A stretch of DNA of 64,000 bases from Patescibacteria group bacterium (GCA_038064875.1 JBBTSC010000001.1:699004-763003), one strand, 5' to 3'; positions 1 through 64,000 are shown, counted from the first letter of the stretch. Notes: a model not told the origin generated them from the letters alone. Numbers and translations are program-made.

Positions 1-1
1 C

Positions 2-2467
2 GTAGCTTGGGACAAACCCAAGACAAATATCCGAAAAAGAAGAGAGTTGTATCCGCAGTACAAAGCGAATCGAAAGCCTGCACCTCCAGATTTTTACGCT
101 CAGATTCCTTATTTACATGAGCTACTTGATTCTTTCGGGTGGCCACTGTATGAGCTAGATGATTATGAAGCTGACGATATAATGGGCGCACTGGCTGTCC
201 AGGCAAAAGAGAAAGACATAGAAACATTATTGATTACCTCTGATCTGGACATGCTCCAATTGATAAATCATCATGTACATGTTTATGCTCTAAAAACTGG
301 CCTTAGTAATATTGAGCTGTTCCATCCGGAGTCTTTTGAGGCAAAATACGGTATAAAAGTAGAACAATTCCTAGATCTTAAAAGTCTCAAGGGCGATAGT
401 TCTGACAATATACCTGGTGCACCAGGTATAGGTGAGAAGACAGCCGTTCAGCTTCTGCAGGAGTATGAAACACTAGATAATGTCTATAAGAACCTAGACA
501 AAATAAAAGAAACAACCAAGAAGAAGCTAGTAGAAGGCAGAGAGCTCGTAGATGTGAGCAAAAAATTAGCTCGCATTTGGACCGATGCACCGATAAAACT
601 AGATCTAGAAGCAGTTGATGGTCGTCATATAAAGCCTGACAAGGTTCTTCAGCTACTCGAAGAGCTTCAATTCAGAACACTTGTTAAGCAAGCTAGGGAT
701 GTGTTGGACCTTAGTTCCGCCACAATAGAGGAGTCAAGCCCAACAGAATATCGCGGGGAAGTCATAAAAATTGATGATGCTAATATTGATAAACTATCTG
801 CAATTATCGCTTCAGACAAAATTTTTGTTCAAGCGCGCGTTGAGGACAGCCTTGGCAAAAAGCTGGGAGCTCTAATAGTTAGTGTAGACGTTAAAAAGAC
901 GTACATAATTGACGGAAAACTATTGAATGATGCTAAGTTTTTGAAAAAACTTTTTGACGGAAAATCAACAATTATTGGCTATGAGCTCAAGCCACTTATA
1001 AAAGTTTTAATAGAAAACAAGTTACCAATAACTCAGAATTTTTTTGATATCAAAGTTGCTTGCTTTTTAAATAATTCACTTGATTCAGATTTTTCATTAT
1101 CTGGTTTGGCGAGAAATCATATTGATTGGCATGGTCCAGAACTTGAGGAGCTAGATATTGACGGGCTAAAAGCCGTCTCTGGTGAGTTGATGAGCGTCAT
1201 ACAAAACCTATACTCATATGTTCAAAAAGAGTTGGAAAAAACTCCAGAGGTCTTAAAGTTGGCTAAAGAGATCGAAATGCCCATGCTTCCGATTCTCTCT
1301 AGGATGGAAAAGTACGGAATTGCGCTTGATAAGAATTATCTTTCAGATCTTGGCGATAAATTAACAGATAAAATTAGTGATATAGAGCAGGAAATATATG
1401 GATATGCTGACACAGAGTTTAATATCAGTAGCCCAAAACAACTCGCAGATATACTTTATGAAAAACTCGGTTTGCCAACCCAGGGGGTGAAGAAAGGTAA
1501 GACAGGATATAGTACTGCAAGTGGTGAGCTCAATAAGTTGAAATTTGCACATCCAATAATTGACCTAATTCAAAGTTATCGTGAGATGACAAAACTTATG
1601 AGTACTTACGTCAGTACCTTGCCCACTCAGGTAGATTCAGATGGCCGAATTCATACTAACTTTAGTTTAGTGGTCGCTCAGACAGGGAGGCTTAGTTCAA
1701 ATGACCCTAATTTGCAAAATATTCCAACAAAGACAGAGCTTGGCAACGAAGTTCGTAGAGCTTTTAGGGCTCCAAAAGGCAAGGTGTTCATCAGTGCCGA
1801 CTATAGCCAGTTTGAACTTAGGATAGCTGCTCTTTTGGCAGGTGACAAAGATATGATAGATGTCTTTAATAATGATATAGATATTCATACCGCAACTGCC
1901 ACACAGATTTATTCACGGAACGAAGAAGACATAACTAAGACTATGCGTAGAGATGCCAAAGTCATCAATTTCGGCGTACTCTATGGAATGAGCCCTCATG
2001 GTTTGAGCGAGGCGACGGGCATGACTATTCCAATGGCTAAAGATTTTATTGATAAATATTTCCAAATCAGAAAACCACTTCTTGGGTATATAGAAACGCT
2101 TAAAACCCAAGCAAAAGACGAAGGGTACGTCTCAACCTATTTTGGTAGAAGACGATATACTCCAGACGTTAAATCCAGTAATTTTATTGTAAGATCGTCT
2201 GCTGAGAGAGCCGCTATAAATATGCCAATACAAGGTACGGCCTCAGATATTATGAAAATAGCTATGATTAAGGTCCAAAAAGAATTAGAGAAGTTCTCAG
2301 ATGCAAATATGCTTTTGCAAATTCATGACTCCCTCATTATTGAAGTTCCTAAATCAGACGCAGAAGAAATTGCTCATGTGGTAAAGGAGACTATGGAGCA
2401 AGCGGTCAAACTAGATGTTAAAATCACTGTTGACACCTCTATAGCCGACAACTGGGCTGACCTATAG
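2..2467 (+). CDS. polA: DNA polymerase I (5' end cut by window edge)
   Basis: The frame is open to nt 2 (VAWDKPKTNIRKRRELYPQYKANRK, a 5'-nuclease motif), so the tracked start at 47 is an internal TTG. A-family polymerase motifs are present: DYSQFELRIAA, RRDAKVINFGVLYG, QIHDSLI. Confidence 0.95.
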   Translation, partial: VAWDKPKTNIRKRRELYPQYKANRKPAPPDFYAQIPYLHELLDSFGWPLYELDDYEADDIMGALAVQAKEKDIETLLITSDLDMLQLINHHVHVYALKTGLSNIELFHPESFEAKYGIKVEQFLDLKSLKGDSSDNIPGAPGIGEKTAVQLLQEYETLDNVYKNLDKIKETTKKKLVEGRELVDVSKKLARIWTDAPIKLDLEAVDGRHIKPDKVLQLLEELQFRTLVKQARDVLDLSSATIEESSPTEYRGEVIKIDDANIDKLSAIIASDKIFVQARVEDSLGKKLGALIVSVDVKKTYIIDGKLLNDAKFLKKLFDGKSTIIGYELKPLIKVLIENKLPITQNFFDIKVACFLNNSLDSDFSLSGLARNHIDWHGPELEELDIDGLKAVSGELMSVIQNLYSYVQKELEKTPEVLKLAKEIEMPMLPILSRMEKYGIALDKNYLSDLGDKLTDKISDIEQEIYGYADTEFNISSPKQLADILYEKLGLPTQGVKKGKTGYSTASGELNKLKFAHPIIDLIQSYREMTKLMSTYVSTLPTQVDSDGRIHTNFSLVVAQTGRLSSNDPNLQNIPTKTELGNEVRRAFRAPKGKVFISADYSQFELRIAALLAGDKDMIDVFNNDIDIHTATATQIYSRNEEDITKTMRRDAKVINFGVLYGMSPHGLSEATGMTIPMAKDFIDKYFQIRKPLLGYIETLKTQAKDEGYVSTYFGRRRYTPDVKSSNFIVRSSAERAAINMPIQGTASDIMKIAMIKVQKELEKFSDANMLLQIHDSLIIEVPKSDAEEIAHVVKETMEQAVKLDVKITVDTSIADNWADL

Positions 2468-2468
2468 G

Positions 2469-2550
2469 CTTAAGAAGGGAAAACCCAGCAAGGTTTTTCA
2501 CCTCCCCCAGACTCCAGCTAAAGCTCTAGCGATTCTCCCTTCCCATAGTA
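2469..2550 (+). repeat. Copy 1 of an ~80-nt repeated 3'-flank element (hairpin plus CACCTCC core)
   Basis: CTTAAGAAGGGAAAACCCAGCAAGGTTTTTCACCTCCCCCAGACTC...GATTCTCCCTTCCCATAGTA matches the reverse complement of 22159-22239 closely. It starts 2 nt after the polA stop. Confidence 0.6.
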
Positions 2551-2598
2551 TTGATTTTTGATGAGCAAGTAATAGAAAACCTAAAATAAATTTGCTAA

Positions 2599-2835
2599 CT
2601 ATTTGATGCGGATGACGAGTTTTTTATTTGTGTTTAAGATTGCATTAAGTTCAATAATTTTATATCGCAAACTAGTTGCTAAAGGGGCAGAGTCAACGGT
2701 TATAATTATTGAATTTTTCCCTAACTCTACATCTGGGGTTGCTTCAAATTGTTCCCAGACAAACTTCTTAATCTGAGCGATTTCTTTCGGCTCTTTGTAT
2801 TTACTACGACCAAGTAAGTCTCCTAGATTATCCAT
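2599..2835 (-). CDS. DUF721/DciA-like small protein
   Basis: Start taken at MDNLGDLL (ATG 2835). The pattern W-x..-P-x-L-x-G-x-IIITVDS-A-LA-L-(x)-I-LN...IRI is typical of DUF721. The longer tracked ORF would overlap the mutM start. Confidence 0.5.
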   Translation of the reverse strand: MDNLGDLLGRSKYKEPKEIAQIKKFVWEQFEATPDVELGKNSIIITVDSAPLATSLRYKIIELNAILNTNKKLVIRIK

Positions 2836-2866
2836 ATGTACTACCATCTTACTATATAATAAGTAT

Positions 2867-3751
2867 ATGCCGGAGTTGCCAGAAGTAGAGGTAGTCAGGA
2901 TGGGCCTCATAGAGTTAGTCGTGGGTCAGAATATCCTTGGTCTAAAATCAGTGAACAGCCCAAAGAGCTTGATAGGTTCTGCGAGTGATATCAAGCAATT
3001 CGTCGTTGGGTCAAAGATCATCAACGTTCGCCGAAGAGGTAAGTTGCTCATCATCGATCTGAGTAGTGAGTATTGCCTGGTGGTTCATCTCAAGATGACA
3101 GGGCAACTTGTCTATAGATCTCATGACGAGCAAACAAGTTTTGGGGCCGGTCATCCGACGAATAGTTTGGTTGGCAAACTACCTGATGCATCTACCAGAG
3201 CTACTATTTCTTTAGAAGACGGAACATTATTTTTTAACGATCAGAGAAAATTCGGTTGGATTCGCCTCCTTCACAGAGATCAGCTTGATGATATTGGACT
3301 CTACCGGACTATGGGGCCTGAGCCACTCGATGGACTGGGCAAAGAAATTTTTAGTAAGAGGCTGAGTCGCAAAGCAAATTCCAGGATAAAACCGGCAATA
3401 CTTGACCAGTCAGTCATTGCTGGTGTAGGAAATATATATGCAGATGAGAGTCTCTGGATGAGTCAAATTCATCCAGCAACCAGAGTTAAAAATATTTCAG
3501 AAGATGTTAGAGCATTGTTGCTGAGTTCAATCATTGAGAGCATGAGAACTTCTATTGCTCATGGTGGCTCAACCGACAGAAATTATGTTAACGCCGAAGG
3601 CAAGCGAGGTAGCTATATGACTTTTGCTAAAGTTTTTCGGCGTGAGGGTAAGGATTGCTTAAGATGTGGTGATGAAATAATAAAAATTAAGCTTGCAGGA
3701 CGTGGAACGCACCTCTGTTCCACTTGCCAAAAAGAGGTTCAAGACTCATGA
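2867..3751 (+). CDS. mutM: Formamidopyrimidine-DNA glycosylase (Fpg/MutM)
   Basis: The true N-terminus is MPELPEVEV (catalytic Pro2/Glu3). H2TH region and C-terminal zinc finger CLRCG...CSTC are present. Confidence 0.9.
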   Translation: MPELPEVEVVRMGLIELVVGQNILGLKSVNSPKSLIGSASDIKQFVVGSKIINVRRRGKLLIIDLSSEYCLVVHLKMTGQLVYRSHDEQTSFGAGHPTNSLVGKLPDASTRATISLEDGTLFFNDQRKFGWIRLLHRDQLDDIGLYRTMGPEPLDGLGKEIFSKRLSRKANSRIKPAILDQSVIAGVGNIYADESLWMSQIHPATRVKNISEDVRALLLSSIIESMRTSIAHGGSTDRNYVNAEGKRGSYMTFAKVFRREGKDCLRCGDEIIKIKLAGRGTHLCSTCQKEVQDS

Positions 3752-4659
3752 ACTATTTAATAACAGGGGATTCATATCTAATCAGTGTAAAACTCAGTCA
3801 ACTAAAGTCTATGTTCCTGGAAGCTCATCCAAACGGATTGATTGAGAATGTTGATCCAGAGAATATTTCGCTCGCAAAAATTGAGGAAATTCTCGGCAGT
3901 ACTTCACTATTTTCTGCAGATAAATTGGTGATAGTAAAAGGTCTTGGTTCCAACAAAAATATCGCGAGCAATATTGAACAAATTTTTGAATCTATAGTGG
4001 ATGGCACAGAACTAGTCCTAGTTGAAAAGACGCTGGATAAGAGAAGTATTTATTACAAATTTTTGAATTCTGACAAGCGTCTGGAACATCATGATCTGAC
4101 TCCAAACAATGTTGAAAAATGGGTTACAGAACAAGTTGCCCAGCAAGCAGGAAAGATTTCTCAAACAGATGTAAAATACTTAATCGAGGCTGTAGGTTCA
4201 CAACCAGAACAGCTGTTTTTTGAAATACAAAAGTTGATCTTTTATAGTCCGAATATAACAAAAGAAACCATTGATTTACTCATACAAAAAACATTAACAA
4301 GTTCTGTGTTTGACCTTGTGAACGCAATTTTTACTCAAGGCGCTGATAGAGCAACAAAGCTCTATGATCAGCAACGTTTCCTGGGCACAGAGCCAGTGGC
4401 GATTATTGGTATGATTGCCTGGCAACTTCACTTGCTAGCCCTGACCAAAACCGGAGATAAAAATTCTGCGGAGATTGCTCGTGAGACCAAGATAAATCCT
4501 TACTCGCTGAGTCAATCAGCAAGCATCTCGAATAATCTCAGCCTGGGAGATATCAATCAAATGATAAAGACTCTAAACGCAATTGACTACAAATCAAAAA
4601 CCTCACCAATCAATATTGATGAGGCTCTGAAGACTTGGATTACTGTCCAAGCGAACTAA
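3748..4659 (+). CDS. holA: DNA polymerase III delta subunit
   Basis: ATGA overlap with the mutM stop. ~300 aa with the N-terminal LITGDSYL...LFSADKLVIVKG pattern of HolA. Confidence 0.75.
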   Translation: MNYLITGDSYLISVKLSQLKSMFLEAHPNGLIENVDPENISLAKIEEILGSTSLFSADKLVIVKGLGSNKNIASNIEQIFESIVDGTELVLVEKTLDKRSIYYKFLNSDKRLEHHDLTPNNVEKWVTEQVAQQAGKISQTDVKYLIEAVGSQPEQLFFEIQKLIFYSPNITKETIDLLIQKTLTSSVFDLVNAIFTQGADRATKLYDQQRFLGTEPVAIIGMIAWQLHLLALTKTGDKNSAEIARETKINPYSLSQSASISNNLSLGDINQMIKTLNAIDYKSKTSPINIDEALKTWITVQAN

Positions 4660-4661
4660 TA

Positions 4662-4979
4662 CTATTTTTTCTTCGTAGTCTTTTTTGCCGACGTCTTCTT
4701 AGCAGGAGACTTCTTTACTGAGCTAGCTGATTTTTTGCTAGCTTTGGCAAGCTGGCTTTTCTTTCTGGCAGCTTTATTCTTGTGAATAACTCCTTTTTTA
4801 GCTGCTTTATCAATCTCGCTCTGTGCTTTTGAAAGAGATTTTGCAGTTGGCTTACCTGAGCTCACTGCACTTTGAAGTGATTTTACTGCTTTTTTCAAAG
4901 CTCGCTTTGTTTTTAGATTGCGTAGTGTTGCTTTTCGGGCAACAGTAACACGCTTTTTCGCTGATTTTATAATTGGCAT
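4662..4979 (-). CDS. rpsT: 30S ribosomal protein S20 with Lys/Ala-rich C-terminal tail
   Basis: MPIIKSAKKRVTVARKATLRNLKTKRALKKAVK. Start set at the ATG at 4979, not the longer tracked ORF. Confidence 0.9.
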   Translation of the reverse strand: MPIIKSAKKRVTVARKATLRNLKTKRALKKAVKSLQSAVSSGKPTAKSLSKAQSEIDKAAKKGVIHKNKAARKKSQLAKASKKSASSVKKSPAKKTSAKKTTKKK

Positions 4980-5103
4980 ATAGCTCCTTACGCTTTTGTT
5001 AAATTTTGTATGCTTAACTACACTATAAATAATCTGGTGGAAAAAGTCTAGACAAATGCCCTTAAATGTTGTACCCTGAAGTAGGTAATATACAAAAACA
5101 AAA

Positions 5104-6564
5104 ATGGACAATCAGCCAAACGAAAACCACGACCAATTTGACCTTGTTGTTGAGAAGTTAGAATCAGCGACTAATATTCTAGTTACGGTCAAATCAAATC
5201 CTAGCGTAGATCAGCTGGCTTCGTTGATTGGTCTGACCCTTTCTCTTAATAAGATCGGCAAACACGCTACAGCAGTTTTCAGTGGTGAAGTGCCATCTGT
5301 TCTCGAATTTCTAAAACCTGACGACACCATCGAGGCAAATACCAACAGCCTGCGTGATTTTATCATTGCTATTGATAAATCAAAGGCAGACAAACTTCGC
5401 TATAAGGTAGAAGGTGATGTAGTTCGAATATTTATAACTCCTTACAAAACCAGCTTAAGCGACAAAGATCTTGAATTTAGCCAAGGCGATTTCAATATAG
5501 ATGCAATAGTCGGACTTGGTATTCATGATAAATCAGATCTGGACAAAGCAATTGTGGCTCATGGCAAGATCTTGCATGATGCGACAGTTCTCTCAATAAC
5601 TAACGACAAGAGAAGTGAACTAGGTAGTGTTCTCTGGGTTGATGATAAATCAAGCAGTTTATGTGAGATGGTCGCAGATGTTGCAAGAGAACTCGATAAA
5701 GATATCTTTGATGAACAGATTTCGACTTCTTTCTTGACCGGTATCGTCGCTGAGACATCCCGGTTTAGTAATGAAAAAACTACCCCACATGCTATGAGCG
5801 TGGCGGGTCTTCTAATGGCAGGGGGCGCAAATGCTCAGCTTATTAGTACTAAATTAGAAGCACCTAAGAAGACTCATGCAAAAGAAAAGCCTGAAGCTGA
5901 TTCTTCAGAAGACCAAGAAGTTAAAGATGATGGTACTCTGACAATTAAACATATCGAAAAACCAAAAAAACAAGAAGAAAAGCCGGCCAAGTCTGAGCCA
6001 GTTGAACTAGAAGAAGAAACAGACGACATTCATATAGATCAAGACGGCAAGCTTCAGAAGATAGAAGAACTCAAAAAGCTCAAAGAAGAAGATTCGAAAG
6101 ACAGCGCATTTATAAAAGAGCCACCGACTTTCACAGGACAGCTGACCGCCAACACCAATTCTCCAGACAGTCAGCTTGAACCAAGTTCAGACCCTCTTAG
6201 TAGCACGCAAGCCCAAGCTCACCGTCCAATAATGAGCAGACCACCGAGGATTAGTACCAGAAAAGAAGAACCCGTTGAAGATACTGAGAAAACTCTCACA
6301 GAAATAGAAAATTCACTTAAGACTCCTGATACAGAAGAGCTTTCAGAAGATCTTCCAAAAGAATCTACCGCAGATCAGGCCCGTGAAGCAATAGATCAAG
6401 CAAGGCTTGATACTGTTCGTCCAGAACCGAGGCAAGCCAGTGGTTCCACACCTTTAGATTTAGATGTGCAAGGTCTAAGTAGCCCGCCAGAGCCAGAGTC
6501 GAGCGTAGATAATCCTTCTTCGCCACCTCCACCAGTTCCACCCCCAATGATGCCACCAAACTAA
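5104..6564 (+). CDS. DHH-family (NrnA-like) domain protein with lost catalytic motifs and a long disordered Pro/Glu/Ser-rich C-terminus
   Basis: N-terminal ~240 aa aligns by eye to the DHH fold (ILVTVKSNPSVDQLASLIGL; LTGIVAETSRFSNEKTTPHAMSVAGLLMAGGAN). DGD is replaced by VDQ and DHH by NDK. No DHHA1 GGGH motif. The C-terminal ~240 aa are low complexity and end in PPPPVPPPMMPP. Confidence 0.55.
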   Translation: MDNQPNENHDQFDLVVEKLESATNILVTVKSNPSVDQLASLIGLTLSLNKIGKHATAVFSGEVPSVLEFLKPDDTIEANTNSLRDFIIAIDKSKADKLRYKVEGDVVRIFITPYKTSLSDKDLEFSQGDFNIDAIVGLGIHDKSDLDKAIVAHGKILHDATVLSITNDKRSELGSVLWVDDKSSSLCEMVADVARELDKDIFDEQISTSFLTGIVAETSRFSNEKTTPHAMSVAGLLMAGGANAQLISTKLEAPKKTHAKEKPEADSSEDQEVKDDGTLTIKHIEKPKKQEEKPAKSEPVELEEETDDIHIDQDGKLQKIEELKKLKEEDSKDSAFIKEPPTFTGQLTANTNSPDSQLEPSSDPLSSTQAQAHRPIMSRPPRISTRKEEPVEDTEKTLTEIENSLKTPDTEELSEDLPKESTADQAREAIDQARLDTVRPEPRQASGSTPLDLDVQGLSSPPEPESSVDNPSSPPPPVPPPMMPPN

Positions 6565-6720
6565 CCTTCGCACCAGCTCCTGTCTTTTGGCAGAGCCAGA
6601 AGCACTGAGCTTCTTGGCGCAGGTAAGTATTTTTGTTTCCGATACTCACTTCACCGTATAATTTGTACGGCTCGTTCTGTTTCTCAACAAGAAATATTTA
6701 CCTGTACCCAAGTGCGAAGG
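6565..6720. other. Nested long-hairpin intergenic element (candidate structured RNA)
   Basis: Outer stem CCTTCGCAC (6565-6573) pairs with GTGCGAAGG (6712-6720). Inner ~18-bp stem 6620-6637 pairs with 6686-6704. Local hairpins include CCAGAAGC/GCTTCT(T)GG and CCGTA/TACGG. It starts directly after the stop codon at 6562-6564. Confidence 0.35.
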
Positions 6721-6766
6721 CTAGTTCCAGCGCATTTTAAAGATAAAACTAAGGTATAGTAGGTAT

Positions 6767-7426
6767 ATGTTTGAGGATGGAGTTCATTTGATTGATAAGC
6801 ACAAAGGTTGGACTTCTTTTGATGTGGTGAATAAAATTCGTTTTTCTGTAGCTAAAGAGCGCGGTAAAAAGCCGAAAAATATTAAAGTTGGCCACGCTGG
6901 TACCCTTGACCCCTTGGCAACAGGGCTTTTAATAGTGCTAGTTGGCAAAGAGTTTACTAAAAAGGCCAGTGAATATTCAAAGATGGACAAAACGTACGAA
7001 GTAACTATGAAATTAGGTCAAACTTCTGTAACAGGCGACGAAGAGGGTGAAAAGACAGATATGTCTGATATAGAGCCTTCAGCTAAAGAAGTTCAACAAT
7101 CAATTGATAAGTTTCAGGGAGACATCATGCAAACTCCACATAATTTCTCAGCAATCAAAGTAAATGGGCAAAGAGCCTACAAATTAGCTCGCAAAGGCCA
7201 AGAAGTGGCGATAGAGCCTAGAGAAGTTAACATCCACGTAGAACTAACAGATTATACTTACCCTTTGATTAAATTTACCGCAAAAGTTAGTAGTGGCACG
7301 TACATTAGGTCTCTAGTAGAAGATATAGGCAAAGACCTCAAAACAGGAGCTTATATGTCAGATCTCCGGCGTACGCAGATTGGGCAATTCAAAGTTGATG
7401 AAGCGGAGCATATAGAAAAGGGTTGA
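6767..7426 (+). CDS. truB: tRNA pseudouridine-55 synthase
   Basis: KGWTSFDVV...GHAGTLDPLATGLL motif with the catalytic Asp. Confidence 0.9.
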   Translation: MFEDGVHLIDKHKGWTSFDVVNKIRFSVAKERGKKPKNIKVGHAGTLDPLATGLLIVLVGKEFTKKASEYSKMDKTYEVTMKLGQTSVTGDEEGEKTDMSDIEPSAKEVQQSIDKFQGDIMQTPHNFSAIKVNGQRAYKLARKGQEVAIEPREVNIHVELTDYTYPLIKFTAKVSSGTYIRSLVEDIGKDLKTGAYMSDLRRTQIGQFKVDEAEHIEKG

Positions 7427-7462
7427 TCTCAGAGGGTTGATCTGTTACAATAGAGCTCAAGA

Positions 7463-7729
7463 ATGATTACTAAGGAGAAAAAGGCGACTATTGTTGCCGA
7501 TCACGTTAAAGATAAAAAGAACACAGGCGACCCAGCTGTGCAGGTTGGTATTTTGTCTGCACGGATTTCTGAAATTACAGAGCATCTAAAGGTTAACAAG
7601 AAAGATTTTGCTGCACGTCGTGGGCTTCTACAGATGGTAGGTAAGAGAAAACGACTTCTTAAATACATCGCTGAGAAAGATAGTCAGAAGTATCTGGAAC
7701 TCATTAAAAAGCTTGGTATTAGACGCTAG
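7463..7729 (+). CDS. rpsO: 30S ribosomal protein S15
   Basis: 88 aa with GDPAVQVGILSARISEITEHLK...RRGLLQMVGKRKRLLKY. Classic rpsO-pnp linkage. Confidence 0.95.
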   Translation: MITKEKKATIVADHVKDKKNTGDPAVQVGILSARISEITEHLKVNKKDFAARRGLLQMVGKRKRLLKYIAEKDSQKYLELIKKLGIRR

Positions 7730-7878
7730 ATCCTAGATTCCCGGGCGTAAATTTTATGCTTAGTAACCTAGAATCAAACATTCTAGTAATTAATTAACGA
7801 GAGTGGTAGTTTGCACAAGATCCTTGAGAGAAAAGGAGCTTGGAAAGTGTCACTCTCACATTTAAGGAAAGAGGAAAA

Positions 7879-10020
7879 GTGAGTACAATAAATCCTTACG
7901 GAAAAGAAATAATAACAGTAGAAACAGAATTCTGTGGTCGAAAGTTGAGCTTAGAATACGGACGTGTAGGTTTCCGAACCTCGGCCAGCGTCATAGTACG
8001 GTATGGCGACACAGTCGTGCTCGGTACAGCTATGGTCAAAGACAAGCCAGCAGAAGGCTTTGACTATTTCCCGATGTCTATCGACTACGAAGAAAAGATG
8101 TATGCAGCTGGAAAGATCAGCGGTAGTCGTTTCATCAAGCGTGAAGGACGGCCAAGTGACGAAGCGGTACTAATTGGCAGGCTAATTGACCGACCGATTC
8201 GACCATTATGGCCAAAGGGCTATCGCCACGAAGTTCAGGGTGTCGCATCTGTTATGAGCATGGATCCTGAGTTCCGTCCTGATATGATTGCTATGATTGC
8301 AGTTAGCTGTGCTCTTATGATGACCGGTGCTCCTTTTGAAGGGCCTGTTGCTGGAGTGCGTGTTGGAATAGTTGATGATAAGATCGTACCGTTTGCTAGT
8401 AGAGATCAACTAGATGGCGGGCCACTTGATCTAGTAGTTGCTGGTAGTAGCGAGGGAATAATGATGGTTGAAGCTGGCGCAAATGAGGTTTCTGAGGAAA
8501 AAGTAGCTGAAGCAATGGACATAGCCTTCAAAGCTATCCAGCCAGCAATTGAACTTCAGAAACAATTAGTCCAGAAATTGGATGTTAAACCACAAGAATA
8601 TACTCTGAGCCTGCCAGACGAGGCTTTCCAAAAACGTGTTGATGCCTGGGTAGATGGTAAGCTGGGTGATGCTATACGCTCTCCATATCCGGAACGAAAT
8701 GAATTAATTGCTGATATGCGTGCAGAATTGCTTGCAGAGATTGAAGCAGAAGATGCTGAGCACTACGCAGAACACAAGAATACTTATAATGATGCATTCA
8801 CAATGGCTCTTCACAAAGATGCACGCAGGGGTATAGTTGAGAAGCAACTACGACCAGATGGTAGAAAACTAAACGAAGTTAGGCAACTTTCTAGTGAAGT
8901 AGGAATTTTGCCAAGAACTCATGGTTCTAGCTTATTCACCAGAGGTCTAACACAAGCTCTTAATATCGTTACACTTGCACCACTTAGTTACGTTCAGCTC
9001 GTAGATACTATGGAGCGAAGTGGTGAGCGACGTTATTTCCACCACTATAACGCACCAGGGTATACTGTAGGTGAAATCCGGAGACTTGGTAGTGCTGGAA
9101 GAAGAGAAATTGGCCATGGCTATCTTGCAGAAAGAGCGCTTTCAGCTGTTCTTCCTAGTGAAGCAGAATTTCCATATACAATCCGTACAGTTACAGAAAT
9201 AATGAGTCAAAACGGCAGCACATCAATGGCAGCAACTTGTTCTAGTTGTCTGGCGCTTATGGATGCAGGGGTTCCATTGAAGCGACCAGTTAGTGGTATC
9301 GCGATGGGGCTAATGCTCGGAGAAGATGGCACACCATATATCTTGAGTGATATTGCAGATGCTGAAGACTTTGCTGGAGATATGGACTTTAAGGTTACAG
9401 GCACAGAGAAAGGTATTACAGCTATTCAAATGGATATGAAAGTTCATGGTCTAGGTGTTGATGTACTAAAACAAGCCTTGCTAGCCGGAAAAGAAGGGCG
9501 TGACTTCATCTTGAAACATATGATTAGCACACTTGGAGCTCCAAGAACATCTATCAGCCAATTTGCCCCACAAGTAGACAAAATACAGATCAACCCTGAA
9601 AAGATTCGTGAAGTAATCGGCAAAGGTGGCGAGATGATTAACAAGATTATTGACGAATCTGGCGCTGAGATTGATATTAAAGATGATGGTTTAGTCTTAA
9701 TCTCCGCTGTTAGTCGCGAGAGCATGGACAAAGCGATCAAGATGATCAAAGACATCACAGCAGAGCCAGAAGTAGGCACTATTTATGAGGATTGTCCAGT
9801 GATTAGCGTGCTTGATTTTGGAGCTTTTGTGCAGATAATGCCAGGAAAAGAAGGCTTAGTTCACGTTAGTGAAATGTCTGAGGAGCGAATAGCTAAGACA
9901 ACTGATTTTATAAAAGAAGGCGACAAAGTCACCGTAAAACTTGTTGCCATTGATGACAGAGGACGTTTGCAACTTAGTATGAAAGCAGCTCAAAGGGAGA
10001 AGAATGAGACGAAGAGTTAA
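7879..10020 (+). CDS. pnp: Polynucleotide phosphorylase
   Basis: Two RNase PH domains, a KH domain (GKGGEMINKI) and an S1 domain (GAFVQIMPGKEGLVHVSE). GTG at 7879, preceded by AAGGAAAGAGGA, is preferred over the tracked TTG at 7840. Confidence 0.93.
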   Translation: MSTINPYGKEIITVETEFCGRKLSLEYGRVGFRTSASVIVRYGDTVVLGTAMVKDKPAEGFDYFPMSIDYEEKMYAAGKISGSRFIKREGRPSDEAVLIGRLIDRPIRPLWPKGYRHEVQGVASVMSMDPEFRPDMIAMIAVSCALMMTGAPFEGPVAGVRVGIVDDKIVPFASRDQLDGGPLDLVVAGSSEGIMMVEAGANEVSEEKVAEAMDIAFKAIQPAIELQKQLVQKLDVKPQEYTLSLPDEAFQKRVDAWVDGKLGDAIRSPYPERNELIADMRAELLAEIEAEDAEHYAEHKNTYNDAFTMALHKDARRGIVEKQLRPDGRKLNEVRQLSSEVGILPRTHGSSLFTRGLTQALNIVTLAPLSYVQLVDTMERSGERRYFHHYNAPGYTVGEIRRLGSAGRREIGHGYLAERALSAVLPSEAEFPYTIRTVTEIMSQNGSTSMAATCSSCLALMDAGVPLKRPVSGIAMGLMLGEDGTPYILSDIADAEDFAGDMDFKVTGTEKGITAIQMDMKVHGLGVDVLKQALLAGKEGRDFILKHMISTLGAPRTSISQFAPQVDKIQINPEKIREVIGKGGEMINKIIDESGAEIDIKDDGLVLISAVSRESMDKAIKMIKDITAEPEVGTIYEDCPVISVLDFGAFVQIMPGKEGLVHVSEMSEERIAKTTDFIKEGDKVTVKLVAIDDRGRLQLSMKAAQREKNETKS

Positions 10021-10267
10021 GAGAGTTATTTTAAGTCACAATGACTATATCCACTACTCTATTGCGACTAACATAGTCCTGGGAATTATGGTGATATTTC
10101 TGGGGTCTAATGCTCTAGACAGTGGTGGTATGCTCTGGTATTTTGCCTGGATAGCTTCTATTTATTATTGGATAGGCATAACTATGCCAGCGCTTTGGCG
10201 CTTGACTCGTCGTCGAATAAAAAAACGTATTGATAGTCATGAACACAGACAAAAGAAAACTTCTTGA
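10004..10267 (+). CDS. Hypothetical small membrane protein (2 TM)
   Basis: 87 aa with two hydrophobic spans and basic termini. It overlaps the pnp 3' end and the udg 5' end. No recognisable family. Confidence 0.35.
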
Positions 10268-10850
10268 ACAGATTAGAGCAGATATACTCTCAGAGAATAT
10301 CTGCCCAGATTTGGCCAAGCAGGCCACGAACCTTGTCATGGGCGTAGGAAGTATCGATGCTGATGTTATGTTTGTCGGAGAAGCTCCTGGTAGAGATGAA
10401 GACAAACAAGGTGAGCCATTTGTTGGTGCAGCCGGCAGAGTGTTGAATCAGGCTCTAGTCAATAACCAACTAGAGAGAGCAGATGTCTATATAACCAACA
10501 TCGTTAAGTATCGACCGCCCAACAATCGGGACCCTGAGCCAGAGGAAAAACGTGCTTTTTGGCCGTTTTTACTTCAAGAAATTAAGACGATTGGCCCTAA
10601 GCTGATTGTTCCATTGGGACGACATTCTATGGGATATTTCTTGCCAGAAGAGAGTATTTCCAAGGCACATGGAAGAGTCAAAAATGTTGAAATCACCAAA
10701 GACAAGGGTCAAAAGCAACTGATTGCAGTTATGCCAATATATCACCCAGCTGCAACCATATATAACAGGCAATTAAAGGCAGATTTTGAAGCTGATTTTG
10801 CCAAAATTAAAGAGATTATTAACCAAATAACTAAAAAGGAAGAAAAATGA
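10239..10850 (+). CDS. Uracil-DNA glycosylase, family 4
   Basis: [24 protein letters not shown] and a C-terminal HPAA motif. ATG at 10239 is preferred over TTG at 10230. Confidence 0.85.
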
Positions 10851-12859
10851 GTAACCAACCAAACGGTTCAAACAAAAACAATCAACAAAAACAAAATAAT
10901 AACGGTGGTCCACGACCTGTCAGTCGAGGAGCTGCTATTCGTGCCCAAAAACGTACTAACGAAGACGCTCATAAACTAGCGAGCCAGTACCTGAGCGCAA
11001 AAGATAATGGCAAAGAACGAGCTAACTTTATAGATGACAGCCCCCGTCTTAAAATCATCGGACTTGGTGGTATGGACGGTGGTGGATCTAAAAACACTAT
11101 GCTTATCGAGTATAAAAATGATGTCGTAATCATGGACTGCGGTAATGACCTTGGTGTTGATCTACCAGGGATTAATTACGGAATTGCCGATATGTCATAC
11201 CTTGAGACTGTAAAGCACAAGCTCAAGGCGTATATCATTACGCACGGTCACCTTGATCACATCGGTGCTTTGCCACACATCTTGCCGAAGTATCCAGCTC
11301 CTGTCTACGGAAGTAAATTCTCGATCGGACGTGTTGAGGAAATCTTTGAGAATTTTGGCTTGCCGATGCCAGACGGCTTTGAGCTGAAAACTGTGGCAAT
11401 GAACGAGGACACACACGAAAGACTAAAAGTAGGTGATTTCTTCGTCGAATTAGTCAGAGTTACACACTCAATACCTGGTAGTACTTGTATTGTGCTTGAT
11501 ACACCTGTAGGACGTATCATAAACACGGGAGACTTTAGGCTCGATCCTAACCCATTAGACCATGAAAAAACAGATGTAGCTCGGCTTGAAGAGCTTGGTC
11601 GAGAAGGTGTTCTAGCACTACTAAGCGAGAGTACTACGACTGAGCGTGGAGGGCGTACGCCGAGTGAAAGCACTATTGAACAAAGCTTCAACGACATTAT
11701 GAAGAATGCTCCAGGGAGAGTTTTTATCGGATTGTTCTCAACCAATATGAACCGTATCCAGATGTTGGTAAATGCAGCCGTTGCTAATAACAAACGAGTT
11801 GCTATGGACGGACGAAGTATGGTTAGTACCCTTGAAATGGCTGTCCGGCACGGATTTATGAAAATTCCAAAAGGGACTTTCATCCCAATTTCTAGTGTTG
11901 CTAACATGAAAGATCAAGATGTAGTAGTTGTCTGTACCGGTAGTCAGGGAGAGCCAAACTCGGCTCTTCAAAGAATGAGTAACGGTGAGCACCAACACGT
12001 AAAGCTTAAAGAGCAGGATACAGTTGTTCTGAGTTCTACGCCGATTCCAGAATCTGGTAACGATTCTCTGATTGGTAACATGGTTGATGATTTTATGCGA
12101 AAGAATGTCCATGTCTACCGTCATGAAACATATTCACTTGATGGTTGTGGACCACTTCACGTATCTGGTCACGCCAGTATCGATGAATACAAAGACATGA
12201 TCAATATGACTAAGCCAAAGTTCTTTATACCTATCTATGGAAGTTTTCGATCCAAAAAACGACACATCGAGATTGCGGTTGAGGAAGGAATTCCGCGCAA
12301 AAATACAGTCAATGCAGAGAACGGACAAGTTATCGCACTGACTCCTGACAAGATGGAAATCGTCGGTGAAGTACCTCACGGAACCATGCTTGTCGACCAG
12401 ATTGGCGAATTAGTTAGTAACGTTGTCGTGAAAGATAGACTGATACTTGCTAAAGAAGGTATTGTTGCGGTCATCCTGACTATTGATAAAAAGACGGGAA
12501 GTTTATTGACTAGCCCTGACATAATCAGCCGTGGTTTTATCTATATGAAAGACGAAGAAGAATTGATGAATTCGTTCAGAGCAGAGCTTCGAAGAGCAGT
12601 CTCTCAACGGTTCAAGAGAGTTGACCTAGATAGGTTCAAGATCGAACTACGCGAACATGTGACACATTTCCTATACCAAAAGACTAACCGTAGTCCGATA
12701 GTTATCCCAGTGGTAAACGTAGTCGGTGGTGCCCAAAAGCAGGGTGGTCAAAACAATAAGAAACCAGGAGCAAAACCTGGGGAAGATCAGGCCGACGCAC
12801 AAAAACGTTTTGCTAATATGCGAGCAAAACTTCTTAACCAAGACCCTCGAGTAGATTAG
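10847..12859 (+). CDS. rnj: Ribonuclease J
   Basis: Metallo-beta-lactamase motif THGHLDHIGALP with beta-CASP layout. Asn/Gln-rich N-terminal extension. ATGA overlap with the upstream gene. Confidence 0.9.
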   Translation: MSNQPNGSNKNNQQKQNNNGGPRPVSRGAAIRAQKRTNEDAHKLASQYLSAKDNGKERANFIDDSPRLKIIGLGGMDGGGSKNTMLIEYKNDVVIMDCGNDLGVDLPGINYGIADMSYLETVKHKLKAYIITHGHLDHIGALPHILPKYPAPVYGSKFSIGRVEEIFENFGLPMPDGFELKTVAMNEDTHERLKVGDFFVELVRVTHSIPGSTCIVLDTPVGRIINTGDFRLDPNPLDHEKTDVARLEELGREGVLALLSESTTTERGGRTPSESTIEQSFNDIMKNAPGRVFIGLFSTNMNRIQMLVNAAVANNKRVAMDGRSMVSTLEMAVRHGFMKIPKGTFIPISSVANMKDQDVVVVCTGSQGEPNSALQRMSNGEHQHVKLKEQDTVVLSSTPIPESGNDSLIGNMVDDFMRKNVHVYRHETYSLDGCGPLHVSGHASIDEYKDMINMTKPKFFIPIYGSFRSKKRHIEIAVEEGIPRKNTVNAENGQVIALTPDKMEIVGEVPHGTMLVDQIGELVSNVVVKDRLILAKEGIVAVILTIDKKTGSLLTSPDIISRGFIYMKDEEELMNSFRAELRRAVSQRFKRVDLDRFKIELREHVTHFLYQKTNRSPIVIPVVNVVGGAQKQGGQNNKKPGAKPGEDQADAQKRFANMRAKLLNQDPRVD

Positions 12860-13224
12860 ACTTTTTGGGGTTGTTCTCTCGAGAATACAACTACAAGTTC
12901 AACATCTTCTTCTATGACTCTCGGCTGAGCCTGTTCGCCTATATTTTGAGCGACTGATTCTATAGGGCTGTAGATAATCTCAGGGTTTTCAGTGGCTGTG
13001 CCTTTATGAGCGTTTCTTTGAGCACGAATACCCACATGGTCCAGGACATATTCTGCCCCGAGCTTTAATTTACGAGGAATTTTGCCAATATTAACAGCTA
13101 TTTCTCTCTCATGATTCCCACTTTCAGACCATTTATTGAGGGCTTCTGTAGCGCTGGCGACAGAGTCTCTTAAATACTCATTCCTGGCGTGACGGGTCAT
13201 TTTACGAGATTTTCCTAAAAACAT
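12856..13224 (-). CDS. Hypothetical protein
   Basis: 122-aa ORF convergent with rnj; the stops overlap (TTAG). No recognisable motif. Confidence 0.4.
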   Translation of the reverse strand: MFLGKSRKMTRHARNEYLRDSVASATEALNKWSESGNHEREIAVNIGKIPRKLKLGAEYVLDHVGIRAQRNAHKGTATENPEIIYSPIESVAQNIGEQAQPRVIEEDVELVVVFSREQPQKV

Positions 13225-13272
13225 GTCCGTTATTTATAACAGATAACAGGGGATATACAAAGCATGAGCCAT

Positions 13273-13301
13273 TTGACTTTTGTTGTGATTTTTGCTATAA
13301 T
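13273..13301 (+). promoter_or_regulatory. Sigma-70-like promoter upstream of ftsK
   Basis: TTGACT, 17-nt spacer, TATAAT. Confidence 0.45.
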
Positions 13302-13349
13302 TGCCTTATGTTATTAAGTTTCTCAATCTGGTAGAATAGCTTTAGCAAT

Positions 13350-15569
13350 ATGGCAAAAAAGAAACAAAATAAAAAAACACCAAAGGCAAATTCAGGTCAG
13401 CCAAGGACAAAAGTCTGGCGCAATATTATTAGCGTTGTTCTGGTCATAGTGTCAACTCTTGCCTTTGTCGGCTCTTTTAACACGGGGGGCTCTCTACCTA
13501 TTGGGCTTTATCGTGCATTTGACTGGACCTTTGGATGGGCGTCATTTGTGGCAGCCTTTTCAATAATATATATGGTTATTTACAGATTTACTCGCCCAGA
13601 CCAAAAACTGAACATAAAACACCTTGCCTCTATGGATGCGTTCTTAATATTTTTGGCGGGATTTTTCCATGTACTTACCATTAAGAGAGATAGCGCTACT
13701 GGTGAAGTTAGTGGTGGAGATGGTGGATTTATCGGCGAGATAGTTGGCGGTACTGTATTTAGCTTTTTAGACAAATACCCTGCAATTATTGTTATGTTCA
13801 TCTTGAGCTTTGTGCTTTTCTTTGCAGCATACAACTTATCGCTCAAGAATTTCCTTAGCTTTATTAGTCGCAAGCTCTTCCCGCCACCAAAAGATGATCA
13901 AGATCTTGAAGATCTTCAGCAAAACTCAGGATTCAAACTTAACCAAGGAGTTCCTTTAGAAGATCATACCGAAGATCCTGCGAATAAACCTGCCAGATTG
14001 TCATCATTTAAGAATACGGCCAAGCAACTAGCGGGTACAGATAATCAGCACGCGTTAACAGCTATAAAAGATCCTGATTGGAAGTATCCTGGCCTTGACC
14101 TATTAGATCTCAAGCAAGACAAGGCAGACGCTGGAGATATTAACCAAAATGCCGACATTATCCGTGATACTCTGAGCAATTTTAGTGTTAACGTTGACAT
14201 GGAAGGCGCCAATGTTGGCCCGAGGGTAACGCAGTACACCCTAAAGCCACCTACAGGAGTGAGGCTTACTAAAATAACTGCACTTGAAGATAACTTGGCT
14301 CTAGATTTAGCTGCGCATTCTATCAGGATAGAAGCTCCAATTCCTGGGAAGAGGTTAGTCGGTATCGAGGTGCCAAATCACAAATCAGCTACAGTGAGGA
14401 TCGGGGGGATCTTGGATTCTAGTGAGTGGAAAAAACTAAATTCTCCACTTGGTTTTGTTATCGGTAAAGATATTGCAGGCGTGCCAGTTGTAGCAGATCT
14501 AGCTAAGATGCCACATTTGTTGGTTGCTGGACAGACAGGCTCAGGAAAATCAGTGATGATTAATACTATTTTGACTAGCTTGCTCTATCACAATACTCCT
14601 GCCGATTTGAAATTAATCCTGGTTGATCCTAAGCAAGTTGAATTAACTCCATATGACGGTATACCACATCTGTTAGCGCCTGTTATTCATGAACCAGAGA
14701 AGTGCATTAGTGCTCTAAAATGGGCCATAGCAGAAATGGAAAGACGTCTCAAGACAATGGCCGGGGAAGGCAAAAGAAATATTGAGGAATACAACAACCT
14801 TAAAAAAGAAGAAGGTATGCCTTACGTCGTAATTGTGATTGATGAGCTCGCAGATCTGATGATGGTTGCAGCCAGGGATGTAGAGGCGCTGATAGTTAGA
14901 ATTGCCCAGAAAGCTAGGGCTTCAGGTATTCATTTGGTGCTGGCAACCCAAAGACCAAGTGTTGATGTGATCACAGGCCTTATTAAAGCGAATGTACCAT
15001 CCAGAATTGCCTTTACAGTGGCAAGCCAAGTTGATTCTAGAACGATTATCGACGGCGTAGGAGCTAATAAGTTACTTGGTCAGGGAGATATGCTTTTTAA
15101 ATCCTCAGTTATGCCAAATGCGAAGAGGATCCAAGCAGCCTTCATATCTGAACAAGAAACAGCTAAAATCAATCAATTCCTAAAGAGTCAGAGAGAACCA
15201 CAATATGACGACGAGGTGGTTTCTCAGCCAGTCCAGCTCAACGGCAAAGGTGGCATAGTGACACACGATAATTTTGGCGGTGGAAGTGCAGATGATGATT
15301 TGTGGCGAGATGCAGTCCAAGTAGTTATAGATGGTCGAAAAGCCAGCACTAGCTTGTTGCAGAGACGTCTAAGGGTAGGTTATGCTCGTGCTGCAAGGTT
15401 GATAGAATCCATGGAAGAACAAGGAATTGTAGGACATGCAGATGGTTCTAGGCCAAGAGATGTGCTGGTAAATAGCATAGATGAAGTGTTCGGTAACGAA
15501 GACCTGCCAGAAGCGCCGGATGATTTTGCAGATACTGATGAAGCGAAGGACGAGTACCTAAGTCGTTAA
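13350..15569 (+). CDS. ftsK: DNA translocase FtsK/SpoIIIE
   Basis: N-terminal TM segments, Walker A GQTGSGKS, Walker B VVIVIDELADLM, and a C-terminal gamma winged helix (TSLLQRRLRVGYARAARLIESME). Confidence 0.92.
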   Translation: MAKKKQNKKTPKANSGQPRTKVWRNIISVVLVIVSTLAFVGSFNTGGSLPIGLYRAFDWTFGWASFVAAFSIIYMVIYRFTRPDQKLNIKHLASMDAFLIFLAGFFHVLTIKRDSATGEVSGGDGGFIGEIVGGTVFSFLDKYPAIIVMFILSFVLFFAAYNLSLKNFLSFISRKLFPPPKDDQDLEDLQQNSGFKLNQGVPLEDHTEDPANKPARLSSFKNTAKQLAGTDNQHALTAIKDPDWKYPGLDLLDLKQDKADAGDINQNADIIRDTLSNFSVNVDMEGANVGPRVTQYTLKPPTGVRLTKITALEDNLALDLAAHSIRIEAPIPGKRLVGIEVPNHKSATVRIGGILDSSEWKKLNSPLGFVIGKDIAGVPVVADLAKMPHLLVAGQTGSGKSVMINTILTSLLYHNTPADLKLILVDPKQVELTPYDGIPHLLAPVIHEPEKCISALKWAIAEMERRLKTMAGEGKRNIEEYNNLKKEEGMPYVVIVIDELADLMMVAARDVEALIVRIAQKARASGIHLVLATQRPSVDVITGLIKANVPSRIAFTVASQVDSRTIIDGVGANKLLGQGDMLFKSSVMPNAKRIQAAFISEQETAKINQFLKSQREPQYDDEVVSQPVQLNGKGGIVTHDNFGGGSADDDLWRDAVQVVIDGRKASTSLLQRRLRVGYARAARLIESMEEQGIVGHADGSRPRDVLVNSIDEVFGNEDLPEAPDDFADTDEAKDEYLSR

Positions 15570-15577
15570 CCTTATTA

Positions 15578-16555
15578 CTAGAGTTCGCCTTCGTAGAATA
15601 CATCTGGCTCACCTCTGTTCCTGCGGAACTGAGCAATATCTGTCATCATTGTCGGCACGGTTAATTCAGTTACTTCATTTGGAGGTACAATGCCACCAAG
15701 CCTGATTACTGTTGGACGCTCACCCCTGCCAAAACTTGTGTAGACAGGCAAGAGTCCACAGCCCATATCTCCGATCAAACGGATTGTCGCATCTTCTACC
15801 TTTTTTGTTAGTATTTTTCCTTCATGCTCGCCTTGGCCAGGGAAGTTAGGAGTACCACCTGGAGACAAAGACCACAGTGTAAATCCGCCGTTTTCATCAG
15901 TTGTGTTACTAGCTACTTCAACACTATCTGCCCTCAATTTAGAGTTATATTCTTTTCTGAAACCCTCAGGAATACCTGAATCAATCATTTGTTGATTGAT
16001 CGGAAATGAAAGGTGAGGATTCACAACCAGCTGTTGTAGTCGCATAAAAGGCAAAGAAAGACGATTTGGAAGACCGGGTTTGCCGATAACTATAGGGGCC
16101 AGTCCTCTGGTTGCTATACCGTGAGATCGTCTAATCATAGCTTCCAAATTCTCCTGGTATCTGCCATTTTCGGATGCATGGGCAATCCCAATAGTCGCTG
16201 AGTGGAGAGCGAGCGCTGCCTGAAGATCTGGCGAATGGTCATTGACTAGCATTACTGGAAAGTCTTGGAGATCAGCAGTTATCTCAGGTGCTTTTTCTAC
16301 AAAAGGGGCTACAAATTGTTCATCTATGTCCTCGCCTGACATACGGTGCATTTTCCCGAGTATTCTTTTGCCGATCGGTTCGCTAAATCTGTTTGGTCTG
16401 GCTTCCCAGAAGGTTTTTTCATAGTCACAAAGAGGGTCTTTAGGCTCATATGGTGCAGAGAAGGCTAATTTATCAAAGCCTGTTCTCTCAAGATACCTAT
16501 CAGTAAAATCTTGTGCCAAGATTTCGTGTACTAGTTGATTCTGTGAAACGTTCAT
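15578..16555 (-). CDS. Hypothetical protein (325 aa)
   Basis: Long clean ORF with no confident family. There is only a faint resemblance in motif order to acyltransferases (VNDHSPD ... SPGGTP ... LLPVY), which is not reliable. Confidence 0.5.
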   Translation of the reverse strand: MNVSQNQLVHEILAQDFTDRYLERTGFDKLAFSAPYEPKDPLCDYEKTFWEARPNRFSEPIGKRILGKMHRMSGEDIDEQFVAPFVEKAPEITADLQDFPVMLVNDHSPDLQAALALHSATIGIAHASENGRYQENLEAMIRRSHGIATRGLAPIVIGKPGLPNRLSLPFMRLQQLVVNPHLSFPINQQMIDSGIPEGFRKEYNSKLRADSVEVASNTTDENGGFTLWSLSPGGTPNFPGQGEHEGKILTKKVEDATIRLIGDMGCGLLPVYTSFGRGERPTVIRLGGIVPPNEVTELTVPTMMTDIAQFRRNRGEPDVFYEGEL

Positions 16556-16639
16556 TCCAGACTACTTTACTACATATTCCAACAAAAGAAAATTGCTTAC
16601 GTTTATAAAATTGACTACTGTTAGAGTGAGCAAATTCGA

Positions 16640-16668
16640 TTGACTATATTTGACAGACAGAGTATAAT
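16640..16668 (+). promoter_or_regulatory. Consensus promoter 8 nt upstream of ATG (probable leaderless mRNA)
   Basis: TTGACT, 17-nt spacer, TATAAT. ATG at 16677 with no Shine-Dalgarno. Confidence 0.5.
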
Positions 16669-16676
16669 GTTAATTA

Positions 16677-17564
16677 ATGAGTGACGTGTCTAAAGAATTA
16701 CTGTCAGAGCCAGAAGCTCTAACTTTTGCGAATTTTAATCCTGCTGAGCATTCGGTTTATGAAATCGGCGGAGATGTATTGCCACAGATGGCCGAAGTTT
16801 TTGGTCATACGCTGGAAAATGATCCAGATGTAGATAATCTCGGTCAGCTGATCGAGCTTATTGGTCCTGCAAAAGAACTTCAACAGAATATACAAGGAGT
16901 ACAACAAAGAATTGGCGCCAATGAAGATGCAGTCGACCTTGCGAGAAGTTGGGTTGAAAGATCAGGGCTCTTAACTCCGGTTGAAAGATCCTTCTTGGAT
17001 CCCGAGGATACATCACGAAGAGATGATGAATTAGTAGGTATTATTACGGGTGGTGTTAGGAATTGGATGCAAAGACGTGCAGATCTGGCATTAAAACTTA
17101 CAGAAGAAGGGGTAATCTTCAAGAAGATTATACTAGCAGCCGGTCATAGAGAAATGGCTCAAGGTGAAGGTCAAGACGTAGCTCAGAGAATGACAGAAAT
17201 AGAATATATGAACTTAGTCCTTGCGAATAAACTTCATGGGCATGCTTCTGACGTAGTGCAAATACTGGCTGTAGACTCTGAGGTAGGCGATGATGTAGGA
17301 AGAAGGGTTGCAAGTAGCGTAGATGAGTCTGATGATGAACCGCTTGTTATTAGCAACGCTGGTGTATGGGTACAGAACGCAGGTCAGATTAGTAGAGGTT
17401 TTAGAGACGAGTATGGCGCTCCTGTTCAAAAAGATGTGCATGTCGTGAGCGACCAATTCCCCTTAGGAACAGGCGAAGAGCCAACCGCTACCCATCAAAA
17501 TCCTTTTTCAGCTCTTAGTCTTATTATTAGGAATTCTCAGGAATTCGTCCGGGCTCAGAGTTGA
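16677..17564 (+). CDS. Hypothetical acidic protein (295 aa)
   Basis: Clean ORF, divergent from 15578-16555. No recognisable motif. Confidence 0.5.
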   Translation: MSDVSKELLSEPEALTFANFNPAEHSVYEIGGDVLPQMAEVFGHTLENDPDVDNLGQLIELIGPAKELQQNIQGVQQRIGANEDAVDLARSWVERSGLLTPVERSFLDPEDTSRRDDELVGIITGGVRNWMQRRADLALKLTEEGVIFKKIILAAGHREMAQGEGQDVAQRMTEIEYMNLVLANKLHGHASDVVQILAVDSEVGDDVGRRVASSVDESDDEPLVISNAGVWVQNAGQISRGFRDEYGAPVQKDVHVVSDQFPLGTGEEPTATHQNPFSALSLIIRNSQEFVRAQS

Positions 17565-17658
17565 TTTTTAAGAAGTTTTGTAGTAAAATTTAGGTATTAA
17601 TAACTCAGCTTGTGGCCATGGAGGGCACACAGGCAGTAACCAAGGAGGAAAACCTTAT

Positions 17659-18027
17659 ATGAAAAGCGAATATGAAATCGCAGTCGTCTTTGACCCGCAA
17701 CTTTCTGTGGATCTAGACAAAGCTACTAATAAAGTAGACCAAATCTTTAAAACAGCTAGTGCAAAAGTTGTAAATATTGATAATTGGGGCAAGAAGAATC
17801 TAGCTTACAAAATCGGACAACATTCTGAAGGTATTTATGTTTTTTATAACATTGAAGTTGAAGGATCTCAAGTCGGCAAAATCGAGTCTACACTTAATAT
17901 CACTGACGAGGTTATTCGATATTTGGTAGTAAAAGTTGATCACAAGAAGGCTGAGAAGATAGAAAAGCTTAAAGAGATCAAGAAAAGTAAGATGCCTGCA
18001 GTAGCAAGCGAAAAGAAGGAAAGTTAA
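17659..18027 (+). CDS. rpsF: 30S ribosomal protein S6
   Basis: YEIAVVFDPQLS...WGKKNLAYKI. AAGGAGG SD. rpsF-ssb-rpsR order. Confidence 0.9.
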   Translation: MKSEYEIAVVFDPQLSVDLDKATNKVDQIFKTASAKVVNIDNWGKKNLAYKIGQHSEGIYVFYNIEVEGSQVGKIESTLNITDEVIRYLVVKVDHKKAEKIEKLKEIKKSKMPAVASEKKES

Positions 18028-18036
18028 GGAGTAGTT

Positions 18037-18486
18037 ATGGCCAGAAGTTTTAATCAAGTAACACTTATGGGAAACTTAACTCGTGACCCAGAACTTCGAC
18101 AAATACCAAGCGGACAAAGTGTTTGTAGCTTTAGCCTCGCACTTAATCGTAGTTACAAAGGCTCAGACGGTGAGTGGCAAGAAGCTACTGACTACGTTGA
18201 TGTAGTCGCCTGGGGGCCATTAGGCGAGCGAGTTGCACAGTATGTGACAAAAGGACGACCAGTACTTGTTAGCGGACGTCTGCAAAGCCGATCTTGGGAA
18301 CAAGACGGTCAGAAGAGAAATAAACTTGAAGTAATAGCCCAAGACGTAACTTTCTTAGGTAGCAGAGAGGGTGGAGCACCAGTTAGTACTGGACCAGCTA
18401 GCCCAAAGACCGAATCAAAACCATCAAAAAAAGAAGATTCAAACATTGATGACGAACCAATTAACTTAGACGACATACCATTTTAA
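18037..18486 (+). CDS. ssb: Single-stranded DNA-binding protein
   Basis: OB fold (NQVTLMGNLTRDPELR), C-terminal acidic tip LDDIPF. Confidence 0.95.
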   Translation: MARSFNQVTLMGNLTRDPELRQIPSGQSVCSFSLALNRSYKGSDGEWQEATDYVDVVAWGPLGERVAQYVTKGRPVLVSGRLQSRSWEQDGQKRNKLEVIAQDVTFLGSREGGAPVSTGPASPKTESKPSKKEDSNIDDEPINLDDIPF

Positions 18487-18496
18487 GGAGTAAATA

Positions 18497-18697
18497 ATGG
18501 CAAAGATATTTAAACATAGAGAAGAAGTACCGTATTTTGACTACAAGGATTTCAAAAACTTGCAACGATACGTTAACCAGTACGGACAGATAGAACCACG
18601 CAAGCGAACAGGACTTCGTGAATCAGAACAAAAACGATTGTCACAGGCTATCAAAAGAGCTCGACATCTAGCGCTATTACCTTTCGTAAATAAATAG
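18497..18697 (+). CDS. rpsR: 30S ribosomal protein S18
   Basis: 66 aa with [28 protein letters not shown]...[13 protein letters not shown]. Confidence 0.9.
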
Positions 18698-18706
18698 AGG
18701 TAGCAC

Positions 18707-18985
18707 ATGAGTGATTTATACAAAGAAGTTATTAGTTTGAGACATAGGCTCAATAATGTTATTGATGACCCAAGTCACTCATCTGCACAATCTCTTAAAA
18801 AATTAGTCCAGAGACTAGAAGACGAGATGCAGGTCAACAAAAATCCAAAGAGTCTGGAGTCTACTGTCAAAGATATTATTAACTCTTTAAAACAAGCAGA
18901 GCATGCAGGCGTAATTAGCCACTCAGATGTTAACTATTTGCATAAAACCTTTGAGGAAATGCAACAAGAATTGAGACGGATGTAG
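18707..18985 (+). CDS. Hypothetical helical protein (92 aa) at the position usually held by rplI
   Basis: Starts 10 nt after rpsR. Charged helical composition with no similarity to L9. Confidence 0.5.
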   Translation: MSDLYKEVISLRHRLNNVIDDPSHSSAQSLKKLVQRLEDEMQVNKNPKSLESTVKDIINSLKQAEHAGVISHSDVNYLHKTFEEMQQELRRM

Positions 18986-18992
18986 GCAGAAC

Positions 18993-19559
18993 ATGGCTTT
19001 TGGCATAACAGATCTTAAAAAAGGCACTATCTTTGAACTAAATGACATTCCGTATAAAGTAGTTGAATATTCTCAGAAAGTCATGGGCCGTGGTGGCTCA
19101 ATTGTTAACGTAAAAATAAAAAGTTTAATAGACGGTAAAGTGCTTGAAAAGACCTTCAAAGGAAATGAATCAATCAGCCCTGCGCATGTCGATAATAGCA
19201 ACGCGCAATTTACATATCAGGATGGATCAACCTACAACTTTATGGATCAAGAAAGTTTTGAAAATTATGAAGTAGATAGCGCTACGATAGATGATATTAT
19301 TGGTTATTTCAAAGAGGGCGACGCCGTCACCGTCCAAAAATATAACGGCAAAGTTATAAGTGTTAGTCTCCCAAAAAATGTCTATCTTAAAGTCACCTAC
19401 GCTGAGGATGCAGTCAAAGGTGACACCAGTAGTGCCTTAACAAAAAATGCTGAGCTCGAAACCGGTATAAAAGTGAGAGTTCCAGCTTTCATAAAAACTG
19501 GCGATGAGATTAGCATTGACGTAGCAACAGGTGCTTATCGTGAACGCAAAAAAAATTAG
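18993..19559 (+). CDS. efp: Elongation factor P
   Basis: 188 aa with DLKKGTIFELNDIPYKVVEYSQKVMGRGGSIVNVKIK. Three-domain length. Confidence 0.95.
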   Translation: MAFGITDLKKGTIFELNDIPYKVVEYSQKVMGRGGSIVNVKIKSLIDGKVLEKTFKGNESISPAHVDNSNAQFTYQDGSTYNFMDQESFENYEVDSATIDDIIGYFKEGDAVTVQKYNGKVISVSLPKNVYLKVTYAEDAVKGDTSSALTKNAELETGIKVRVPAFIKTGDEISIDVATGAYRERKKN

Positions 19560-20265
19560 GCTAGATCAAGCCCTAAGTTTGCGACGCAAACTCAGCAGAT
19601 CTCAAGCAGAGAACTTCATAAAGCTTGGGCTTGTAAAAGTAAATAATCAGATCGTTACTAAACCAAGTAGCCTGACTAATTCAAATGATAAGATCGATAT
19701 TTTAGAGCAAGAGACATATGTATCTAGGGCTGGGCTAAAGCTCGCGTCGGTAGCTGATATATTTGAGCTTGATTTCAATTCATCGATAGTTCTAGACGTA
19801 GGAAGTAGTACGGGTGGCTTTACGGACTATGCTCTAAAGCATGGCGCAAAAAAGGTGATTGCAATTGATGTAGGCACTGAGCAATTGCACCCAAAGCTTC
19901 GAGGCAATCCTAAAATTGATCTTAGAGAAAAAACTGACATACGTAGCGTATCCAAATTAGATGACCGAGTAAACTTTGTGCTCATAGACGTTTCTTTTAT
20001 TAGTATTCGCGAGATTCTAGATCATTTACCGAAGTTAATTGATAAAAAAACTTTAGTAGTTGCAATGGTAAAACCCCAATTTGAAGCCGGGCAATCAGCA
20101 TTAAAGCACAAGGGTGTCATAAAAAATAGTTCAATTCGACGAGATATTTTACAAGACTTTGAACGTTGGGTTAAATCTAGGTATAAAATTTTGTCCAAGC
20201 AAGATTCTGGCGTTGCAGGGCAAAAAGGAAACCTAGAAAAATTCTATTTACTCAAATTAATTTAA
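19531..20265 (+). CDS. tlyA: TlyA-family rRNA 2'-O-methyltransferase (S4 plus FtsJ domains)
   Basis: RLDQAL...SRSQAENFIKLGLVKVN (S4 domain). VLDVGSSTGGFTDYAL is the SAM motif. The start may be the GTG at 19540. Confidence 0.8.
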   Translation: MLIVNAKKIRLDQALSLRRKLSRSQAENFIKLGLVKVNNQIVTKPSSLTNSNDKIDILEQETYVSRAGLKLASVADIFELDFNSSIVLDVGSSTGGFTDYALKHGAKKVIAIDVGTEQLHPKLRGNPKIDLREKTDIRSVSKLDDRVNFVLIDVSFISIREILDHLPKLIDKKTLVVAMVKPQFEAGQSALKHKGVIKNSSIRRDILQDFERWVKSRYKILSKQDSGVAGQKGNLEKFYLLKLI

Positions 20266-20304
20266 AAGTAAATTAGCAACAAGCTTATGCTAAACTAGTT
20301 GACG

Positions 20305-20961
20305 ATGAGATATTTTAAAAATAGAACTGAAGCTGGCAAACAACTTGCCGAGATACTCAGTGATTTTATTTCAGACAATAGTGTAGTTATTGCACTGAAT
20401 GAGAAATCAGTTTTGGTTGGCGAACCGATAGCGAAGAAAATTAACAGTACTTTGTTCATGCTGGTAACAGATGATATCTACATACCAGGAGAGACAGAAC
20501 CTATAGCAACACTCTCTTCTGCCGACACATATACGTACAATACGTCCTATTCAGCGGGCCAAATTGAAGATTTCAAGTCTGAGTACAATGCCTATATTAA
20601 TCAAAAACGTGAAGAATCATTCCACAAGATTAATAGAATTGTTGGAAAGGACGGGGATCTAGACAAGCGTTTGCTAAAAAGGCACACAGTTATAATTGTC
20701 TCAGATGGACTAAAAAATGGCAGGTCAATGGATGTGGTTAGAGATTTCTTCAAACCAGTTCTCCTCAAGAAATTAATAGTCGTTGCTCCAGTTGCAACTG
20801 TTCAGGCTATAGACAAAATGCATACAACTGCAGATGAGATACACTGTCTCGGTGCTGTTAATAACTACATTAGTACAGACCATTATTATGAAGAAAATGA
20901 AGTGCCAAGTCATGAAGAAATAGTGGCGATCATGAAAAACATTGTTTTTAAGTGGAAATAA
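20305..20961 (+). CDS. Phosphoribosyltransferase-fold protein
   Basis: MRYFKNRTEAGKQLAEIL N-terminus and the VIIVSDGLKNGRSM PRPP-loop-like segment, as in the putative-PRTase family. Confidence 0.55.
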   Translation: MRYFKNRTEAGKQLAEILSDFISDNSVVIALNEKSVLVGEPIAKKINSTLFMLVTDDIYIPGETEPIATLSSADTYTYNTSYSAGQIEDFKSEYNAYINQKREESFHKINRIVGKDGDLDKRLLKRHTVIIVSDGLKNGRSMDVVRDFFKPVLLKKLIVVAPVATVQAIDKMHTTADEIHCLGAVNNYISTDHYYEENEVPSHEEIVAIMKNIVFKWK

Positions 20962-21074
20962 TCTTAAAAAAAGGCTTGATTGTGGATAAACGCTTATGTT
21001 AGCCTAAGTACATAGACGATTAAAACAAAAACCGTCTCGGCAAAAAATATATACAAAAACAAAACCAAACCAAA

Positions 21075-22022
21075 ATGAAAAAAAATAAGACAAAAAATGT
21101 CTATTATGTGCACGGCTTTAAGGCATCAAGCACAAAGCGTAGACTTGGCGCACCTAGTTTATTAACGGGAATAATGATTATTAGCTTCCTAGCGTATGGT
21201 GTATGGGCAAATATTTTACCAAATCCGGCAGTTGCCTTTAGAACTGGTACAGATAAGATAGCAACAAATATTCTTAACCAAAATAATGTTGAGAATCAGA
21301 AATCGAACATAGATGGCACTGCACCAGCTAAAAACCCGCAAAAAATTAAACGTAAAAACAAAGAGTTAAACCGGGAATTGGCTATAAAGACTAGAGAATA
21401 CAGAGACGTAGCGTGGTCTATTTATGTTGAAGATGTTGACTCCGGCCTGACCGCTTCACTAGACGAAGGTGATGATTATCACATGGGTAGTGTGTCTAGA
21501 TTGGTAACCCTTCCTGCTTTGGAGTCAAAAGTTAACCCCGACAGGTGGGGGAATTATCTGTTTGGTAAATCAGTGAAAGATTGTGTGAACAGTGGACTAG
21601 GAGCGGGTAACGACGCTTGTTATGACAAGCTGACAAAATATCTGAGCAAAGATTATATTAACAAAACAACAAAAGCTTACGGCTATGATATAGAAGTCGA
21701 TCAGAACTTTAATGCAAAGACCTCACCAGACAAGCTCGGGACTTACCTGTCAGATCTAAAGAGGGGGCAAAGTCTCTTTGCTAAGACTAGGAGAGCCGTT
21801 TTTGATACGTTGTACTCTCCAAAACAAACAGCGGGGCTTAGCCTTGGATGCGGTGATTGTCGTGTGGCGAACAAGCAATCCTATGATAATAATACTGCGA
21901 TCGACGCCGGAATCGTGACTCATGGCTCAAGAAGTTATGCGGTAGTCATTGTTGCAAAGGGTGGGACATTTGATCAGATCACTGATATAGCTCAGACCAT
22001 AGATCATTATATGCAACCCTGA
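21075..22022 (+). CDS. Membrane-anchored extracytoplasmic protein, class-A beta-lactamase/serine-hydrolase-like with diverged motifs
   Basis: N-terminal TM anchor. WSIYVEDVDSGLTA...MGSVSRLVTLPAL resembles the SxxK region but reads S-V-S-R. No clear KTG motif. Confidence 0.35.
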   Translation: MKKNKTKNVYYVHGFKASSTKRRLGAPSLLTGIMIISFLAYGVWANILPNPAVAFRTGTDKIATNILNQNNVENQKSNIDGTAPAKNPQKIKRKNKELNRELAIKTREYRDVAWSIYVEDVDSGLTASLDEGDDYHMGSVSRLVTLPALESKVNPDRWGNYLFGKSVKDCVNSGLGAGNDACYDKLTKYLSKDYINKTTKAYGYDIEVDQNFNAKTSPDKLGTYLSDLKRGQSLFAKTRRAVFDTLYSPKQTAGLSLGCGDCRVANKQSYDNNTAIDAGIVTHGSRSYAVVIVAKGGTFDQITDIAQTIDHYMQP

Positions 22023-22026
22023 TTTA

Positions 22027-22047
22027 GGAGGGGGGACACCCCCTCCT
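22027..22047 (+). terminator. GC-rich hairpin after 21075-22022 (no U-tract)
   Basis: AGGAGGGGG-aca-CCCCCTCCT, a perfect 9-bp stem. Confidence 0.4.
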
Positions 22048-22158
22048 AACGCTCCGCTGTTCTCCCCCAAGCAGTAAAAATATTCCAGAAGTAAATTCTG
22101 AGAATATTTTTGTTTAATAATTAAAGAAATAATGGCTACTTGTTCAACATTTATTTCT

Positions 22159-22239
22159 TACTATTTGGAAAGGGAGGATCACGAGGATTTATCCGAGTCT
22201 AAGGAGGTGAAAAACCTTTTTGGGTTTTCCCTCCTTAAG
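22159..22239 (-). repeat. Copy 2 of the ~80-nt repeated 3'-flank element
   Basis: Minus-strand reading is CTTAAGGAGGGAAAACCCAAAAAGGTTTTTCACCTCCTTAGACTC...GATCCTCCCTTTCCAAATAGTA. It begins at the stop codon of the ABC-2 permease. Confidence 0.6.
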
Positions 22240-23005
22240 TTCGGAGTTTGTAGCCTTTATTAAAGAGGTAGTAATTTAGAGCAAAAAGTCCAACCACAAA
22301 AGCACTCACTATGCCAATGCAGAGCCAAGGGTCAACATTAGAGCTGCCCAATATGGCATACCGCACAGTGTTGATCATATAATAGATAGGATTTAAATGT
22401 ACTAAAGTCTTGAATGGGTCAGATAGTAATTCAGATGAGTAGAAGACTCCGCCAAGAAATATCATCGGTGTTAGTACGAATGTTTGGTATGTCATGATGT
22501 CATCAAATTTTTCTGCACTAACTCCCGCAAGTACTCCTAAGAACGCAAAGAATAATCCAATAACAAACAGCGAGACAAATAACATCACAGGGTGAGCAAT
22601 GCTAAAATCTGGTATTAAGACGGCCGAAGTGAGCAAAATAATACATGCAATGATACTAGCTCGGACAAATCCGCCGAGAGAATAGCCCAAGAAAAGTTGT
22701 GCATTAGGAATAGGTGATGTCAGCTGATCATCGATGGCTCTCTGGAATTTTTGTTGTAGTATGGACGAGCTATTATTGGAATAAATATTGATTGCAAAAG
22801 ACATCATCAGAAGACCCGGAATAATAAACAGAAGATACGGATAGCCTTCCAGCTCTTTTATCCTTGTTCCCAGAGATGCCCCAAAAACCAAAATATATAG
22901 AGAAGTTTCCAGTAGTGGTCCAACGATGGTCTGACGTTTGATACTCCAAAAACGTGATATTTCACGACGCATGATTGTGATCATGGGCAAATATTTCTCT
23001 ATCAT
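22235..23005 (-). CDS. ABC-2 type transporter permease
   Basis: 256 aa with 6 TM segments in ABC-2 layout. ATGA-type overlap with the upstream ATPase. Confidence 0.85.
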   Translation of the reverse strand: MIEKYLPMITIMRREISRFWSIKRQTIVGPLLETSLYILVFGASLGTRIKELEGYPYLLFIIPGLLMMSFAINIYSNNSSSILQQKFQRAIDDQLTSPIPNAQLFLGYSLGGFVRASIIACIILLTSAVLIPDFSIAHPVMLFVSLFVIGLFFAFLGVLAGVSAEKFDDIMTYQTFVLTPMIFLGGVFYSSELLSDPFKTLVHLNPIYYMINTVRYAILGSSNVDPWLCIGIVSAFVVGLFALNYYLFNKGYKLRT

Positions 23006-23754
23006 TTTTTGCCCTTCTTTTTGCCGTGGATTACGTCAAGATATATATCCTCCAGGCTAGATTTTTTATAATGCTTTTTAATCTGTTCTTTGGTCCCACT
23101 ATAGACGATTTTTCCACCGTTAATCAGCGCTATTTGATCACATAATTCTTCAGCTTCTTCAATATAGTGTGTTGTTAGCAGAATTGTGGTTCCTGATTTA
23201 TTCTCTTTTTTCATATATTGCCAAAGAGCGTGGCGTAGCTCTATATCGACTCCTGCAGTAGGTTCGTCCAGAATCAAAAATTTTGGATTATGCATCAGGG
23301 CACGAGCAATAACCAGACGTCTTTTCATGCCACCTGAGAGATTACGAATGTTGGTTTTTCGTTTGTCTTCCAATTCAAATGCTTTGAGCAATTCGTCGAT
23401 TTTAGCTTTGCGCTCACTACGCTTCATGCTGTGATATCCGCCGTGATAGTCGAGAGTATCCTCAACACTTAAAAACCAATCAAGATTTATTTCCTGAGGA
23501 GAAAGCCCAATATTTGCTCGAACAACCTGGTAGTCTTTCACAATATCATTACCAAAGACAGTTGCATCACCACCAGTTGGCGTTGATAGGCCAGTCAAAC
23601 AGTGAATAAGAGTAGATTTGCCCGCACCATTAGGACCGAGCAAACCAAAAAATGAACCAGCCGGCACTTGCAGGTTCAATTTATTCAAAGCCTTAAAGCC
23701 ATTTGAATAGGTTTTTTCTAGGTTTTTGACGTCCAGCGCCAGATTGTTAGACAT
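23002..23754 (-). CDS. ABC transporter ATP-binding protein
   Basis: Walker A GPNGAGKST, signature LSGGMKRR, Walker B ILDEPT. Start at MSNNLALDV (ATG inside AATGTCTAA, overlapping the ychF stop). Confidence 0.9.
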   Translation of the reverse strand: MSNNLALDVKNLEKTYSNGFKALNKLNLQVPAGSFFGLLGPNGAGKSTLIHCLTGLSTPTGGDATVFGNDIVKDYQVVRANIGLSPQEINLDWFLSVEDTLDYHGGYHSMKRSERKAKIDELLKAFELEDKRKTNIRNLSGGMKRRLVIARALMHNPKFLILDEPTAGVDIELRHALWQYMKKENKSGTTILLTTHYIEEAEELCDQIALINGGKIVYSGTKEQIKKHYKKSSLEDIYLDVIHGKKKGKK

Positions 23755-24844
23755 TAAATTTAAACTCCACGACGTCATCCGGTTTCATGACGTAACTTTT
23801 ACCTTCTGTTCTAATTTTACCATGAGATCTGGCATTTTGTTCAGAGCCAGCCTCAATCAAATCGTTATAATCAACGATTGTGGCAGCGATAAAACCCTTT
23901 TCAAAATCTGTATGGATAGCTCCAGCAGCCTGGGGAGCTGTTGCACCTTTTTTGATAGTCCAGGCCCGAACTTCTTTTGGTCCAGCTGTCAGATAACTTT
24001 GGAGCCCGAGGGTGTCATATGCTGAGTGTATAACTTTGTTAAGTCCTGATTCAGACTGACCATAACTCTCTAGCATTTCTGTCTGATCCTTTGCATCAAG
24101 ACTTCTTAGTTCATCCTCTAATTTTGCACTAACAAAAATCGCATTGGCTGGCTCAACTAGATTCGATAATTCTTTTTTGAGGTTGTCATTTTGTAGGTCA
24201 TTTTCATCGAGATTGAATAAGTAGATGATTGGCTTGGCAGTCAGAAGTTGCAAACTTTGGAGTAATTTCTTTGTTGAATCTTCTTCGCTATCAATTATCT
24301 CTGGATGTTTGTAAAGAGGCGTCTCTGTCTCTAAGATTTCTTTGATTTTTGATAACAGTTCTGCATCCGGTTTAGACTTGGGATTGGCGCGAGCTTCTTT
24401 TTCAATTCGAGGAAGAGCTTTAGTTACTGTGCTCAGATCCGCAAGTACTAATTCTGCTAGGACAATGCCAATATCATATGCAGGATCTTTACTAGAGTCG
24501 CTTCGGATCACATCTGAATCTTCGAATGCTCTGACGACTTGAATAATTGCCTTACACTCTCTGATATGACTAAGAAATTGATTGCCCAATCCTTCACCCT
24601 TGCTCGCACCTTCTACCAGCCCGGCAATATCTACGAATTCAACGCTAGCTGGCAAAATCTTTGTACTACCGTAAATCTTTGCTAATTGTGCTAGACGTGC
24701 GTCAGGAACAGGAACTATACCTGTGTTGGGCTCTATCGTTGCAAAAGGGTAGTTTGCTGCCAGTATAGAACTGTCAGTTAAAGCGTTAAAAAGTGTACTC
24801 TTGCCAACATTTGGCAATCCAACTATCCCGATAGCTAAACTCAT
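23747..24844 (-). CDS. ychF: Ribosome-binding ATPase YchF
   Basis: MSLAIGIVGLPNVGKSTLFNAL G1 motif and C-terminal RAWTIKKGATAPQAAGAIHTDFEKGFI. Start set at 24844. Confidence 0.95.
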   Translation of the reverse strand: MSLAIGIVGLPNVGKSTLFNALTDSSILAANYPFATIEPNTGIVPVPDARLAQLAKIYGSTKILPASVEFVDIAGLVEGASKGEGLGNQFLSHIRECKAIIQVVRAFEDSDVIRSDSSKDPAYDIGIVLAELVLADLSTVTKALPRIEKEARANPKSKPDAELLSKIKEILETETPLYKHPEIIDSEEDSTKKLLQSLQLLTAKPIIYLFNLDENDLQNDNLKKELSNLVEPANAIFVSAKLEDELRSLDAKDQTEMLESYGQSESGLNKVIHSAYDTLGLQSYLTAGPKEVRAWTIKKGATAPQAAGAIHTDFEKGFIAATIVDYNDLIEAGSEQNARSHGKIRTEGKSYVMKPDDVVEFKFNV

Positions 24845-24912
24845 ATCTATGTATAAGTTTAACCCACTTTGGTGAATAATCCGAAAATTATGGTTTGTCA
24901 ATAAAACGTTTA

Positions 24913-24921
24913 TGCTATAAT
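24913..24921 (+). promoter_or_regulatory. Extended -10 (TGCTATAAT) 10 nt upstream of the pilM ATG
   Basis: TGnTATAAT with no SD before ATG 24932. Confidence 0.4.
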
Positions 24922-24931
24922 TTAGATAATT

Positions 24932-25969
24932 ATGAGTATATTGAGTGGGGTATCAGATTTTTTTGGACTGGACATTGGCTCAACAGCTATTAGAGTTGTT
25001 CAGTTGTCTACTGGACCAAAAAAACAATTGTTGCGTTATGGAATGATGCCTATAGAGACAAAGGTAGCTCTCAGCGACAGTAAAGGTGATCAGCAGAAGG
25101 TAGCAGCAAAGATTCAAGAGGTCATGGCAGCTGCCAAGATTACCACGAATAACGTAGCTGTAGGACTTCCTTCATCGCGTGTTTTTACTATGGTGACTGA
25201 CATTGATAGATTGCCAGCACACGAACTTTCTAAATCCATAAAATACCAAGCTGATTCACTTATCCCAACACCCATAGAAGATTCTAAAATTGACTGGGCA
25301 GTTATCGGAGATTCACCAGAGAGTAGTACTAAGATGGAACTATTGCTATCAAGTGTAACCAATGATTATGTTGAGTCTAGACTTGATCTACTCGAGTCAA
25401 TTGGCCTTAATGTTATCGCTTTTGAGCCGGACAACCTGGTCTTAACCCGGTCAATGCTTCCACCTGATACAACCACACCTCATATGGTTATAGACATCGG
25501 TAGTTTAAGCACAGATATTGTGATTACTATCAATAATGTCCCTAGGCTTATTAGGGCGGTCCCAACAGGTTCAGAAGCAATTATTAAATCTGCTATGTCG
25601 AATCTGAGTATTGATGAAAAACAAGCCAGCGAATTCGTCTTTAAATTCGGGCTTAGCCAACAAAAACTAGAGGGACAAGTATATAACGCGATTATTGGTA
25701 CCATAGATTTGCTAGTATCAGATATAGAGAAATCGATAAAATTCTTCCAGACCAGGTATAAAGATCAAAAGCTAGAACGCATCGTTATGACGGGTGCAGC
25801 ATCATCATTGCCGGAATTTCCACTGCACATAGCCAATAAACTAGGCGTAAATGTAGAGATAGGTAACTCATGGCGCAATGTTATCTATGATCCAACTCGC
25901 CAAAATGAGCTCATGAGTTTATCCAATCACTTTGGTGTGGCTGTTGGCCTTGCAGAAAGGAATGTGTAG
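24932..25969 (+). CDS. pilM: Type IV pilus assembly protein PilM (actin-like ATPase fold)
   Basis: FFGLDIGSTAIRVVQL N-terminus, ~345 aa, followed by PilN/O-like genes. Confidence 0.85.
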   Translation: MSILSGVSDFFGLDIGSTAIRVVQLSTGPKKQLLRYGMMPIETKVALSDSKGDQQKVAAKIQEVMAAAKITTNNVAVGLPSSRVFTMVTDIDRLPAHELSKSIKYQADSLIPTPIEDSKIDWAVIGDSPESSTKMELLLSSVTNDYVESRLDLLESIGLNVIAFEPDNLVLTRSMLPPDTTTPHMVIDIGSLSTDIVITINNVPRLIRAVPTGSEAIIKSAMSNLSIDEKQASEFVFKFGLSQQKLEGQVYNAIIGTIDLLVSDIEKSIKFFQTRYKDQKLERIVMTGAASSLPEFPLHIANKLGVNVEIGNSWRNVIYDPTRQNELMSLSNHFGVAVGLAERNV

Positions 25970-25972
25970 GCT

Positions 25973-26704
25973 ATGATCCAATTCAATCTACTGCCGGATG
26001 TAAAGCTTGAATTTATCAAAGCACAGGCCAGAAAAAGACTCATTATATTGTCATCAATTATTGTATCTGTGACCTTCATGGCTATATTTGTATTGCTAAT
26101 ACTCAATGTTAAAGTTGCTCAACACAAACGGATGAGTGACCTCACAAAAGACATAAAATCTAGTGTGGCAAAGATTCGAGAGACCAAGGACATAGATAAA
26201 ATTCTAACGGTTCAAAATCAGCTTTCTAGTCTGCCAGGCTTACATGATCAAAAAATTATAAGTTCTAGGTTATCAGACTATCTGTTGCAACTCACACCAT
26301 CAAGCGCCAAAATAACAAACGCAGAAGTTGATTTTACCGCCAACACTATTGTAATAAAGGGAACTACACCTGACCTTGCTACTGTCAATAAATTTACAGA
26401 CACACTTAAATTCACAAGCTACAAAGTCAACAATCAAGACGGGCAAGAAGGTAAAGCTTTCAATGGGGTTGTGCTGTCTAACTTTTCAATTCAAGATAAA
26501 GTGACAAATCCTCAAGAGAAAGCTACATTTGAAATCACTGCGAATTTTGACGCCATTCTGTTCAAGATGATTAAACAGCAAGGCGTACTTGAAGAAAAAG
26601 CAGTGACCCTAACAATACCTAACATAATATCAACTCGCTCAGAGACAGAAAAACCAACAGATTTGTTTACTCCAACACCAAGTACACCACAGGGAGGTCA
26701 ATAA
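25973..26704 (+). CDS. pilN: PilN-like pilus assembly protein
   Basis: MIQFNLLP motif, a single TM, then a periplasmic-type domain. Confidence 0.7.
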   Translation: MIQFNLLPDVKLEFIKAQARKRLIILSSIIVSVTFMAIFVLLILNVKVAQHKRMSDLTKDIKSSVAKIRETKDIDKILTVQNQLSSLPGLHDQKIISSRLSDYLLQLTPSSAKITNAEVDFTANTIVIKGTTPDLATVNKFTDTLKFTSYKVNNQDGQEGKAFNGVVLSNFSIQDKVTNPQEKATFEITANFDAILFKMIKQQGVLEEKAVTLTIPNIISTRSETEKPTDLFTPTPSTPQGGQ

Positions 26705-26705
26705 T

Positions 26706-27383
26706 ATGGCTGTTAAGATATCTGCCAAGCGCTTAGCTATAGACAAGGCTAACTCCACGGTTCTCATTGCTATTGGGATAGCATGCTTTATCGTTGTGCT
26801 GTGCACAGTTGCCGGTAAGTCATTGATTAGTCAAATGAGTTATCAGTCTAAAGTCATTGGACAAAAAGAAAAGACACTAAAACAGCTCAAGTCTAACGAA
26901 AAAGCTGTTGACCAGCTTAAAGTGTCCTATCAGGAATTTGCTTCTGCCAGAGAGAATGTCTTAGGTGGCAATGCTTCAGGTACAGCAGATAGAGACGGCG
27001 AGAACTCCCGCATAGTTTTGGACGCTCTTCCTAGCAAGTATGATTTCCCAGCCCTTACAACGAGCCTCGAGAAATTACTAACAGGAAATGGATATTCTAT
27101 AGAGAGTATCTCTGGAACAGATGATGAAGTTGCTCAAGCCTCTGCAGAAAGTAGTGGAGTCAATTCACAGCCAGTTGAAATGCCTTTTTCTGCTACCGTC
27201 AAAGCATCAAATAGTAATACAAAACAATTACTAGGGTTATTCGAGAGATCAATTCGTCCTATGCAGATATCAAAGATAATTCTCAAGGGCGAGACTGACG
27301 GCATAAAGGTAACTATTGATGGTAAGACTTACTTCCAGCCACAGAAAAAATTTGATGTAAAAACAGAAAAGGTTAAGCCATGA
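26706..27383 (+). CDS. PilO-like pilus assembly protein
   Basis: N-terminal TM followed by a coiled coil. Position directly after pilN. Confidence 0.5.
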   Translation: MAVKISAKRLAIDKANSTVLIAIGIACFIVVLCTVAGKSLISQMSYQSKVIGQKEKTLKQLKSNEKAVDQLKVSYQEFASARENVLGGNASGTADRDGENSRIVLDALPSKYDFPALTTSLEKLLTGNGYSIESISGTDDEVAQASAESSGVNSQPVEMPFSATVKASNSNTKQLLGLFERSIRPMQISKIILKGETDGIKVTIDGKTYFQPQKKFDVKTEKVKP

Positions 27384-27613
27384 AGCAAAAAGACATACCA
27401 ATAATCTTAGCTATTGTTATACTCTCTTCAGTTATATCGTTGCTTATAACCAAGACAATCTTTGTTTCTACAAACGATAAGTCTCTGACTGCGGAAAAAG
27501 TAGATATTATAAAATCCGATTTTCAAAAACCTGATACATTTATCTTCAATAAAGATGCAGTTAACCCAACACAGTTGATCAAAATTGGTGATAGTAATAA
27601 TAGTTCACAGTAA
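27380..27613 (+). CDS. Small single-TM protein in the pilP position
   Basis: 77 aa with an N-terminal TM. ATGA overlap with the pilO-like gene. Confidence 0.45.
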   Translation: MKQKDIPIILAIVILSSVISLLITKTIFVSTNDKSLTAEKVDIIKSDFQKPDTFIFNKDAVNPTQLIKIGDSNNSSQ

Positions 27614-27638
27614 GCTCATAGGTGGTTAGAATAAAGCC

Positions 27639-29441
27639 ATGAGTGTATTATCAGAGGAAAACCAAAAGTTACTCGAAACCTATCTTGTAGAAGAAGGAGC
27701 TATTTCTGCGACCAAATTAGAGGAAATAAAGGAAAAGGCAAAGAAAGATTCTTCTCCTATCTTGGCCAAACTTGTTACAGAAGCTGAAGTACCGAATGAG
27801 GTATTAACAAAACTAATCGCAAAAATTAACCACGTGCCTTACGTCAACCTTATGGATGCAAGAATCGACAAGGAAGTACTGAGGTTATTGTCAAAAGAAG
27901 TCGCTCAGAGATATATGGCAGTGCCACTTGGACAGATTCAAAATAGACTGGTTGTAGCAATGCTCGATGCTGATAATGTCCAAGCAGTAGACTTCCTGTC
28001 CAGTCGCATAGGCCGCCCACTCAAGGTCTACACCGCGTCCGAAGAAGGTCTCAAAAAAGTCCTAAAACAGTATGACGAAGATATCGAAGCCGATGTTACT
28101 AAGGCAGTTGGCAGTATTTCTTCGGCTGCCACAGACGAGGCAAACCAAGCAGAAGCAGCCAAGCTAGATCAGTCTGGCAATATTAAGACAATTGTTCAAG
28201 ATTCTCCTATATCAAAAGCACTTTCTGCTATTTTAGAGTATGCGGCCCGCAACCGTGCCAGTGATATCCATATTGAGCCACTAGAGCACGAGCTTAAGAT
28301 TCGTTGTCGAGTTGATGGAGTTCTTCGAGAGATTATGAAATTACCTAAAAGCACTGAGCCTCCTCTTATATCAAGGATAAAAATCCTGAGTAATCTTAAA
28401 ATAGATGAGCATCGTATTCCTCAGGACGGACAATTTACTGTGAGTGTAGAGGGTAATGCTATTGACCTACGTATTGCCATATCTCCAGTAGTTTGGGGAG
28501 AGCAAGTTGTGATTCGTCTCCTAGATAAATCCGGTACTAGTTTGAGACTAGAAGATATGGGCTACACTGGGCGAGCTCTGAGGACTATTAAAAGAGGTAT
28601 TAAAAACCCCAACGGAATGATATTAACCTCCGGACCAACTGGTTCTGGTAAATCAACCTCACTGTATGCCTTAATCCAGGAAATCAAGAACGATACTATC
28701 AATATTGTTACCCTGGAAGACCCAGTTGAGTACAAAATGGATGGGATTAACCAAATTCAAGTTAATGCAGAAGTCGGCCTAACTTTTGCATCTGGTCTTC
28801 GGTCTATATTGCGTCAGGATCCAGATGTAGTGATGGTAGGAGAAATTCGTGATAAGGAAACAGCAAGCTTGGCGGTGCAGGCTGCTTTGACGGGTCACTT
28901 AGTCCTCAGTACTCTTCACACCAACTCTGCAGCCGGAATTTTGCCGAGGCTTCTCGACATGGGAATAGAGCCATTCTTAATTGCTAGCACCGTCAGAACA
29001 GTTATTGGACAACGTTTGGTCAGGCGTATCTCTGACAAAACGAAAGAAACATATAAATCTACTGATCCGGAAAAACAGGCGATACTCCAAAATATCGGAG
29101 GGCTTCTACCTCCTGACGAAAAGAACAAACAGGCTTTCTGCAAGGACTTAGGATACGAGGATTTGCCTTTACGCACCCAAAACGCTTATACTTTATACAA
29201 GGGCAAGGATAGCCCAGAAACCCCGGGTGGCTACAAGGGCAGGATGGGTCTTTACGAGGTTTTTGAAGTGAGTGAAACAATTCAAAAACTGATCATTGAT
29301 CATTCGACCAGTGGAGTGATCCAAAATCAAGCGATAAAAGAGGGGATGATAACTATGAGACAAGATGGTTATCTTAAAGCTTTAGCAGGACAAACATCGA
29401 TTAGCGAAGTTAATCGAGTTGCAGCAGAGGATAGTGCGTAA
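27639..29441 (+). CDS. pilB: Type IV pilus extension ATPase PilB (GspE family)
   Basis: N-terminal T2SSE_N-like domain, Walker A SGPTGSGKST, His box LVLSTLHTNSAA. Confidence 0.9.
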   Translation: MSVLSEENQKLLETYLVEEGAISATKLEEIKEKAKKDSSPILAKLVTEAEVPNEVLTKLIAKINHVPYVNLMDARIDKEVLRLLSKEVAQRYMAVPLGQIQNRLVVAMLDADNVQAVDFLSSRIGRPLKVYTASEEGLKKVLKQYDEDIEADVTKAVGSISSAATDEANQAEAAKLDQSGNIKTIVQDSPISKALSAILEYAARNRASDIHIEPLEHELKIRCRVDGVLREIMKLPKSTEPPLISRIKILSNLKIDEHRIPQDGQFTVSVEGNAIDLRIAISPVVWGEQVVIRLLDKSGTSLRLEDMGYTGRALRTIKRGIKNPNGMILTSGPTGSGKSTSLYALIQEIKNDTINIVTLEDPVEYKMDGINQIQVNAEVGLTFASGLRSILRQDPDVVMVGEIRDKETASLAVQAALTGHLVLSTLHTNSAAGILPRLLDMGIEPFLIASTVRTVIGQRLVRRISDKTKETYKSTDPEKQAILQNIGGLLPPDEKNKQAFCKDLGYEDLPLRTQNAYTLYKGKDSPETPGGYKGRMGLYEVFEVSETIQKLIIDHSTSGVIQNQAIKEGMITMRQDGYLKALAGQTSISEVNRVAAEDSA

Positions 29442-29447
29442 GAAAGG

Positions 29448-30521
29448 GTGGCAAAAATGAGTGAACTCAGAATAGAATTATTACTTGAAGAGGTAGTCAA
29501 AAACAAGGCCTCTGATCTTCACCTGCAGGTTGGTCTGCCACCGATGATTCGTACCGACGGAGCGCTCAAGCCATCCGCGAGTGGTTCTGTATTGAAAGAA
29601 GAGCAAGTTGAGTCTTTAGTATTCTCTATTTTAGACGATGAGCAGAAACAAATTCTACTAAAAGACAAAGAATTTGACTTTAGTTTTAGTTTTGGAGATC
29701 TTGGTCGTTTTCGTGTAAATGCCTTCCACGAAAGAGGCAATTTAGCAGCAGCCCTTAGGCTGATTCCAAACGAAATGCTCAGCATTGAACAGCTGGGATT
29801 GCCAAAAATAATTAATAAGTTTGCTGACTATCCCCGAGGCTTGGTATTAGTAACAGGACCAACTGGTTCTGGTAAATCAACAACTCTTGCTGGGCTTGTA
29901 CATAAGATAAATACAGAGCGTGCAGCTCACATTATTACCATTGAGGATCCGATAGAATTTACTCACAAAAGTGCAAAATCAGTTATTGTCCAACGTGAAG
30001 TTCACTATGACACATACTCTTTCTCTGCCGCTCTTCGAAGTAGCTTACGACAAGACCCAGACGTAGTACTTATCGGTGAAATGCGTGATCTTGAGACGAT
30101 AGCGGCTGCTATAACCATTGCAGAAACTGGTCACCTGGTTTTTGCCACACTTCACACTAACTCGGCAGCCCAGAGCTTGGACCGTATGATAGACGTTTTC
30201 CCGCCACACCAACAGCCACAGATTAGAGCTCAGCTCAGCAATATTTTGATGGCTATTTGTTGTCAGCGACTAGTTCCTTCTATAGGAGGCGGACGTGTGG
30301 CTGCTGCTGAAATTTTGATAGCAAATCCAGCGGTTAGGAATATTATTCGTGAAGGAAAAAGCCATCAGCTTGATGCTGTAATACAGACCGGGGCTGAATT
30401 TGGTATGCAATCTATGGATAAAACACTAGTTAATCTGATACATGCGGGTACTATCACCTACGATGAAGCACGAAATTATGCAGTTGATCTTGAGGAACTT
30501 GATAGGTTAATGAGAGGTTAA
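29448..30521 (+). CDS. pilT: Twitching-motility retraction ATPase PilT
   Basis: ~355 aa with no N-terminal extension. ASDLHL, GPTGSGKSTT, ATLHTNSAAQS. Confidence 0.9.
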   Translation: MAKMSELRIELLLEEVVKNKASDLHLQVGLPPMIRTDGALKPSASGSVLKEEQVESLVFSILDDEQKQILLKDKEFDFSFSFGDLGRFRVNAFHERGNLAAALRLIPNEMLSIEQLGLPKIINKFADYPRGLVLVTGPTGSGKSTTLAGLVHKINTERAAHIITIEDPIEFTHKSAKSVIVQREVHYDTYSFSAALRSSLRQDPDVVLIGEMRDLETIAAAITIAETGHLVFATLHTNSAAQSLDRMIDVFPPHQQPQIRAQLSNILMAICCQRLVPSIGGGRVAAAEILIANPAVRNIIREGKSHQLDAVIQTGAEFGMQSMDKTLVNLIHAGTITYDEARNYAVDLEELDRLMRG

Positions 30522-30535
30522 TTCAAGGATATCCT

Positions 30536-31756
30536 ATGTTGACTTTCGAATACGAGGCAAAAAACCCTACAACTGGCGAAAAAGTAAAAGCTACTATTCA
30601 GGCAGAATCTGAAGCGGCGGCGGCCAAACTTATAAAGGAGCAATCCCTAACCCCACTTGACATACATGTAGTTGGTGTCGGAGGGTTTAAGCCATTGGCC
30701 AAGCTTAAGAACAGAATAACTGCAAAAGATAAGATTTTGTTCTCACGTCAGATGTCAACGCTTATTAATGCTGGGTTGCCACTAGTTCAGAGCTTAAGAC
30801 AGGTCAATGATCAGACCCAGAACAAAGCGCTTAAAATCGTTATTAGCCAGATAATCACTGATGTCGAAGGCGGTTTGGCTTTTTCCAAAGCCCTAGCCAA
30901 ACACCCCAGAGTCTTTAATAGCATTTATGTCAATTTAGTAGAAGCAGGTGAAGTATCGGGAACGCTTGATATGGCACTATCAAGGATCGCCACTCAACAG
31001 GAAAAGGATGCAGAGATTATTAGTAAAGTTCGCGGAGCTATGGCTTACCCAGCGATAGTTATATTAGTTATGATTGGCGTCGTTGGTTTTATGATCGTAA
31101 AAGTTCTTCCTCAGGTAGAAGTTATTTACAAGGACTTACCGGGTGCGCAGTTGCCACTACTAACCAGAGTGCTTTTAAGTATTTCTCACTTTACGACTAA
31201 ATATTGGTGGTTGATGTTGATATTCTTTGGGCTCGCGGTATTTGTGACTACACGTTACGCTCGTACTGTAGGAGGCAAACAAGTTATTGATGCTTGGAAG
31301 ATGAAAGCATGGCCAGTCGGTAGTCTGTTTATGAAAGTATATATGGCCAGGTTCTCACGTACTGCGACGACACTTGTTGCCAGTGGAGTCCCGTTGATCA
31401 AAGTCCTCGAAGTTGTTGCAGGATCAATCAACAATGTTCATGTAGAAAGATCGATTAACAAAGCGATTGAGAAGGTTAAAGGCGGTAAAGCACTTAGCGA
31501 ATCTATATCAGGTGACCCAAATTTCTTGCCACTAGTGCCAAATATGCTTAAAATCGGTGAACAATCAGGAGCTTTAGAAGACATGATGGAAAAAACAGCT
31601 GATTATTATGAAAAAGAAGTTGATAACCAGATTAAGACAGTATCTACCATAATAGAACCGATGCTGATGGTAGTACTCGGTATCACAGCGTTTATTATAG
31701 TGGCAGCCGTTCTGTTGCCTATATATGGGCTAGCAGGTCAGAATATCATCAAGTAG
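30536..31756 (+). CDS. pilC: Type IV pilus platform protein PilC (T2SS F family)
   Basis: Two T2SF repeats with polytopic TM layout, 406 aa. Confidence 0.9.
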   Translation: MLTFEYEAKNPTTGEKVKATIQAESEAAAAKLIKEQSLTPLDIHVVGVGGFKPLAKLKNRITAKDKILFSRQMSTLINAGLPLVQSLRQVNDQTQNKALKIVISQIITDVEGGLAFSKALAKHPRVFNSIYVNLVEAGEVSGTLDMALSRIATQQEKDAEIISKVRGAMAYPAIVILVMIGVVGFMIVKVLPQVEVIYKDLPGAQLPLLTRVLLSISHFTTKYWWLMLIFFGLAVFVTTRYARTVGGKQVIDAWKMKAWPVGSLFMKVYMARFSRTATTLVASGVPLIKVLEVVAGSINNVHVERSINKAIEKVKGGKALSESISGDPNFLPLVPNMLKIGEQSGALEDMMEKTADYYEKEVDNQIKTVSTIIEPMLMVVLGITAFIIVAAVLLPIYGLAGQNIIK

Positions 31757-31848
31757 ATTGGGGAAAAGTCTTGCATTGTTGTTATTGGTAAGGTATTTTG
31801 ATATTGTATAAGCATTAACATAATAAAATGTATAAAGGGATGGGAAAT

Positions 31849-32316
31849 ATGAAAGATCTAATAAAAAAACAAAAGGGATTCACTATCATCGAGGTATTGA
31901 TAGTCTTGGCGATTGCTGGGCTTATCATTTTGATAGTTTTCTTGGCTGTACCTGCGTTGCAGAGAAACAGTCGTAATACGCAAAGAAGCAATGATGCTTC
32001 ACAGGTAGGTGGTGCACTAAATGAATGTTTGGCTAACAGAAACGGTCAAATGGCATCTTGTGACACAACTGGCGAGCTACAAGCTCTGGGTCTAGATACA
32101 GCTAAGCTAGGTCAGTTAACAGTTGTTAACGTAACTGCTGGTGCTCCGACAGATCCTGGTGCAACTGTGACAAACACCATTAACGTAGGTTTTGGGTCAC
32201 GCTGTAACGCCGATGGAGCTGGTGTTGGTGGTGGATCACCAAGACAAGCAGCTGGATTGTATCGTGTTGAGATCCAAGGTAGCAACAACGGTGCTGTGCG
32301 TTGTATAGAGTTCTAG
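31849..32316 (+). CDS. pilA: Major type IV pilin
   Basis: Short leader MKDLIKKQKG|FTIIEVLIVLAIAGL (Gly-1, Phe+1, Glu+5). Two Cys pairs including a C-terminal disulfide loop. A strong terminator follows. Confidence 0.85.
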   Translation: MKDLIKKQKGFTIIEVLIVLAIAGLIILIVFLAVPALQRNSRNTQRSNDASQVGGALNECLANRNGQMASCDTTGELQALGLDTAKLGQLTVVNVTAGAPTDPGATVTNTINVGFGSRCNADGAGVGGGSPRQAAGLYRVEIQGSNNGAVRCIEF

Positions 32317-32344
32317 ATAGCTAAGAAAAAAATACATAATATCA

Positions 32345-32372
32345 AAAAGGCTCGTTTGTCGGAGCCTTTTTT
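32345..32372 (+). terminator. Intrinsic terminator after the major pilin gene
   Basis: AAAAAGGCTCG-tttgt-CGGAGCCTTTTTT. Confidence 0.65.
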
Positions 32373-32381
32373 GATATCATA

Positions 32382-33221
32382 GTGCTAATGATTATTGGGA
32401 TATTAATAGTTCTGGGGCTGTGTTTCGGTAGTTTTGTAAATGCTCTCGTCTGGCGGGTGCATAAGCAGAGTCTGCCAAAATCAAAGAGGCCAAAGAATAC
32501 CAATCTCTCAATAGTTAGAGGTAGATCGGTCTGCGTAAATTGTCAGCACAGTTTGAGCCATATTGATCTTATACCCGTAGTTGGCTGGGTGCTACTTAGA
32601 GGAAAATGCAGATACTGTAAAAAATCCATATCATGGCAGTATCCATTTATAGAAGTTCTGACGGCTACTGTCTTCGTAGCTTCTTACCTGTTGTGGGAAT
32701 TCGAAGTCAAAGGCTCAGAGATTGTAATCTATGGCTTATGGCTTGCCGTGCTAACAAGTTTAGTTGCTCTAGCTCTATATGACACAAAATGGATGATATT
32801 GCCGAACAGAATCATGAAATACTCTTTTGGTTTAGCGTTTGTTTTAGCTCTAGCCACTATTGCGATTAGAAATGATGGGTACTCTACCTCTATAATCAAT
32901 CTCGTTTTATCGGTAGTTATCAGTGGAGGGCTTTTTGCTCTACTATTTTATATATCAAAAGGTAAGTGGATCGGTGGCGGTGACGTAAAGCTCGGCTTTG
33001 TTCTCGGTTTTGTAGTCGCCACCCCGGTGTATGCTTGCCTAATGCTATTCATAGGGTCACTGTTGGGCTGTCTAGTGGCAGTGCCAGCTATACTATTTGG
33101 TTCCAGAACCATGCAGACGAAGATTCCTTTTGGTCCTTTTCTGATAGTCGCAACAGTGATTGTCTACCTTTTTGGAAGAGAAATATCAGAAGCTTATTTG
33201 CGTCTCCTTGGAATCTCATAG
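32382..33221 (+). CDS. pilD: Prepilin peptidase (A24 family)
   Basis: Paired CxxC motifs (CVNCQH...CRYCKK). Catalytic Asp contexts LALYDTKWMILP and GGGDVKLG. Polytopic membrane protein. The start may be ATG 32388. Confidence 0.9.
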   Translation: MLMIIGILIVLGLCFGSFVNALVWRVHKQSLPKSKRPKNTNLSIVRGRSVCVNCQHSLSHIDLIPVVGWVLLRGKCRYCKKSISWQYPFIEVLTATVFVASYLLWEFEVKGSEIVIYGLWLAVLTSLVALALYDTKWMILPNRIMKYSFGLAFVLALATIAIRNDGYSTSIINLVLSVVISGGLFALLFYISKGKWIGGGDVKLGFVLGFVVATPVYACLMLFIGSLLGCLVAVPAILFGSRTMQTKIPFGPFLIVATVIVYLFGREISEAYLRLLGIS

Positions 33222-33271
33222 AATTGCTATGAAAACATCTTAGAATCAGTTGTATCTAAGCATACCGCTTG

Positions 33272-33280
33272 TGCTATAAT
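33272..33280 (+). promoter_or_regulatory. Extended -10 (TGCTATAAT) 7 nt upstream of ATG 33288
   Basis: TGnTATAAT with no SD. Confidence 0.4.
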
Positions 33281-33287
33281 TTAAGGT

Positions 33288-34097
33288 ATGAAACTCTTTG
33301 GGAGAACAAGAGTCTTGGGGGGCGTTAAGAGTGTAGACGGCTACACCATAATTGAAGTTATGATATTTCTGGTTGTCTCAGCTGGACTTCTCATCGCAGT
33401 TTTGGGTCTAATCAGTGGACAACAACAAAGAACACGTTTTATAACAGGGGTCAACGATTTTGATTCTCAAATTCAGGATATGATCAACGATGTAGAAGTC
33501 GGCTATTATCCTGCTGAAACAATAGAAAGTGCCGGGACAAATAGCGGAAGGATATTTTTAGGTAAAGCGATCCAGTTCCACAGAAATACTGCTACAAATG
33601 AAGTCAGTGTATACCGCGAAATGACAATAGAAGGTGATGCAACTATAGGCACGCCACCAAGAGATGTAAGTAGCCTAAGTGAGGCTAACCCAAGAGCTCT
33701 TGCTGGGGTTGAATCAGAGCACCAGCTTGTCAATGGAGTAGAGCTGACAAGCATTCGCTACGGAGAAAGTGGAGATATCAGCCATGGTTTTGCGATTGTC
33801 TCTGGAATATCTAGTGACGGCAAGAAATCTTCTGGATCTAGAGGATTGCTCGCAAGGATAGATATTAACACGGAGGGATCATTACCTGCCGTTATAGGTA
33901 GTTTAGGTACAGGAGATCCGGTTGGTGATGCGAGCGGTGGCATGATTTTTTGCTTGCGAGAAGGTGGCGGTGGTAGAGTGGCAGCAGTTGCTCTAGGGAT
34001 GGCTTTAGAGAGTGGATCAGCTGTGAGTACAGGCCAAAGAAATACCACCAACATATATTATGCAGATGAAGCCGAGCAGTTGGGATGTACAGGATGA
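33288..34097 (+). CDS. Minor pilin-like protein (prepilin-type N-terminus)
   Basis: VDG|YTIIEVMIFLVVSAGLL class III signal with Glu+5. Confidence 0.65.
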   Translation: MKLFGRTRVLGGVKSVDGYTIIEVMIFLVVSAGLLIAVLGLISGQQQRTRFITGVNDFDSQIQDMINDVEVGYYPAETIESAGTNSGRIFLGKAIQFHRNTATNEVSVYREMTIEGDATIGTPPRDVSSLSEANPRALAGVESEHQLVNGVELTSIRYGESGDISHGFAIVSGISSDGKKSSGSRGLLARIDINTEGSLPAVIGSLGTGDPVGDASGGMIFCLREGGGGRVAAVALGMALESGSAVSTGQRNTTNIYYADEAEQLGCTG

Positions 34098-35713
34098 TAG
34101 CTTTATTCAAAAGAAATCAGCAAGGTGACACTATTATGGAAGTGTTGATCTGTATGGCAATGCTTGGATTTATGCTAGGCACCGCTTTCACTCTAACGAA
34201 TCGTAATCAGCTCAGTGCTAGAAGCTCTCAAGAGCGTGCAGAGGCTACTCGCATAGCAGAGAAACAACTAGAATACCTAAGGACTTACTACGCAAAGAAC
34301 TCCATTGGTAACCCAATAACAATAGATGAAAATTTCTGTTTCAAGAGTGATGGTGGTGGTGATGACGGCCAATATGTCATGAACGATAGAGATCCCAAAT
34401 CTACTGGCGAAGACCCAGAGTCAGAATATATTGATGATTGTAGGGCAAGTACTAACGGGTACAGCTATAGGATTAATATCTGGAAGGCTGGTACCGCTGA
34501 TGCAGGAAGCCTCGGAGCAAGACCATCAGCAAGCGTCATAACTGTTCGCTGGGACAGTTTGACCAAAACAGAGCCAGAAGAAGTAAAAGTGTATTACACG
34601 ATAGATCAGCTGTCTGCTGGTTATTACGGCAGTGAGCTTGGCTCTGGTGGCGGGCTTGGTCTGACTCCGGCTTGTGGAGATGGTATTGAAAACGATGGTG
34701 ATGGCTTCATTGATATGCTTGATGTGGGTTGTACAAGCCTAACAGATAGTTCAGAAGTAGATCCGACTCCATCCTTAGCTAGTTTTCCTGTCAACTTAGC
34801 TCTATGGGCCAATTCATATCCGACACCACATGAGTATCCTGACGGTGCAAACCCTGACAACAGTCAGATAGGAGTGAGCCCTCATCCCCTCGGAGGAGTC
34901 ATCGACGTAAACTTAAGTGGTCAAAGTGGCGCAAGGAATCTAGTCATCAGCTATCAAAATGAAGCAGGATGGGGAGGTCCACCGAATAGCTCCGCGTCTT
35001 CATTTATACCAGACTATAAGAGTTATGAGATCAAATATTGCGTAGCACCAAGTCGTGGCGCATGTAGTACGTGGACCAGGGCTTATTTGCCTGTCAACAT
35101 GAACAACCCTAATTCAGCATTAGCATCTAGCCCGTTGGGCGTCAATATCAGCCCAGGTGATCATCTGTATATTGCTTGGATCAACAACCACTGGACGAGC
35201 ATAAATGGCATTGGACTTGACCCTAATTTACGCATAAATTCAGTTTCTTCTTACACAGTTGTACCTACTGCGACCTATAACAATAGTAGAAATGGTAGTG
35301 ACTATGTTGCTTGTAGTCCGGCAACTAGTTTTGGCGATGGTCTAGATGGGTGTATCAGGTCTGCACCTTCTGTATATGCGTACAGAATGTTCAATAGCCT
35401 GAACTATACTTTGCCGAGCATATCTTCTGGCCCTATTAATGTTGAGATAAGGTATCGCAACAGAGCAAACGCGACACTTACTAATGTGCTACCTAACGGG
35501 GTATATTCTCTAAGGCTGGGCGGGGGGTCATATCAAACAGGCCTACTTCTACCTACAATAGGCGCCAATACAGGGCAGAGGACTTATGTAGGACAAATCT
35601 ACGTTCCTTCATCTATAGAAAACTTGTATTTTGCTTGGGATAACGATTATTACAATGTGGGTGCGTCTATTGACCATAACGTACAGATAGATTCAGTGAG
35701 GATTTACCGATGA
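34085..35713 (+). CDS. Large pilin-like protein (542 aa), candidate pilus-associated adhesin
   Basis: QG|DTIMEVLICMAMLGF prepilin-like N-terminus. CGDGIENDGDGFIDMLDVGC metal-binding-like motif. Large beta-rich C-terminal region. Confidence 0.6.
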   Translation: MYRMIALFKRNQQGDTIMEVLICMAMLGFMLGTAFTLTNRNQLSARSSQERAEATRIAEKQLEYLRTYYAKNSIGNPITIDENFCFKSDGGGDDGQYVMNDRDPKSTGEDPESEYIDDCRASTNGYSYRINIWKAGTADAGSLGARPSASVITVRWDSLTKTEPEEVKVYYTIDQLSAGYYGSELGSGGGLGLTPACGDGIENDGDGFIDMLDVGCTSLTDSSEVDPTPSLASFPVNLALWANSYPTPHEYPDGANPDNSQIGVSPHPLGGVIDVNLSGQSGARNLVISYQNEAGWGGPPNSSASSFIPDYKSYEIKYCVAPSRGACSTWTRAYLPVNMNNPNSALASSPLGVNISPGDHLYIAWINNHWTSINGIGLDPNLRINSVSSYTVVPTATYNNSRNGSDYVACSPATSFGDGLDGCIRSAPSVYAYRMFNSLNYTLPSISSGPINVEIRYRNRANATLTNVLPNGVYSLRLGGGSYQTGLLLPTIGANTGQRTYVGQIYVPSSIENLYFAWDNDYYNVGASIDHNVQIDSVRIYR

Positions 35714-36378
35714 GAAAACATGTACTAACCAATCAGAGAGGTTTCACAATACTTGAGCTGATCATTGCTTCAACGGTATTTAGCACCATAATGTTGCTCG
35801 CCACCACCGGACTTATTCAGATAGGTAGAACCTACCACAAAGGCCAGATAACAGCTAAAACCCAGGAAGCAACAAGGGGAGTTATAGAAGAGATTTCAAG
35901 AGAAGTGCAGTTTTCAAATAACGCTGTCCAACAATCTGTTGAGGCTGACTATAGTGCATCGCTTAATGTTGTTAAGGTTAGAGCGGTCTGTGTCGGCAAT
36001 ACTCGCTACACTTTTGTTACAAATCAACCCAGGGCGAAGCTGGCTCAAGCAGACGATATATCAGCAACTTCTCCGACCCTAAGACACTTACTTTGGGCGG
36101 ATAGGAAGTTAGATAGCGATCCTTGTGTTGCATCAAACCTCAATCTAGCAAATCCAAGCAATGGGAGGGAGCTATTGGCTCAAGGTATGCGACTTACTAA
36201 CTTTAGAGTTCAGCAAGCAGGCGAGAACGTAAATATTGATATAAAGATATACTATGGTGACTATGATCTTGCCGGAGGACTCGCGAGCCAAGGTACTGAT
36301 TTTTGCGAATCAAGCAAAACTGGCGGTCAATTTTGTTCCTCTAGTGAGCTAAGTACAGTTGTGAGAAGGAGAATATAA
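35710..36378 (+). CDS. Minor pilin (PilW-like)
   Basis: QRG|FTILELIIASTVFSTIMLL. ATGA overlap with the upstream gene. Confidence 0.7.
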   Translation: MRKHVLTNQRGFTILELIIASTVFSTIMLLATTGLIQIGRTYHKGQITAKTQEATRGVIEEISREVQFSNNAVQQSVEADYSASLNVVKVRAVCVGNTRYTFVTNQPRAKLAQADDISATSPTLRHLLWADRKLDSDPCVASNLNLANPSNGRELLAQGMRLTNFRVQQAGENVNIDIKIYYGDYDLAGGLASQGTDFCESSKTGGQFCSSSELSTVVRRRI

Positions 36379-37392
36379 GTGTACTATAAAGATGATATGA
36401 GGGCACGACGGGTGAGCTTAAAAGATGATCAGTCAGGCATGGTAGCTTTTGTAGTTACCTCTTTTATCATTATTATGATGAGTTTGCTCGTACTGGCTTT
36501 TTCACAAAATACACGTCGTGAGCAGAGACAAGCTCTTGATCGACAGCTTTCAACTCAAGCTTACTATACTGCAGAATCAGCAATAAATGAGACTATAAAA
36601 TACATAAAAGATACTCCTGCTTCAGAATCTGAGAAAGATGATTGTGCTCCTGTTGGAGGAGGTGTTTTGGAAGCACAAGATACTGCAGGAGTATTCACCT
36701 ACACTTGTGTGATGTGGGATAAAGACCCCGAGCAACTAGTATTCCAAAACCTAGATGACCAAGGTAAAATAATCTCTCTGCAAGCCAATGGAGACCTTAG
36801 AAACATCAGGATTACTTGGGAGGATGTCAGTGGTGGTACAGTATCTGCCAGTTGCAACTCACCGTCCCTACATACATTCCCTCAATCCGGTAGCTATAGT
36901 TGTGGTCTGGGTATGATAAGAGCGGCTATTCTTCCTTTTACAGGTGATAGGGCGAGCCTGGTCAATTCTACATATACTGGATTTCTTCGTCCACAAAATA
37001 ATGCCACACCAGTCACAACCACCTTTTCCAGACATGATGCTGGCAGTGGCGGACAAGGTAATGTTATAGGTGCTTCGTGCACTGGCACAACCTGTACGGT
37101 AACAATAAACAATCTGCCTCTAGGTAAAAATTTCTTGTTCATCAAAACAGCTTATAAAAAATCAAATGTGACAATTGAAGGGGTTCTGACTTCCGGTGCT
37201 GTAGCGCAGTTTACAGAAGGACAAATAGAAATAGATGCAACAGCCCGGGCCAGTGATGTCATAAAACGTATCAAAGTAGCTGTTCCTAAAATAAGCTATA
37301 ACAATCCTGGTTACTCTGCAGACGTCATGGATGGAATCTGTAAAGATCTTGAAGTCTGGCCAACAGGCTCAGGTGGCTCTTGCCACAATTAA
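36379..37392 (+). CDS. PilX-like pilus assembly protein
   Basis: GTG start abutting the previous stop. N-terminal TM SGMVAFVVTSFIIIMMSLLVLAF followed by LSTQAYYTAESAINE (PilX_N-like). Confidence 0.55.
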   Translation: MYYKDDMRARRVSLKDDQSGMVAFVVTSFIIIMMSLLVLAFSQNTRREQRQALDRQLSTQAYYTAESAINETIKYIKDTPASESEKDDCAPVGGGVLEAQDTAGVFTYTCVMWDKDPEQLVFQNLDDQGKIISLQANGDLRNIRITWEDVSGGTVSASCNSPSLHTFPQSGSYSCGLGMIRAAILPFTGDRASLVNSTYTGFLRPQNNATPVTTTFSRHDAGSGGQGNVIGASCTGTTCTVTINNLPLGKNFLFIKTAYKKSNVTIEGVLTSGAVAQFTEGQIEIDATARASDVIKRIKVAVPKISYNNPGYSADVMDGICKDLEVWPTGSGGSCHN

Positions 37393-37407
37393 AGCTATAC
37401 AACAAGA

Positions 37408-38322
37408 TTATGATTTTTTACGATGGAACTTTTCGTGAACGCTTTTTAGATGAGGATCAGTTATATGAGTGTAGATCTGGGTAGTTGAGATATTACTGTG
37501 TCCTAGCATTGCTTGGACTGACCTAAGATCAGCTCCGTTCATCAGAAGATCCGTTGCATAAGAGTGACGGAGTGTGTGAGGTGAAACATGCTTGGTAATT
37601 CCAGCTTTCAGCGCGTAACTTGCAACCAGCCTTTGGACACTTCTAGGTGTCAAGCGCATAAAGTTACCGGTCTGATCAATTCGTTTGACACCGCCTACTC
37701 TTGCAAAGAGTGGTGGGCTTGAATCAGTACGTTTTTCCAGGTACTTTCTTATCCAGTCGGATGCTTCTTCGCTGATAAATATAGGACGATCTTTTTGTCC
37801 CTTACCTCTTACCATAAATTCTCGGCGAACTAAATTGATATGATCACGATTAAGATTGGTAAGTTCTGATACACGAAGACCGCTAGAGAAAAGTAGTTCA
37901 AGTATCGCTCTGTCCCGAAGTCCAGCCAATGTTTCAGTATTTGGTTGAGCTAGAAGTTGCTCCATCTCATCTTGGTTTAAAAAAGTAACTTGTACTCGCT
38001 TAGTCCTAGCAAGTTCAATTTTATCCGAACTAATAACTTTTAAATCTCTCTTTGTGCAGTATTTCAAAAAACTACGGAGGGCAATTAAATGATAATTTTG
38101 AGTATTTTTTTGTAACTCCTCAGAGGTATTGGTACCAAGTCTGTTGAGCCAGAGACGCCATTTTCGGATCAATTCAGGCGTTATTTCACTAACATTAATA
38201 TCTCCCGCAAAATCTACGAGCCTGGTAAGATAATGCCTATAATTATCAATGGTTTTGAGAGATCTGTTTTGCTCAATCTCCATATGCTCTAGATATTCTT
38301 CGATCATTGATTCAAGCTTCAT
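37408..38322 (-). CDS. Tyrosine recombinase, XerC/XerD family
   Basis: N-terminal SAM-like domain. Catalytic RxxxR...HTLRHSYATDLL...LGHSNISTTQIYTH. Confidence 0.9.
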   Translation of the reverse strand: MKLESMIEEYLEHMEIEQNRSLKTIDNYRHYLTRLVDFAGDINVSEITPELIRKWRLWLNRLGTNTSEELQKNTQNYHLIALRSFLKYCTKRDLKVISSDKIELARTKRVQVTFLNQDEMEQLLAQPNTETLAGLRDRAILELLFSSGLRVSELTNLNRDHINLVRREFMVRGKGQKDRPIFISEEASDWIRKYLEKRTDSSPPLFARVGGVKRIDQTGNFMRLTPRSVQRLVASYALKAGITKHVSPHTLRHSYATDLLMNGADLRSVQAMLGHSNISTTQIYTHITDPHLKSVHEKFHRKKS

Positions 38323-38324
38323 AT

Positions 38325-38485
38325 AGTCATTCTAATCAAAATAAACAAATTATAAAAATTCTATCGCTGAGCTAGAAAGACTGTTATCTGATAGAAACAT
38401 ATCTTTTAGATATATTGAAAGAAGAAACAGTCTTTATGGCCAGCAAGAGGATATTTAGGGTTGTTTATCTTGATTTAGAATGACT
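38325..38485. other. Nested inverted-repeat intergenic element between xerC/D and ndk
   Basis: AGTCATTCTAA (38325-38335) pairs with TTAGAATGACT (38475-38485). AAAGACTGTT (38376-38385) pairs with AACAGTCTTT (38426-38435). Apical ATATCT-ttt-AGATAT. Confidence 0.3.
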
Positions 38486-38553
38486 AAAGTCATTATACTT
38501 GATTGACCTACATCTGTTATAATTAGAGCATTAGCATATAAATAGGAAAATTC

Positions 38554-39018
38554 ATGGAAAAAACATTAATAATCATTAAACCAGATGCCCTGCAAAGAGG
38601 ATTAGTCGGAGAGATAACAAGTCGTTTGGAAAAAAAAGGCCTGAAATTAATAGGTCTTAAGATGATGAGACTTGATAGCGCAATACTACAAGCTCACTAT
38701 GCTCACATTGTAGACAAGCCATTCTATAAAGGAATTGAAGATTTTATGAAGAGCTCACCAGTAGTAGTTATGGCATGGCAGGGGTTCGAGTGTATCGAAT
38801 CAGTAAGGATCTTGGTCGGCGCTACCAACCCGCGTCTCGCAGACTCCGGTAGCATCAGAGGTGATCTAGCAATTGGTCAGGGAAGAAATCTAATTCACGC
38901 ATCTGATAGCAAAGAGAGTGGCGAAGAAGAAGTGTCTAGGTTTTTTGAGAAGTCAGAGATCTTTGAGTATGAAAAGCTTGATTATGAGCATATCTATGAG
39001 CCTTACGAAAGAAAATAG
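38554..39018 (+). CDS. ndk: Nucleoside diphosphate kinase
   Basis: MEKTLIIIKPDALQRGLVGEI and the active-site NLIHASDS. Confidence 0.95.
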   Translation: MEKTLIIIKPDALQRGLVGEITSRLEKKGLKLIGLKMMRLDSAILQAHYAHIVDKPFYKGIEDFMKSSPVVVMAWQGFECIESVRILVGATNPRLADSGSIRGDLAIGQGRNLIHASDSKESGEEEVSRFFEKSEIFEYEKLDYEHIYEPYERK

Positions 39019-39019
39019 A

Positions 39020-39145
39020 CTGAAACCTGCTGTATTGGCGCATTTTGGGCGAAAATCTGCGGTTCGCACTCATCGTATTTATAATACGACTCCTTTGCGG
39101 TCCTTAATTTTCACTCCAAACTGCACTCAATACAGCAGGTTTCAG
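39020..39145 (+). other. 126-nt element closed by a perfect 18-bp stem, between ndk and tRNA-Arg
   Basis: CTGAAACCTGCTGTATTG (39020-39037) pairs with CAATACAGCAGGTTTCAG (39128-39145). Internal hairpin TCGTATT-tat-AATACGA. Confidence 0.35.
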
Positions 39146-39160
39146 GTATTAAGAAGTTTT

Positions 39161-39236
39161 GCCCTGGTAGCTCAATGGATAGAGCAATTCCGTCCTAAGG
39201 AAAAGGTTGTAGGTTCGACTCCTACCCAGGGTACCA
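39161..39236 (+). tRNA. tRNA-Arg (anticodon CCU), CCA encoded
   Basis: Cloverleaf by hand: GCCCTGG/CCAGGGT acceptor, GCTC/GAGC D-stem, anticodon loop GTCCTAA, T-arm GTAGG-TTCGACT-CCTAC. Confidence 0.9.
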
Positions 39237-39264
39237 TCTAAGATGAAGGTTAAAATTTAGGGCA

Positions 39265-39804
39265 ATGAAACATTTTAGAGATCAGCTAGAGGACGAAGAA
39301 GTTCTGTTTGTTTTCCGCAAGCATCCTGTTGTTATGAGAAGAGGGCTTATATATGCATCGATTGCTCTACTTCTAGGGGTTATCCCATCAATAATCAAGC
39401 CAGAATACAGTGTATTGGTAATAGGGTTCTTAGTAGGAATTGTTTTATCCATCGCTGTTATGTTGCCATTTTGGATAACATGGTATTACAGTATTTTTAT
39501 TGTCACCGACCAAAGATTTGTTCAATTAACTCAAAAAGGCCTCTGGAACAGAAGTGTAGTTGATATAGCTTTGCCACAAATACAGATGGTCAATTATGAA
39601 GTAAAAGGCCTAGAGGAAACTGTGCTTGGATTTGGTACAATAATGATGCAGACATTTGTTGGCGACCTGGTAATTCATGATATTCATCACCCAGAGTCTA
39701 TCCAGAAGTCAATGCTCAAAGTACTGAGAGAAAAGGGTATCATCGGCGGTACGAACACTAATTTTAACAGAGGGAATAATGAAGCGATTCAAGAAGATAA
39801 TTAA
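39265..39804 (+). CDS. Membrane protein with bacterial PH (YdbS/T-like) domain
   Basis: Two TM segments followed by DQRFVQLTQKGLWNRSVVDIALPQI...GFGTIMMQT. Confidence 0.55.
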   Translation: MKHFRDQLEDEEVLFVFRKHPVVMRRGLIYASIALLLGVIPSIIKPEYSVLVIGFLVGIVLSIAVMLPFWITWYYSIFIVTDQRFVQLTQKGLWNRSVVDIALPQIQMVNYEVKGLEETVLGFGTIMMQTFVGDLVIHDIHHPESIQKSMLKVLREKGIIGGTNTNFNRGNNEAIQEDN

Positions 39805-40819
39805 GAAAAATCCAACAGATAACACAGCAGATCAGTCTGAAAAAAGAATTACTAATGACAATTTAGCTCAACATCGTGAGGAAATAATAGGTGCTGGCCG
39901 TAAGTTCAAGTACCCACTTGCCGTGACAAAAAATCGTCTTGTAGCTATTTCGTTGATGGTAGCTCTTGTAGCTGTTATTGTACTTTTTACTACCGTCACA
40001 GTATTGCTATATAAGACCCAGAGCACTGCTCCTTATCTTCAGAAGGTTACGAGAGTAGTTCCATTCCCAATCGCTCGGATAGGATCTGATTTTGTCTCAT
40101 ATGAAGATTATCTATTTGAAGTAAATCACTATGCCTACTACTACAAGAATCAGCAAAAACTTGATTTCAATAGTGAGTCAGGTAAAGAACAGATAAAAGA
40201 GTACAAAAAAAGAGCTTTCGACAAGATTATAAATGATGCCTACGTAAAGCAAATAGCTGAGCAAAATAACATAACAGTATCTGATAAAGAAGTTGACCAG
40301 ACACTTTCTATCCTAAAATCACAAAATAGACTTGGTGCTAGTGATGAAGAATTTCAGACCACGCTTCGCGAGTATTGGGATTGGTCAGTTAACGATTTCA
40401 AGAGAAGCCTCAGACTTCAAATCCTTAACCAAAAGGTACTAGAACATTTAGACAAAGACACCAGAGCTAAAGCTGATGATGCCTACTCTAAATTACAATC
40501 AGGGACGCCGTTTGATCAGTTAGCAACACAGGTGTCTGAAGATTCAGTCACGAAATCTCAGGGTGGGCTCATAGGGTTGGTAGACAAGAGCAATAAAGAT
40601 ATCTCGCCGTTCACCGTTGATGCCATCTACAAACTCCAACCAGCTCAATACTCAAAACCTATCAATATTGGCTACGGACTTGAAATAGTAAGGAATAACG
40701 AAAAATCTGGCGACAAGATAAAAGCCTCACATATAGTCTTTAACTTTAAAGCCATGAGCGACTTCCTCAACCCCATAAAAGAGCAAAATAAAGCCCGCCT
40801 CTACATCTCAAATAAATAA
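39779..40819 (+). CDS. Membrane-anchored parvulin-type peptidyl-prolyl isomerase (PrsA/PpiD-like)
   Basis: N-terminal TM, SurA-N-like helical region, PpiC segment SEDSVTKSQGGLIGLV...YGLEIV. Confidence 0.7.
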   Translation: MKRFKKIIKKNPTDNTADQSEKRITNDNLAQHREEIIGAGRKFKYPLAVTKNRLVAISLMVALVAVIVLFTTVTVLLYKTQSTAPYLQKVTRVVPFPIARIGSDFVSYEDYLFEVNHYAYYYKNQQKLDFNSESGKEQIKEYKKRAFDKIINDAYVKQIAEQNNITVSDKEVDQTLSILKSQNRLGASDEEFQTTLREYWDWSVNDFKRSLRLQILNQKVLEHLDKDTRAKADDAYSKLQSGTPFDQLATQVSEDSVTKSQGGLIGLVDKSNKDISPFTVDAIYKLQPAQYSKPINIGYGLEIVRNNEKSGDKIKASHIVFNFKAMSDFLNPIKEQNKARLYISNK

Positions 40820-40830
40820 AGCAAGGATCA

Positions 40831-41130
40831 TCAGCTTTTGTCTTCATTTCTAATGACCAGCTCTTGAATTTCTGGCCAATGCTCGCAGTCTGTTTTTTCT
40901 AACTGAGTAGGAAATGGCTGTCTGTGTCCCGGTAAACGCGATATAAGTCCCAGTTCTTCTAAAAATTTTAGATGTGGATGGGCATTAACATGGAGTTGTA
41001 TCGATATTTCTTGACCAAAGAATAATGTGCCTATCTCCATCTCTGCGATTCGACCCACAACAAGTCTTCTGACGGTAGAGCGAGATAGTTTACGCTCTAG
41101 TTCTTCAAAATTTAAATTTGGCTCGTCCAT
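40831..41130 (-). CDS. Hypothetical protein (99 aa)
   Basis: Clean ORF starting 13 nt downstream of the end of 41144-41467. No recognised family. Confidence 0.45.
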   Translation of the reverse strand: MDEPNLNFEELERKLSRSTVRRLVVGRIAEMEIGTLFFGQEISIQLHVNAHPHLKFLEELGLISRLPGHRQPFPTQLEKTDCEHWPEIQELVIRNEDKS

Positions 41131-41143
41131 AAAATACAGACCT

Positions 41144-41467
41144 CTATTGCTGTTCGATCAGTCTTAGCATCTGGAGTGCAGATACTGCACGTTCAGGGTC
41201 ATTAACTCGGACAATATGACCTATCAGATCGGGCCGATCAACTACTTCTTCAACGTCAACTTTTCGTCCAAGAACCAGCTCTGTCGCAATGTGTCTGTTC
41301 AGGGGATTTCTTGTATCCCATAGGCTTCTTGCTTTTGTAGCTACATCTTCAACAAAGGGGCCATGTACAGTATCAAACTCATATCCTTCGTATGAACGAA
41401 GAATGCATGGATCAATAGCGCCCTCCATACGGGTTTTTACAGGATCTACACTCTTAATTTCTGTCAT
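41144..41467 (-). CDS. Hypothetical protein (107 aa)
   Basis: Start taken at MTEIKSVD (ATG 41467). No recognised family. Confidence 0.45.
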   Translation of the reverse strand: MTEIKSVDPVKTRMEGAIDPCILRSYEGYEFDTVHGPFVEDVATKARSLWDTRNPLNRHIATELVLGRKVDVEEVVDRPDLIGHIVRVNDPERAVSALQMLRLIEQQ

Positions 41468-41541
41468 AGAAGTAAATCTTAAAACTATCATCAAGAAATG
41501 TCAATTATTATCCGGCAGTTCCTAAGTGTTCCAAAAGTAAA

Positions 41542-41624
41542 GCGACCTAAGATTCTTAAAATAATAAAAATGATAGGTCGCAGGTACCCAAGAGGAGACA
41601 ACGTATTATCTCAGACTCTTGGGT
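41542..41624 (-). terminator. Tandem hairpins downstream of the zinc-finger gene
   Basis: ACCCAAGAG/CTCTTGGGT (41586-41624) and GCGACCTA/TAGGTCGC (41542-41581), followed on the minus strand by TTTACTTTTGG. Confidence 0.45.
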
Positions 41625-41659
41625 GAAGCTGTGTGCTTCCGTCTCTTCGGGATGTGCTC

Positions 41660-41974
41660 TCAGGTCGTAGCGACGACTTCTGCTTCTGGAATCTCTTTGA
41701 GAAAGTCTTGATAAGACAATTTCTCGCCGACAGGGCCAGTACCGAAGGCGATGAACTTGCCAGCTGAACGCTGAACTGTCTGTACGTCTTCGCACTTGAC
41801 TCTTCCGGTGTAGGGGATGAACGTGATGGTTCTTGCTCCTGTTCCTTCACAGTCGAGGCAGATGACCGCTACGCCAGGTGGCTCTGCCATCCCTTTATAT
41901 AACCCAGTGCCTCCGCAGGAAGTGCACTTTGCTTGAACTTCTTGCTGTTGCTCTTGCTGTTGTTGGGTCGCCAT
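41660..41974 (-). CDS. Small protein with DnaJ-type CxxCxGxG zinc-finger repeats
   Basis: CTSCGGTG and CLDCEGTG. Start at ATG 41974, preceded by AAGAGGAG. Noticeably more GC-rich than its neighbours. Confidence 0.55.
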   Translation of the reverse strand: MATQQQQEQQQEVQAKCTSCGGTGLYKGMAEPPGVAVICLDCEGTGARTITFIPYTGRVKCEDVQTVQRSAGKFIAFGTGPVGEKLSYQDFLKEIPEAEVVATT

Positions 41975-42079
41975 GATTGGCTCCTCTTTGTTGTAGATTT
42001 CCTGAGACGGACACAACTCTCACCATCAAGGTGCGTATATAATCATACAATAAAAAACTAAAAAATCAATTTCAAAAAA

Positions 42080-42155
42080 TGGCGGGCTCGACCGGGTTCG
42101 AACCGGCGATCTCCTCCGTGACAGGGAGGCGTGATAACCACTTCACTACGAGCCC
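42080..42155 (-). tRNA. tRNA-Asp (anticodon GUC), CCA encoded
   Basis: GGGCTCG...CCTCC-CTGTCAC-GGAGG...GCCGG-TTCGAAC-CCGGT-CGAGCCC-G-CCA. Confidence 0.92.
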
Positions 42156-42233
42156 ATCAAAATAACTTGATCAGTTAATCGTATCAAAAACAGAGGTAAA
42201 TATCAAATATTTCTAGAGTTTCGCACCTCTTTT

Positions 42234-42242
42234 TGCTATAAT
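42234..42242 (+). promoter_or_regulatory. Extended -10 (TGCTATAAT) 11 nt upstream of ATG 42254
   Basis: TGnTATAAT with no SD. Confidence 0.4.
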
Positions 42243-42253
42243 CAGATTAAATT

Positions 42254-42604
42254 ATGCGAGCAACAAACACATTTTTTCATGATCGGATTGTATTGTTCTT
42301 TTTGACGGTCAATACGTTTTTGTTTGTCGTCTATGAAATTTTCAACGCAATCAACTTTGACTCCAATGCCAATTATTTCATTCAGTACAGATCAGGCGCT
42401 AGCGTTGACGAATATAAGTCAGGTAATGGAACAGACCTTATATATTTTTCACTGTTTGTAGCTTTCGTATATTTTGCCCAGTTTATCCTCAGCAAGAGGA
42501 TGTATAAAGATCAAAAGCATGCTTCGTGGGCCATAATGTTCTCATCAACGCTCATATTAGTAATGACCTTCTTAGTTACATGGGCATTATTTAAATTGCG
42601 CTAA
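42254..42604 (+). CDS. Hypothetical polytopic membrane protein (116 aa)
   Basis: 3-4 hydrophobic spans. TAATG overlap with the downstream glycosyltransferase. Confidence 0.5.
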   Translation: MRATNTFFHDRIVLFFLTVNTFLFVVYEIFNAINFDSNANYFIQYRSGASVDEYKSGNGTDLIYFSLFVAFVYFAQFILSKRMYKDQKHASWAIMFSSTLILVMTFLVTWALFKLR

Positions 42605-44184
42605 TGAAAAACATAGAAATTCCTCTACAAGCCGAAAAAACCAAAAAATATATTTTTTTTGAAAAATTACCCGCACTTTTATCATGGTCTTTGATATTTC
42701 TGCCACTCGTACTTAGCCAAATTAGCCCACCATTAACAGCTTTGTTTATATTATCTTATTTGCTCATGTGGTTTGCCAGAGCTGTCGGGATGAACATAAG
42801 AGTTCTGCATGCCTGGAAAGTGCTCAATGAGCACCAGAGGCAAAATTGGAGTATTCTGCTTAGTGATCTTGAGAAACGTGACATTTCTCCTGATCAGCCG
42901 AAATGGCACAGCAGGAACATCCAGCGTCTTGAGAAATATCCTGCAAAATTCAAACCCAGCGAAGTATTACATGGCATTATCATAGCGGTTTATAACGAGA
43001 GCATCGAAATTATAGAGCCAACTATAAAAGCAGTAATAGACTCCAACTTTGATAAAAAGAAGATAGTTCTAACAGTTGCATACGAAGAAAGAGGTGGTAA
43101 AGAAGTAGAGGAGACTGTTAAAAAGTTAGTTAGCAAATATAAAAGTCACTTTTTGATGGCAGATGCATACATGCATCCCATGGATCTACCAGATGAAGTC
43201 ATTGGCAAGGGTGGAAATATAAACTTCGCAGGTCGTAAGTTGCAGGCTTGGTTTGAAACTCAAAACATAGATCCAGCCAGGGTTTTGATCACTACTCTTG
43301 ATGCTGATAATCGGCCTCATCCTAACTATTTTGCGAGCTTGACCTATACTTTCTGTCTCTGTCCAGAGCCAAAATACATATCATTTCAGCCTACACCCGT
43401 ATTTAGTAATAACATTTGGGATGTTCCTGCTCCTATGAGGGTTATAGCGACCGGTAACTCCTTTTGGATGGTTGTTCTATCGATGAGAACACATATGCTA
43501 CGCAACTTTAGCTCTCATGCTCAACCATTAGATGCACTGATAGAAACAGATTTTTGGAGTAGTAGGACAATAGTAGAAGATGGCCACCAATACTGGCGAT
43601 CTTACTTTAGATTCAATGGAAAATACGAAGTTTATCCTGTTTATTCAAGTATTTACCAAGATGCAGTTTTATCAGATACCTATCGCAAAACTTTGAGAGC
43701 TCAGTTCATACAACTCAGGAGGTGGGCTTGGGGTGCTTCAGATATAGCCTATGTCTTTCAAAAAGGCTTTCTTACCAAGAATAAAGTTCCAAAACTTGAT
43801 CTAGCCACTAAATTATTCAGATTGATCGAGGGCCATGTCAGCTGGGCTACAGCTCCGATAATAGTTACATTTGCCGCTTTTATACCTATTTTATTCAATC
43901 CTGAGGATATTGCGGCCAATCAGTTACCAAATATTGCTAGCTATATACAAAGAATAGCTACCTTAGGTCTTATTATCACAATGTATTTGAGCTTTAAGTC
44001 TTTGCCACCCAAGCCCGCCAGGTATAAAAAGCACAGAAATATATTTTTAGTCCTTCAGTGGGCACTCCTGCCAATCACTGGTATTTTCTATAATGCTATG
44101 TCCGCGCAGGTGTCCCAAAACAGATTGTTATTCGGCAGATATCTAGACAAATTTGACGTTACCCAGAAATCAATCAAGAAATAA
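42604..44184 (+). CDS. Membrane-embedded family-2 glycosyltransferase with processive-synthase motifs
   Basis: IIIAVYNES, TLDADNRPH (DxD) and QLRRWAWG (QxxRW). TM segments flank the catalytic domain. Confidence 0.75.
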   Translation: MKNIEIPLQAEKTKKYIFFEKLPALLSWSLIFLPLVLSQISPPLTALFILSYLLMWFARAVGMNIRVLHAWKVLNEHQRQNWSILLSDLEKRDISPDQPKWHSRNIQRLEKYPAKFKPSEVLHGIIIAVYNESIEIIEPTIKAVIDSNFDKKKIVLTVAYEERGGKEVEETVKKLVSKYKSHFLMADAYMHPMDLPDEVIGKGGNINFAGRKLQAWFETQNIDPARVLITTLDADNRPHPNYFASLTYTFCLCPEPKYISFQPTPVFSNNIWDVPAPMRVIATGNSFWMVVLSMRTHMLRNFSSHAQPLDALIETDFWSSRTIVEDGHQYWRSYFRFNGKYEVYPVYSSIYQDAVLSDTYRKTLRAQFIQLRRWAWGASDIAYVFQKGFLTKNKVPKLDLATKLFRLIEGHVSWATAPIIVTFAAFIPILFNPEDIAANQLPNIASYIQRIATLGLIITMYLSFKSLPPKPARYKKHRNIFLVLQWALLPITGIFYNAMSAQVSQNRLLFGRYLDKFDVTQKSIKK

Positions 44185-44189
44185 CTGTT

Positions 44190-44594
44190 TTAATCTTTGT
44201 GGTGGGCGACATAGCTCACATAAGCTACATCGTCGAACCTCTGTAGAATATCGGCTATGACTCTTCTGAGCGCTTCTTTTTTGATAATGCCGTTATCTTG
44301 CTGGTTGCAGATTCTATCAATAACAGTGTCGGTTATGCCACGTGAGTCATAAGTAGGGTCTTTTCTGTGCGTCATTGACTTAAATACGCTCACAAACACC
44401 TTATCAGCTATAAAGGGGCTAATTTGGCCATTTCTGTGCTGTACAGCTATAGAAAGCGCATAATCGGGTAGTTCTCTAGTAGTAAATACCGCCTTACAGG
44501 AGGAACACTTGTGTCGACGCCAGGTTCTTGGTGATGAATTTGAACTACGGGTTATCGCTGTCGATGTCTTTTGACCACAATATATACATACCAT
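44190..44594 (-). CDS. nrdR: NrdR-like transcriptional repressor (zinc ribbon plus ATP-cone)
   Basis: MVCIYCGQ...CSSCKAVFTTRE zinc ribbon followed by an ATP-cone-length domain. Start at ATG 44594. Confidence 0.7.
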   Translation of the reverse strand: MVCIYCGQKTSTAITRSSNSSPRTWRRHKCSSCKAVFTTRELPDYALSIAVQHRNGQISPFIADKVFVSVFKSMTHRKDPTYDSRGITDTVIDRICNQQDNGIIKKEALRRVIADILQRFDDVAYVSYVAHHKD

Positions 44595-44721
44595 GTACAC
44601 ATATTGACATACAGCTATATAAAATGCTAGTGGATAAACCATAATTAACTGTGCATTACTTAAGAAAAGTGATGATACTAGGGGTAAATAACATCTTACA
44701 ATCAGCTCTGGAAATTAAAGT

Positions 44722-44750
44722 GCCCCCTCCGGTATTCAGAGGGGGCTTTT
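44722..44750. terminator. GC-rich hairpin terminator between tRNA-Val and nrdR
   Basis: GCCCCCTC-cggtattca-GAGGGGGC-TTTT. T-rich flanks in both orientations. Confidence 0.55.
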
Positions 44751-44915
44751 GGTTGTCTTTAACTAAATTTACTTGTCGAGTTCTTCGTAAAATAGATCAA
44801 ACTCGTCAAGTATCTTGACGTCTGTACTCACCAAACACTCCTGTTTAACTGAATTATATTAACATAAAGAAAAAATAATGTCAATACTTATGTTTAGCAC
44901 AGACAGCATATACAC

Positions 44916-44992
44916 TGGTGGGCGATAGAGGATTCGAACCTCTCACCTCCACAACGTCAATGTGGCGCTCTAGCCAAATGAGCTAATCGCCC
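44916..44992 (-). tRNA. tRNA-Val (anticodon GAC), CCA encoded
   Basis: GGGCGAT...CCACA-TTGACGT-TGTGG...AGAGG-TTCGAAT-CCTCT-ATCGCCC-A-CCA. Confidence 0.92.
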
Positions 44993-45136
44993 AGCGTGAG
45001 TAACAGATATAATATCACACATGCAATGACTAGTTAAGGTGTTAACCACATTTCCCCAGAACCAGTGTAAATATAACAATATAATAGTACTAGCTTTATA
45101 ATACCATTATTGCTATCATAGTTCTTGTTGGTGGGT

Positions 45137-45270
45137 TTTGCGATGTGTCAGTGTATAAACTCTGGCAGTGAGTCTCAAGCAGACTTTATCGCAAATTTAA
45201 GCGTTTGTCCCAGAATCAAGTATTACTTTTGCGAGGATACTTGATCATCAAAAGGGCAGGCGCTTTTTTA
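45137..45270 (+). promoter_or_regulatory. Structured leader with terminator-like stem and U-tract upstream of thrS
   Basis: Three-way junction: P1 TTTGCGAT/ATCGCAAA enclosing TGTCAG/CTGGCA and AGTCT/AGACT. Then a long bipartite stem (AAGCGTTTGTCCC..ATCAAGTAT/ATACTTGAT..GGGCAGGCGCTT) followed by TTTTTTAT, 34 nt before the ATG. Confidence 0.4.
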
Positions 45271-45304
45271 TTTGTCTCAAGTCAAGTAAAATAACAGGTA
45301 ATAT

Positions 45305-47152
45305 ATGGTGAAAGAAGATAACACTACAACTATCGAGACAATGCGCCACAGTTTGGCTCATATTATGGCTAGCGCTATTGTTCAGCTCTGGCCAGATGCA
45401 AAATTGGGAGTTGGACCTGCAGTTGAAAATGGGTTTTATTACGACCTTGACCTTGGAAAAAGAACTCTCTCAGAAGATGATTTTGATCAGATTGAGAAGG
45501 TAATGAAGAAAATTGTAGATGAAAAACAACCTTTTACCAAGGTAGTTAAGTCTATAGATGAGGCAATTGACTGGGCAAAAAAATCAAAACAACCTTACAA
45601 AGAAGAGTTGCTTAACGACCTTAAGCGTGCGGGTACGACACTAGCGAAAGACCTAGACAAGAGTGAGCTTGGCACCATAACAGATAGCGAAACAAAAGTT
45701 AAAGAAGTGACTTTTTACCAAAATGGTGATTTTGTCGATCTCTGTAGGGGCCCGCATGTAGAAGATACTGGCAAAGTAGGGGCATTCAAGCTCATGCGTG
45801 TCGCAGGAGCTTACTGGAGAGGAAAAGAGACAAATCCACAGATGCAGAGACTGTATGGCGTGGCATTCAACACTAAAGAAGAACTCAATAAACACCTGGA
45901 GAATCTTGAGGAAGCTAAGAAAAGAGACCACCGTAAACTTGGCAAAGAGCTCGATTTATTTGTCATATCTGATCTCGTCGGTCCAGGGTTGCCATTATTT
46001 ACTCCGAGGGGAACTGTTCTGAGAGATGAGCTCGGCCGATTCTCCCAAGAATTACAGGCAAGATATGGTTACCAGAGGGTTACCATACCGCATATAACTC
46101 GATCAGAACTGTACAAAGTGTCTGGACACTATGATAAATACCCGGAAAAGTTCACTGTCACCAGTGAAGAGTCGGCAGATGAGTTTTTGCTGAAGCCAAT
46201 GAGTTGTCCGCATCACGCCCAGATATATAATTCTCGACCGCGGAGCTACAAAGAGCTTCCAATAAGATACATGGAAAATACTGAAGTCTATAGAGACGAA
46301 AAATCTGGTGAGCTACACGGATTGTCTCGTGTTAGGATGATTACTCAAGATGATAGCCATTGTTTTTGTACTCCAGAGCAGATCTCGCAGGAGCTATCAA
46401 ATATAATTGAAATGGTCCGAGAGATGTACACGGTACTTGGGATGGAATATCGCGCAATTTTATCGTTCAGAGATGATCAGGACAAGTACTTGGGTGATAA
46501 AAAAACATGGGACCAAGCCGAAAAATCCCTAGAAGATGCAACGAAAGTTCAGAATATCGAGTATGAGGTCATAGAAGGTGAAGCAGCTTTTTATGGTCCA
46601 AAGGTAGACTTCATGGTCAAGGACGCTCTGGGAAGGGAATGGCAATGTGCCACACTACAGTTGGACTTTCTTCAGCCTGAGCGACTAGATCTTCACTACA
46701 TCGACAACGAAGGCAATAAACAAAGACCGGTTATGATCCACAAGGCTCTTCTGGGGTCTATAGAGCGCTTTCTTAGTGTTTATATCGAGCATACTGCTGG
46801 AAAGTTCCCGATTTGGCTTGCACCAGAACAGATTCGAGTCATAACGGTAAATCAAGAGTATGAGACTTACGCTTGTGCTGATGCTATCTTAGATCAAGCA
46901 AAAAAACTTGGCCTAAGGGTAAGTTTAGACAATGACTCACAAAGTGTAGGTAAAAAGATTCGAAAAGCAGAGCAAGACAAAGTTCCCTATACTTTGGTGA
47001 TTGGCCCTAAAGAGATAAAAGACAAGGTAGTAACTCCGAGGATTCGGAGTGATATGGCTGTAATAGCCGCCCACCCGGAGCTGGGGATAGAAGAATTTCT
47101 CAAGACAGTTGCTCACGAAACAAAAGGGCGCGTTACTAAGAGCTCACTGTAG
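45305..47152 (+). CDS. thrS: Threonyl-tRNA synthetase (no N-terminal TGS domain)
   Basis: Starts in the N2 editing-domain region (RHSLAHIMASAIVQLWP). Class II core and a C-terminal anticodon-binding domain. Confidence 0.95.
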   Translation: MVKEDNTTTIETMRHSLAHIMASAIVQLWPDAKLGVGPAVENGFYYDLDLGKRTLSEDDFDQIEKVMKKIVDEKQPFTKVVKSIDEAIDWAKKSKQPYKEELLNDLKRAGTTLAKDLDKSELGTITDSETKVKEVTFYQNGDFVDLCRGPHVEDTGKVGAFKLMRVAGAYWRGKETNPQMQRLYGVAFNTKEELNKHLENLEEAKKRDHRKLGKELDLFVISDLVGPGLPLFTPRGTVLRDELGRFSQELQARYGYQRVTIPHITRSELYKVSGHYDKYPEKFTVTSEESADEFLLKPMSCPHHAQIYNSRPRSYKELPIRYMENTEVYRDEKSGELHGLSRVRMITQDDSHCFCTPEQISQELSNIIEMVREMYTVLGMEYRAILSFRDDQDKYLGDKKTWDQAEKSLEDATKVQNIEYEVIEGEAAFYGPKVDFMVKDALGREWQCATLQLDFLQPERLDLHYIDNEGNKQRPVMIHKALLGSIERFLSVYIEHTAGKFPIWLAPEQIRVITVNQEYETYACADAILDQAKKLGLRVSLDNDSQSVGKKIRKAEQDKVPYTLVIGPKEIKDKVVTPRIRSDMAVIAAHPELGIEEFLKTVAHETKGRVTKSSL

Positions 47153-47175
47153 AATCCAGTATCAAGGAGAAATAA

Positions 47176-47505
47176 ATGACAGAGGTAAATTTAGAGTTGA
47201 GAGAAAGAGTCTACCACTTAGTCTCTCAAATCCCAGAAGGTAGGGTTATGACCTATGGCCAAATTGCCGTTCTGTGTGGTCACCCCAGAGCTGCAAGAAT
47301 AGTGGGGCAGATAGCTCACTTTGGCCCAACCGATTTGCCGTGGCACAGAGTAGTCAATAAGCAGGGAGGGCTTGCGAATGAGTTTTCATTTGGCGGGCTT
47401 GAAGGCCACAAAAAATTGCTTCAACAGGATGGTGTAGAAATCACGGATAATCATGTTGGTAATATGGATAAGTATTTATGGGATCCAAAGAACAGCCAAC
47501 AATAG
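47176..47505 (+). CDS. Alkyltransferase-like (ATL) protein, MGMT DNA-binding domain without the active-site Cys
   Basis: IPEGRVMTYGQIA...PWHRVVN, with Trp replacing Cys of the PCHRV motif. Confidence 0.75.
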   Translation: MTEVNLELRERVYHLVSQIPEGRVMTYGQIAVLCGHPRAARIVGQIAHFGPTDLPWHRVVNKQGGLANEFSFGGLEGHKKLLQQDGVEITDNHVGNMDKYLWDPKNSQQ

Positions 47506-48359
47506 TTATACTTGGACCGACGGCTTCCGGCAAAACGGGGCTATCTTTTCAGATTGCCAAAGAGCTCGGTAATACTGAGATAATTTGCGCAGATTCCAGA
47601 ACGATTTATAGGGGGATGAACATTGGGACTGCAAAACCGACTTTCGAAGAGCAGAAAATTGCCCCACACCATTTCTTAGATATTTTAGGTCCCAATCAGA
47701 GATACAGTGCTGCTGAGTTTCAGAAAAGTGTTCAAAAGCTAATCAGAGACATTAAAAAAAGAGGCAATGTGCCAATGCTAGTTGGCGGAAGTGGGCTTTA
47801 TATATTTTCTATAATTTATGACTACTCTTTTCCAGCAGGTCCAACAAATAGTAGAAGAAAGGAACTCGAGGAAAAAAATATCGATGAGCTACGCTCAATG
47901 TTGCAGTATTTAGATGCTGATACTTATTCCAAGATTGATACAAGTAATCCCAGAAGGTTGGTTAGAGCAATTGAGACAGCAGGACTACACAAAGTCCCTA
48001 ACTCTCAGCTTGTTGATAATGTCTGTGTCTTAGGTCTCAAGCCAGAACTCTCAGTTTTAGAGGATAGAATACGCCTGAGAACTTCACTCATGATAAGAGA
48101 TGGCTTGGTTGACGAAGTGAGGACTTTGGTCAACCAGTACGGTCCAGATGCTGAACCACTGCAAACAGTTGGCTATAGAGAGATTATTGATTTTCTTGAT
48201 AAAAAAATTAGCTTAGAAGAAGCTGAGGAGTTGATCAATGTCCATTCCAGGCAGTTAGCCCGTCGACAAATTACGTGGTTCAAGAGGTCAAAAGACATAA
48301 AGTGGGTCAATAATTACCCAGACGCACTAAAAGAAATTAAGAAATTTACTCAAATTTGA
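47478..48359 (+). CDS. miaA: tRNA dimethylallyltransferase
   Basis: IVILGPTASGKTGLS P-loop and DSRTIYRGMNIGTAKP. Confidence 0.9.
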   Translation: MGSKEQPTIVILGPTASGKTGLSFQIAKELGNTEIICADSRTIYRGMNIGTAKPTFEEQKIAPHHFLDILGPNQRYSAAEFQKSVQKLIRDIKKRGNVPMLVGGSGLYIFSIIYDYSFPAGPTNSRRKELEEKNIDELRSMLQYLDADTYSKIDTSNPRRLVRAIETAGLHKVPNSQLVDNVCVLGLKPELSVLEDRIRLRTSLMIRDGLVDEVRTLVNQYGPDAEPLQTVGYREIIDFLDKKISLEEAEELINVHSRQLARRQITWFKRSKDIKWVNNYPDALKEIKKFTQI

Positions 48360-48371
48360 TATACTGTCGGT

Positions 48372-48953
48372 ATGGTTGAACAACTTTTTGGGTCAAAGAC
48401 ACGAGTTAAGCTTTTACAGCTATTTTATGCTAATCCAAATCGGTCGTTCTATGTTCGTGAGATAACACGAAAGATTGATGAACAGATTAATTCAGTTCGT
48501 CGAGAACTTTCAAATTTGCTGAGCATTGGCATAATTTCTTCAGAGACACAAAATAATAAGCTATTCTATGAAGTTAATAAAACATATGAATACTACAAAC
48601 CACTTTCTCAGATATTTAGCACAGATGACTCTATTGGTGGCGAAGAAGCTCAAGTAGAAGATGAATTAAAAATTTTAGGCAGAGTTGATTTGGCTATAAT
48701 GACAGGTCAGTTTACTCGCGACAAAAATATTGACGTTGACCTACTTGTGGTTGGAGATATTAACAAAACTCAACTAGATAAGTATGTACAGGTTTTGGAG
48801 AAAAAAGAAGGCAAAGAGATCAGATATGTAGTTCTTACTAGTAAAGAATTTGAATACAGAGGAAAAGTTAATGACAGATTCTTGAGTACCATTAAATCAG
48901 CTAAAAAACAGATATTAATAGATCGTAATAATTATTTTACAGAAAAGGAATAA
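48372..48953 (+). CDS. Winged-helix transcriptional regulator-like protein
   Basis: LFGSKTRVKLLQLFYANPNRSFYVREITRKIDEQINSVRRELSNL (ArsR-like wHTH) plus a C-terminal domain of unknown function. Confidence 0.5.
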   Translation: MVEQLFGSKTRVKLLQLFYANPNRSFYVREITRKIDEQINSVRRELSNLLSIGIISSETQNNKLFYEVNKTYEYYKPLSQIFSTDDSIGGEEAQVEDELKILGRVDLAIMTGQFTRDKNIDVDLLVVGDINKTQLDKYVQVLEKKEGKEIRYVVLTSKEFEYRGKVNDRFLSTIKSAKKQILIDRNNYFTEKE

Positions 48954-48956
48954 CGC

Positions 48957-49580
48957 GTGCAGATAGAATATTTTGGAGCTAATTGTGTTATATTGTCAAC
49001 AAAAAAAGTGCGTCTTGTATTTGACGACAACTTGAAAGAACTTGGGTTAAAGTCAGTTACAAAGACTGATGATATTGCAGTTTTTACATCTTTGGAGCAT
49101 TCTGATACAACGGCAAGTTTTGTTATTGACACCCCCGGGGAATACGAGATTCGAGACATATCAGTAAAAGGAATCGGGGCTCAACTACATGTAGATGAGT
49201 CAGGGAAAAAAGGGAGCATTTATCAAATTATGATAGATGGCATTAGAATCTGTGTCGTTGGCAATATCTCAGATAATCTCAGTGAAGGACAATTAGAAGA
49301 GTTAGGGACGGTAGATGTGCTTATTGTGCCGACCGGAGGTAGTGGTTTTACTCTTGATCCAGTTGGGGCAAAAAAGATTATAAAATCAATTAGTCCGAAG
49401 GTCTTTATTCCCGTGCACTACGCAGATAAGTCTATTAAGTATGAAGTCCCTCAAGTGGACTTAAATACAGTTATTAAAGAAATGACAATTGAAAGTACTG
49501 AAGAAATTGAATCTTACAAACTAAAATCACGTGATGCAATAGATGAAAATCACAAAACGGTCATTCTAAAAAGAAAATAA
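48957..49580 (+). CDS. MBL-fold hydrolase-like protein
   Basis: GTG start. Layout resembles UPF0173 metal-dependent hydrolases, but the His motif is incomplete (SLEHSD). Confidence 0.5.
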   Translation: MQIEYFGANCVILSTKKVRLVFDDNLKELGLKSVTKTDDIAVFTSLEHSDTTASFVIDTPGEYEIRDISVKGIGAQLHVDESGKKGSIYQIMIDGIRICVVGNISDNLSEGQLEELGTVDVLIVPTGGSGFTLDPVGAKKIIKSISPKVFIPVHYADKSIKYEVPQVDLNTVIKEMTIESTEEIESYKLKSRDAIDENHKTVILKRK

Positions 49581-49586
49581 GTTTTC

Positions 49587-49802
49587 TTAGGCTTTAGCTT
49601 TTGGAGCGGGGGCTTGAAGTAGCCCTTTTTTCTTGAGTGTTCGTATACCTGCAGCAGAGACTTTGATTTTTGTCTTTTTTCCATCAATTACTACAGTTTT
49701 TGTCTGAAGATTTGGCTTCCAAGTCTTATTAGTGCGCCTTAAAGAGAAGCTCACATTGTGACCAAATTGTTTTCCTTTGCCAGTAATCTCGCATTTTTGC
49801 AT
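49587..49802 (-). CDS. rpmB: 50S ribosomal protein L28
   Basis: MQKCEITGKGKQFGHNVSFSLRRTNKTWKPNLQ. Confidence 0.9.
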   Translation of the reverse strand: MQKCEITGKGKQFGHNVSFSLRRTNKTWKPNLQTKTVVIDGKKTKIKVSAAGIRTLKKKGLLQAPAPKAKA

Positions 49803-49877
49803 AGTCTCAGATTTTCCAAACTTAAATTAACGCTTTTGTATATTGTATATTTTTCTGCCAAAGAAGTCAACATAGGC

Positions 49878-49883
49878 TATAAT
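49878..49883 (+). promoter_or_regulatory. -10 box TATAAT 8 nt upstream of ATG 49892
   Basis: TATAAT-attcagat-ATG with no SD. Confidence 0.35.
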
Positions 49884-49891
49884 ATTCAGAT

Positions 49892-50518
49892 ATGGATATT
49901 ATATCGGGCATTAACATCACTAATATTGTAATACTAATTGTGGCATTACTACTCTCAATGAGTATTCATGAGGCGATGCATGGCTTTACGGCTTATTGGC
50001 TAGGGGATGATACTGCCCAAAAAGAGGGTAGACTTACTTTCAATCCATTTGTGCATATTGACCTTTACGTTACTATACTTTTACCTCTGTTATTGATTAT
50101 TGTTGGATTGCCACCAATTTTAGCTGCAAAACCCGTGCCCTTTAACCCTAGTAGACTGAAATACGAGGAGTTTGGCGCTGCACTTGTCGGTATCTCAGGG
50201 CCACTTACTAATTTATTGCTCGCTGTAGCATTTGCTCCACTACTCAATGTTTTAAGCGCAGGCTCTCTGTTTTATAACTTTACAGTGGTGATGATAAACT
50301 TGAATGTGCTTCTATTTGTCTTCAATATGCTACCTCTGCCACCTCTTGATGGATCGCGTTTGTTGTATGCTTTTTCGCCAGATCCAGTAAGGAAGTTCCT
50401 GCAGCAGATCGAATCACTGGGGATTGTTTTCATTATTGTTATCCTGATGCTCCTGATGCCAATTATTGGACCTTTCATATCAAACATATCATCTGAAATC
50501 ATCAGTTTCTTAGTCTAA
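49892..50518 (+). CDS. Site-2 protease family (M50) zinc metalloprotease
   Basis: HEAMHG zinc motif in TM1 and NMLPLPPLDGSRL (NxxPxxxLDG). Confidence 0.75.
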   Translation: MDIISGINITNIVILIVALLLSMSIHEAMHGFTAYWLGDDTAQKEGRLTFNPFVHIDLYVTILLPLLLIIVGLPPILAAKPVPFNPSRLKYEEFGAALVGISGPLTNLLLAVAFAPLLNVLSAGSLFYNFTVVMINLNVLLFVFNMLPLPPLDGSRLLYAFSPDPVRKFLQQIESLGIVFIIVILMLLMPIIGPFISNISSEIISFLV

Positions 50519-50588
50519 CATCCGCTCAAGGATGGTATTATTACTAACAGAGTATTTAACAAAATAATATCTACAGATAAGGAAATTT

Positions 50589-51284
50589 ATGCCTAGTTCA
50601 GAGATAAAGAGAAAATATGACTTTGCGACATATGATCAATGTGTTGAATTTGCTAATTTTGTGATGACATTAGCGAAGAAATTAAATCACCACCCCGAAG
50701 TTATTGTCAGCTACGGGTCTGTTGAGGTGTCTTCGTATTCTCACGACGTTGGGGCGGTGACTGATAGGGACGAGGAGCTAATTTCACAGATAGATAGCTT
50801 TTATAGTGCTAGTCATACATCGGATAGTAAGCACCCTCAAGAGGACGTCTCTGGCTTCAATTTAGATCTTATCAAAATATATACAGACGGTGGTTCTAGA
50901 GGTAATCCTGGACCTTCTGCATCAGGATTCGTTATCTATGACGCAGATGACAGGACTATTGTCAGATCCGCTAGTTACATTGGTGTAACAACTAATAATC
51001 AAGCCGAATATATATCTATAAGAAACGCCCTACAGTACGCTTGCAAGCTCTCACCAAAAGAAGTTCATGCTTTTATGGATAGCCAGCTAGTGATTAATCA
51101 ACTAAATGGAATCTACAAGGTCAAAAATCAAGATCTTTGGCCGATTTACAAAGCAGTTAAGGATTTATCAGCAAAGTTACCAAAAATTACTTTTTCTTAC
51201 GTACCAAGAGAAAATAACAAAGTCGCAGACGCTTTAGTAAATGAGAGTTTGGATAAATCATCCGATGTTCTCTATAATGAGTAA
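50589..51284 (+). CDS. Fusion protein: PCD/DCoH-like N-terminal domain plus RNase HI C-terminal domain
   Basis: The N-terminus YDFATYDQCVEFANFVMTLAKKLNHHPEV...VS is typical of pterin-4a-carbinolamine dehydratase. The C-terminus has IYTDGGSRGNPGPSA...NNQAEY...DSQLV...NKVADAL (RNase H DEDD residues). Confidence 0.75.
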   Translation: MPSSEIKRKYDFATYDQCVEFANFVMTLAKKLNHHPEVIVSYGSVEVSSYSHDVGAVTDRDEELISQIDSFYSASHTSDSKHPQEDVSGFNLDLIKIYTDGGSRGNPGPSASGFVIYDADDRTIVRSASYIGVTTNNQAEYISIRNALQYACKLSPKEVHAFMDSQLVINQLNGIYKVKNQDLWPIYKAVKDLSAKLPKITFSYVPRENNKVADALVNESLDKSSDVLYNE

Positions 51285-51286
51285 TA

Positions 51287-51624
51287 TCAGACTATCGGCT
51301 GATCGCTCATTTTTGAGAGGAAAGTCCGGGCAACATAGAGGAGGACAGTTGTTAACGGCAACCGGAGGAGACTCTAGGGAAAGTGCCACAGAGACAATAC
51401 CGTCCCGCTTGCGGGATAAGGGTGAAAAGAGTGAGGTAAGAGCTCACAGTCGTTTATGGTGACATAGACGAGAGGTAAACCCTGTCTGTTGCAAGGAGAG
51501 ATGTAGATCATAGGTTCCTCGCTTTCTATGTCTCAGTTAACCGCTAGAGGTGGTTGGCAACAATCATCCAAGATAGATGATCAGCCCTTTTTTAAGGACA
51601 AAACCCGGCTTATAGATAGTCTGA
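51287..51624 (+). ncRNA. rnpB: RNase P RNA, bacterial type A
   Basis: P1 TCAGACTATC/GATAGTCTGA, P2 GGCTGATC/GATCAGCC. Universal GAGGAAAGTCCGGGC and ACAAAACCCGGCTTA (P4) motifs. Confidence 0.9.
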
Positions 51625-51629
51625 TAATT

Positions 51630-51662
51630 AAAAAGAACTTACAATCTACGTAAGTTCTTTTT
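51630..51662. terminator. Bidirectional intrinsic terminator between rnpB and rplT
   Basis: AAAAAGAACTTAC-aatctac-GTAAGTTCTTTTT, a 13-bp perfect stem with A/T runs on both sides. Confidence 0.65.
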
Positions 51663-51685
51663 AAAATCAGCTAGTGCCGAAAGAT

Positions 51686-52030
51686 TTATTTTTTTACTGT
51701 CTCGACTATCTTTTTGAACACAGCTGGTTCATTAGTAGCAAGTTCGCTTAGTATCTTTCGGTCTAAAGTCACATTAGCAATCTTTAGTTTGTTAATAAGC
51801 TGGCTATATGAAATCCCGTTTTCTCTAGCAGCTGCGTTAATCCGGACATTCCATAGGGAACGGAATGTTCGTTTACGGTTCTTGCGATCACGTGTAGCAT
51901 AAACAAGTGCTTTTGTAATAGCCTGCTTACCGCGCCGGATGCTTGATCTGTTAGATCGGGTCATTCCCTTCGTAGCTTTACGGATTTTATTGTGTTTTTT
52001 GTGGGTGGTTGTTCCTCTTTTTACGCGCAT
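51686..52030 (-). CDS. rplT: 50S ribosomal protein L20
   Basis: MRVKRGTTTHKKHNKIRKATKGM... Confidence 0.95.
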   Translation of the reverse strand: MRVKRGTTTHKKHNKIRKATKGMTRSNRSSIRRGKQAITKALVYATRDRKNRKRTFRSLWNVRINAAARENGISYSQLINKLKIANVTLDRKILSELATNEPAVFKKIVETVKK

Positions 52031-52032
52031 TA

Positions 52033-52230
52033 TTAGCTTACTCCAAGCTTTCTCTTAAGATTTTTAATAGATTTTCCAACAACTTGTTCAGGTGATTTAA
52101 AAGTTCTTTTGGCTGATGCTGTCTTTTTCTGTAGGAAATGGTTACGTGCAGTATGACGACGCATGACCTTACCACCCTTGGTGATCTTTATCCTGTCTTT
52201 TGTCCCACTATGAGTTTTTTGCTTTGGCAT
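52033..52230 (-). CDS. rpmI: 50S ribosomal protein L35
   Basis: MPKQKTHSGTKDRIKITKGGKVMRR. Confidence 0.9.
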   Translation of the reverse strand: MPKQKTHSGTKDRIKITKGGKVMRRHTARNHFLQKKTASAKRTFKSPEQVVGKSIKNLKRKLGVS

Positions 52231-52735
52231 TATTGCTCCTAACCGTAAATATTAATTGTTTGCCTGAGAATTGTGGTTGCTGATCTACTATTATATCATC
52301 TCCAAGAATCTCTATTACTTTCTCTGCTAGCTTAAAGCCAATGTCTTTGTGCGCTAGCTCTCTTCCTCGATACATTATCGTTATTTTAGTCTTGTGACCA
52401 TGCTCAAGGAAGCCAATAACCTTTTTTAATTTTACTCCAAGATCATGATCGCTAATCTTGAGCCCTAGCCTAATTTGCTTTACATCAAGGGTCTTTGCGC
52501 TTTTCTTGTTCTTTTGGAGTTGTTTAGTTCGCTGGTAGTTGTACTTCCCCCAGTCGATTATCTTTGCGACAGGTGGATCAGCGTTTGGAGAGATCTCAAC
52601 AAGATCGAGATTATTAGAATAAGCTAACTGCAAGGCTTCTTCTTTGGATATTACTCCTATTTGTCGCCCTTCATGATCTATAACGCGCAGGTTTTTAGCC
52701 CTAATAGCATCATTGATGCGGGTTTGCTTAGCTAT
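52208..52735 (-). CDS. infC: Translation initiation factor IF-3 with probable non-canonical ATA start
   Basis: The conserved N-domain (RINDAIRAKNLRVIDHEGRQIGVISKEEALQLA) lies upstream of the tracked TTG at 52633, and no ATG/GTG/TTG is available there. ATA at 52735 sits 8 nt downstream of GGAG. Confidence 0.8.
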   Translation of the reverse strand: MAKQTRINDAIRAKNLRVIDHEGRQIGVISKEEALQLAYSNNLDLVEISPNADPPVAKIIDWGKYNYQRTKQLQKNKKSAKTLDVKQIRLGLKISDHDLGVKLKKVIGFLEHGHKTKITIMYRGRELAHKDIGFKLAEKVIEILGDDIIVDQQPQFSGKQLIFTVRSNNAKAKNS

Positions 52736-52822
52736 TTTAGTGTCTCCTTGTTCTTCTCGCCACTTACTACTCCAACGATTTTACCAAATTTTAGAAGATA
52801 TTTCAATCTGTTTTTAAGAAGT

Positions 52823-54334
52823 TTACAAAATTGCGTCTTTTTTTCTATACTGCAATGCCTCTGTAAGGTGAGAAAGCTCGATGTTTTCTGAGCTATCGAT
52901 ATCAGCTATTGTTCTGGCTACTTTGAGTATCTTCATATAGCTTCTTGCAGATAGAATGAGTTTTTGAGCAGCTGAGTTAAAGAAATCTTGTGTCTGGTCG
53001 TCTAATTTACAGTATTTTTTAACGTCCTTGTTAGAAAGTTCATTATTCAATTTTCCAGATCTTTTGAGTTGAATTTCTCTTGCATCGCTAATGATTTTAC
53101 GCCAGTCTCTTTTACTAACTGCGCTATCTTCTAGTAAGCGAGAGTGTTTAACCTCTGTAACTCCTACATAGAGGTCAATCCGATCTAGTATTGGACCTGA
53201 TATTTTTTGCTGATATCTAATGATGTTGTGTGGAAGGCACGAACATTCTTTCTGACTCCCCCAGTATCCACAAGGGCAGGGATTCGCTGTTGCTATCAAA
53301 ATGAATTTGGCGGGGAATACGACAGAATCCTTTACTCTGGCTACTGTTATTTCCTTATCTTCAAGAGGTTGTCTTAAAGCTTCGATAACTCTTTTATCAA
53401 ATTCTGGTAATTCGTCCAAGAACAAAACCCCATGGTGACTAAGGCTTATTTCTCCTGGCTTGGGGTGCTGTCCTCCCCCTATGAGAGAGATATGGCTCGA
53501 GCTATGGTGGGGTGATCTGACAGGCCTTCTAGTAATAATTGTTTCATAATTTTTACTGACAAGACTATGTAAATGAGTTATCTCTAGAGCCTCATTTTTT
53601 GTTAGACCTGGAAGTATGTTTACGAAAGCTTTAGCAAGCATACTTTTACCGCTTCCGGGAGGACCGTTAAGAAGGAGGTTATGGTGTCCGGCGCCAGCAA
53701 TGACCATTGCTCGTTTTGCTTGATCCTGATCAATAATGTCGTCCAAAGTCACACTTTGTTCTTTAGGTAAATCACCTTCGGCTATATTTGAATTTGCCTC
53801 CGACTTAATAAAAGGAAGTGGAGTACTATCATTAAGTAGCTCATATAGTGTGCGTAGATTGCTAACTTCCCAGATAAATACCTCGGGTATTATCCTAGCT
53901 TGATTTGCATTGCCTCTGGGAATAATAAAGTTTTTGTACCCAAGTCTCTTAGCAGCGATAATTCTCCCAATAATCCCACGTATTGCTTTTACTTCTCCGT
54001 CTAGGCCGAGTTCACCCATAATGATAGTTTTTTCTGGTAGCCTTACTTTAATCATATCCGAAGCTTTTAGAATCGCCAGAGACATGGGAAGGTCGTAGCT
54101 AGATCCTTCTTTGGGTATGTCAGAAGGAGCCATATTTATAGTTATTTTTTTGCGAGGTAATTTGATCCTGCTTGCAACAAAAGCGTTCCTAATTCTTTCT
54201 TTTGCCTCATCAATAGATTTGCTACCTAGCCCCACAATAATGATATTTGGTAGTGAGTTGGACAGGGCACATTCAACGTCAATAATTAACGCTTCGCTAC
54301 CACTTTCTAGTACCGACTGAACTTTGTTTTTCAT
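52823..54334 (-). CDS. comM: Mg-chelatase-like ATPase YifB/ComM
   Basis: N-terminal Lon-protease-like domain, Walker A GPPGSGKS, Walker B VLFLDELPEF, and a C-terminal ChlI-type helical domain. Confidence 0.9.
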   Translation of the reverse strand: MKNKVQSVLESGSEALIIDVECALSNSLPNIIIVGLGSKSIDEAKERIRNAFVASRIKLPRKKITINMAPSDIPKEGSSYDLPMSLAILKASDMIKVRLPEKTIIMGELGLDGEVKAIRGIIGRIIAAKRLGYKNFIIPRGNANQARIIPEVFIWEVSNLRTLYELLNDSTPLPFIKSEANSNIAEGDLPKEQSVTLDDIIDQDQAKRAMVIAGAGHHNLLLNGPPGSGKSMLAKAFVNILPGLTKNEALEITHLHSLVSKNYETIITRRPVRSPHHSSSHISLIGGGQHPKPGEISLSHHGVLFLDELPEFDKRVIEALRQPLEDKEITVARVKDSVVFPAKFILIATANPCPCGYWGSQKECSCLPHNIIRYQQKISGPILDRIDLYVGVTEVKHSRLLEDSAVSKRDWRKIISDAREIQLKRSGKLNNELSNKDVKKYCKLDDQTQDFFNSAAQKLILSARSYMKILKVARTIADIDSSENIELSHLTEALQYRKKDAIL

Positions 54335-54382
54335 TCAGTACTTATTATACATTTAATAAATAAATAGTTCATAATCTTTGCC

Positions 54383-54464
54383 TAAAACAAAAACAACCGC
54401 CTGCGAGGAGCGGTTGTTAACAGATTCGTTTTTGTTTTTGAGCACTTTTTTTGTTCAAAGTGCT
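54383..54464 (-). ncRNA. Candidate ~80-nt sRNA or terminating leader upstream of comM
   Basis: Minus strand: a 5' hairpin AGCACTTT/AAAGTGCT (54441-54464), then AACAACCGC-tcctcgcag-GCGGTTGTT followed by TTTTGTTTT (54383-54418). Confidence 0.3.
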
Positions 54465-54470
54465 ACGTAC

Positions 54471-54499
54471 ATAATAATAGTCCTCATGCTTAGTGTCAA
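54471..54499 (-). promoter_or_regulatory. Sigma-70-like promoter driving the hairpin-terminator unit
   Basis: Minus strand: TTGACA (54499-54494), 17-nt spacer, TATTAT (54476-54471). Confidence 0.45.
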
Positions 54500-55185
54500 C
54501 TACTTTTTTTACATTTTTTCTATAAAAATTGAACTAATTTCATACAGGTGCATTTAAATGTGTCAATATATGAATATTTCATGGGATTTTTTGCTATGCG
54601 CAGGTATGGTTTCAGGGCCCAATTTCATAATTTTAGTATGACTAAAATTACATTTTTTGGAGATCGGGAACAAAAGGTTTTTCGGCTGGTTAATAAGTAC
54701 TTTGAATTGAGTAGTTAAAGCAAGCCAAGCGTTAACCAATTAAGAGCTAGCTCATTCACTTAAGAGCCAAGACACATATCAAAAGGCTTATCCCGATTCT
54801 TGGCAATATGAATAGCTAATACTTAGCTAAATAGTGTTTCTGGTAAATAACCAAAATATTTTTAGCTTGGAAAAATACACGTGAGTATATCAATTTTAAT
54901 AAATTAGTTGAAATTGCAAATATGCACCTAATCATAGATTTTATTAATATTTGTTAATTTCCGTTACAAAAAAATAACCACCAGGTCTCTTGCAGACTTC
55001 CAGTCAGGTGCTCGTTTGGAAAAAACAAAATGTTGAAAATTTTCAGGGAAAATCACACATACGTCTAAAAGCTGTAGAGAATATATAGATATATTATGTA
55101 TTCAGCAATAACATTGTGAATAATAGTACAATATTTAATACCAATTTTATTATAGTAATAGTGTAAATAAAACATCTATAGTGTA

Positions 55186-55214
55186 TTGACTTATTATAAT
55201 AAATGTACTAGTAT
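55186..55214 (+). promoter_or_regulatory. Candidate promoter for the 55.4-58.9 kb operon
   Basis: TTGACT, 17-nt spacer, TAGTAT, flanked by four TATAGT motifs. Confidence 0.35.
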
Positions 55215-55400
55215 ATATCTATAGTAATCAAACATATAGTTTGTACAAAAATAAAAAGATTACTAAAAATTTCGCTCTCGGCTAAGCTCACGCTTACCAG
55301 AGCGGTCAGTCAGTCATAGGACGGTAAGCGCTTAGAAGTAATTATAAAGAGCGGTTTTACTGTCCTTGACCTTTTTGTATTTTAATCAAAGGTAAAGAAC

Positions 55401-55730
55401 TTGAACAAAATAATACTTATACTATCCTCAACACTCCTTGCGGTTATGGCAATACTTGTCAATCCAGAGGAGATAAAAATGGCTCAGTTGATGGTTGTAT
55501 TAGTCTTAGTTTTCTCTTTCTTGGTGAGTTTGATGAATATTATTTCACAATTTATCTTCGGTAGAACAGCTAAATCAAAAATCATAGCCCTTTCGTCAAG
55601 CACTTACATATGGTCTGCACTGGCTATGCAATCAGTTGGATCTGGTTCTTTAAAAGATATATCAATTTTCAGCCTTGTATTTATAATCGCTTTCTTCTAT
55701 ATCAAACACAATTTCTCTTTGAACAGGTGA
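55401..55730 (+). CDS. Hypothetical small membrane protein (3-4 TM)
   Basis: TTG start preceded by AAAGGTAAAG. Hydrophobic throughout. Confidence 0.45.
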   Translation: MNKIILILSSTLLAVMAILVNPEEIKMAQLMVVLVLVFSFLVSLMNIISQFIFGRTAKSKIIALSSSTYIWSALAMQSVGSGSLKDISIFSLVFIIAFFYIKHNFSLNR

Positions 55731-55788
55731 TAAACCGCCGGACAAGTATTCATTCTGTCTTTATATATCTGTTATAATACTTCGTATT

Positions 55789-56106
55789 ATGACAACAGAT
55801 GATCAAAGCGATAGTGGACAGCTGTTACCACCGGTGAACGATAATAATCTACCAGTGGACTCTTCTGACGCCTCACAGCCAAATAATCAAGGTACTAGTC
55901 AGCCAGTGCCACCATCTATCCAAGCACCTCAGCAAGATGAAGCAGGTGATGTTGATGTTATAGAGAAAGCATGGATTGAAAAGGCTAAAAAAATTGTTGA
56001 TCAGACGTCAACTGACCCTTTTGAGCAACAGAAAATGCTCAGTAAAGTAAAAGCAGAATATATCAAGAAGAGATTTAATAAGGATATCAAGATAAACGAC
56101 GAATAA
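55789..56106 (+). CDS. Hypothetical protein (105 aa): disordered Pro/Gln/Asp N-half, helical C-half
   Basis: TAATG translational coupling to the downstream ATPase. Confidence 0.5.
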   Translation: MTTDDQSDSGQLLPPVNDNNLPVDSSDASQPNNQGTSQPVPPSIQAPQQDEAGDVDVIEKAWIEKAKKIVDQTSTDPFEQQKMLSKVKAEYIKKRFNKDIKINDE

Positions 56107-58919
56107 TGGCGATATTTATAAGTATACTAGTCGGACTTTTAGTAATTGGCTTAATAACAGGGCCAATTTTATTCTTTCATTCTAGATCTGTTCTGAGAGA
56201 ACAGAAAGATTTTGAGCGAGGGCTTAAAATGGTCACACTATTGATACATTTACCGCCACCAAGTGACGATACTGACATAGGCTCCAGAGACGTTAGAGAT
56301 GTCACTGATGAGAATATATCAAAAGCGGAGATAGTCTATAACATTTTAGCAAGCACCCTCCAGAAGGGATTCAAAAGCAGTTTTTATGGCCAGAGACACA
56401 TATCCTTTGAAATAGTTGGGACTAAAGGCTTCATAAATTTCTATGTAGCTGTACCAATATCACTTGTAGAGGTTGTACATCAGGCTGTTATAAGCGCCTA
56501 TCCATTAGCAAGGCTGGAAGAAGTTGCTGAGCATAATATATTCAGCCCTGTCGGCAAGATAAGCGGAACTCTAGGTGGAGAATTAACTCTTAAAGATAAG
56601 TTTGTCTATCCAATTTCAACTTACCGGGATATAAAGCGTGATCCTATGCACTCTATACTGAATGCTCTGTCATCTTTAGATAAAGAAGATGGTGTTGGTA
56701 TCCAGCTAATGATACGGCCTGCTAATGATGGTTGGCGTAAAACAGCTTCTGAATTCGCTGGCAAAAAGCGTAAAGGACACGAAAGTCACAAGGGTGGAAA
56801 ACTCTTTGCATGGTGGATAAGACAGCTTTTTGAGGCTCTCTGGCACCCTCCAGAAGACAAAAGTGGCGGAGATAGTGGGAATAACCTATCAAGCCACGAA
56901 GAAGCAGTAGTTAATTCTGTAGAGGACAAGACTAAGCACCCAGGTTTTGAGACATCGGTTCGTATTTTGACTTCTTCTAACATTGCTCATAAGTCTCAAA
57001 CACTTCTCAACAACGTAGTTTCAAGCTTTGCTTTGTTCGATGCACCTGGGAAAAATGGATTTAAATACACACCAGCTCAGGACATAGAGAGATTTGCTAC
57101 AGCATATATAATGCGGTTTTTCCCAACTGGACACTCCAAAAACATCTTGAATTCTGTTGAATTGGCGACGATCTTTCACTTTCCGCAACAGGATGATATC
57201 CCTACATCTCAGCTAACCAGGCAAGAATCAAAACAAGTTGATGGCCCAAGGAACGTGCCAGATAACGGACTTTTGCTAGGCTACAATCTTTTCAGAGGAG
57301 TTAAAAAACCAATCAGACTGTCTCATGGTGATAGACAAAGACACATGTATGTTGTTGGACAGACAGGAGTAGGTAAGTCTGTCTATCTGGAAAACTTGGC
57401 ACTGCAAGACATGATAGAAGGAAATGGTTTTGCGTTTATTGATCCTCATGGTGATACTGCTGAAAAATTGCTATCAATGGTGCCAAAAGAGCGCACAGAA
57501 GATGTTATTTATTTCTGCCCGGCAGATACAGATTATCCCTTAGGTCTCAATATCTTTGAGGCAAAGACTGATGATGAGAAAGATTTTGTTATCCAAGAAG
57601 TAATCAATGTTCTATATAAGTTGTATGATCCACAACGCCAAGGGATAATTGGCCCTCGTTATGAGCACATATTTAGAAATGCTGCATTGACTGTAATGGC
57701 GGGACCAGAGGGAGGAACTTTCATAGATATACCAAAGCTTTTTGCTGATCCAGATTTTGTAAACAAGAAACTTGAATATGTGAAAGACCAAAACGTGATT
57801 GATTTTTGGCGTAAAGAGATGGTCCAAGCGAAAAGATCAAATGAATTTGGAGACGTGGTAAGTTGGTTTGTTAGTAAATTCGGTGCCTTCTTGTCCAACT
57901 CAATGATGCGTAATATCATTGGTCAGACCCAGAGCTCATTCGATCTAAGAGAAATCATGGATAACAAGAAGATACTCCTGGTTAACCTCAGTAAGGGAAG
58001 AACCGGTGAGCTTAACTCTAAACTGCTTGGCATGATCTTTGTTATGAAATTCCAAGCTGCTGCTATGAGTAGGGCTAATATTCCTGAGAGTCAAAGAGTT
58101 GACTTCTGTTTATACGTGGATGAGTTCCAGAACTTTTCTACTGATTCATTTGCCACAATAATGTCAGAAGCCAGAAAGTATAGGTTGAGCTTGACTGTCG
58201 CTAACCAGTTTACAACACAGCTAACCGACGAGATTAGAGATGCAGTCTTTGGTAACATGGGTACTATCATAGCGTTTAGAATTGGCCAAAATGACGTTGA
58301 ATCATTGAGTCGCTATTTCCAGCCGATGTTCGACGGTGATGATCTTCTTAGAATACCTAACTATAATACGATTGTTAGAACACTTATCGGCGGAGTTCCG
58401 ACACAACCTTTCAGTATGGCGACCATTCCACCTCTAGGGGATCCAAACAAGGAGTTAGGAACGGCTCTCAGGCAGTTGTCTGCTGCAAAATTTGGTAGAC
58501 CGCGATCAGTAGTAGAGAAAGAGATCTTTGCTAGAATCAGAACCAATTCAAAGTCAGATAGCTCGTTGCAAGCACCTAGCGCAACTAATGGGCCTAGAGT
58601 GAGCTCGCCAAAGCCAAATACACAAGCATCTTTTCTAGATCAGTGGTTGGCTAAAAAGAAACAGCAGGCACCCGCTAGCCCTTCCTCGAAGCCTTCAAGC
58701 CCATCTAGCGCTATTGATACAGCAAGTCAACAGAGTACTAATACAAATCAATCAAATAGCCCTTCTGCTCCTAGCTCAAAGCCATCTTCAGCTTTTGCAG
58801 GAGACCAGGCTCCTTTGAAGCAACCAGAGCCGGGTACTGTAATAGAGCCTGGCAAATCTAAGAAAAGACAACGTGGTAGTGATATCTTTATCGGGAGAGA
58901 TGGCAAGATAGGTCAATAA
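56106..58919 (+). CDS. Membrane-anchored P-loop ATPase of the type IV coupling protein/HerA-FtsK superfamily (TraD/TrwB/VirD4-like)
   Basis: N-terminal TM and a ~390-aa unassigned domain. Walker A VVGQTGVGKS followed by AFIDPHGD. Walker B LYVDEFQNF. EARKYRLSLTVANQ arginine-finger region. Ser/Pro-rich C-terminal tail. Confidence 0.7.
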   Translation: MAIFISILVGLLVIGLITGPILFFHSRSVLREQKDFERGLKMVTLLIHLPPPSDDTDIGSRDVRDVTDENISKAEIVYNILASTLQKGFKSSFYGQRHISFEIVGTKGFINFYVAVPISLVEVVHQAVISAYPLARLEEVAEHNIFSPVGKISGTLGGELTLKDKFVYPISTYRDIKRDPMHSILNALSSLDKEDGVGIQLMIRPANDGWRKTASEFAGKKRKGHESHKGGKLFAWWIRQLFEALWHPPEDKSGGDSGNNLSSHEEAVVNSVEDKTKHPGFETSVRILTSSNIAHKSQTLLNNVVSSFALFDAPGKNGFKYTPAQDIERFATAYIMRFFPTGHSKNILNSVELATIFHFPQQDDIPTSQLTRQESKQVDGPRNVPDNGLLLGYNLFRGVKKPIRLSHGDRQRHMYVVGQTGVGKSVYLENLALQDMIEGNGFAFIDPHGDTAEKLLSMVPKERTEDVIYFCPADTDYPLGLNIFEAKTDDEKDFVIQEVINVLYKLYDPQRQGIIGPRYEHIFRNAALTVMAGPEGGTFIDIPKLFADPDFVNKKLEYVKDQNVIDFWRKEMVQAKRSNEFGDVVSWFVSKFGAFLSNSMMRNIIGQTQSSFDLREIMDNKKILLVNLSKGRTGELNSKLLGMIFVMKFQAAAMSRANIPESQRVDFCLYVDEFQNFSTDSFATIMSEARKYRLSLTVANQFTTQLTDEIRDAVFGNMGTIIAFRIGQNDVESLSRYFQPMFDGDDLLRIPNYNTIVRTLIGGVPTQPFSMATIPPLGDPNKELGTALRQLSAAKFGRPRSVVEKEIFARIRTNSKSDSSLQAPSATNGPRVSSPKPNTQASFLDQWLAKKKQQAPASPSSKPSSPSSAIDTASQQSTNTNQSNSPSAPSSKPSSAFAGDQAPLKQPEPGTVIEPGKSKKRQRGSDIFIGRDGKIGQ

Positions 58920-58939
58920 TCCTTAGGCTTGCTATAGAT

Positions 58940-59512
58940 TTAATAAGCGCTTTTGCGACGAAAGACCAGCTTTAGTAGAATCTCTAAGATAGTCCCAATA
59001 ATAAAGCCACCGACAAATGACATAATTCCAATCATGAAGTTATACTCATAGCCGAAGAAGTAACTTGCCCATAATACCAAGAGGCTAGAGAACAATGAGA
59101 AAGCTCCACCCATAGCTAGTCCTACAGGTCTAGCAACTGTTTTACTAGATATTTCGCTGATAGTGTCTACTGTTGGCCTGTGTACGAATTTGCTTAGGAT
59201 TTTTTGATCAAAAGGTAGTTTTTTCTGAGTTTTTTTGATAATTTGCTTGAATGAGTTATTGCTCAGATCATTTCCAATCATTCGGATGTTGCTATTTGTC
59301 TTTTTTGAGTCGCCAGAGCTTTTTTCTTCGATCTCTTTGCTGGTTTTAGCCTTCTCTTGTGCTGATTTGAGAAGTTCGTCAAGTGTTTCCTTGCTTGCCT
59401 TTTTAGGTAGGGACTCACTAGAATCGTGATTTACTTCTTTTGAGTGTGATTTTTCTTGAGATTTATTATTTGAATCATCAGTCTCATACCCAAAGTTTAT
59501 TTTTTCAGACAT
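58940..59512 (-). CDS. Hypothetical membrane protein (charged N-terminal half, 2-3 C-terminal TM)
   Basis: 190 aa. Starts 4 nt after the stop of the upstream LPXTG gene. Confidence 0.5.
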   Translation of the reverse strand: MSEKINFGYETDDSNNKSQEKSHSKEVNHDSSESLPKKASKETLDELLKSAQEKAKTSKEIEEKSSGDSKKTNSNIRMIGNDLSNNSFKQIIKKTQKKLPFDQKILSKFVHRPTVDTISEISSKTVARPVGLAMGGAFSLFSSLLVLWASYFFGYEYNFMIGIMSFVGGFIIGTILEILLKLVFRRKSAY

Positions 59513-59515
59513 TTA

Positions 59516-61159
59516 CTAGTTCCCCCCGTAAGTAAAATCTTGTTTTATTATGCCCAGTTCTTTACTAAAGAGTCTGCTTCTTGCAAAAAAGTAGCTACTA
59601 ACAGTTGTCACTGCGAAGGCAAAGAATATGCTTTGACCCGGGCCAGTATTTGGTAGTTGTTCGATTTGTTTAAGCGTAGGGCAGTCCATATCCATAGATA
59701 TTTCGTTGCCGTATCCATTTTGAATCTTACAATCGTAGCTAGTAGAGCTAGCGCTTGGAGCATGGGTCACAGGTATACTATCTTTAATCTTAACTCGGAA
59801 TGTCTTGATTAGTTCACCTTTGGCTGGGATTGTTTGGTTATCCCAATAGACAACCTTTGTTACTGGGTTGAATTTGCCACCTTGAGTTTCTAGATAAGCC
59901 TGGTCAACATCGGCGTAATCCAGGATGTCTCCTATGTAATCTTCAACTAGATATTTCTTCTTCTCAATAGTATTTGTATTAGTAGTTATCAAGCTATACT
60001 CAATGACATCACTTGCATGAACTTTTGTAGCTAGGGTTTGTTCAGGACTTAAATTTTGCGTGACATTGCGTGCTTTCTTCTGTCTGCCTGGAGTCGTACA
60101 TTTCGGGTCATCAGCGGTGAGCTTAGGGTCATCAACACAGACACACTTAGGGTCGTCAGGCTTCAGGTTAGGGTTGTTAGGGCACTTTGGCTCTTTACAG
60201 TTAGGGTCATTTGATTTTATCGCTGGGTTATAAGGGCAGGGCGGTATACATTCTGGACGATTAGGGTTATTGGTACAGTCTTCAGGGACTACTGTTATCG
60301 TTGTTTGACACGCTGGAGCTGTTTTGTCCCCAACAGTACTATTGACCGTTAAAGTAGCTGTGTACGTTATAGGGGCACCGGTATTGTTGGTGTAAGTATG
60401 ATCAATTACTGTTCCATTATGTCTAATAGTTTGTCCATCACCAAAGTTAAAGGTTAATCCATTAACAATATTTGGTAAGTTGGCAGAGTATGCTCCAGTG
60501 AAGCGGACACTAACCGATTTTACTCCAGTCCTTTTATCTCCTGTTAAGTTTGTACATGCTACAGTTGGCTTAGGTGCAGGTGGCTCAGGACCTTCTGCAG
60601 GGCGGTAGGCGATATTACCACAGTCTTTTAGGACCCAAACATACCAATATCTATTATCTGTACCTTTGTGCTTACCAAAGTAGTAGGCTGGTGTACTACC
60701 TTGCCATTCCGCGGCGCTTCTACTATAAAAGGTCTTCCCGCCAAATTGACCTAGATTGTGATCATTTGTGCTTGCAAAGTTTATTCGACCCACTGTTCGG
60801 GTACCTTTAGAACCTTGTTCCTGGAAATTAAAATTAGTGTTCTGAACATTGTCCATGGCGGCGGCATCTAGGCCAAATCTGTTATATAAAGCCTTAACAT
60901 CGGCTTTATGATAATAGTTTGATTTTAAGTCACTAATACTGCTTACTCCTCCAGATATTACATCGTTAGGAGATGCAGCAAGAGACTGCTTTGCGGGTAT
61001 AGAAGTTGCGACTATTTGCACAAAAAAGCTTAGAATAATAAAAAACAATCCAAGCCTTCTTATAGACTGTTCTTGCTGTAACCTTCTTAAATAGAAAGAT
61101 ACTTGATCTATAGAACCGGGATTGAAGCTTAGTTTTGAAACAAATTTGTTGATGCTCAT
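59516..61159 (-). CDS. LPXTG-anchored surface protein with PKD-like domain and Cys/Pro-rich repeats
   Basis: N-terminal signal/anchor. PKD-like TFNFGDGQTIRHNGTVIDHTYT...YTATLTV. Repeats (D/N)P(K/N)C. C-terminal LPNTGPG plus hydrophobic span plus RSR (sortase signal). Confidence 0.7.
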   Translation of the reverse strand: MSINKFVSKLSFNPGSIDQVSFYLRRLQQEQSIRRLGLFFIILSFFVQIVATSIPAKQSLAASPNDVISGGVSSISDLKSNYYHKADVKALYNRFGLDAAAMDNVQNTNFNFQEQGSKGTRTVGRINFASTNDHNLGQFGGKTFYSRSAAEWQGSTPAYYFGKHKGTDNRYWYVWVLKDCGNIAYRPAEGPEPPAPKPTVACTNLTGDKRTGVKSVSVRFTGAYSANLPNIVNGLTFNFGDGQTIRHNGTVIDHTYTNNTGAPITYTATLTVNSTVGDKTAPACQTTITVVPEDCTNNPNRPECIPPCPYNPAIKSNDPNCKEPKCPNNPNLKPDDPKCVCVDDPKLTADDPKCTTPGRQKKARNVTQNLSPEQTLATKVHASDVIEYSLITTNTNTIEKKKYLVEDYIGDILDYADVDQAYLETQGGKFNPVTKVVYWDNQTIPAKGELIKTFRVKIKDSIPVTHAPSASSTSYDCKIQNGYGNEISMDMDCPTLKQIEQLPNTGPGQSIFFAFAVTTVSSYFFARSRLFSKELGIIKQDFTYGGN

Positions 61160-61310
61160 TTTTTATTTTCTTATCATTATCAATAACCTCTAGCGTTATT
61201 TATACATCTATACCAACAAAAAATCAATACGCTAACAGAGTATTTGTAAAATAATAATTCCTAGGCTATAATAATTGGTAAGTTTTAGAGTTATCAAGAG
61301 GGACATTTAA

Positions 61311-63281
<1,971 letters not shown>

Positions 63282-63282
63282 G

Positions 63283-64000
63283 ATGGAAGAGAACAACAAC
63301 GACCAAATGGAACAGTCAGAGCAACCAGAAATCATAGAAACACCAAGAGAAATATCAATGGACGAAAAACGAGCGGGAGTAGAACATGCTCCAGATATTT
63401 TAGATACAGGTCATGCTCGGTCCGTAGAACGACGAACTGTTGAGAATGTAATGGAAGACAGCTATCTTCGCTATTCAATGAGTGTCATTATCGATCGTGC
63501 CCTCCCTGACGTTAGAGATGGTCTTAAGCCAGTCCACCGACGTATTTTGTACAGCATGAACGAAGATGGTCTCAGAAGTGGATCTAGACATCGTAAGAGC
63601 GCCAACGTTGTAGGTGCCGTCATGGGTAAATATCACCCTCACGGTGATTCATCTATCTATGACTCAATGGTCCGAATGGCTCAGCCTTGGGCTATGCGTT
63701 ATACCCTGGTAAATGGGCAAGGTAACTTCGGTTCCATGGATGGAGACCCGCCAGCCGCTATGCGTTATACAGAGGCAAAAATGCATCGACTTGCTGATGA
63801 GCTCCTAGCAGATATAGACAGCAGGACAGTTGATTTTAGGGATACTTACGACGGCGAGAATAAAGAACCTACTGTTCTGCCTGCAAAGTTACCTAACTTA
63901 CTTTTGAATGGTCAACTCGGCATTGCTGTAGGTATGGCTACTAATATTCCTCCTCACAACTTGAGTGAACTTATTGATGCCGAAGTGCACATGATCGACA
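63283..64000 (+). CDS. gyrA: DNA gyrase subunit A (3' end beyond window)
   Basis: ATG at 63283. [30 protein letters not shown]...[17 protein letters not shown]...AMRYTE (active-site Tyr region). Not in the ORF track because it runs off the edge. Confidence 0.95.

Follow-up and report, generated by a model that had tools for sequence, protein, structure and literature searches.

The five genes lying between comM/yifB and gyrB in this Saccharimonadia (Patescibacteria) chromosome are best explained as two unrelated units, the first of which would encode, at a separate site, an ATPase that energises the essential Patescibacteria T4SS or couples substrates to it; we give this reading as a whole about an even chance of being correct. 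More broadly, the ATPase is most likely either such a T4SS ATPase or an independent translocase. Its operon is a vertically inherited, chromosomally fixed housekeeping operon rather than a mobile element, and the second unit is an accessory, fast-evolving, and dispensable surface-protein pair (Table 1).

Table 1. Positions of the structured RNA and of the five genes in the analysed window
Feature	Position (nt)	Strand	Basis
Structured RNA motif, candidate 5' leader	55263-55376	+	blastn, RNAalifold, covariance model
g109, small polytopic membrane protein, 109 aa, operon gene 1	55401-55730	+	ORF
g105, soluble partner protein, 105 aa	55789-56106	+	ORF
DUF8128 ATPase, 937 aa	56106-58919	+	ORF, PF26449 record
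g190, membrane protein, gene 2 of convergent operon	58940-59512	-	ORF
g547, LPXTG-type surface protein	59516-61159	-	ORF, PKD_4 match

ORF calling recovered all five genes of the original prediction, each in its place and on its strand, within the window (the whole 64-kb stretch of DNA that was analysed); with gene calls and conservation extending over dozens of genomes, chance ORFs are ruled out. The g105 stop and ATPase start codons overlap by 1 nt (TAATG), the ATPase and g190 genes converge with 20 nt between their stop codons, and the AT-rich spacer of ~1 kb that had been proposed is located at 54335–55400 (GC 0.30–0.31 versus ~0.40 elsewhere). The synteny around the ATPase (L20-L35-IF3-comM ... 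gyrB-gyrA) is fixed in 80 species-level genomes, the g109-g105-ATPase operon is present in 74–76 of 77 related species, and the median ATPase identity of 66% (range 60–82%) is comparable to that of L20, IF3, and GyrB. The ATPase gene has no T4SS neighbour in the window, nor does it have one among 80 Saccharimonadia loci and 83 from other classes; relaxase/MPF genes were absent within 6–10 kb across 160+ related loci, and the Pfam tables for the 64-kb window list neither a relaxase nor VirB4, VirB6, or any T4SS pilin. The claims that the ATPase lacks T4SS or conjugation partners in the window, and that it lies outside a canonical T4SS or conjugative element, are thus borne out. A type IV pilus cluster is present in the window at ~24.9–37.4 kb.

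The ATPase belongs to the Patescibacteria-wide DUF8128 family: PF26449 (DUF8128) is recorded in the precomputed Pfam annotation of an identical protein, the Pfam copy used for scanning predating that model, and DUF8128 is carried by all but one of its 120 closest homologues. The family is large: close homologues number >7,600, and 5,398 family clusters pass E≤1e-30. A single N-terminal TM helix (aa 2–24) is followed by a VirB4-NTD-like domain in the AlphaFold2 model (aa ~42–360) and an FtsK/HerA-superfamily nucleotide-binding domain (aa ~385–800), in which the Walker A (GQTGVGKS, 418–425) and Walker B (YVDEF, 670–674) motifs are invariant among 55 sequences. The predicted structure places a putative all-alpha insertion (~485–610, with seven helices at ~489–605) between them; the S/P/Q-rich tail (aa ~800–937) is disordered and ends in a short conserved DIFIGRDGKI motif.

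Family scans support the assignment of a membrane-anchored ATPase of the TraD/TrwB/VirD4-HerA type through weak but specific matches (TIGR03743 TraD, 1.6e-12) and a match to the TrwB structure 1e9r (4.7e-5), the alignment of which spans Walker A. TraG-D_C (PF12696) is the sole T4CP model passed (23.9 bits, cut-off 22); the curated T4CP cut-offs are missed (TIGR03743, 46.7/366; NF045973, 36.8/250; TIGR03754, 31.9/647), and the window ATPase has no reported match to PF02534 or PF10412. More distant relatives do match PF10412 (TrwB_AAD_bind) and PF02534, and relatives combine DUF8128 with these domains and PF12696. None of the VirB4 family profiles of Pfam and NCBIfam matched, the best score being to the TraG ATPase model TIGR03783 (E=0.018), and a profile search against the PDB returned TrwB (2e-8) and DotL (6.5e-6) as closest, with VirB4 chains absent. 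By sequence, the nucleotide-binding domain is therefore closest to the coupling proteins TrwB and DotL.

Structural comparison of the AlphaFold2 model (pLDDT ~80) using Foldseek ranked TrwK/VirB4 at the top for the full-length protein (E=6e-14, ~870 columns), whereas the coupling proteins TrwB, Cagβ, and DotL matched the C-terminal domain only (TM 0.5–0.6). Searched alone, DUF8128 gave 14 significant matches, all to TrwK/VirB4 chains (E 1e-6 to 6e-4), although with modest TM-scores (0.40–0.43, TMq). DUF8128 thus models as a VirB4-like N-terminal domain, an assignment that is new here. The suggestion that the locus represents an undescribed system holds in part: the family is catalogued as DUF8128 and has been included among orphan coupling-protein homologues in the literature, and Patescibacteria orphan T4CP homologues are the subject of a discussion in PMC12102498, but the function and the features reported here are undescribed in the literature found.

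Two small proteins accompany the ATPase: g105 is its orphan partner and g109 its small polytopic membrane partner. The g109 protein has ~3 hydrophobic (TM) helices, and its position is filled in 74 loci by a 110–130-residue ORF with 3–4 hydrophobic helices and the common motifs TNP..LP and LQSIGQLTxRD; no family was assigned by Pfam, NCBIfam, or PADLOC (best, TrbC pilin, E=0.09, not significant). For the g105 gene, tblastn gives a position directly 5' of the ATPase gene in 78 of 80 loci, and ORF calling does so in 76. Its product has no hydrophobic helix; the low-complexity N-terminal half is variable, acidic/Pro/Gln-rich, and disordered, and the C-terminal part carries a highly conserved 50-residue helical motif (DLIEKEWVxKAKxIVxxTxxDPxxQxKExxxxKADYxKKRYNKDIK); Pfam and the PDB yielded no relatives of the protein (best, YoeB, E=0.06, not significant).

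Upstream of the ATPase operon is a structured RNA not catalogued before, which is a candidate for its 5' leader. The RNA is conserved by blastn across loci with 50–70% protein identity. A P1 stem (CGCUCU/AGAGCG) flanks a variable hairpin, the segment GGUCAGUC is unpaired and invariant, and a long P3 hairpin is enclosed by a short P2 stem (AGCC/GGCU). RNAalifold predicted 20 pairs, with compensatory changes in 8; 98.2% of cells were paired, compared with 31–49% when partners were slid, and 36 compensatory cells were observed versus 8.0±2.3 on shuffling, a value reached in 0 of 500 shuffles. P2 is the weaker element (fully paired in 36/75 versus 26±2.7 in shuffles). A covariance model found exactly one copy, on the plus strand, in 76 Saccharimonadia loci; the motif precedes the ATPase operon in every available locus, with a median of 52 nt from its 3' end to the g109-like ORF; the same model found none in ABY1-type and paralogue-B loci. 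The window had no match to Rfam (4227 covariance models) at gathering thresholds, and an Rfam 15 search of 54300–55420 at E≤5 gave no meaningful overlap with the motif.

The locus of Southlakia epibionticum ML1 has the same order: yifB, a gap, a small membrane protein, a small protein, and a ~1000-residue ATPase, followed, as in the window, by minus-strand genes for a ~190-residue protein and a ~540-residue Ig/PKD-type protein, then gyrB and gyrA. The intergenic gap is ~2.8 kb, compared with 1.07 kb in the window, and the ATPase is longer by its tail (1019 versus 937 residues), with the P-loop domain in the same position (381–800); orthology of SEML1_0142 is by synteny, sizes, and domain coordinates rather than direct alignment. 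In the Tn-seq data for this organism (NE, non-essential; GD, growth-defective; ES, essential), SEML1_0142 is ES/ES/ES over three time points, the g105 counterpart SEML1_0141 is GD/ES/ES with zero insertions, the g109 counterpart SEML1_0140 is NE/GD/GD, and the g190 and g547 counterparts, SEML1_0143 and SEML1_0144 (DUF11/Ig-like), are both NE (PMC10633639, Table S1). SEML1_0140–0144 occur only in the supplementary tables of that paper and are not discussed in its text (PMC10633639, Tables S1/S2). Essentiality of the ATPase's positional counterpart is a call from one organism, the single Saccharibacterium studied by Tn-seq, and from one data set in which small genes have few insertion sites (8–12).

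These observations can be accommodated in a model in which the first unit (55263–58919, plus strand) comprises the RNA leader, g109, g105, and a translationally coupled, single-pass membrane ATPase, which would combine a VirB4-like N-terminal domain with a TrwB/VirD4-type nucleotide-binding domain having intact Walker motifs. By analogy with its relatives, the ATPase should form a hexameric motor on the cytoplasmic face of the membrane, and it would power, or couple substrates to, the chromosomal, essential, relaxase-less Patescibacteria T4SS. No coupling protein can be recognised in the essential T4SS cluster of S. epibionticum (SEML1_0006–0019; PMC10633639), a gap that the ATPase could fill from its separate locus; g109 would dock the ATPase at the membrane, and g105 would serve as an adaptor or regulator, binding through the conserved C-terminal motif. 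The second unit (58940–61159, minus strand) consists of g547, an LPXTG-type PKD/Ig protein, and its membrane partner g190, unconnected with the ATPase. Further in favour of the T4SS link, genes for coupling proteins commonly lie apart from virB4, and T4CP homologues occur in 2,918 and VirB4 in 2,417 of 3,035 Patescibacteria genomes (PMC12102498). Counting against it are the lack of physical linkage to T4SS genes in the loci surveyed, the fact that only 148 of 5,713 T4CP homologues lie near virB4 (PMC12102498), the occurrence of such homologues in more genomes than VirB4, the two TM helices and missing VirB4-like N-terminal domain of classical coupling proteins, and the curated T4CP cut-offs that the ATPase misses, TraG-D_C excepted. 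The operon's own membrane partner and RNA leader would also fit an autonomous machine.

A substantial possibility, albeit one that falls short of being probable, is indeed that g109, g105, and the DUF8128 ATPase form an autonomous, essential, RNA-controlled translocase of VirB4/VirD4 descent that works independently of the T4SS, its cargo being, for example, DNA, protein, or some other macromolecule from the host, or its role lying in the cell cycle. Linkage to T4SS genes was never seen in the loci examined here, nor in PMC12102498, and the housekeeping-level conservation of the ATPase, the dedicated membrane and soluble partners co-occurring across the class, the dedicated conserved RNA leader, and a hybrid architecture unlike that of classical coupling proteins are all consistent with such a machine. 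The wider genome coverage of T4CP homologues (96%, versus 80% for VirB4; PMC12102498) points the same way, but could stem from incomplete genomes and from a mixture of HMM matches, with t4cp1 and t4cp2 profiles pooled. SEML1_0142 is ES at all three time points and most T4SS genes are GD then ES; however, dnaA too shows GD/ES, a pattern that therefore does not discriminate between the two readings. Against autonomy, neither a substrate nor a channel component is identifiable, g109 having only 3–4 TM helices, and a regular FtsK gene (13350–15569) is present in the window, so chromosome segregation is already covered. The more specific proposal that the operon and its leader constitute a self-contained, Patescibacteria-specific essential translocase derived from VirB4/VirD4 ATPases and independent of the T4SS, placed in Saccharimonadia under a new riboswitch-like or protein-binding RNA class, is more tentative still and somewhat unlikely; if it were true, the cargo might be a host-derived or cell-cycle macromolecule.

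The original prediction joined both operons into one envelope module, in which the ATPase would export, import, or assemble something with the wall-anchored protein. The g190 protein has a K/E/S-rich N-terminal half followed by two C-terminal TM helices, with no significant family match in Pfam or NCBIfam scans. In g547, an N-terminal hydrophobic signal/anchor (aa 37–55) and Cys/Pro-rich repeats accompany a PKD domain (aa 208–289, nt 60293–60538), a claim upheld by a PKD_4 match above cut-off (27.3 versus 27 bits), and the C terminus comprises LPNTG (aa 502–506, nt 59642–59656), 20 hydrophobic residues, RSR, and an 18-residue tail. An LPxTG-type motif lies within the last 70 residues of 43 of 55 orthologues (C-terminal consensus LPNTGPG...YFFARSRL...KELDIVRxDY). 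The signal, LPNTG, hydrophobic segment, and RSR make the predicted sortase substrate plausible, and from these sequence features g547 is probably handled by sortase; no sortase family is annotated within the 64-kb window, and S. epibionticum encodes two sortases.

In S. epibionticum and 51 of 68 species, the two operons lie side by side and converge, and the families of the ATPase and g547 counterparts are both flagged as Patescibacteria-enriched (PMC10633639, Table S1). Nevertheless, a joint module is very improbable. The co-conservation check across related species showed that the ATPase operon and the g190-g547 pair are separable: among the 68 loci that include the ATPase together with gyrB, the pair was never split (both genes in 51, neither in 17, one alone in 0), and its loss in the 17 is clean, with the ATPase operon always retained. 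Conservation differs ~two-fold (median identity 31–32% for g190 and g547 versus 66% for the ATPase), the Tn-seq phenotypes are opposite, with the ATPase and g105 counterparts ES and those of the pair NE, and ATPase relatives in other Patescibacteria classes have different neighbours, without an LPXTG/PKD protein. Furthermore, the signal sequence and sortase motif that g547 itself carries imply Sec and sortase handling. The adjacency is lineage-wide synteny, no more telling than adjacency to gyrB, to which the same argument would tie the ATPase.

There is scarcely any likelihood that the operon is an ICE or plasmid remnant with a decaying coupling-protein gene, as its coupling-protein-like domains and a tyrosine recombinase gene 18 kb away (37408–38322) might suggest: it is intact and strongly conserved at a fixed comM-gyrB position in 80 species, lacks relaxase/MPF genes and compositional anomaly, has an essential counterpart in S. 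epibionticum, and belongs to a family of thousands of homologues. The chance that the ATPase is the HerA-type component of an anti-phage defence system is equally negligible; weak PADLOC matches to mad8 (6.7e-12) and HerA models, and HerA structures among the Foldseek matches, are outweighed by the restriction of the PADLOC matches to generic P-loop segments, the absence of an effector partner (Sir2, DUF4297, nuclease), and universal, syntenic, essential behaviour, the opposite of that of a defence island.

The g547 protein shares with LPXTG sortase substrates bearing PKD/DUF11/Ig domains a signal/anchor, an Ig-like/PKD domain, LPNTG, a hydrophobic segment, and basic residues, but differs from typical examples in its unusually long conserved, predicted cytoplasmic tail after LPNTGPG (ARSRLxAKELDIVRxDYxxxGG) and in being always accompanied by a 190-residue membrane protein. 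The window ATPase has in common with the T4CPs (VirD4/TrwB/TraD/DotL/Cagβ) a membrane-anchored FtsK/HerA-superfamily NTPase; the seven helices modelled between Walker A and B may represent the all-alpha domain inserted in theirs. Whereas T4CPs have two TM helices leading straight into the nucleotide-binding domain, the window ATPase has a single TM helix and then ~320 extra residues folded as a VirB4-like domain ahead of it. It scores far below curated T4CP cut-offs (e.g. 46.7 versus 366 bits), has no relaxase/T4SS neighbours, and is vertically inherited, with a growth-essential counterpart in S. epibionticum.

VirB4 (TrwK of R388; PDB 7O43, 7O42, 8RTD) has an N-terminal domain and a RecA-like C-terminal domain, as does the window ATPase, for which it is the best full-length structural match, the DUF8128 TM-score being modest and from a predicted model. 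Small genes, one encoding a membrane protein, precede the ATPase gene as virB2/virB3 precede virB4; however, g105 has no TM segment, unlike VirB3, and VirB3 or VirB2 homology is undetectable in g109. The ATPase also differs from VirB4 in lacking a sequence-level signal, in having its own N-terminal TM helix, and in being encoded outside the T4SS cluster, in which the lineage has a separate bona fide VirB4 (PMC12102498). Paralogue B, ~37% identical and of similar length, likewise contains DUF8128 and a T4CP-like nucleotide-binding domain. Unlike the window ATPase, it is without g109/g105 partners or the RNA motif, lies in a different neighbourhood (topA, sigma factor, ATPase, HSP20/GNAT), and is non-essential in S. 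epibionticum; the “t4cp homologue ... not essential” mentioned in PMC12102498 is apparently this paralogue.

The three-gene plus-strand operon of the DUF8128 ATPase (g109, g105 and the ATPase itself) and the convergent surface-protein pair (g190 and the LPXTG/PKD protein g547) are separate units, because their presence and absence, evolutionary rate and mutant phenotype differ. All five open reading frames were found where the original prediction placed them, as was the AT-rich spacer of about 1 kb that it described (1.07 kb, GC 30–31% versus about 40% elsewhere). The g105 stop and the ATPase start have one base in common (TAATG), and the stops of the convergent operons lie 20 nt apart. The locus is flanked on the left by L20-L35-IF3-comM/yifB, with the RNase P RNA at 51287–51628, and on the right by gyrB-gyrA; the order L20-L35-IF3-comM ... 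g105-ATPase ... gyrB is kept in 80 species-representative genomes. Median identity to the window proteins is 66% for the ATPase, 68% for L20, 70% for IF3, 80% for GyrB and 50% for ComM, versus 31–32% for g190 and g547. Among 68 loci spanning the ATPase and gyrB, g190 and g547 are both present in 51, both missing in 17, and never found singly. The same arrangement is present in Southlakia epibionticum ML1 (supplementary tables of Wang et al., 2023; PMC10633639), where SEML1_0142, the counterpart of the ATPase by position rather than by sequence alignment (as for all gene pairs compared here), is essential by Tn-seq in this one organism, and SEML1_0143 and SEML1_0144 are not. The proposed functional link between the ATPase and adhesin operons is thus not upheld; the operons lie side by side through lineage synteny, which carries no more weight than proximity to gyrB.

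Features of the locus, domains of the ATPase model and S. epibionticum ML1 genes. Positions are nucleotides within the window or, for the model, residues; NE, GD and ES denote non-essential, growth-defective and essential at successive Tn-seq time points (PMC10633639)
Feature	Position	Strand	Description
Second conserved non-coding element	54380–54500	− (best reading)	upstream of comM
Structured RNA, about 115 nt	55263–55376	+	immediately upstream of g109
g109	55401–55730	+	ORF
g105	55789–56106	+	ORF
ATPase, 937 aa	56106–58919	+	ORF
g190	58940–59512	−	ORF
g547	59516–61159	−	ORF
N-terminal TM helix			ATPase model
Alpha/beta N-terminal domain	about 42–360		ATPase model
RecA-like domain	about 385–800		ATPase model
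Helical insertion inside RecA-like domain	about 485–610		ATPase model
SEML1_0138			yifB; NE
SEML1_0140		+	117 aa; NE/GD/GD
SEML1_0141		+	139 aa; GD/ES/ES, zero insertions recovered
SEML1_0143		−	193 aa; NE
SEML1_0144		−	535 aa, DUF11/Ig-like; NE
SEML1_0145			gyrB; ES/ES/ES

By sequence, the coupling-protein signals of the ATPase are weak. Its assignment to the TraD/TrwB/VirD4-HerA type is supported. The family scan places it above the cut-off for TraG-D_C (23.9 bits, cut-off 22), TrwB (PDB 1e9r) aligns with it over the Walker A region only, and for TIGR03743 TraD an E value of 1.6e-12 corresponds to 46.7 bits against a cut-off of 366. PF26449 (DUF8128) is recorded on the N-terminal part of an identical protein. 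Scoring covered more than 7,600 homologues; the top 120 are 66–96% identical to the window ATPase and, where named, belong to Saccharibacteria or Patescibacteria. At E≤1e-30, an exhaustive search of 50%-identity representatives returned 5,398 clusters. Other Patescibacteria lineages, including Kuenen-, Buchanan- and Kerfeldbacteria and Parcubacteria, have relatives at about 40% identity that carry DUF8128 together with PF10412, PF02534 and PF12696. The family sequence profile matched TrwB (2e-8) and DotL (6.5e-6) and no VirB4. Walker A and Walker B are invariant, and positive residues follow the single TM helix, which would leave most of the protein in the cytoplasm.

An AlphaFold2 model of ATPase residues 1–800 (pLDDT 80) gave TrwK/VirB4 of R388 as the best full-length PDB matches (E=6e-14, about 870 aligned columns), with TrwB, Cagbeta and DotL matching the C-terminal domain only (TM 0.5–0.6 on target). 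When DUF8128 was modelled separately (pLDDT 81), its 14 significant matches were all TrwK/VirB4 chains (E 1e-6 to 6e-4, TMq 0.40–0.43), the next match following at E=6e-3. Given these VirB4-only structural matches of DUF8128 and the TrwB/DotL matches of the sequence profile, the ATPase is predicted to be a hybrid in which a VirB4-like N-terminal domain is joined to a coupling-protein-like motor. The tail beyond the modelled region (58506–58916, about 140 residues here) is disordered and extremely variable in length, reaching >1,000 Pro/Ala-rich residues in relatives (homologues P0122–P0131); across the Saccharimonadia proteins tails span 150 to >1,000 residues. It is closed by a short conserved motif, DTIxIDRDGN, GEVYVDExGNV or, in the window, DIFIGRDGKI, which suggests a tethered binding peptide. 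GELKIxR often precedes this terminal motif.

The two genes ahead of the ATPase travel with it. In 76 loci ORF calling placed a g105-like gene immediately before the ATPase, and in 74 a g109-like gene before that one. Across the g105 family the N-terminal half is variable and disordered and a 50-residue C-terminal motif is strongly conserved, with no significant Pfam or PDB profile relative; g109-like proteins have 3–4 TM segments and conserved motifs of their own. A VirB2/TrbC pilin match to g109 (E=0.09, the sole match) was not credited. In other Patescibacteria classes the ATPase relatives lie in unrelated housekeeping contexts with variable downstream genes, and no LPXTG or PKD protein was found near them. 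A 155–200-residue protein is encoded immediately upstream of the relative in about 66 of 75 such loci; the ABY1-type partner is disordered at its N-terminus and conserved at its C-terminus, ...WLKxIPGVNKFFLEQEAKIKTDKI (loci L089–L091 and L093–L172). This partner resembles g105 in position and architecture only, homology being undetectable (hhalign probability 0.3%). After it, a subset of ABY1-type loci encodes a membrane-anchored class-I methyltransferase-like protein and a 200-residue protein. BLAST scores (540–626 versus 417–488 bits) and clustering, rather than a rooted tree, would make the ABY1-type proteins orthologous to the window-type ATPase (clade A) and not to its second DUF8128 paralogue (clade B). 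Taken as a whole, the plus-strand unit is a vertically inherited operon of a membrane-associated hexameric-type motor and two dedicated partners.

The spacer contains two conserved non-coding elements. The structured RNA upstream of g109 has 20 predicted pairs, with 98.2% of cells paired versus 31–49% in slid controls, and one more short helix; covariation is seen in 36 compensatory cells versus 8.0±2.3 in shuffles (0/500). A covariance model identified exactly one copy per locus, in operon orientation, in 76 Saccharimonadia loci, and a single copy in the 64-kb window; the only loci without it are those cut by contig ends, and neither paralogue loci nor those of other classes gave a match. No Rfam 15 family matched the RNA, whose 3′ end lies a median of 52 nt ahead of the g109-like ORF. 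It is most simply read as a cis-regulatory leader of the ATPase operon, with a separate small RNA as a possible alternative, and is independently useful as a candidate new class of regulatory RNA whose genetic context is clear. Its 3′ flank often carries GGCUCC, resembling an anti-Shine-Dalgarno sequence. The second element (54392–54466 in its narrower delimitation) has a promoter-like, near-consensus sequence (TTGACA-17-TATTAT, 54499 to 54471) and two conserved hairpins, of 5 bp and 11 bp, joined by an invariant CAAAAACAAAAACG linker; the loop of the 11-bp hairpin is a conserved CUCGC. Across 45 species, compensatory changes occur at seven pairs, and a trailing U-run is confined to the window and its nearest relative. 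This element may act as a comM leader or as a small RNA. A replication origin in the spacer was rejected: cumulative GC skew climbs steadily through the window with no switch, and DnaA-box matches are unclustered and at chance level.

In the surface-protein pair, g190 always accompanies g547, whose PKD domain is accompanied by a strongly conserved C-terminal signal (LPNTGPG, hydrophobic segment, YFFARSRL). Sortase handling of g547, as originally proposed, is plausible because two sortases, one essential, are encoded in S. epibionticum. At the C-terminus of g547 (59516–59656, minus strand), LPNTGPG and the TM segment are followed by an unusually long, conserved cytoplasmic tail, ARSRLxAKELDIVRxDYxxxGG, which sortase substrates do not typically have; g547 may remain anchored in the membrane, or a dedicated partner, possibly g190, may recognise it.

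Pfam annotation of the whole 64-kb window bears out the reported absence of VirB4, VirB6, relaxase and T4SS pilin near the ATPase, and records a normal FtsK. It also reveals a complete type IV pilus cluster at ~24900–37400 (PilM-like, PilB (MshEN+T2SSE), PilT-like, PilC (T2SSF), N_methyl pilins and prepilin peptidase), after which comes a XerC-like recombinase gene (37408–38322). In S. epibionticum, an essential T4SS cluster, SEML1_0006–0019, is without a recognisable coupling protein or relaxase; the main text of Wang et al. is silent on SEML1_0140–0142 (PMC10633639). We favour, at an even chance, the view that the ATPase, although encoded elsewhere, couples or energises this relaxase-less T4SS, a role that would fit both the matching essentiality and the T4SS cluster's want of a coupling protein. 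Its main rival, which we consider a serious though less probable possibility, is an autonomous translocase; autonomy is favoured by the VirB4-like N-terminal domain, by a membrane partner and an RNA element of its own, and by the absence of any linked T4SS genes, and the points favouring a T4SS role weigh on the other side. A defence ATPase, raised by PADLOC HerA/mad8 matches, is rejected since these reflect generic P-loop similarity, and conservation, synteny and essentiality are also against it. The same three properties exclude an ICE remnant, which the original prediction had named as a refuting case.

A very large and mostly uncultivated share of bacterial diversity belongs to the Patescibacteria, whose essential lineage-specific genes for the most part lack an explanation. 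The ATPase operon is one such case, with housekeeping-level conservation in Saccharimonadia, relatives phylum-wide, and an essential counterpart in S. epibionticum, the sole genetically tractable member. As the missing coupling or energising component of the essential T4SS, the ATPase would offer an entry point to that system's cargo; as an autonomous machine, it would be an essential translocase of a new kind. Concrete starting points for experiments are its VirB4-like N-terminal domain, its two dedicated partners and the conserved RNA upstream of the operon. With respect to known coupling proteins, T4CP homologues occur in 2,918 of 3,035 Patescibacteria genomes, 148 of 5,713 being near virB4 (Quinonero-Coronel et al., 2025; PMC12102498); Table S3 of that source pools t4cp1 and t4cp2 profiles, and its counts give no evidence on whether each genome has two DUF8128 paralogues. 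In S. epibionticum the T4CP homologue was called not essential and possibly exapted (PMC12102498), a statement that seems to refer to SEML1_0293, the non-essential second family member (context topA, sigma factor, ATPase, GNAT; PMC10633639), and to overlook the essential SEML1_0142. In Saccharimonadia, a DUF8128 protein in the SEML1_0293-type context (L092, 6001–8793) shares about 37% identity with the window ATPase. The ATPase is thus one of two paralogues with opposite Tn-seq phenotypes, a point that the literature on T4CP homologues appears to miss.
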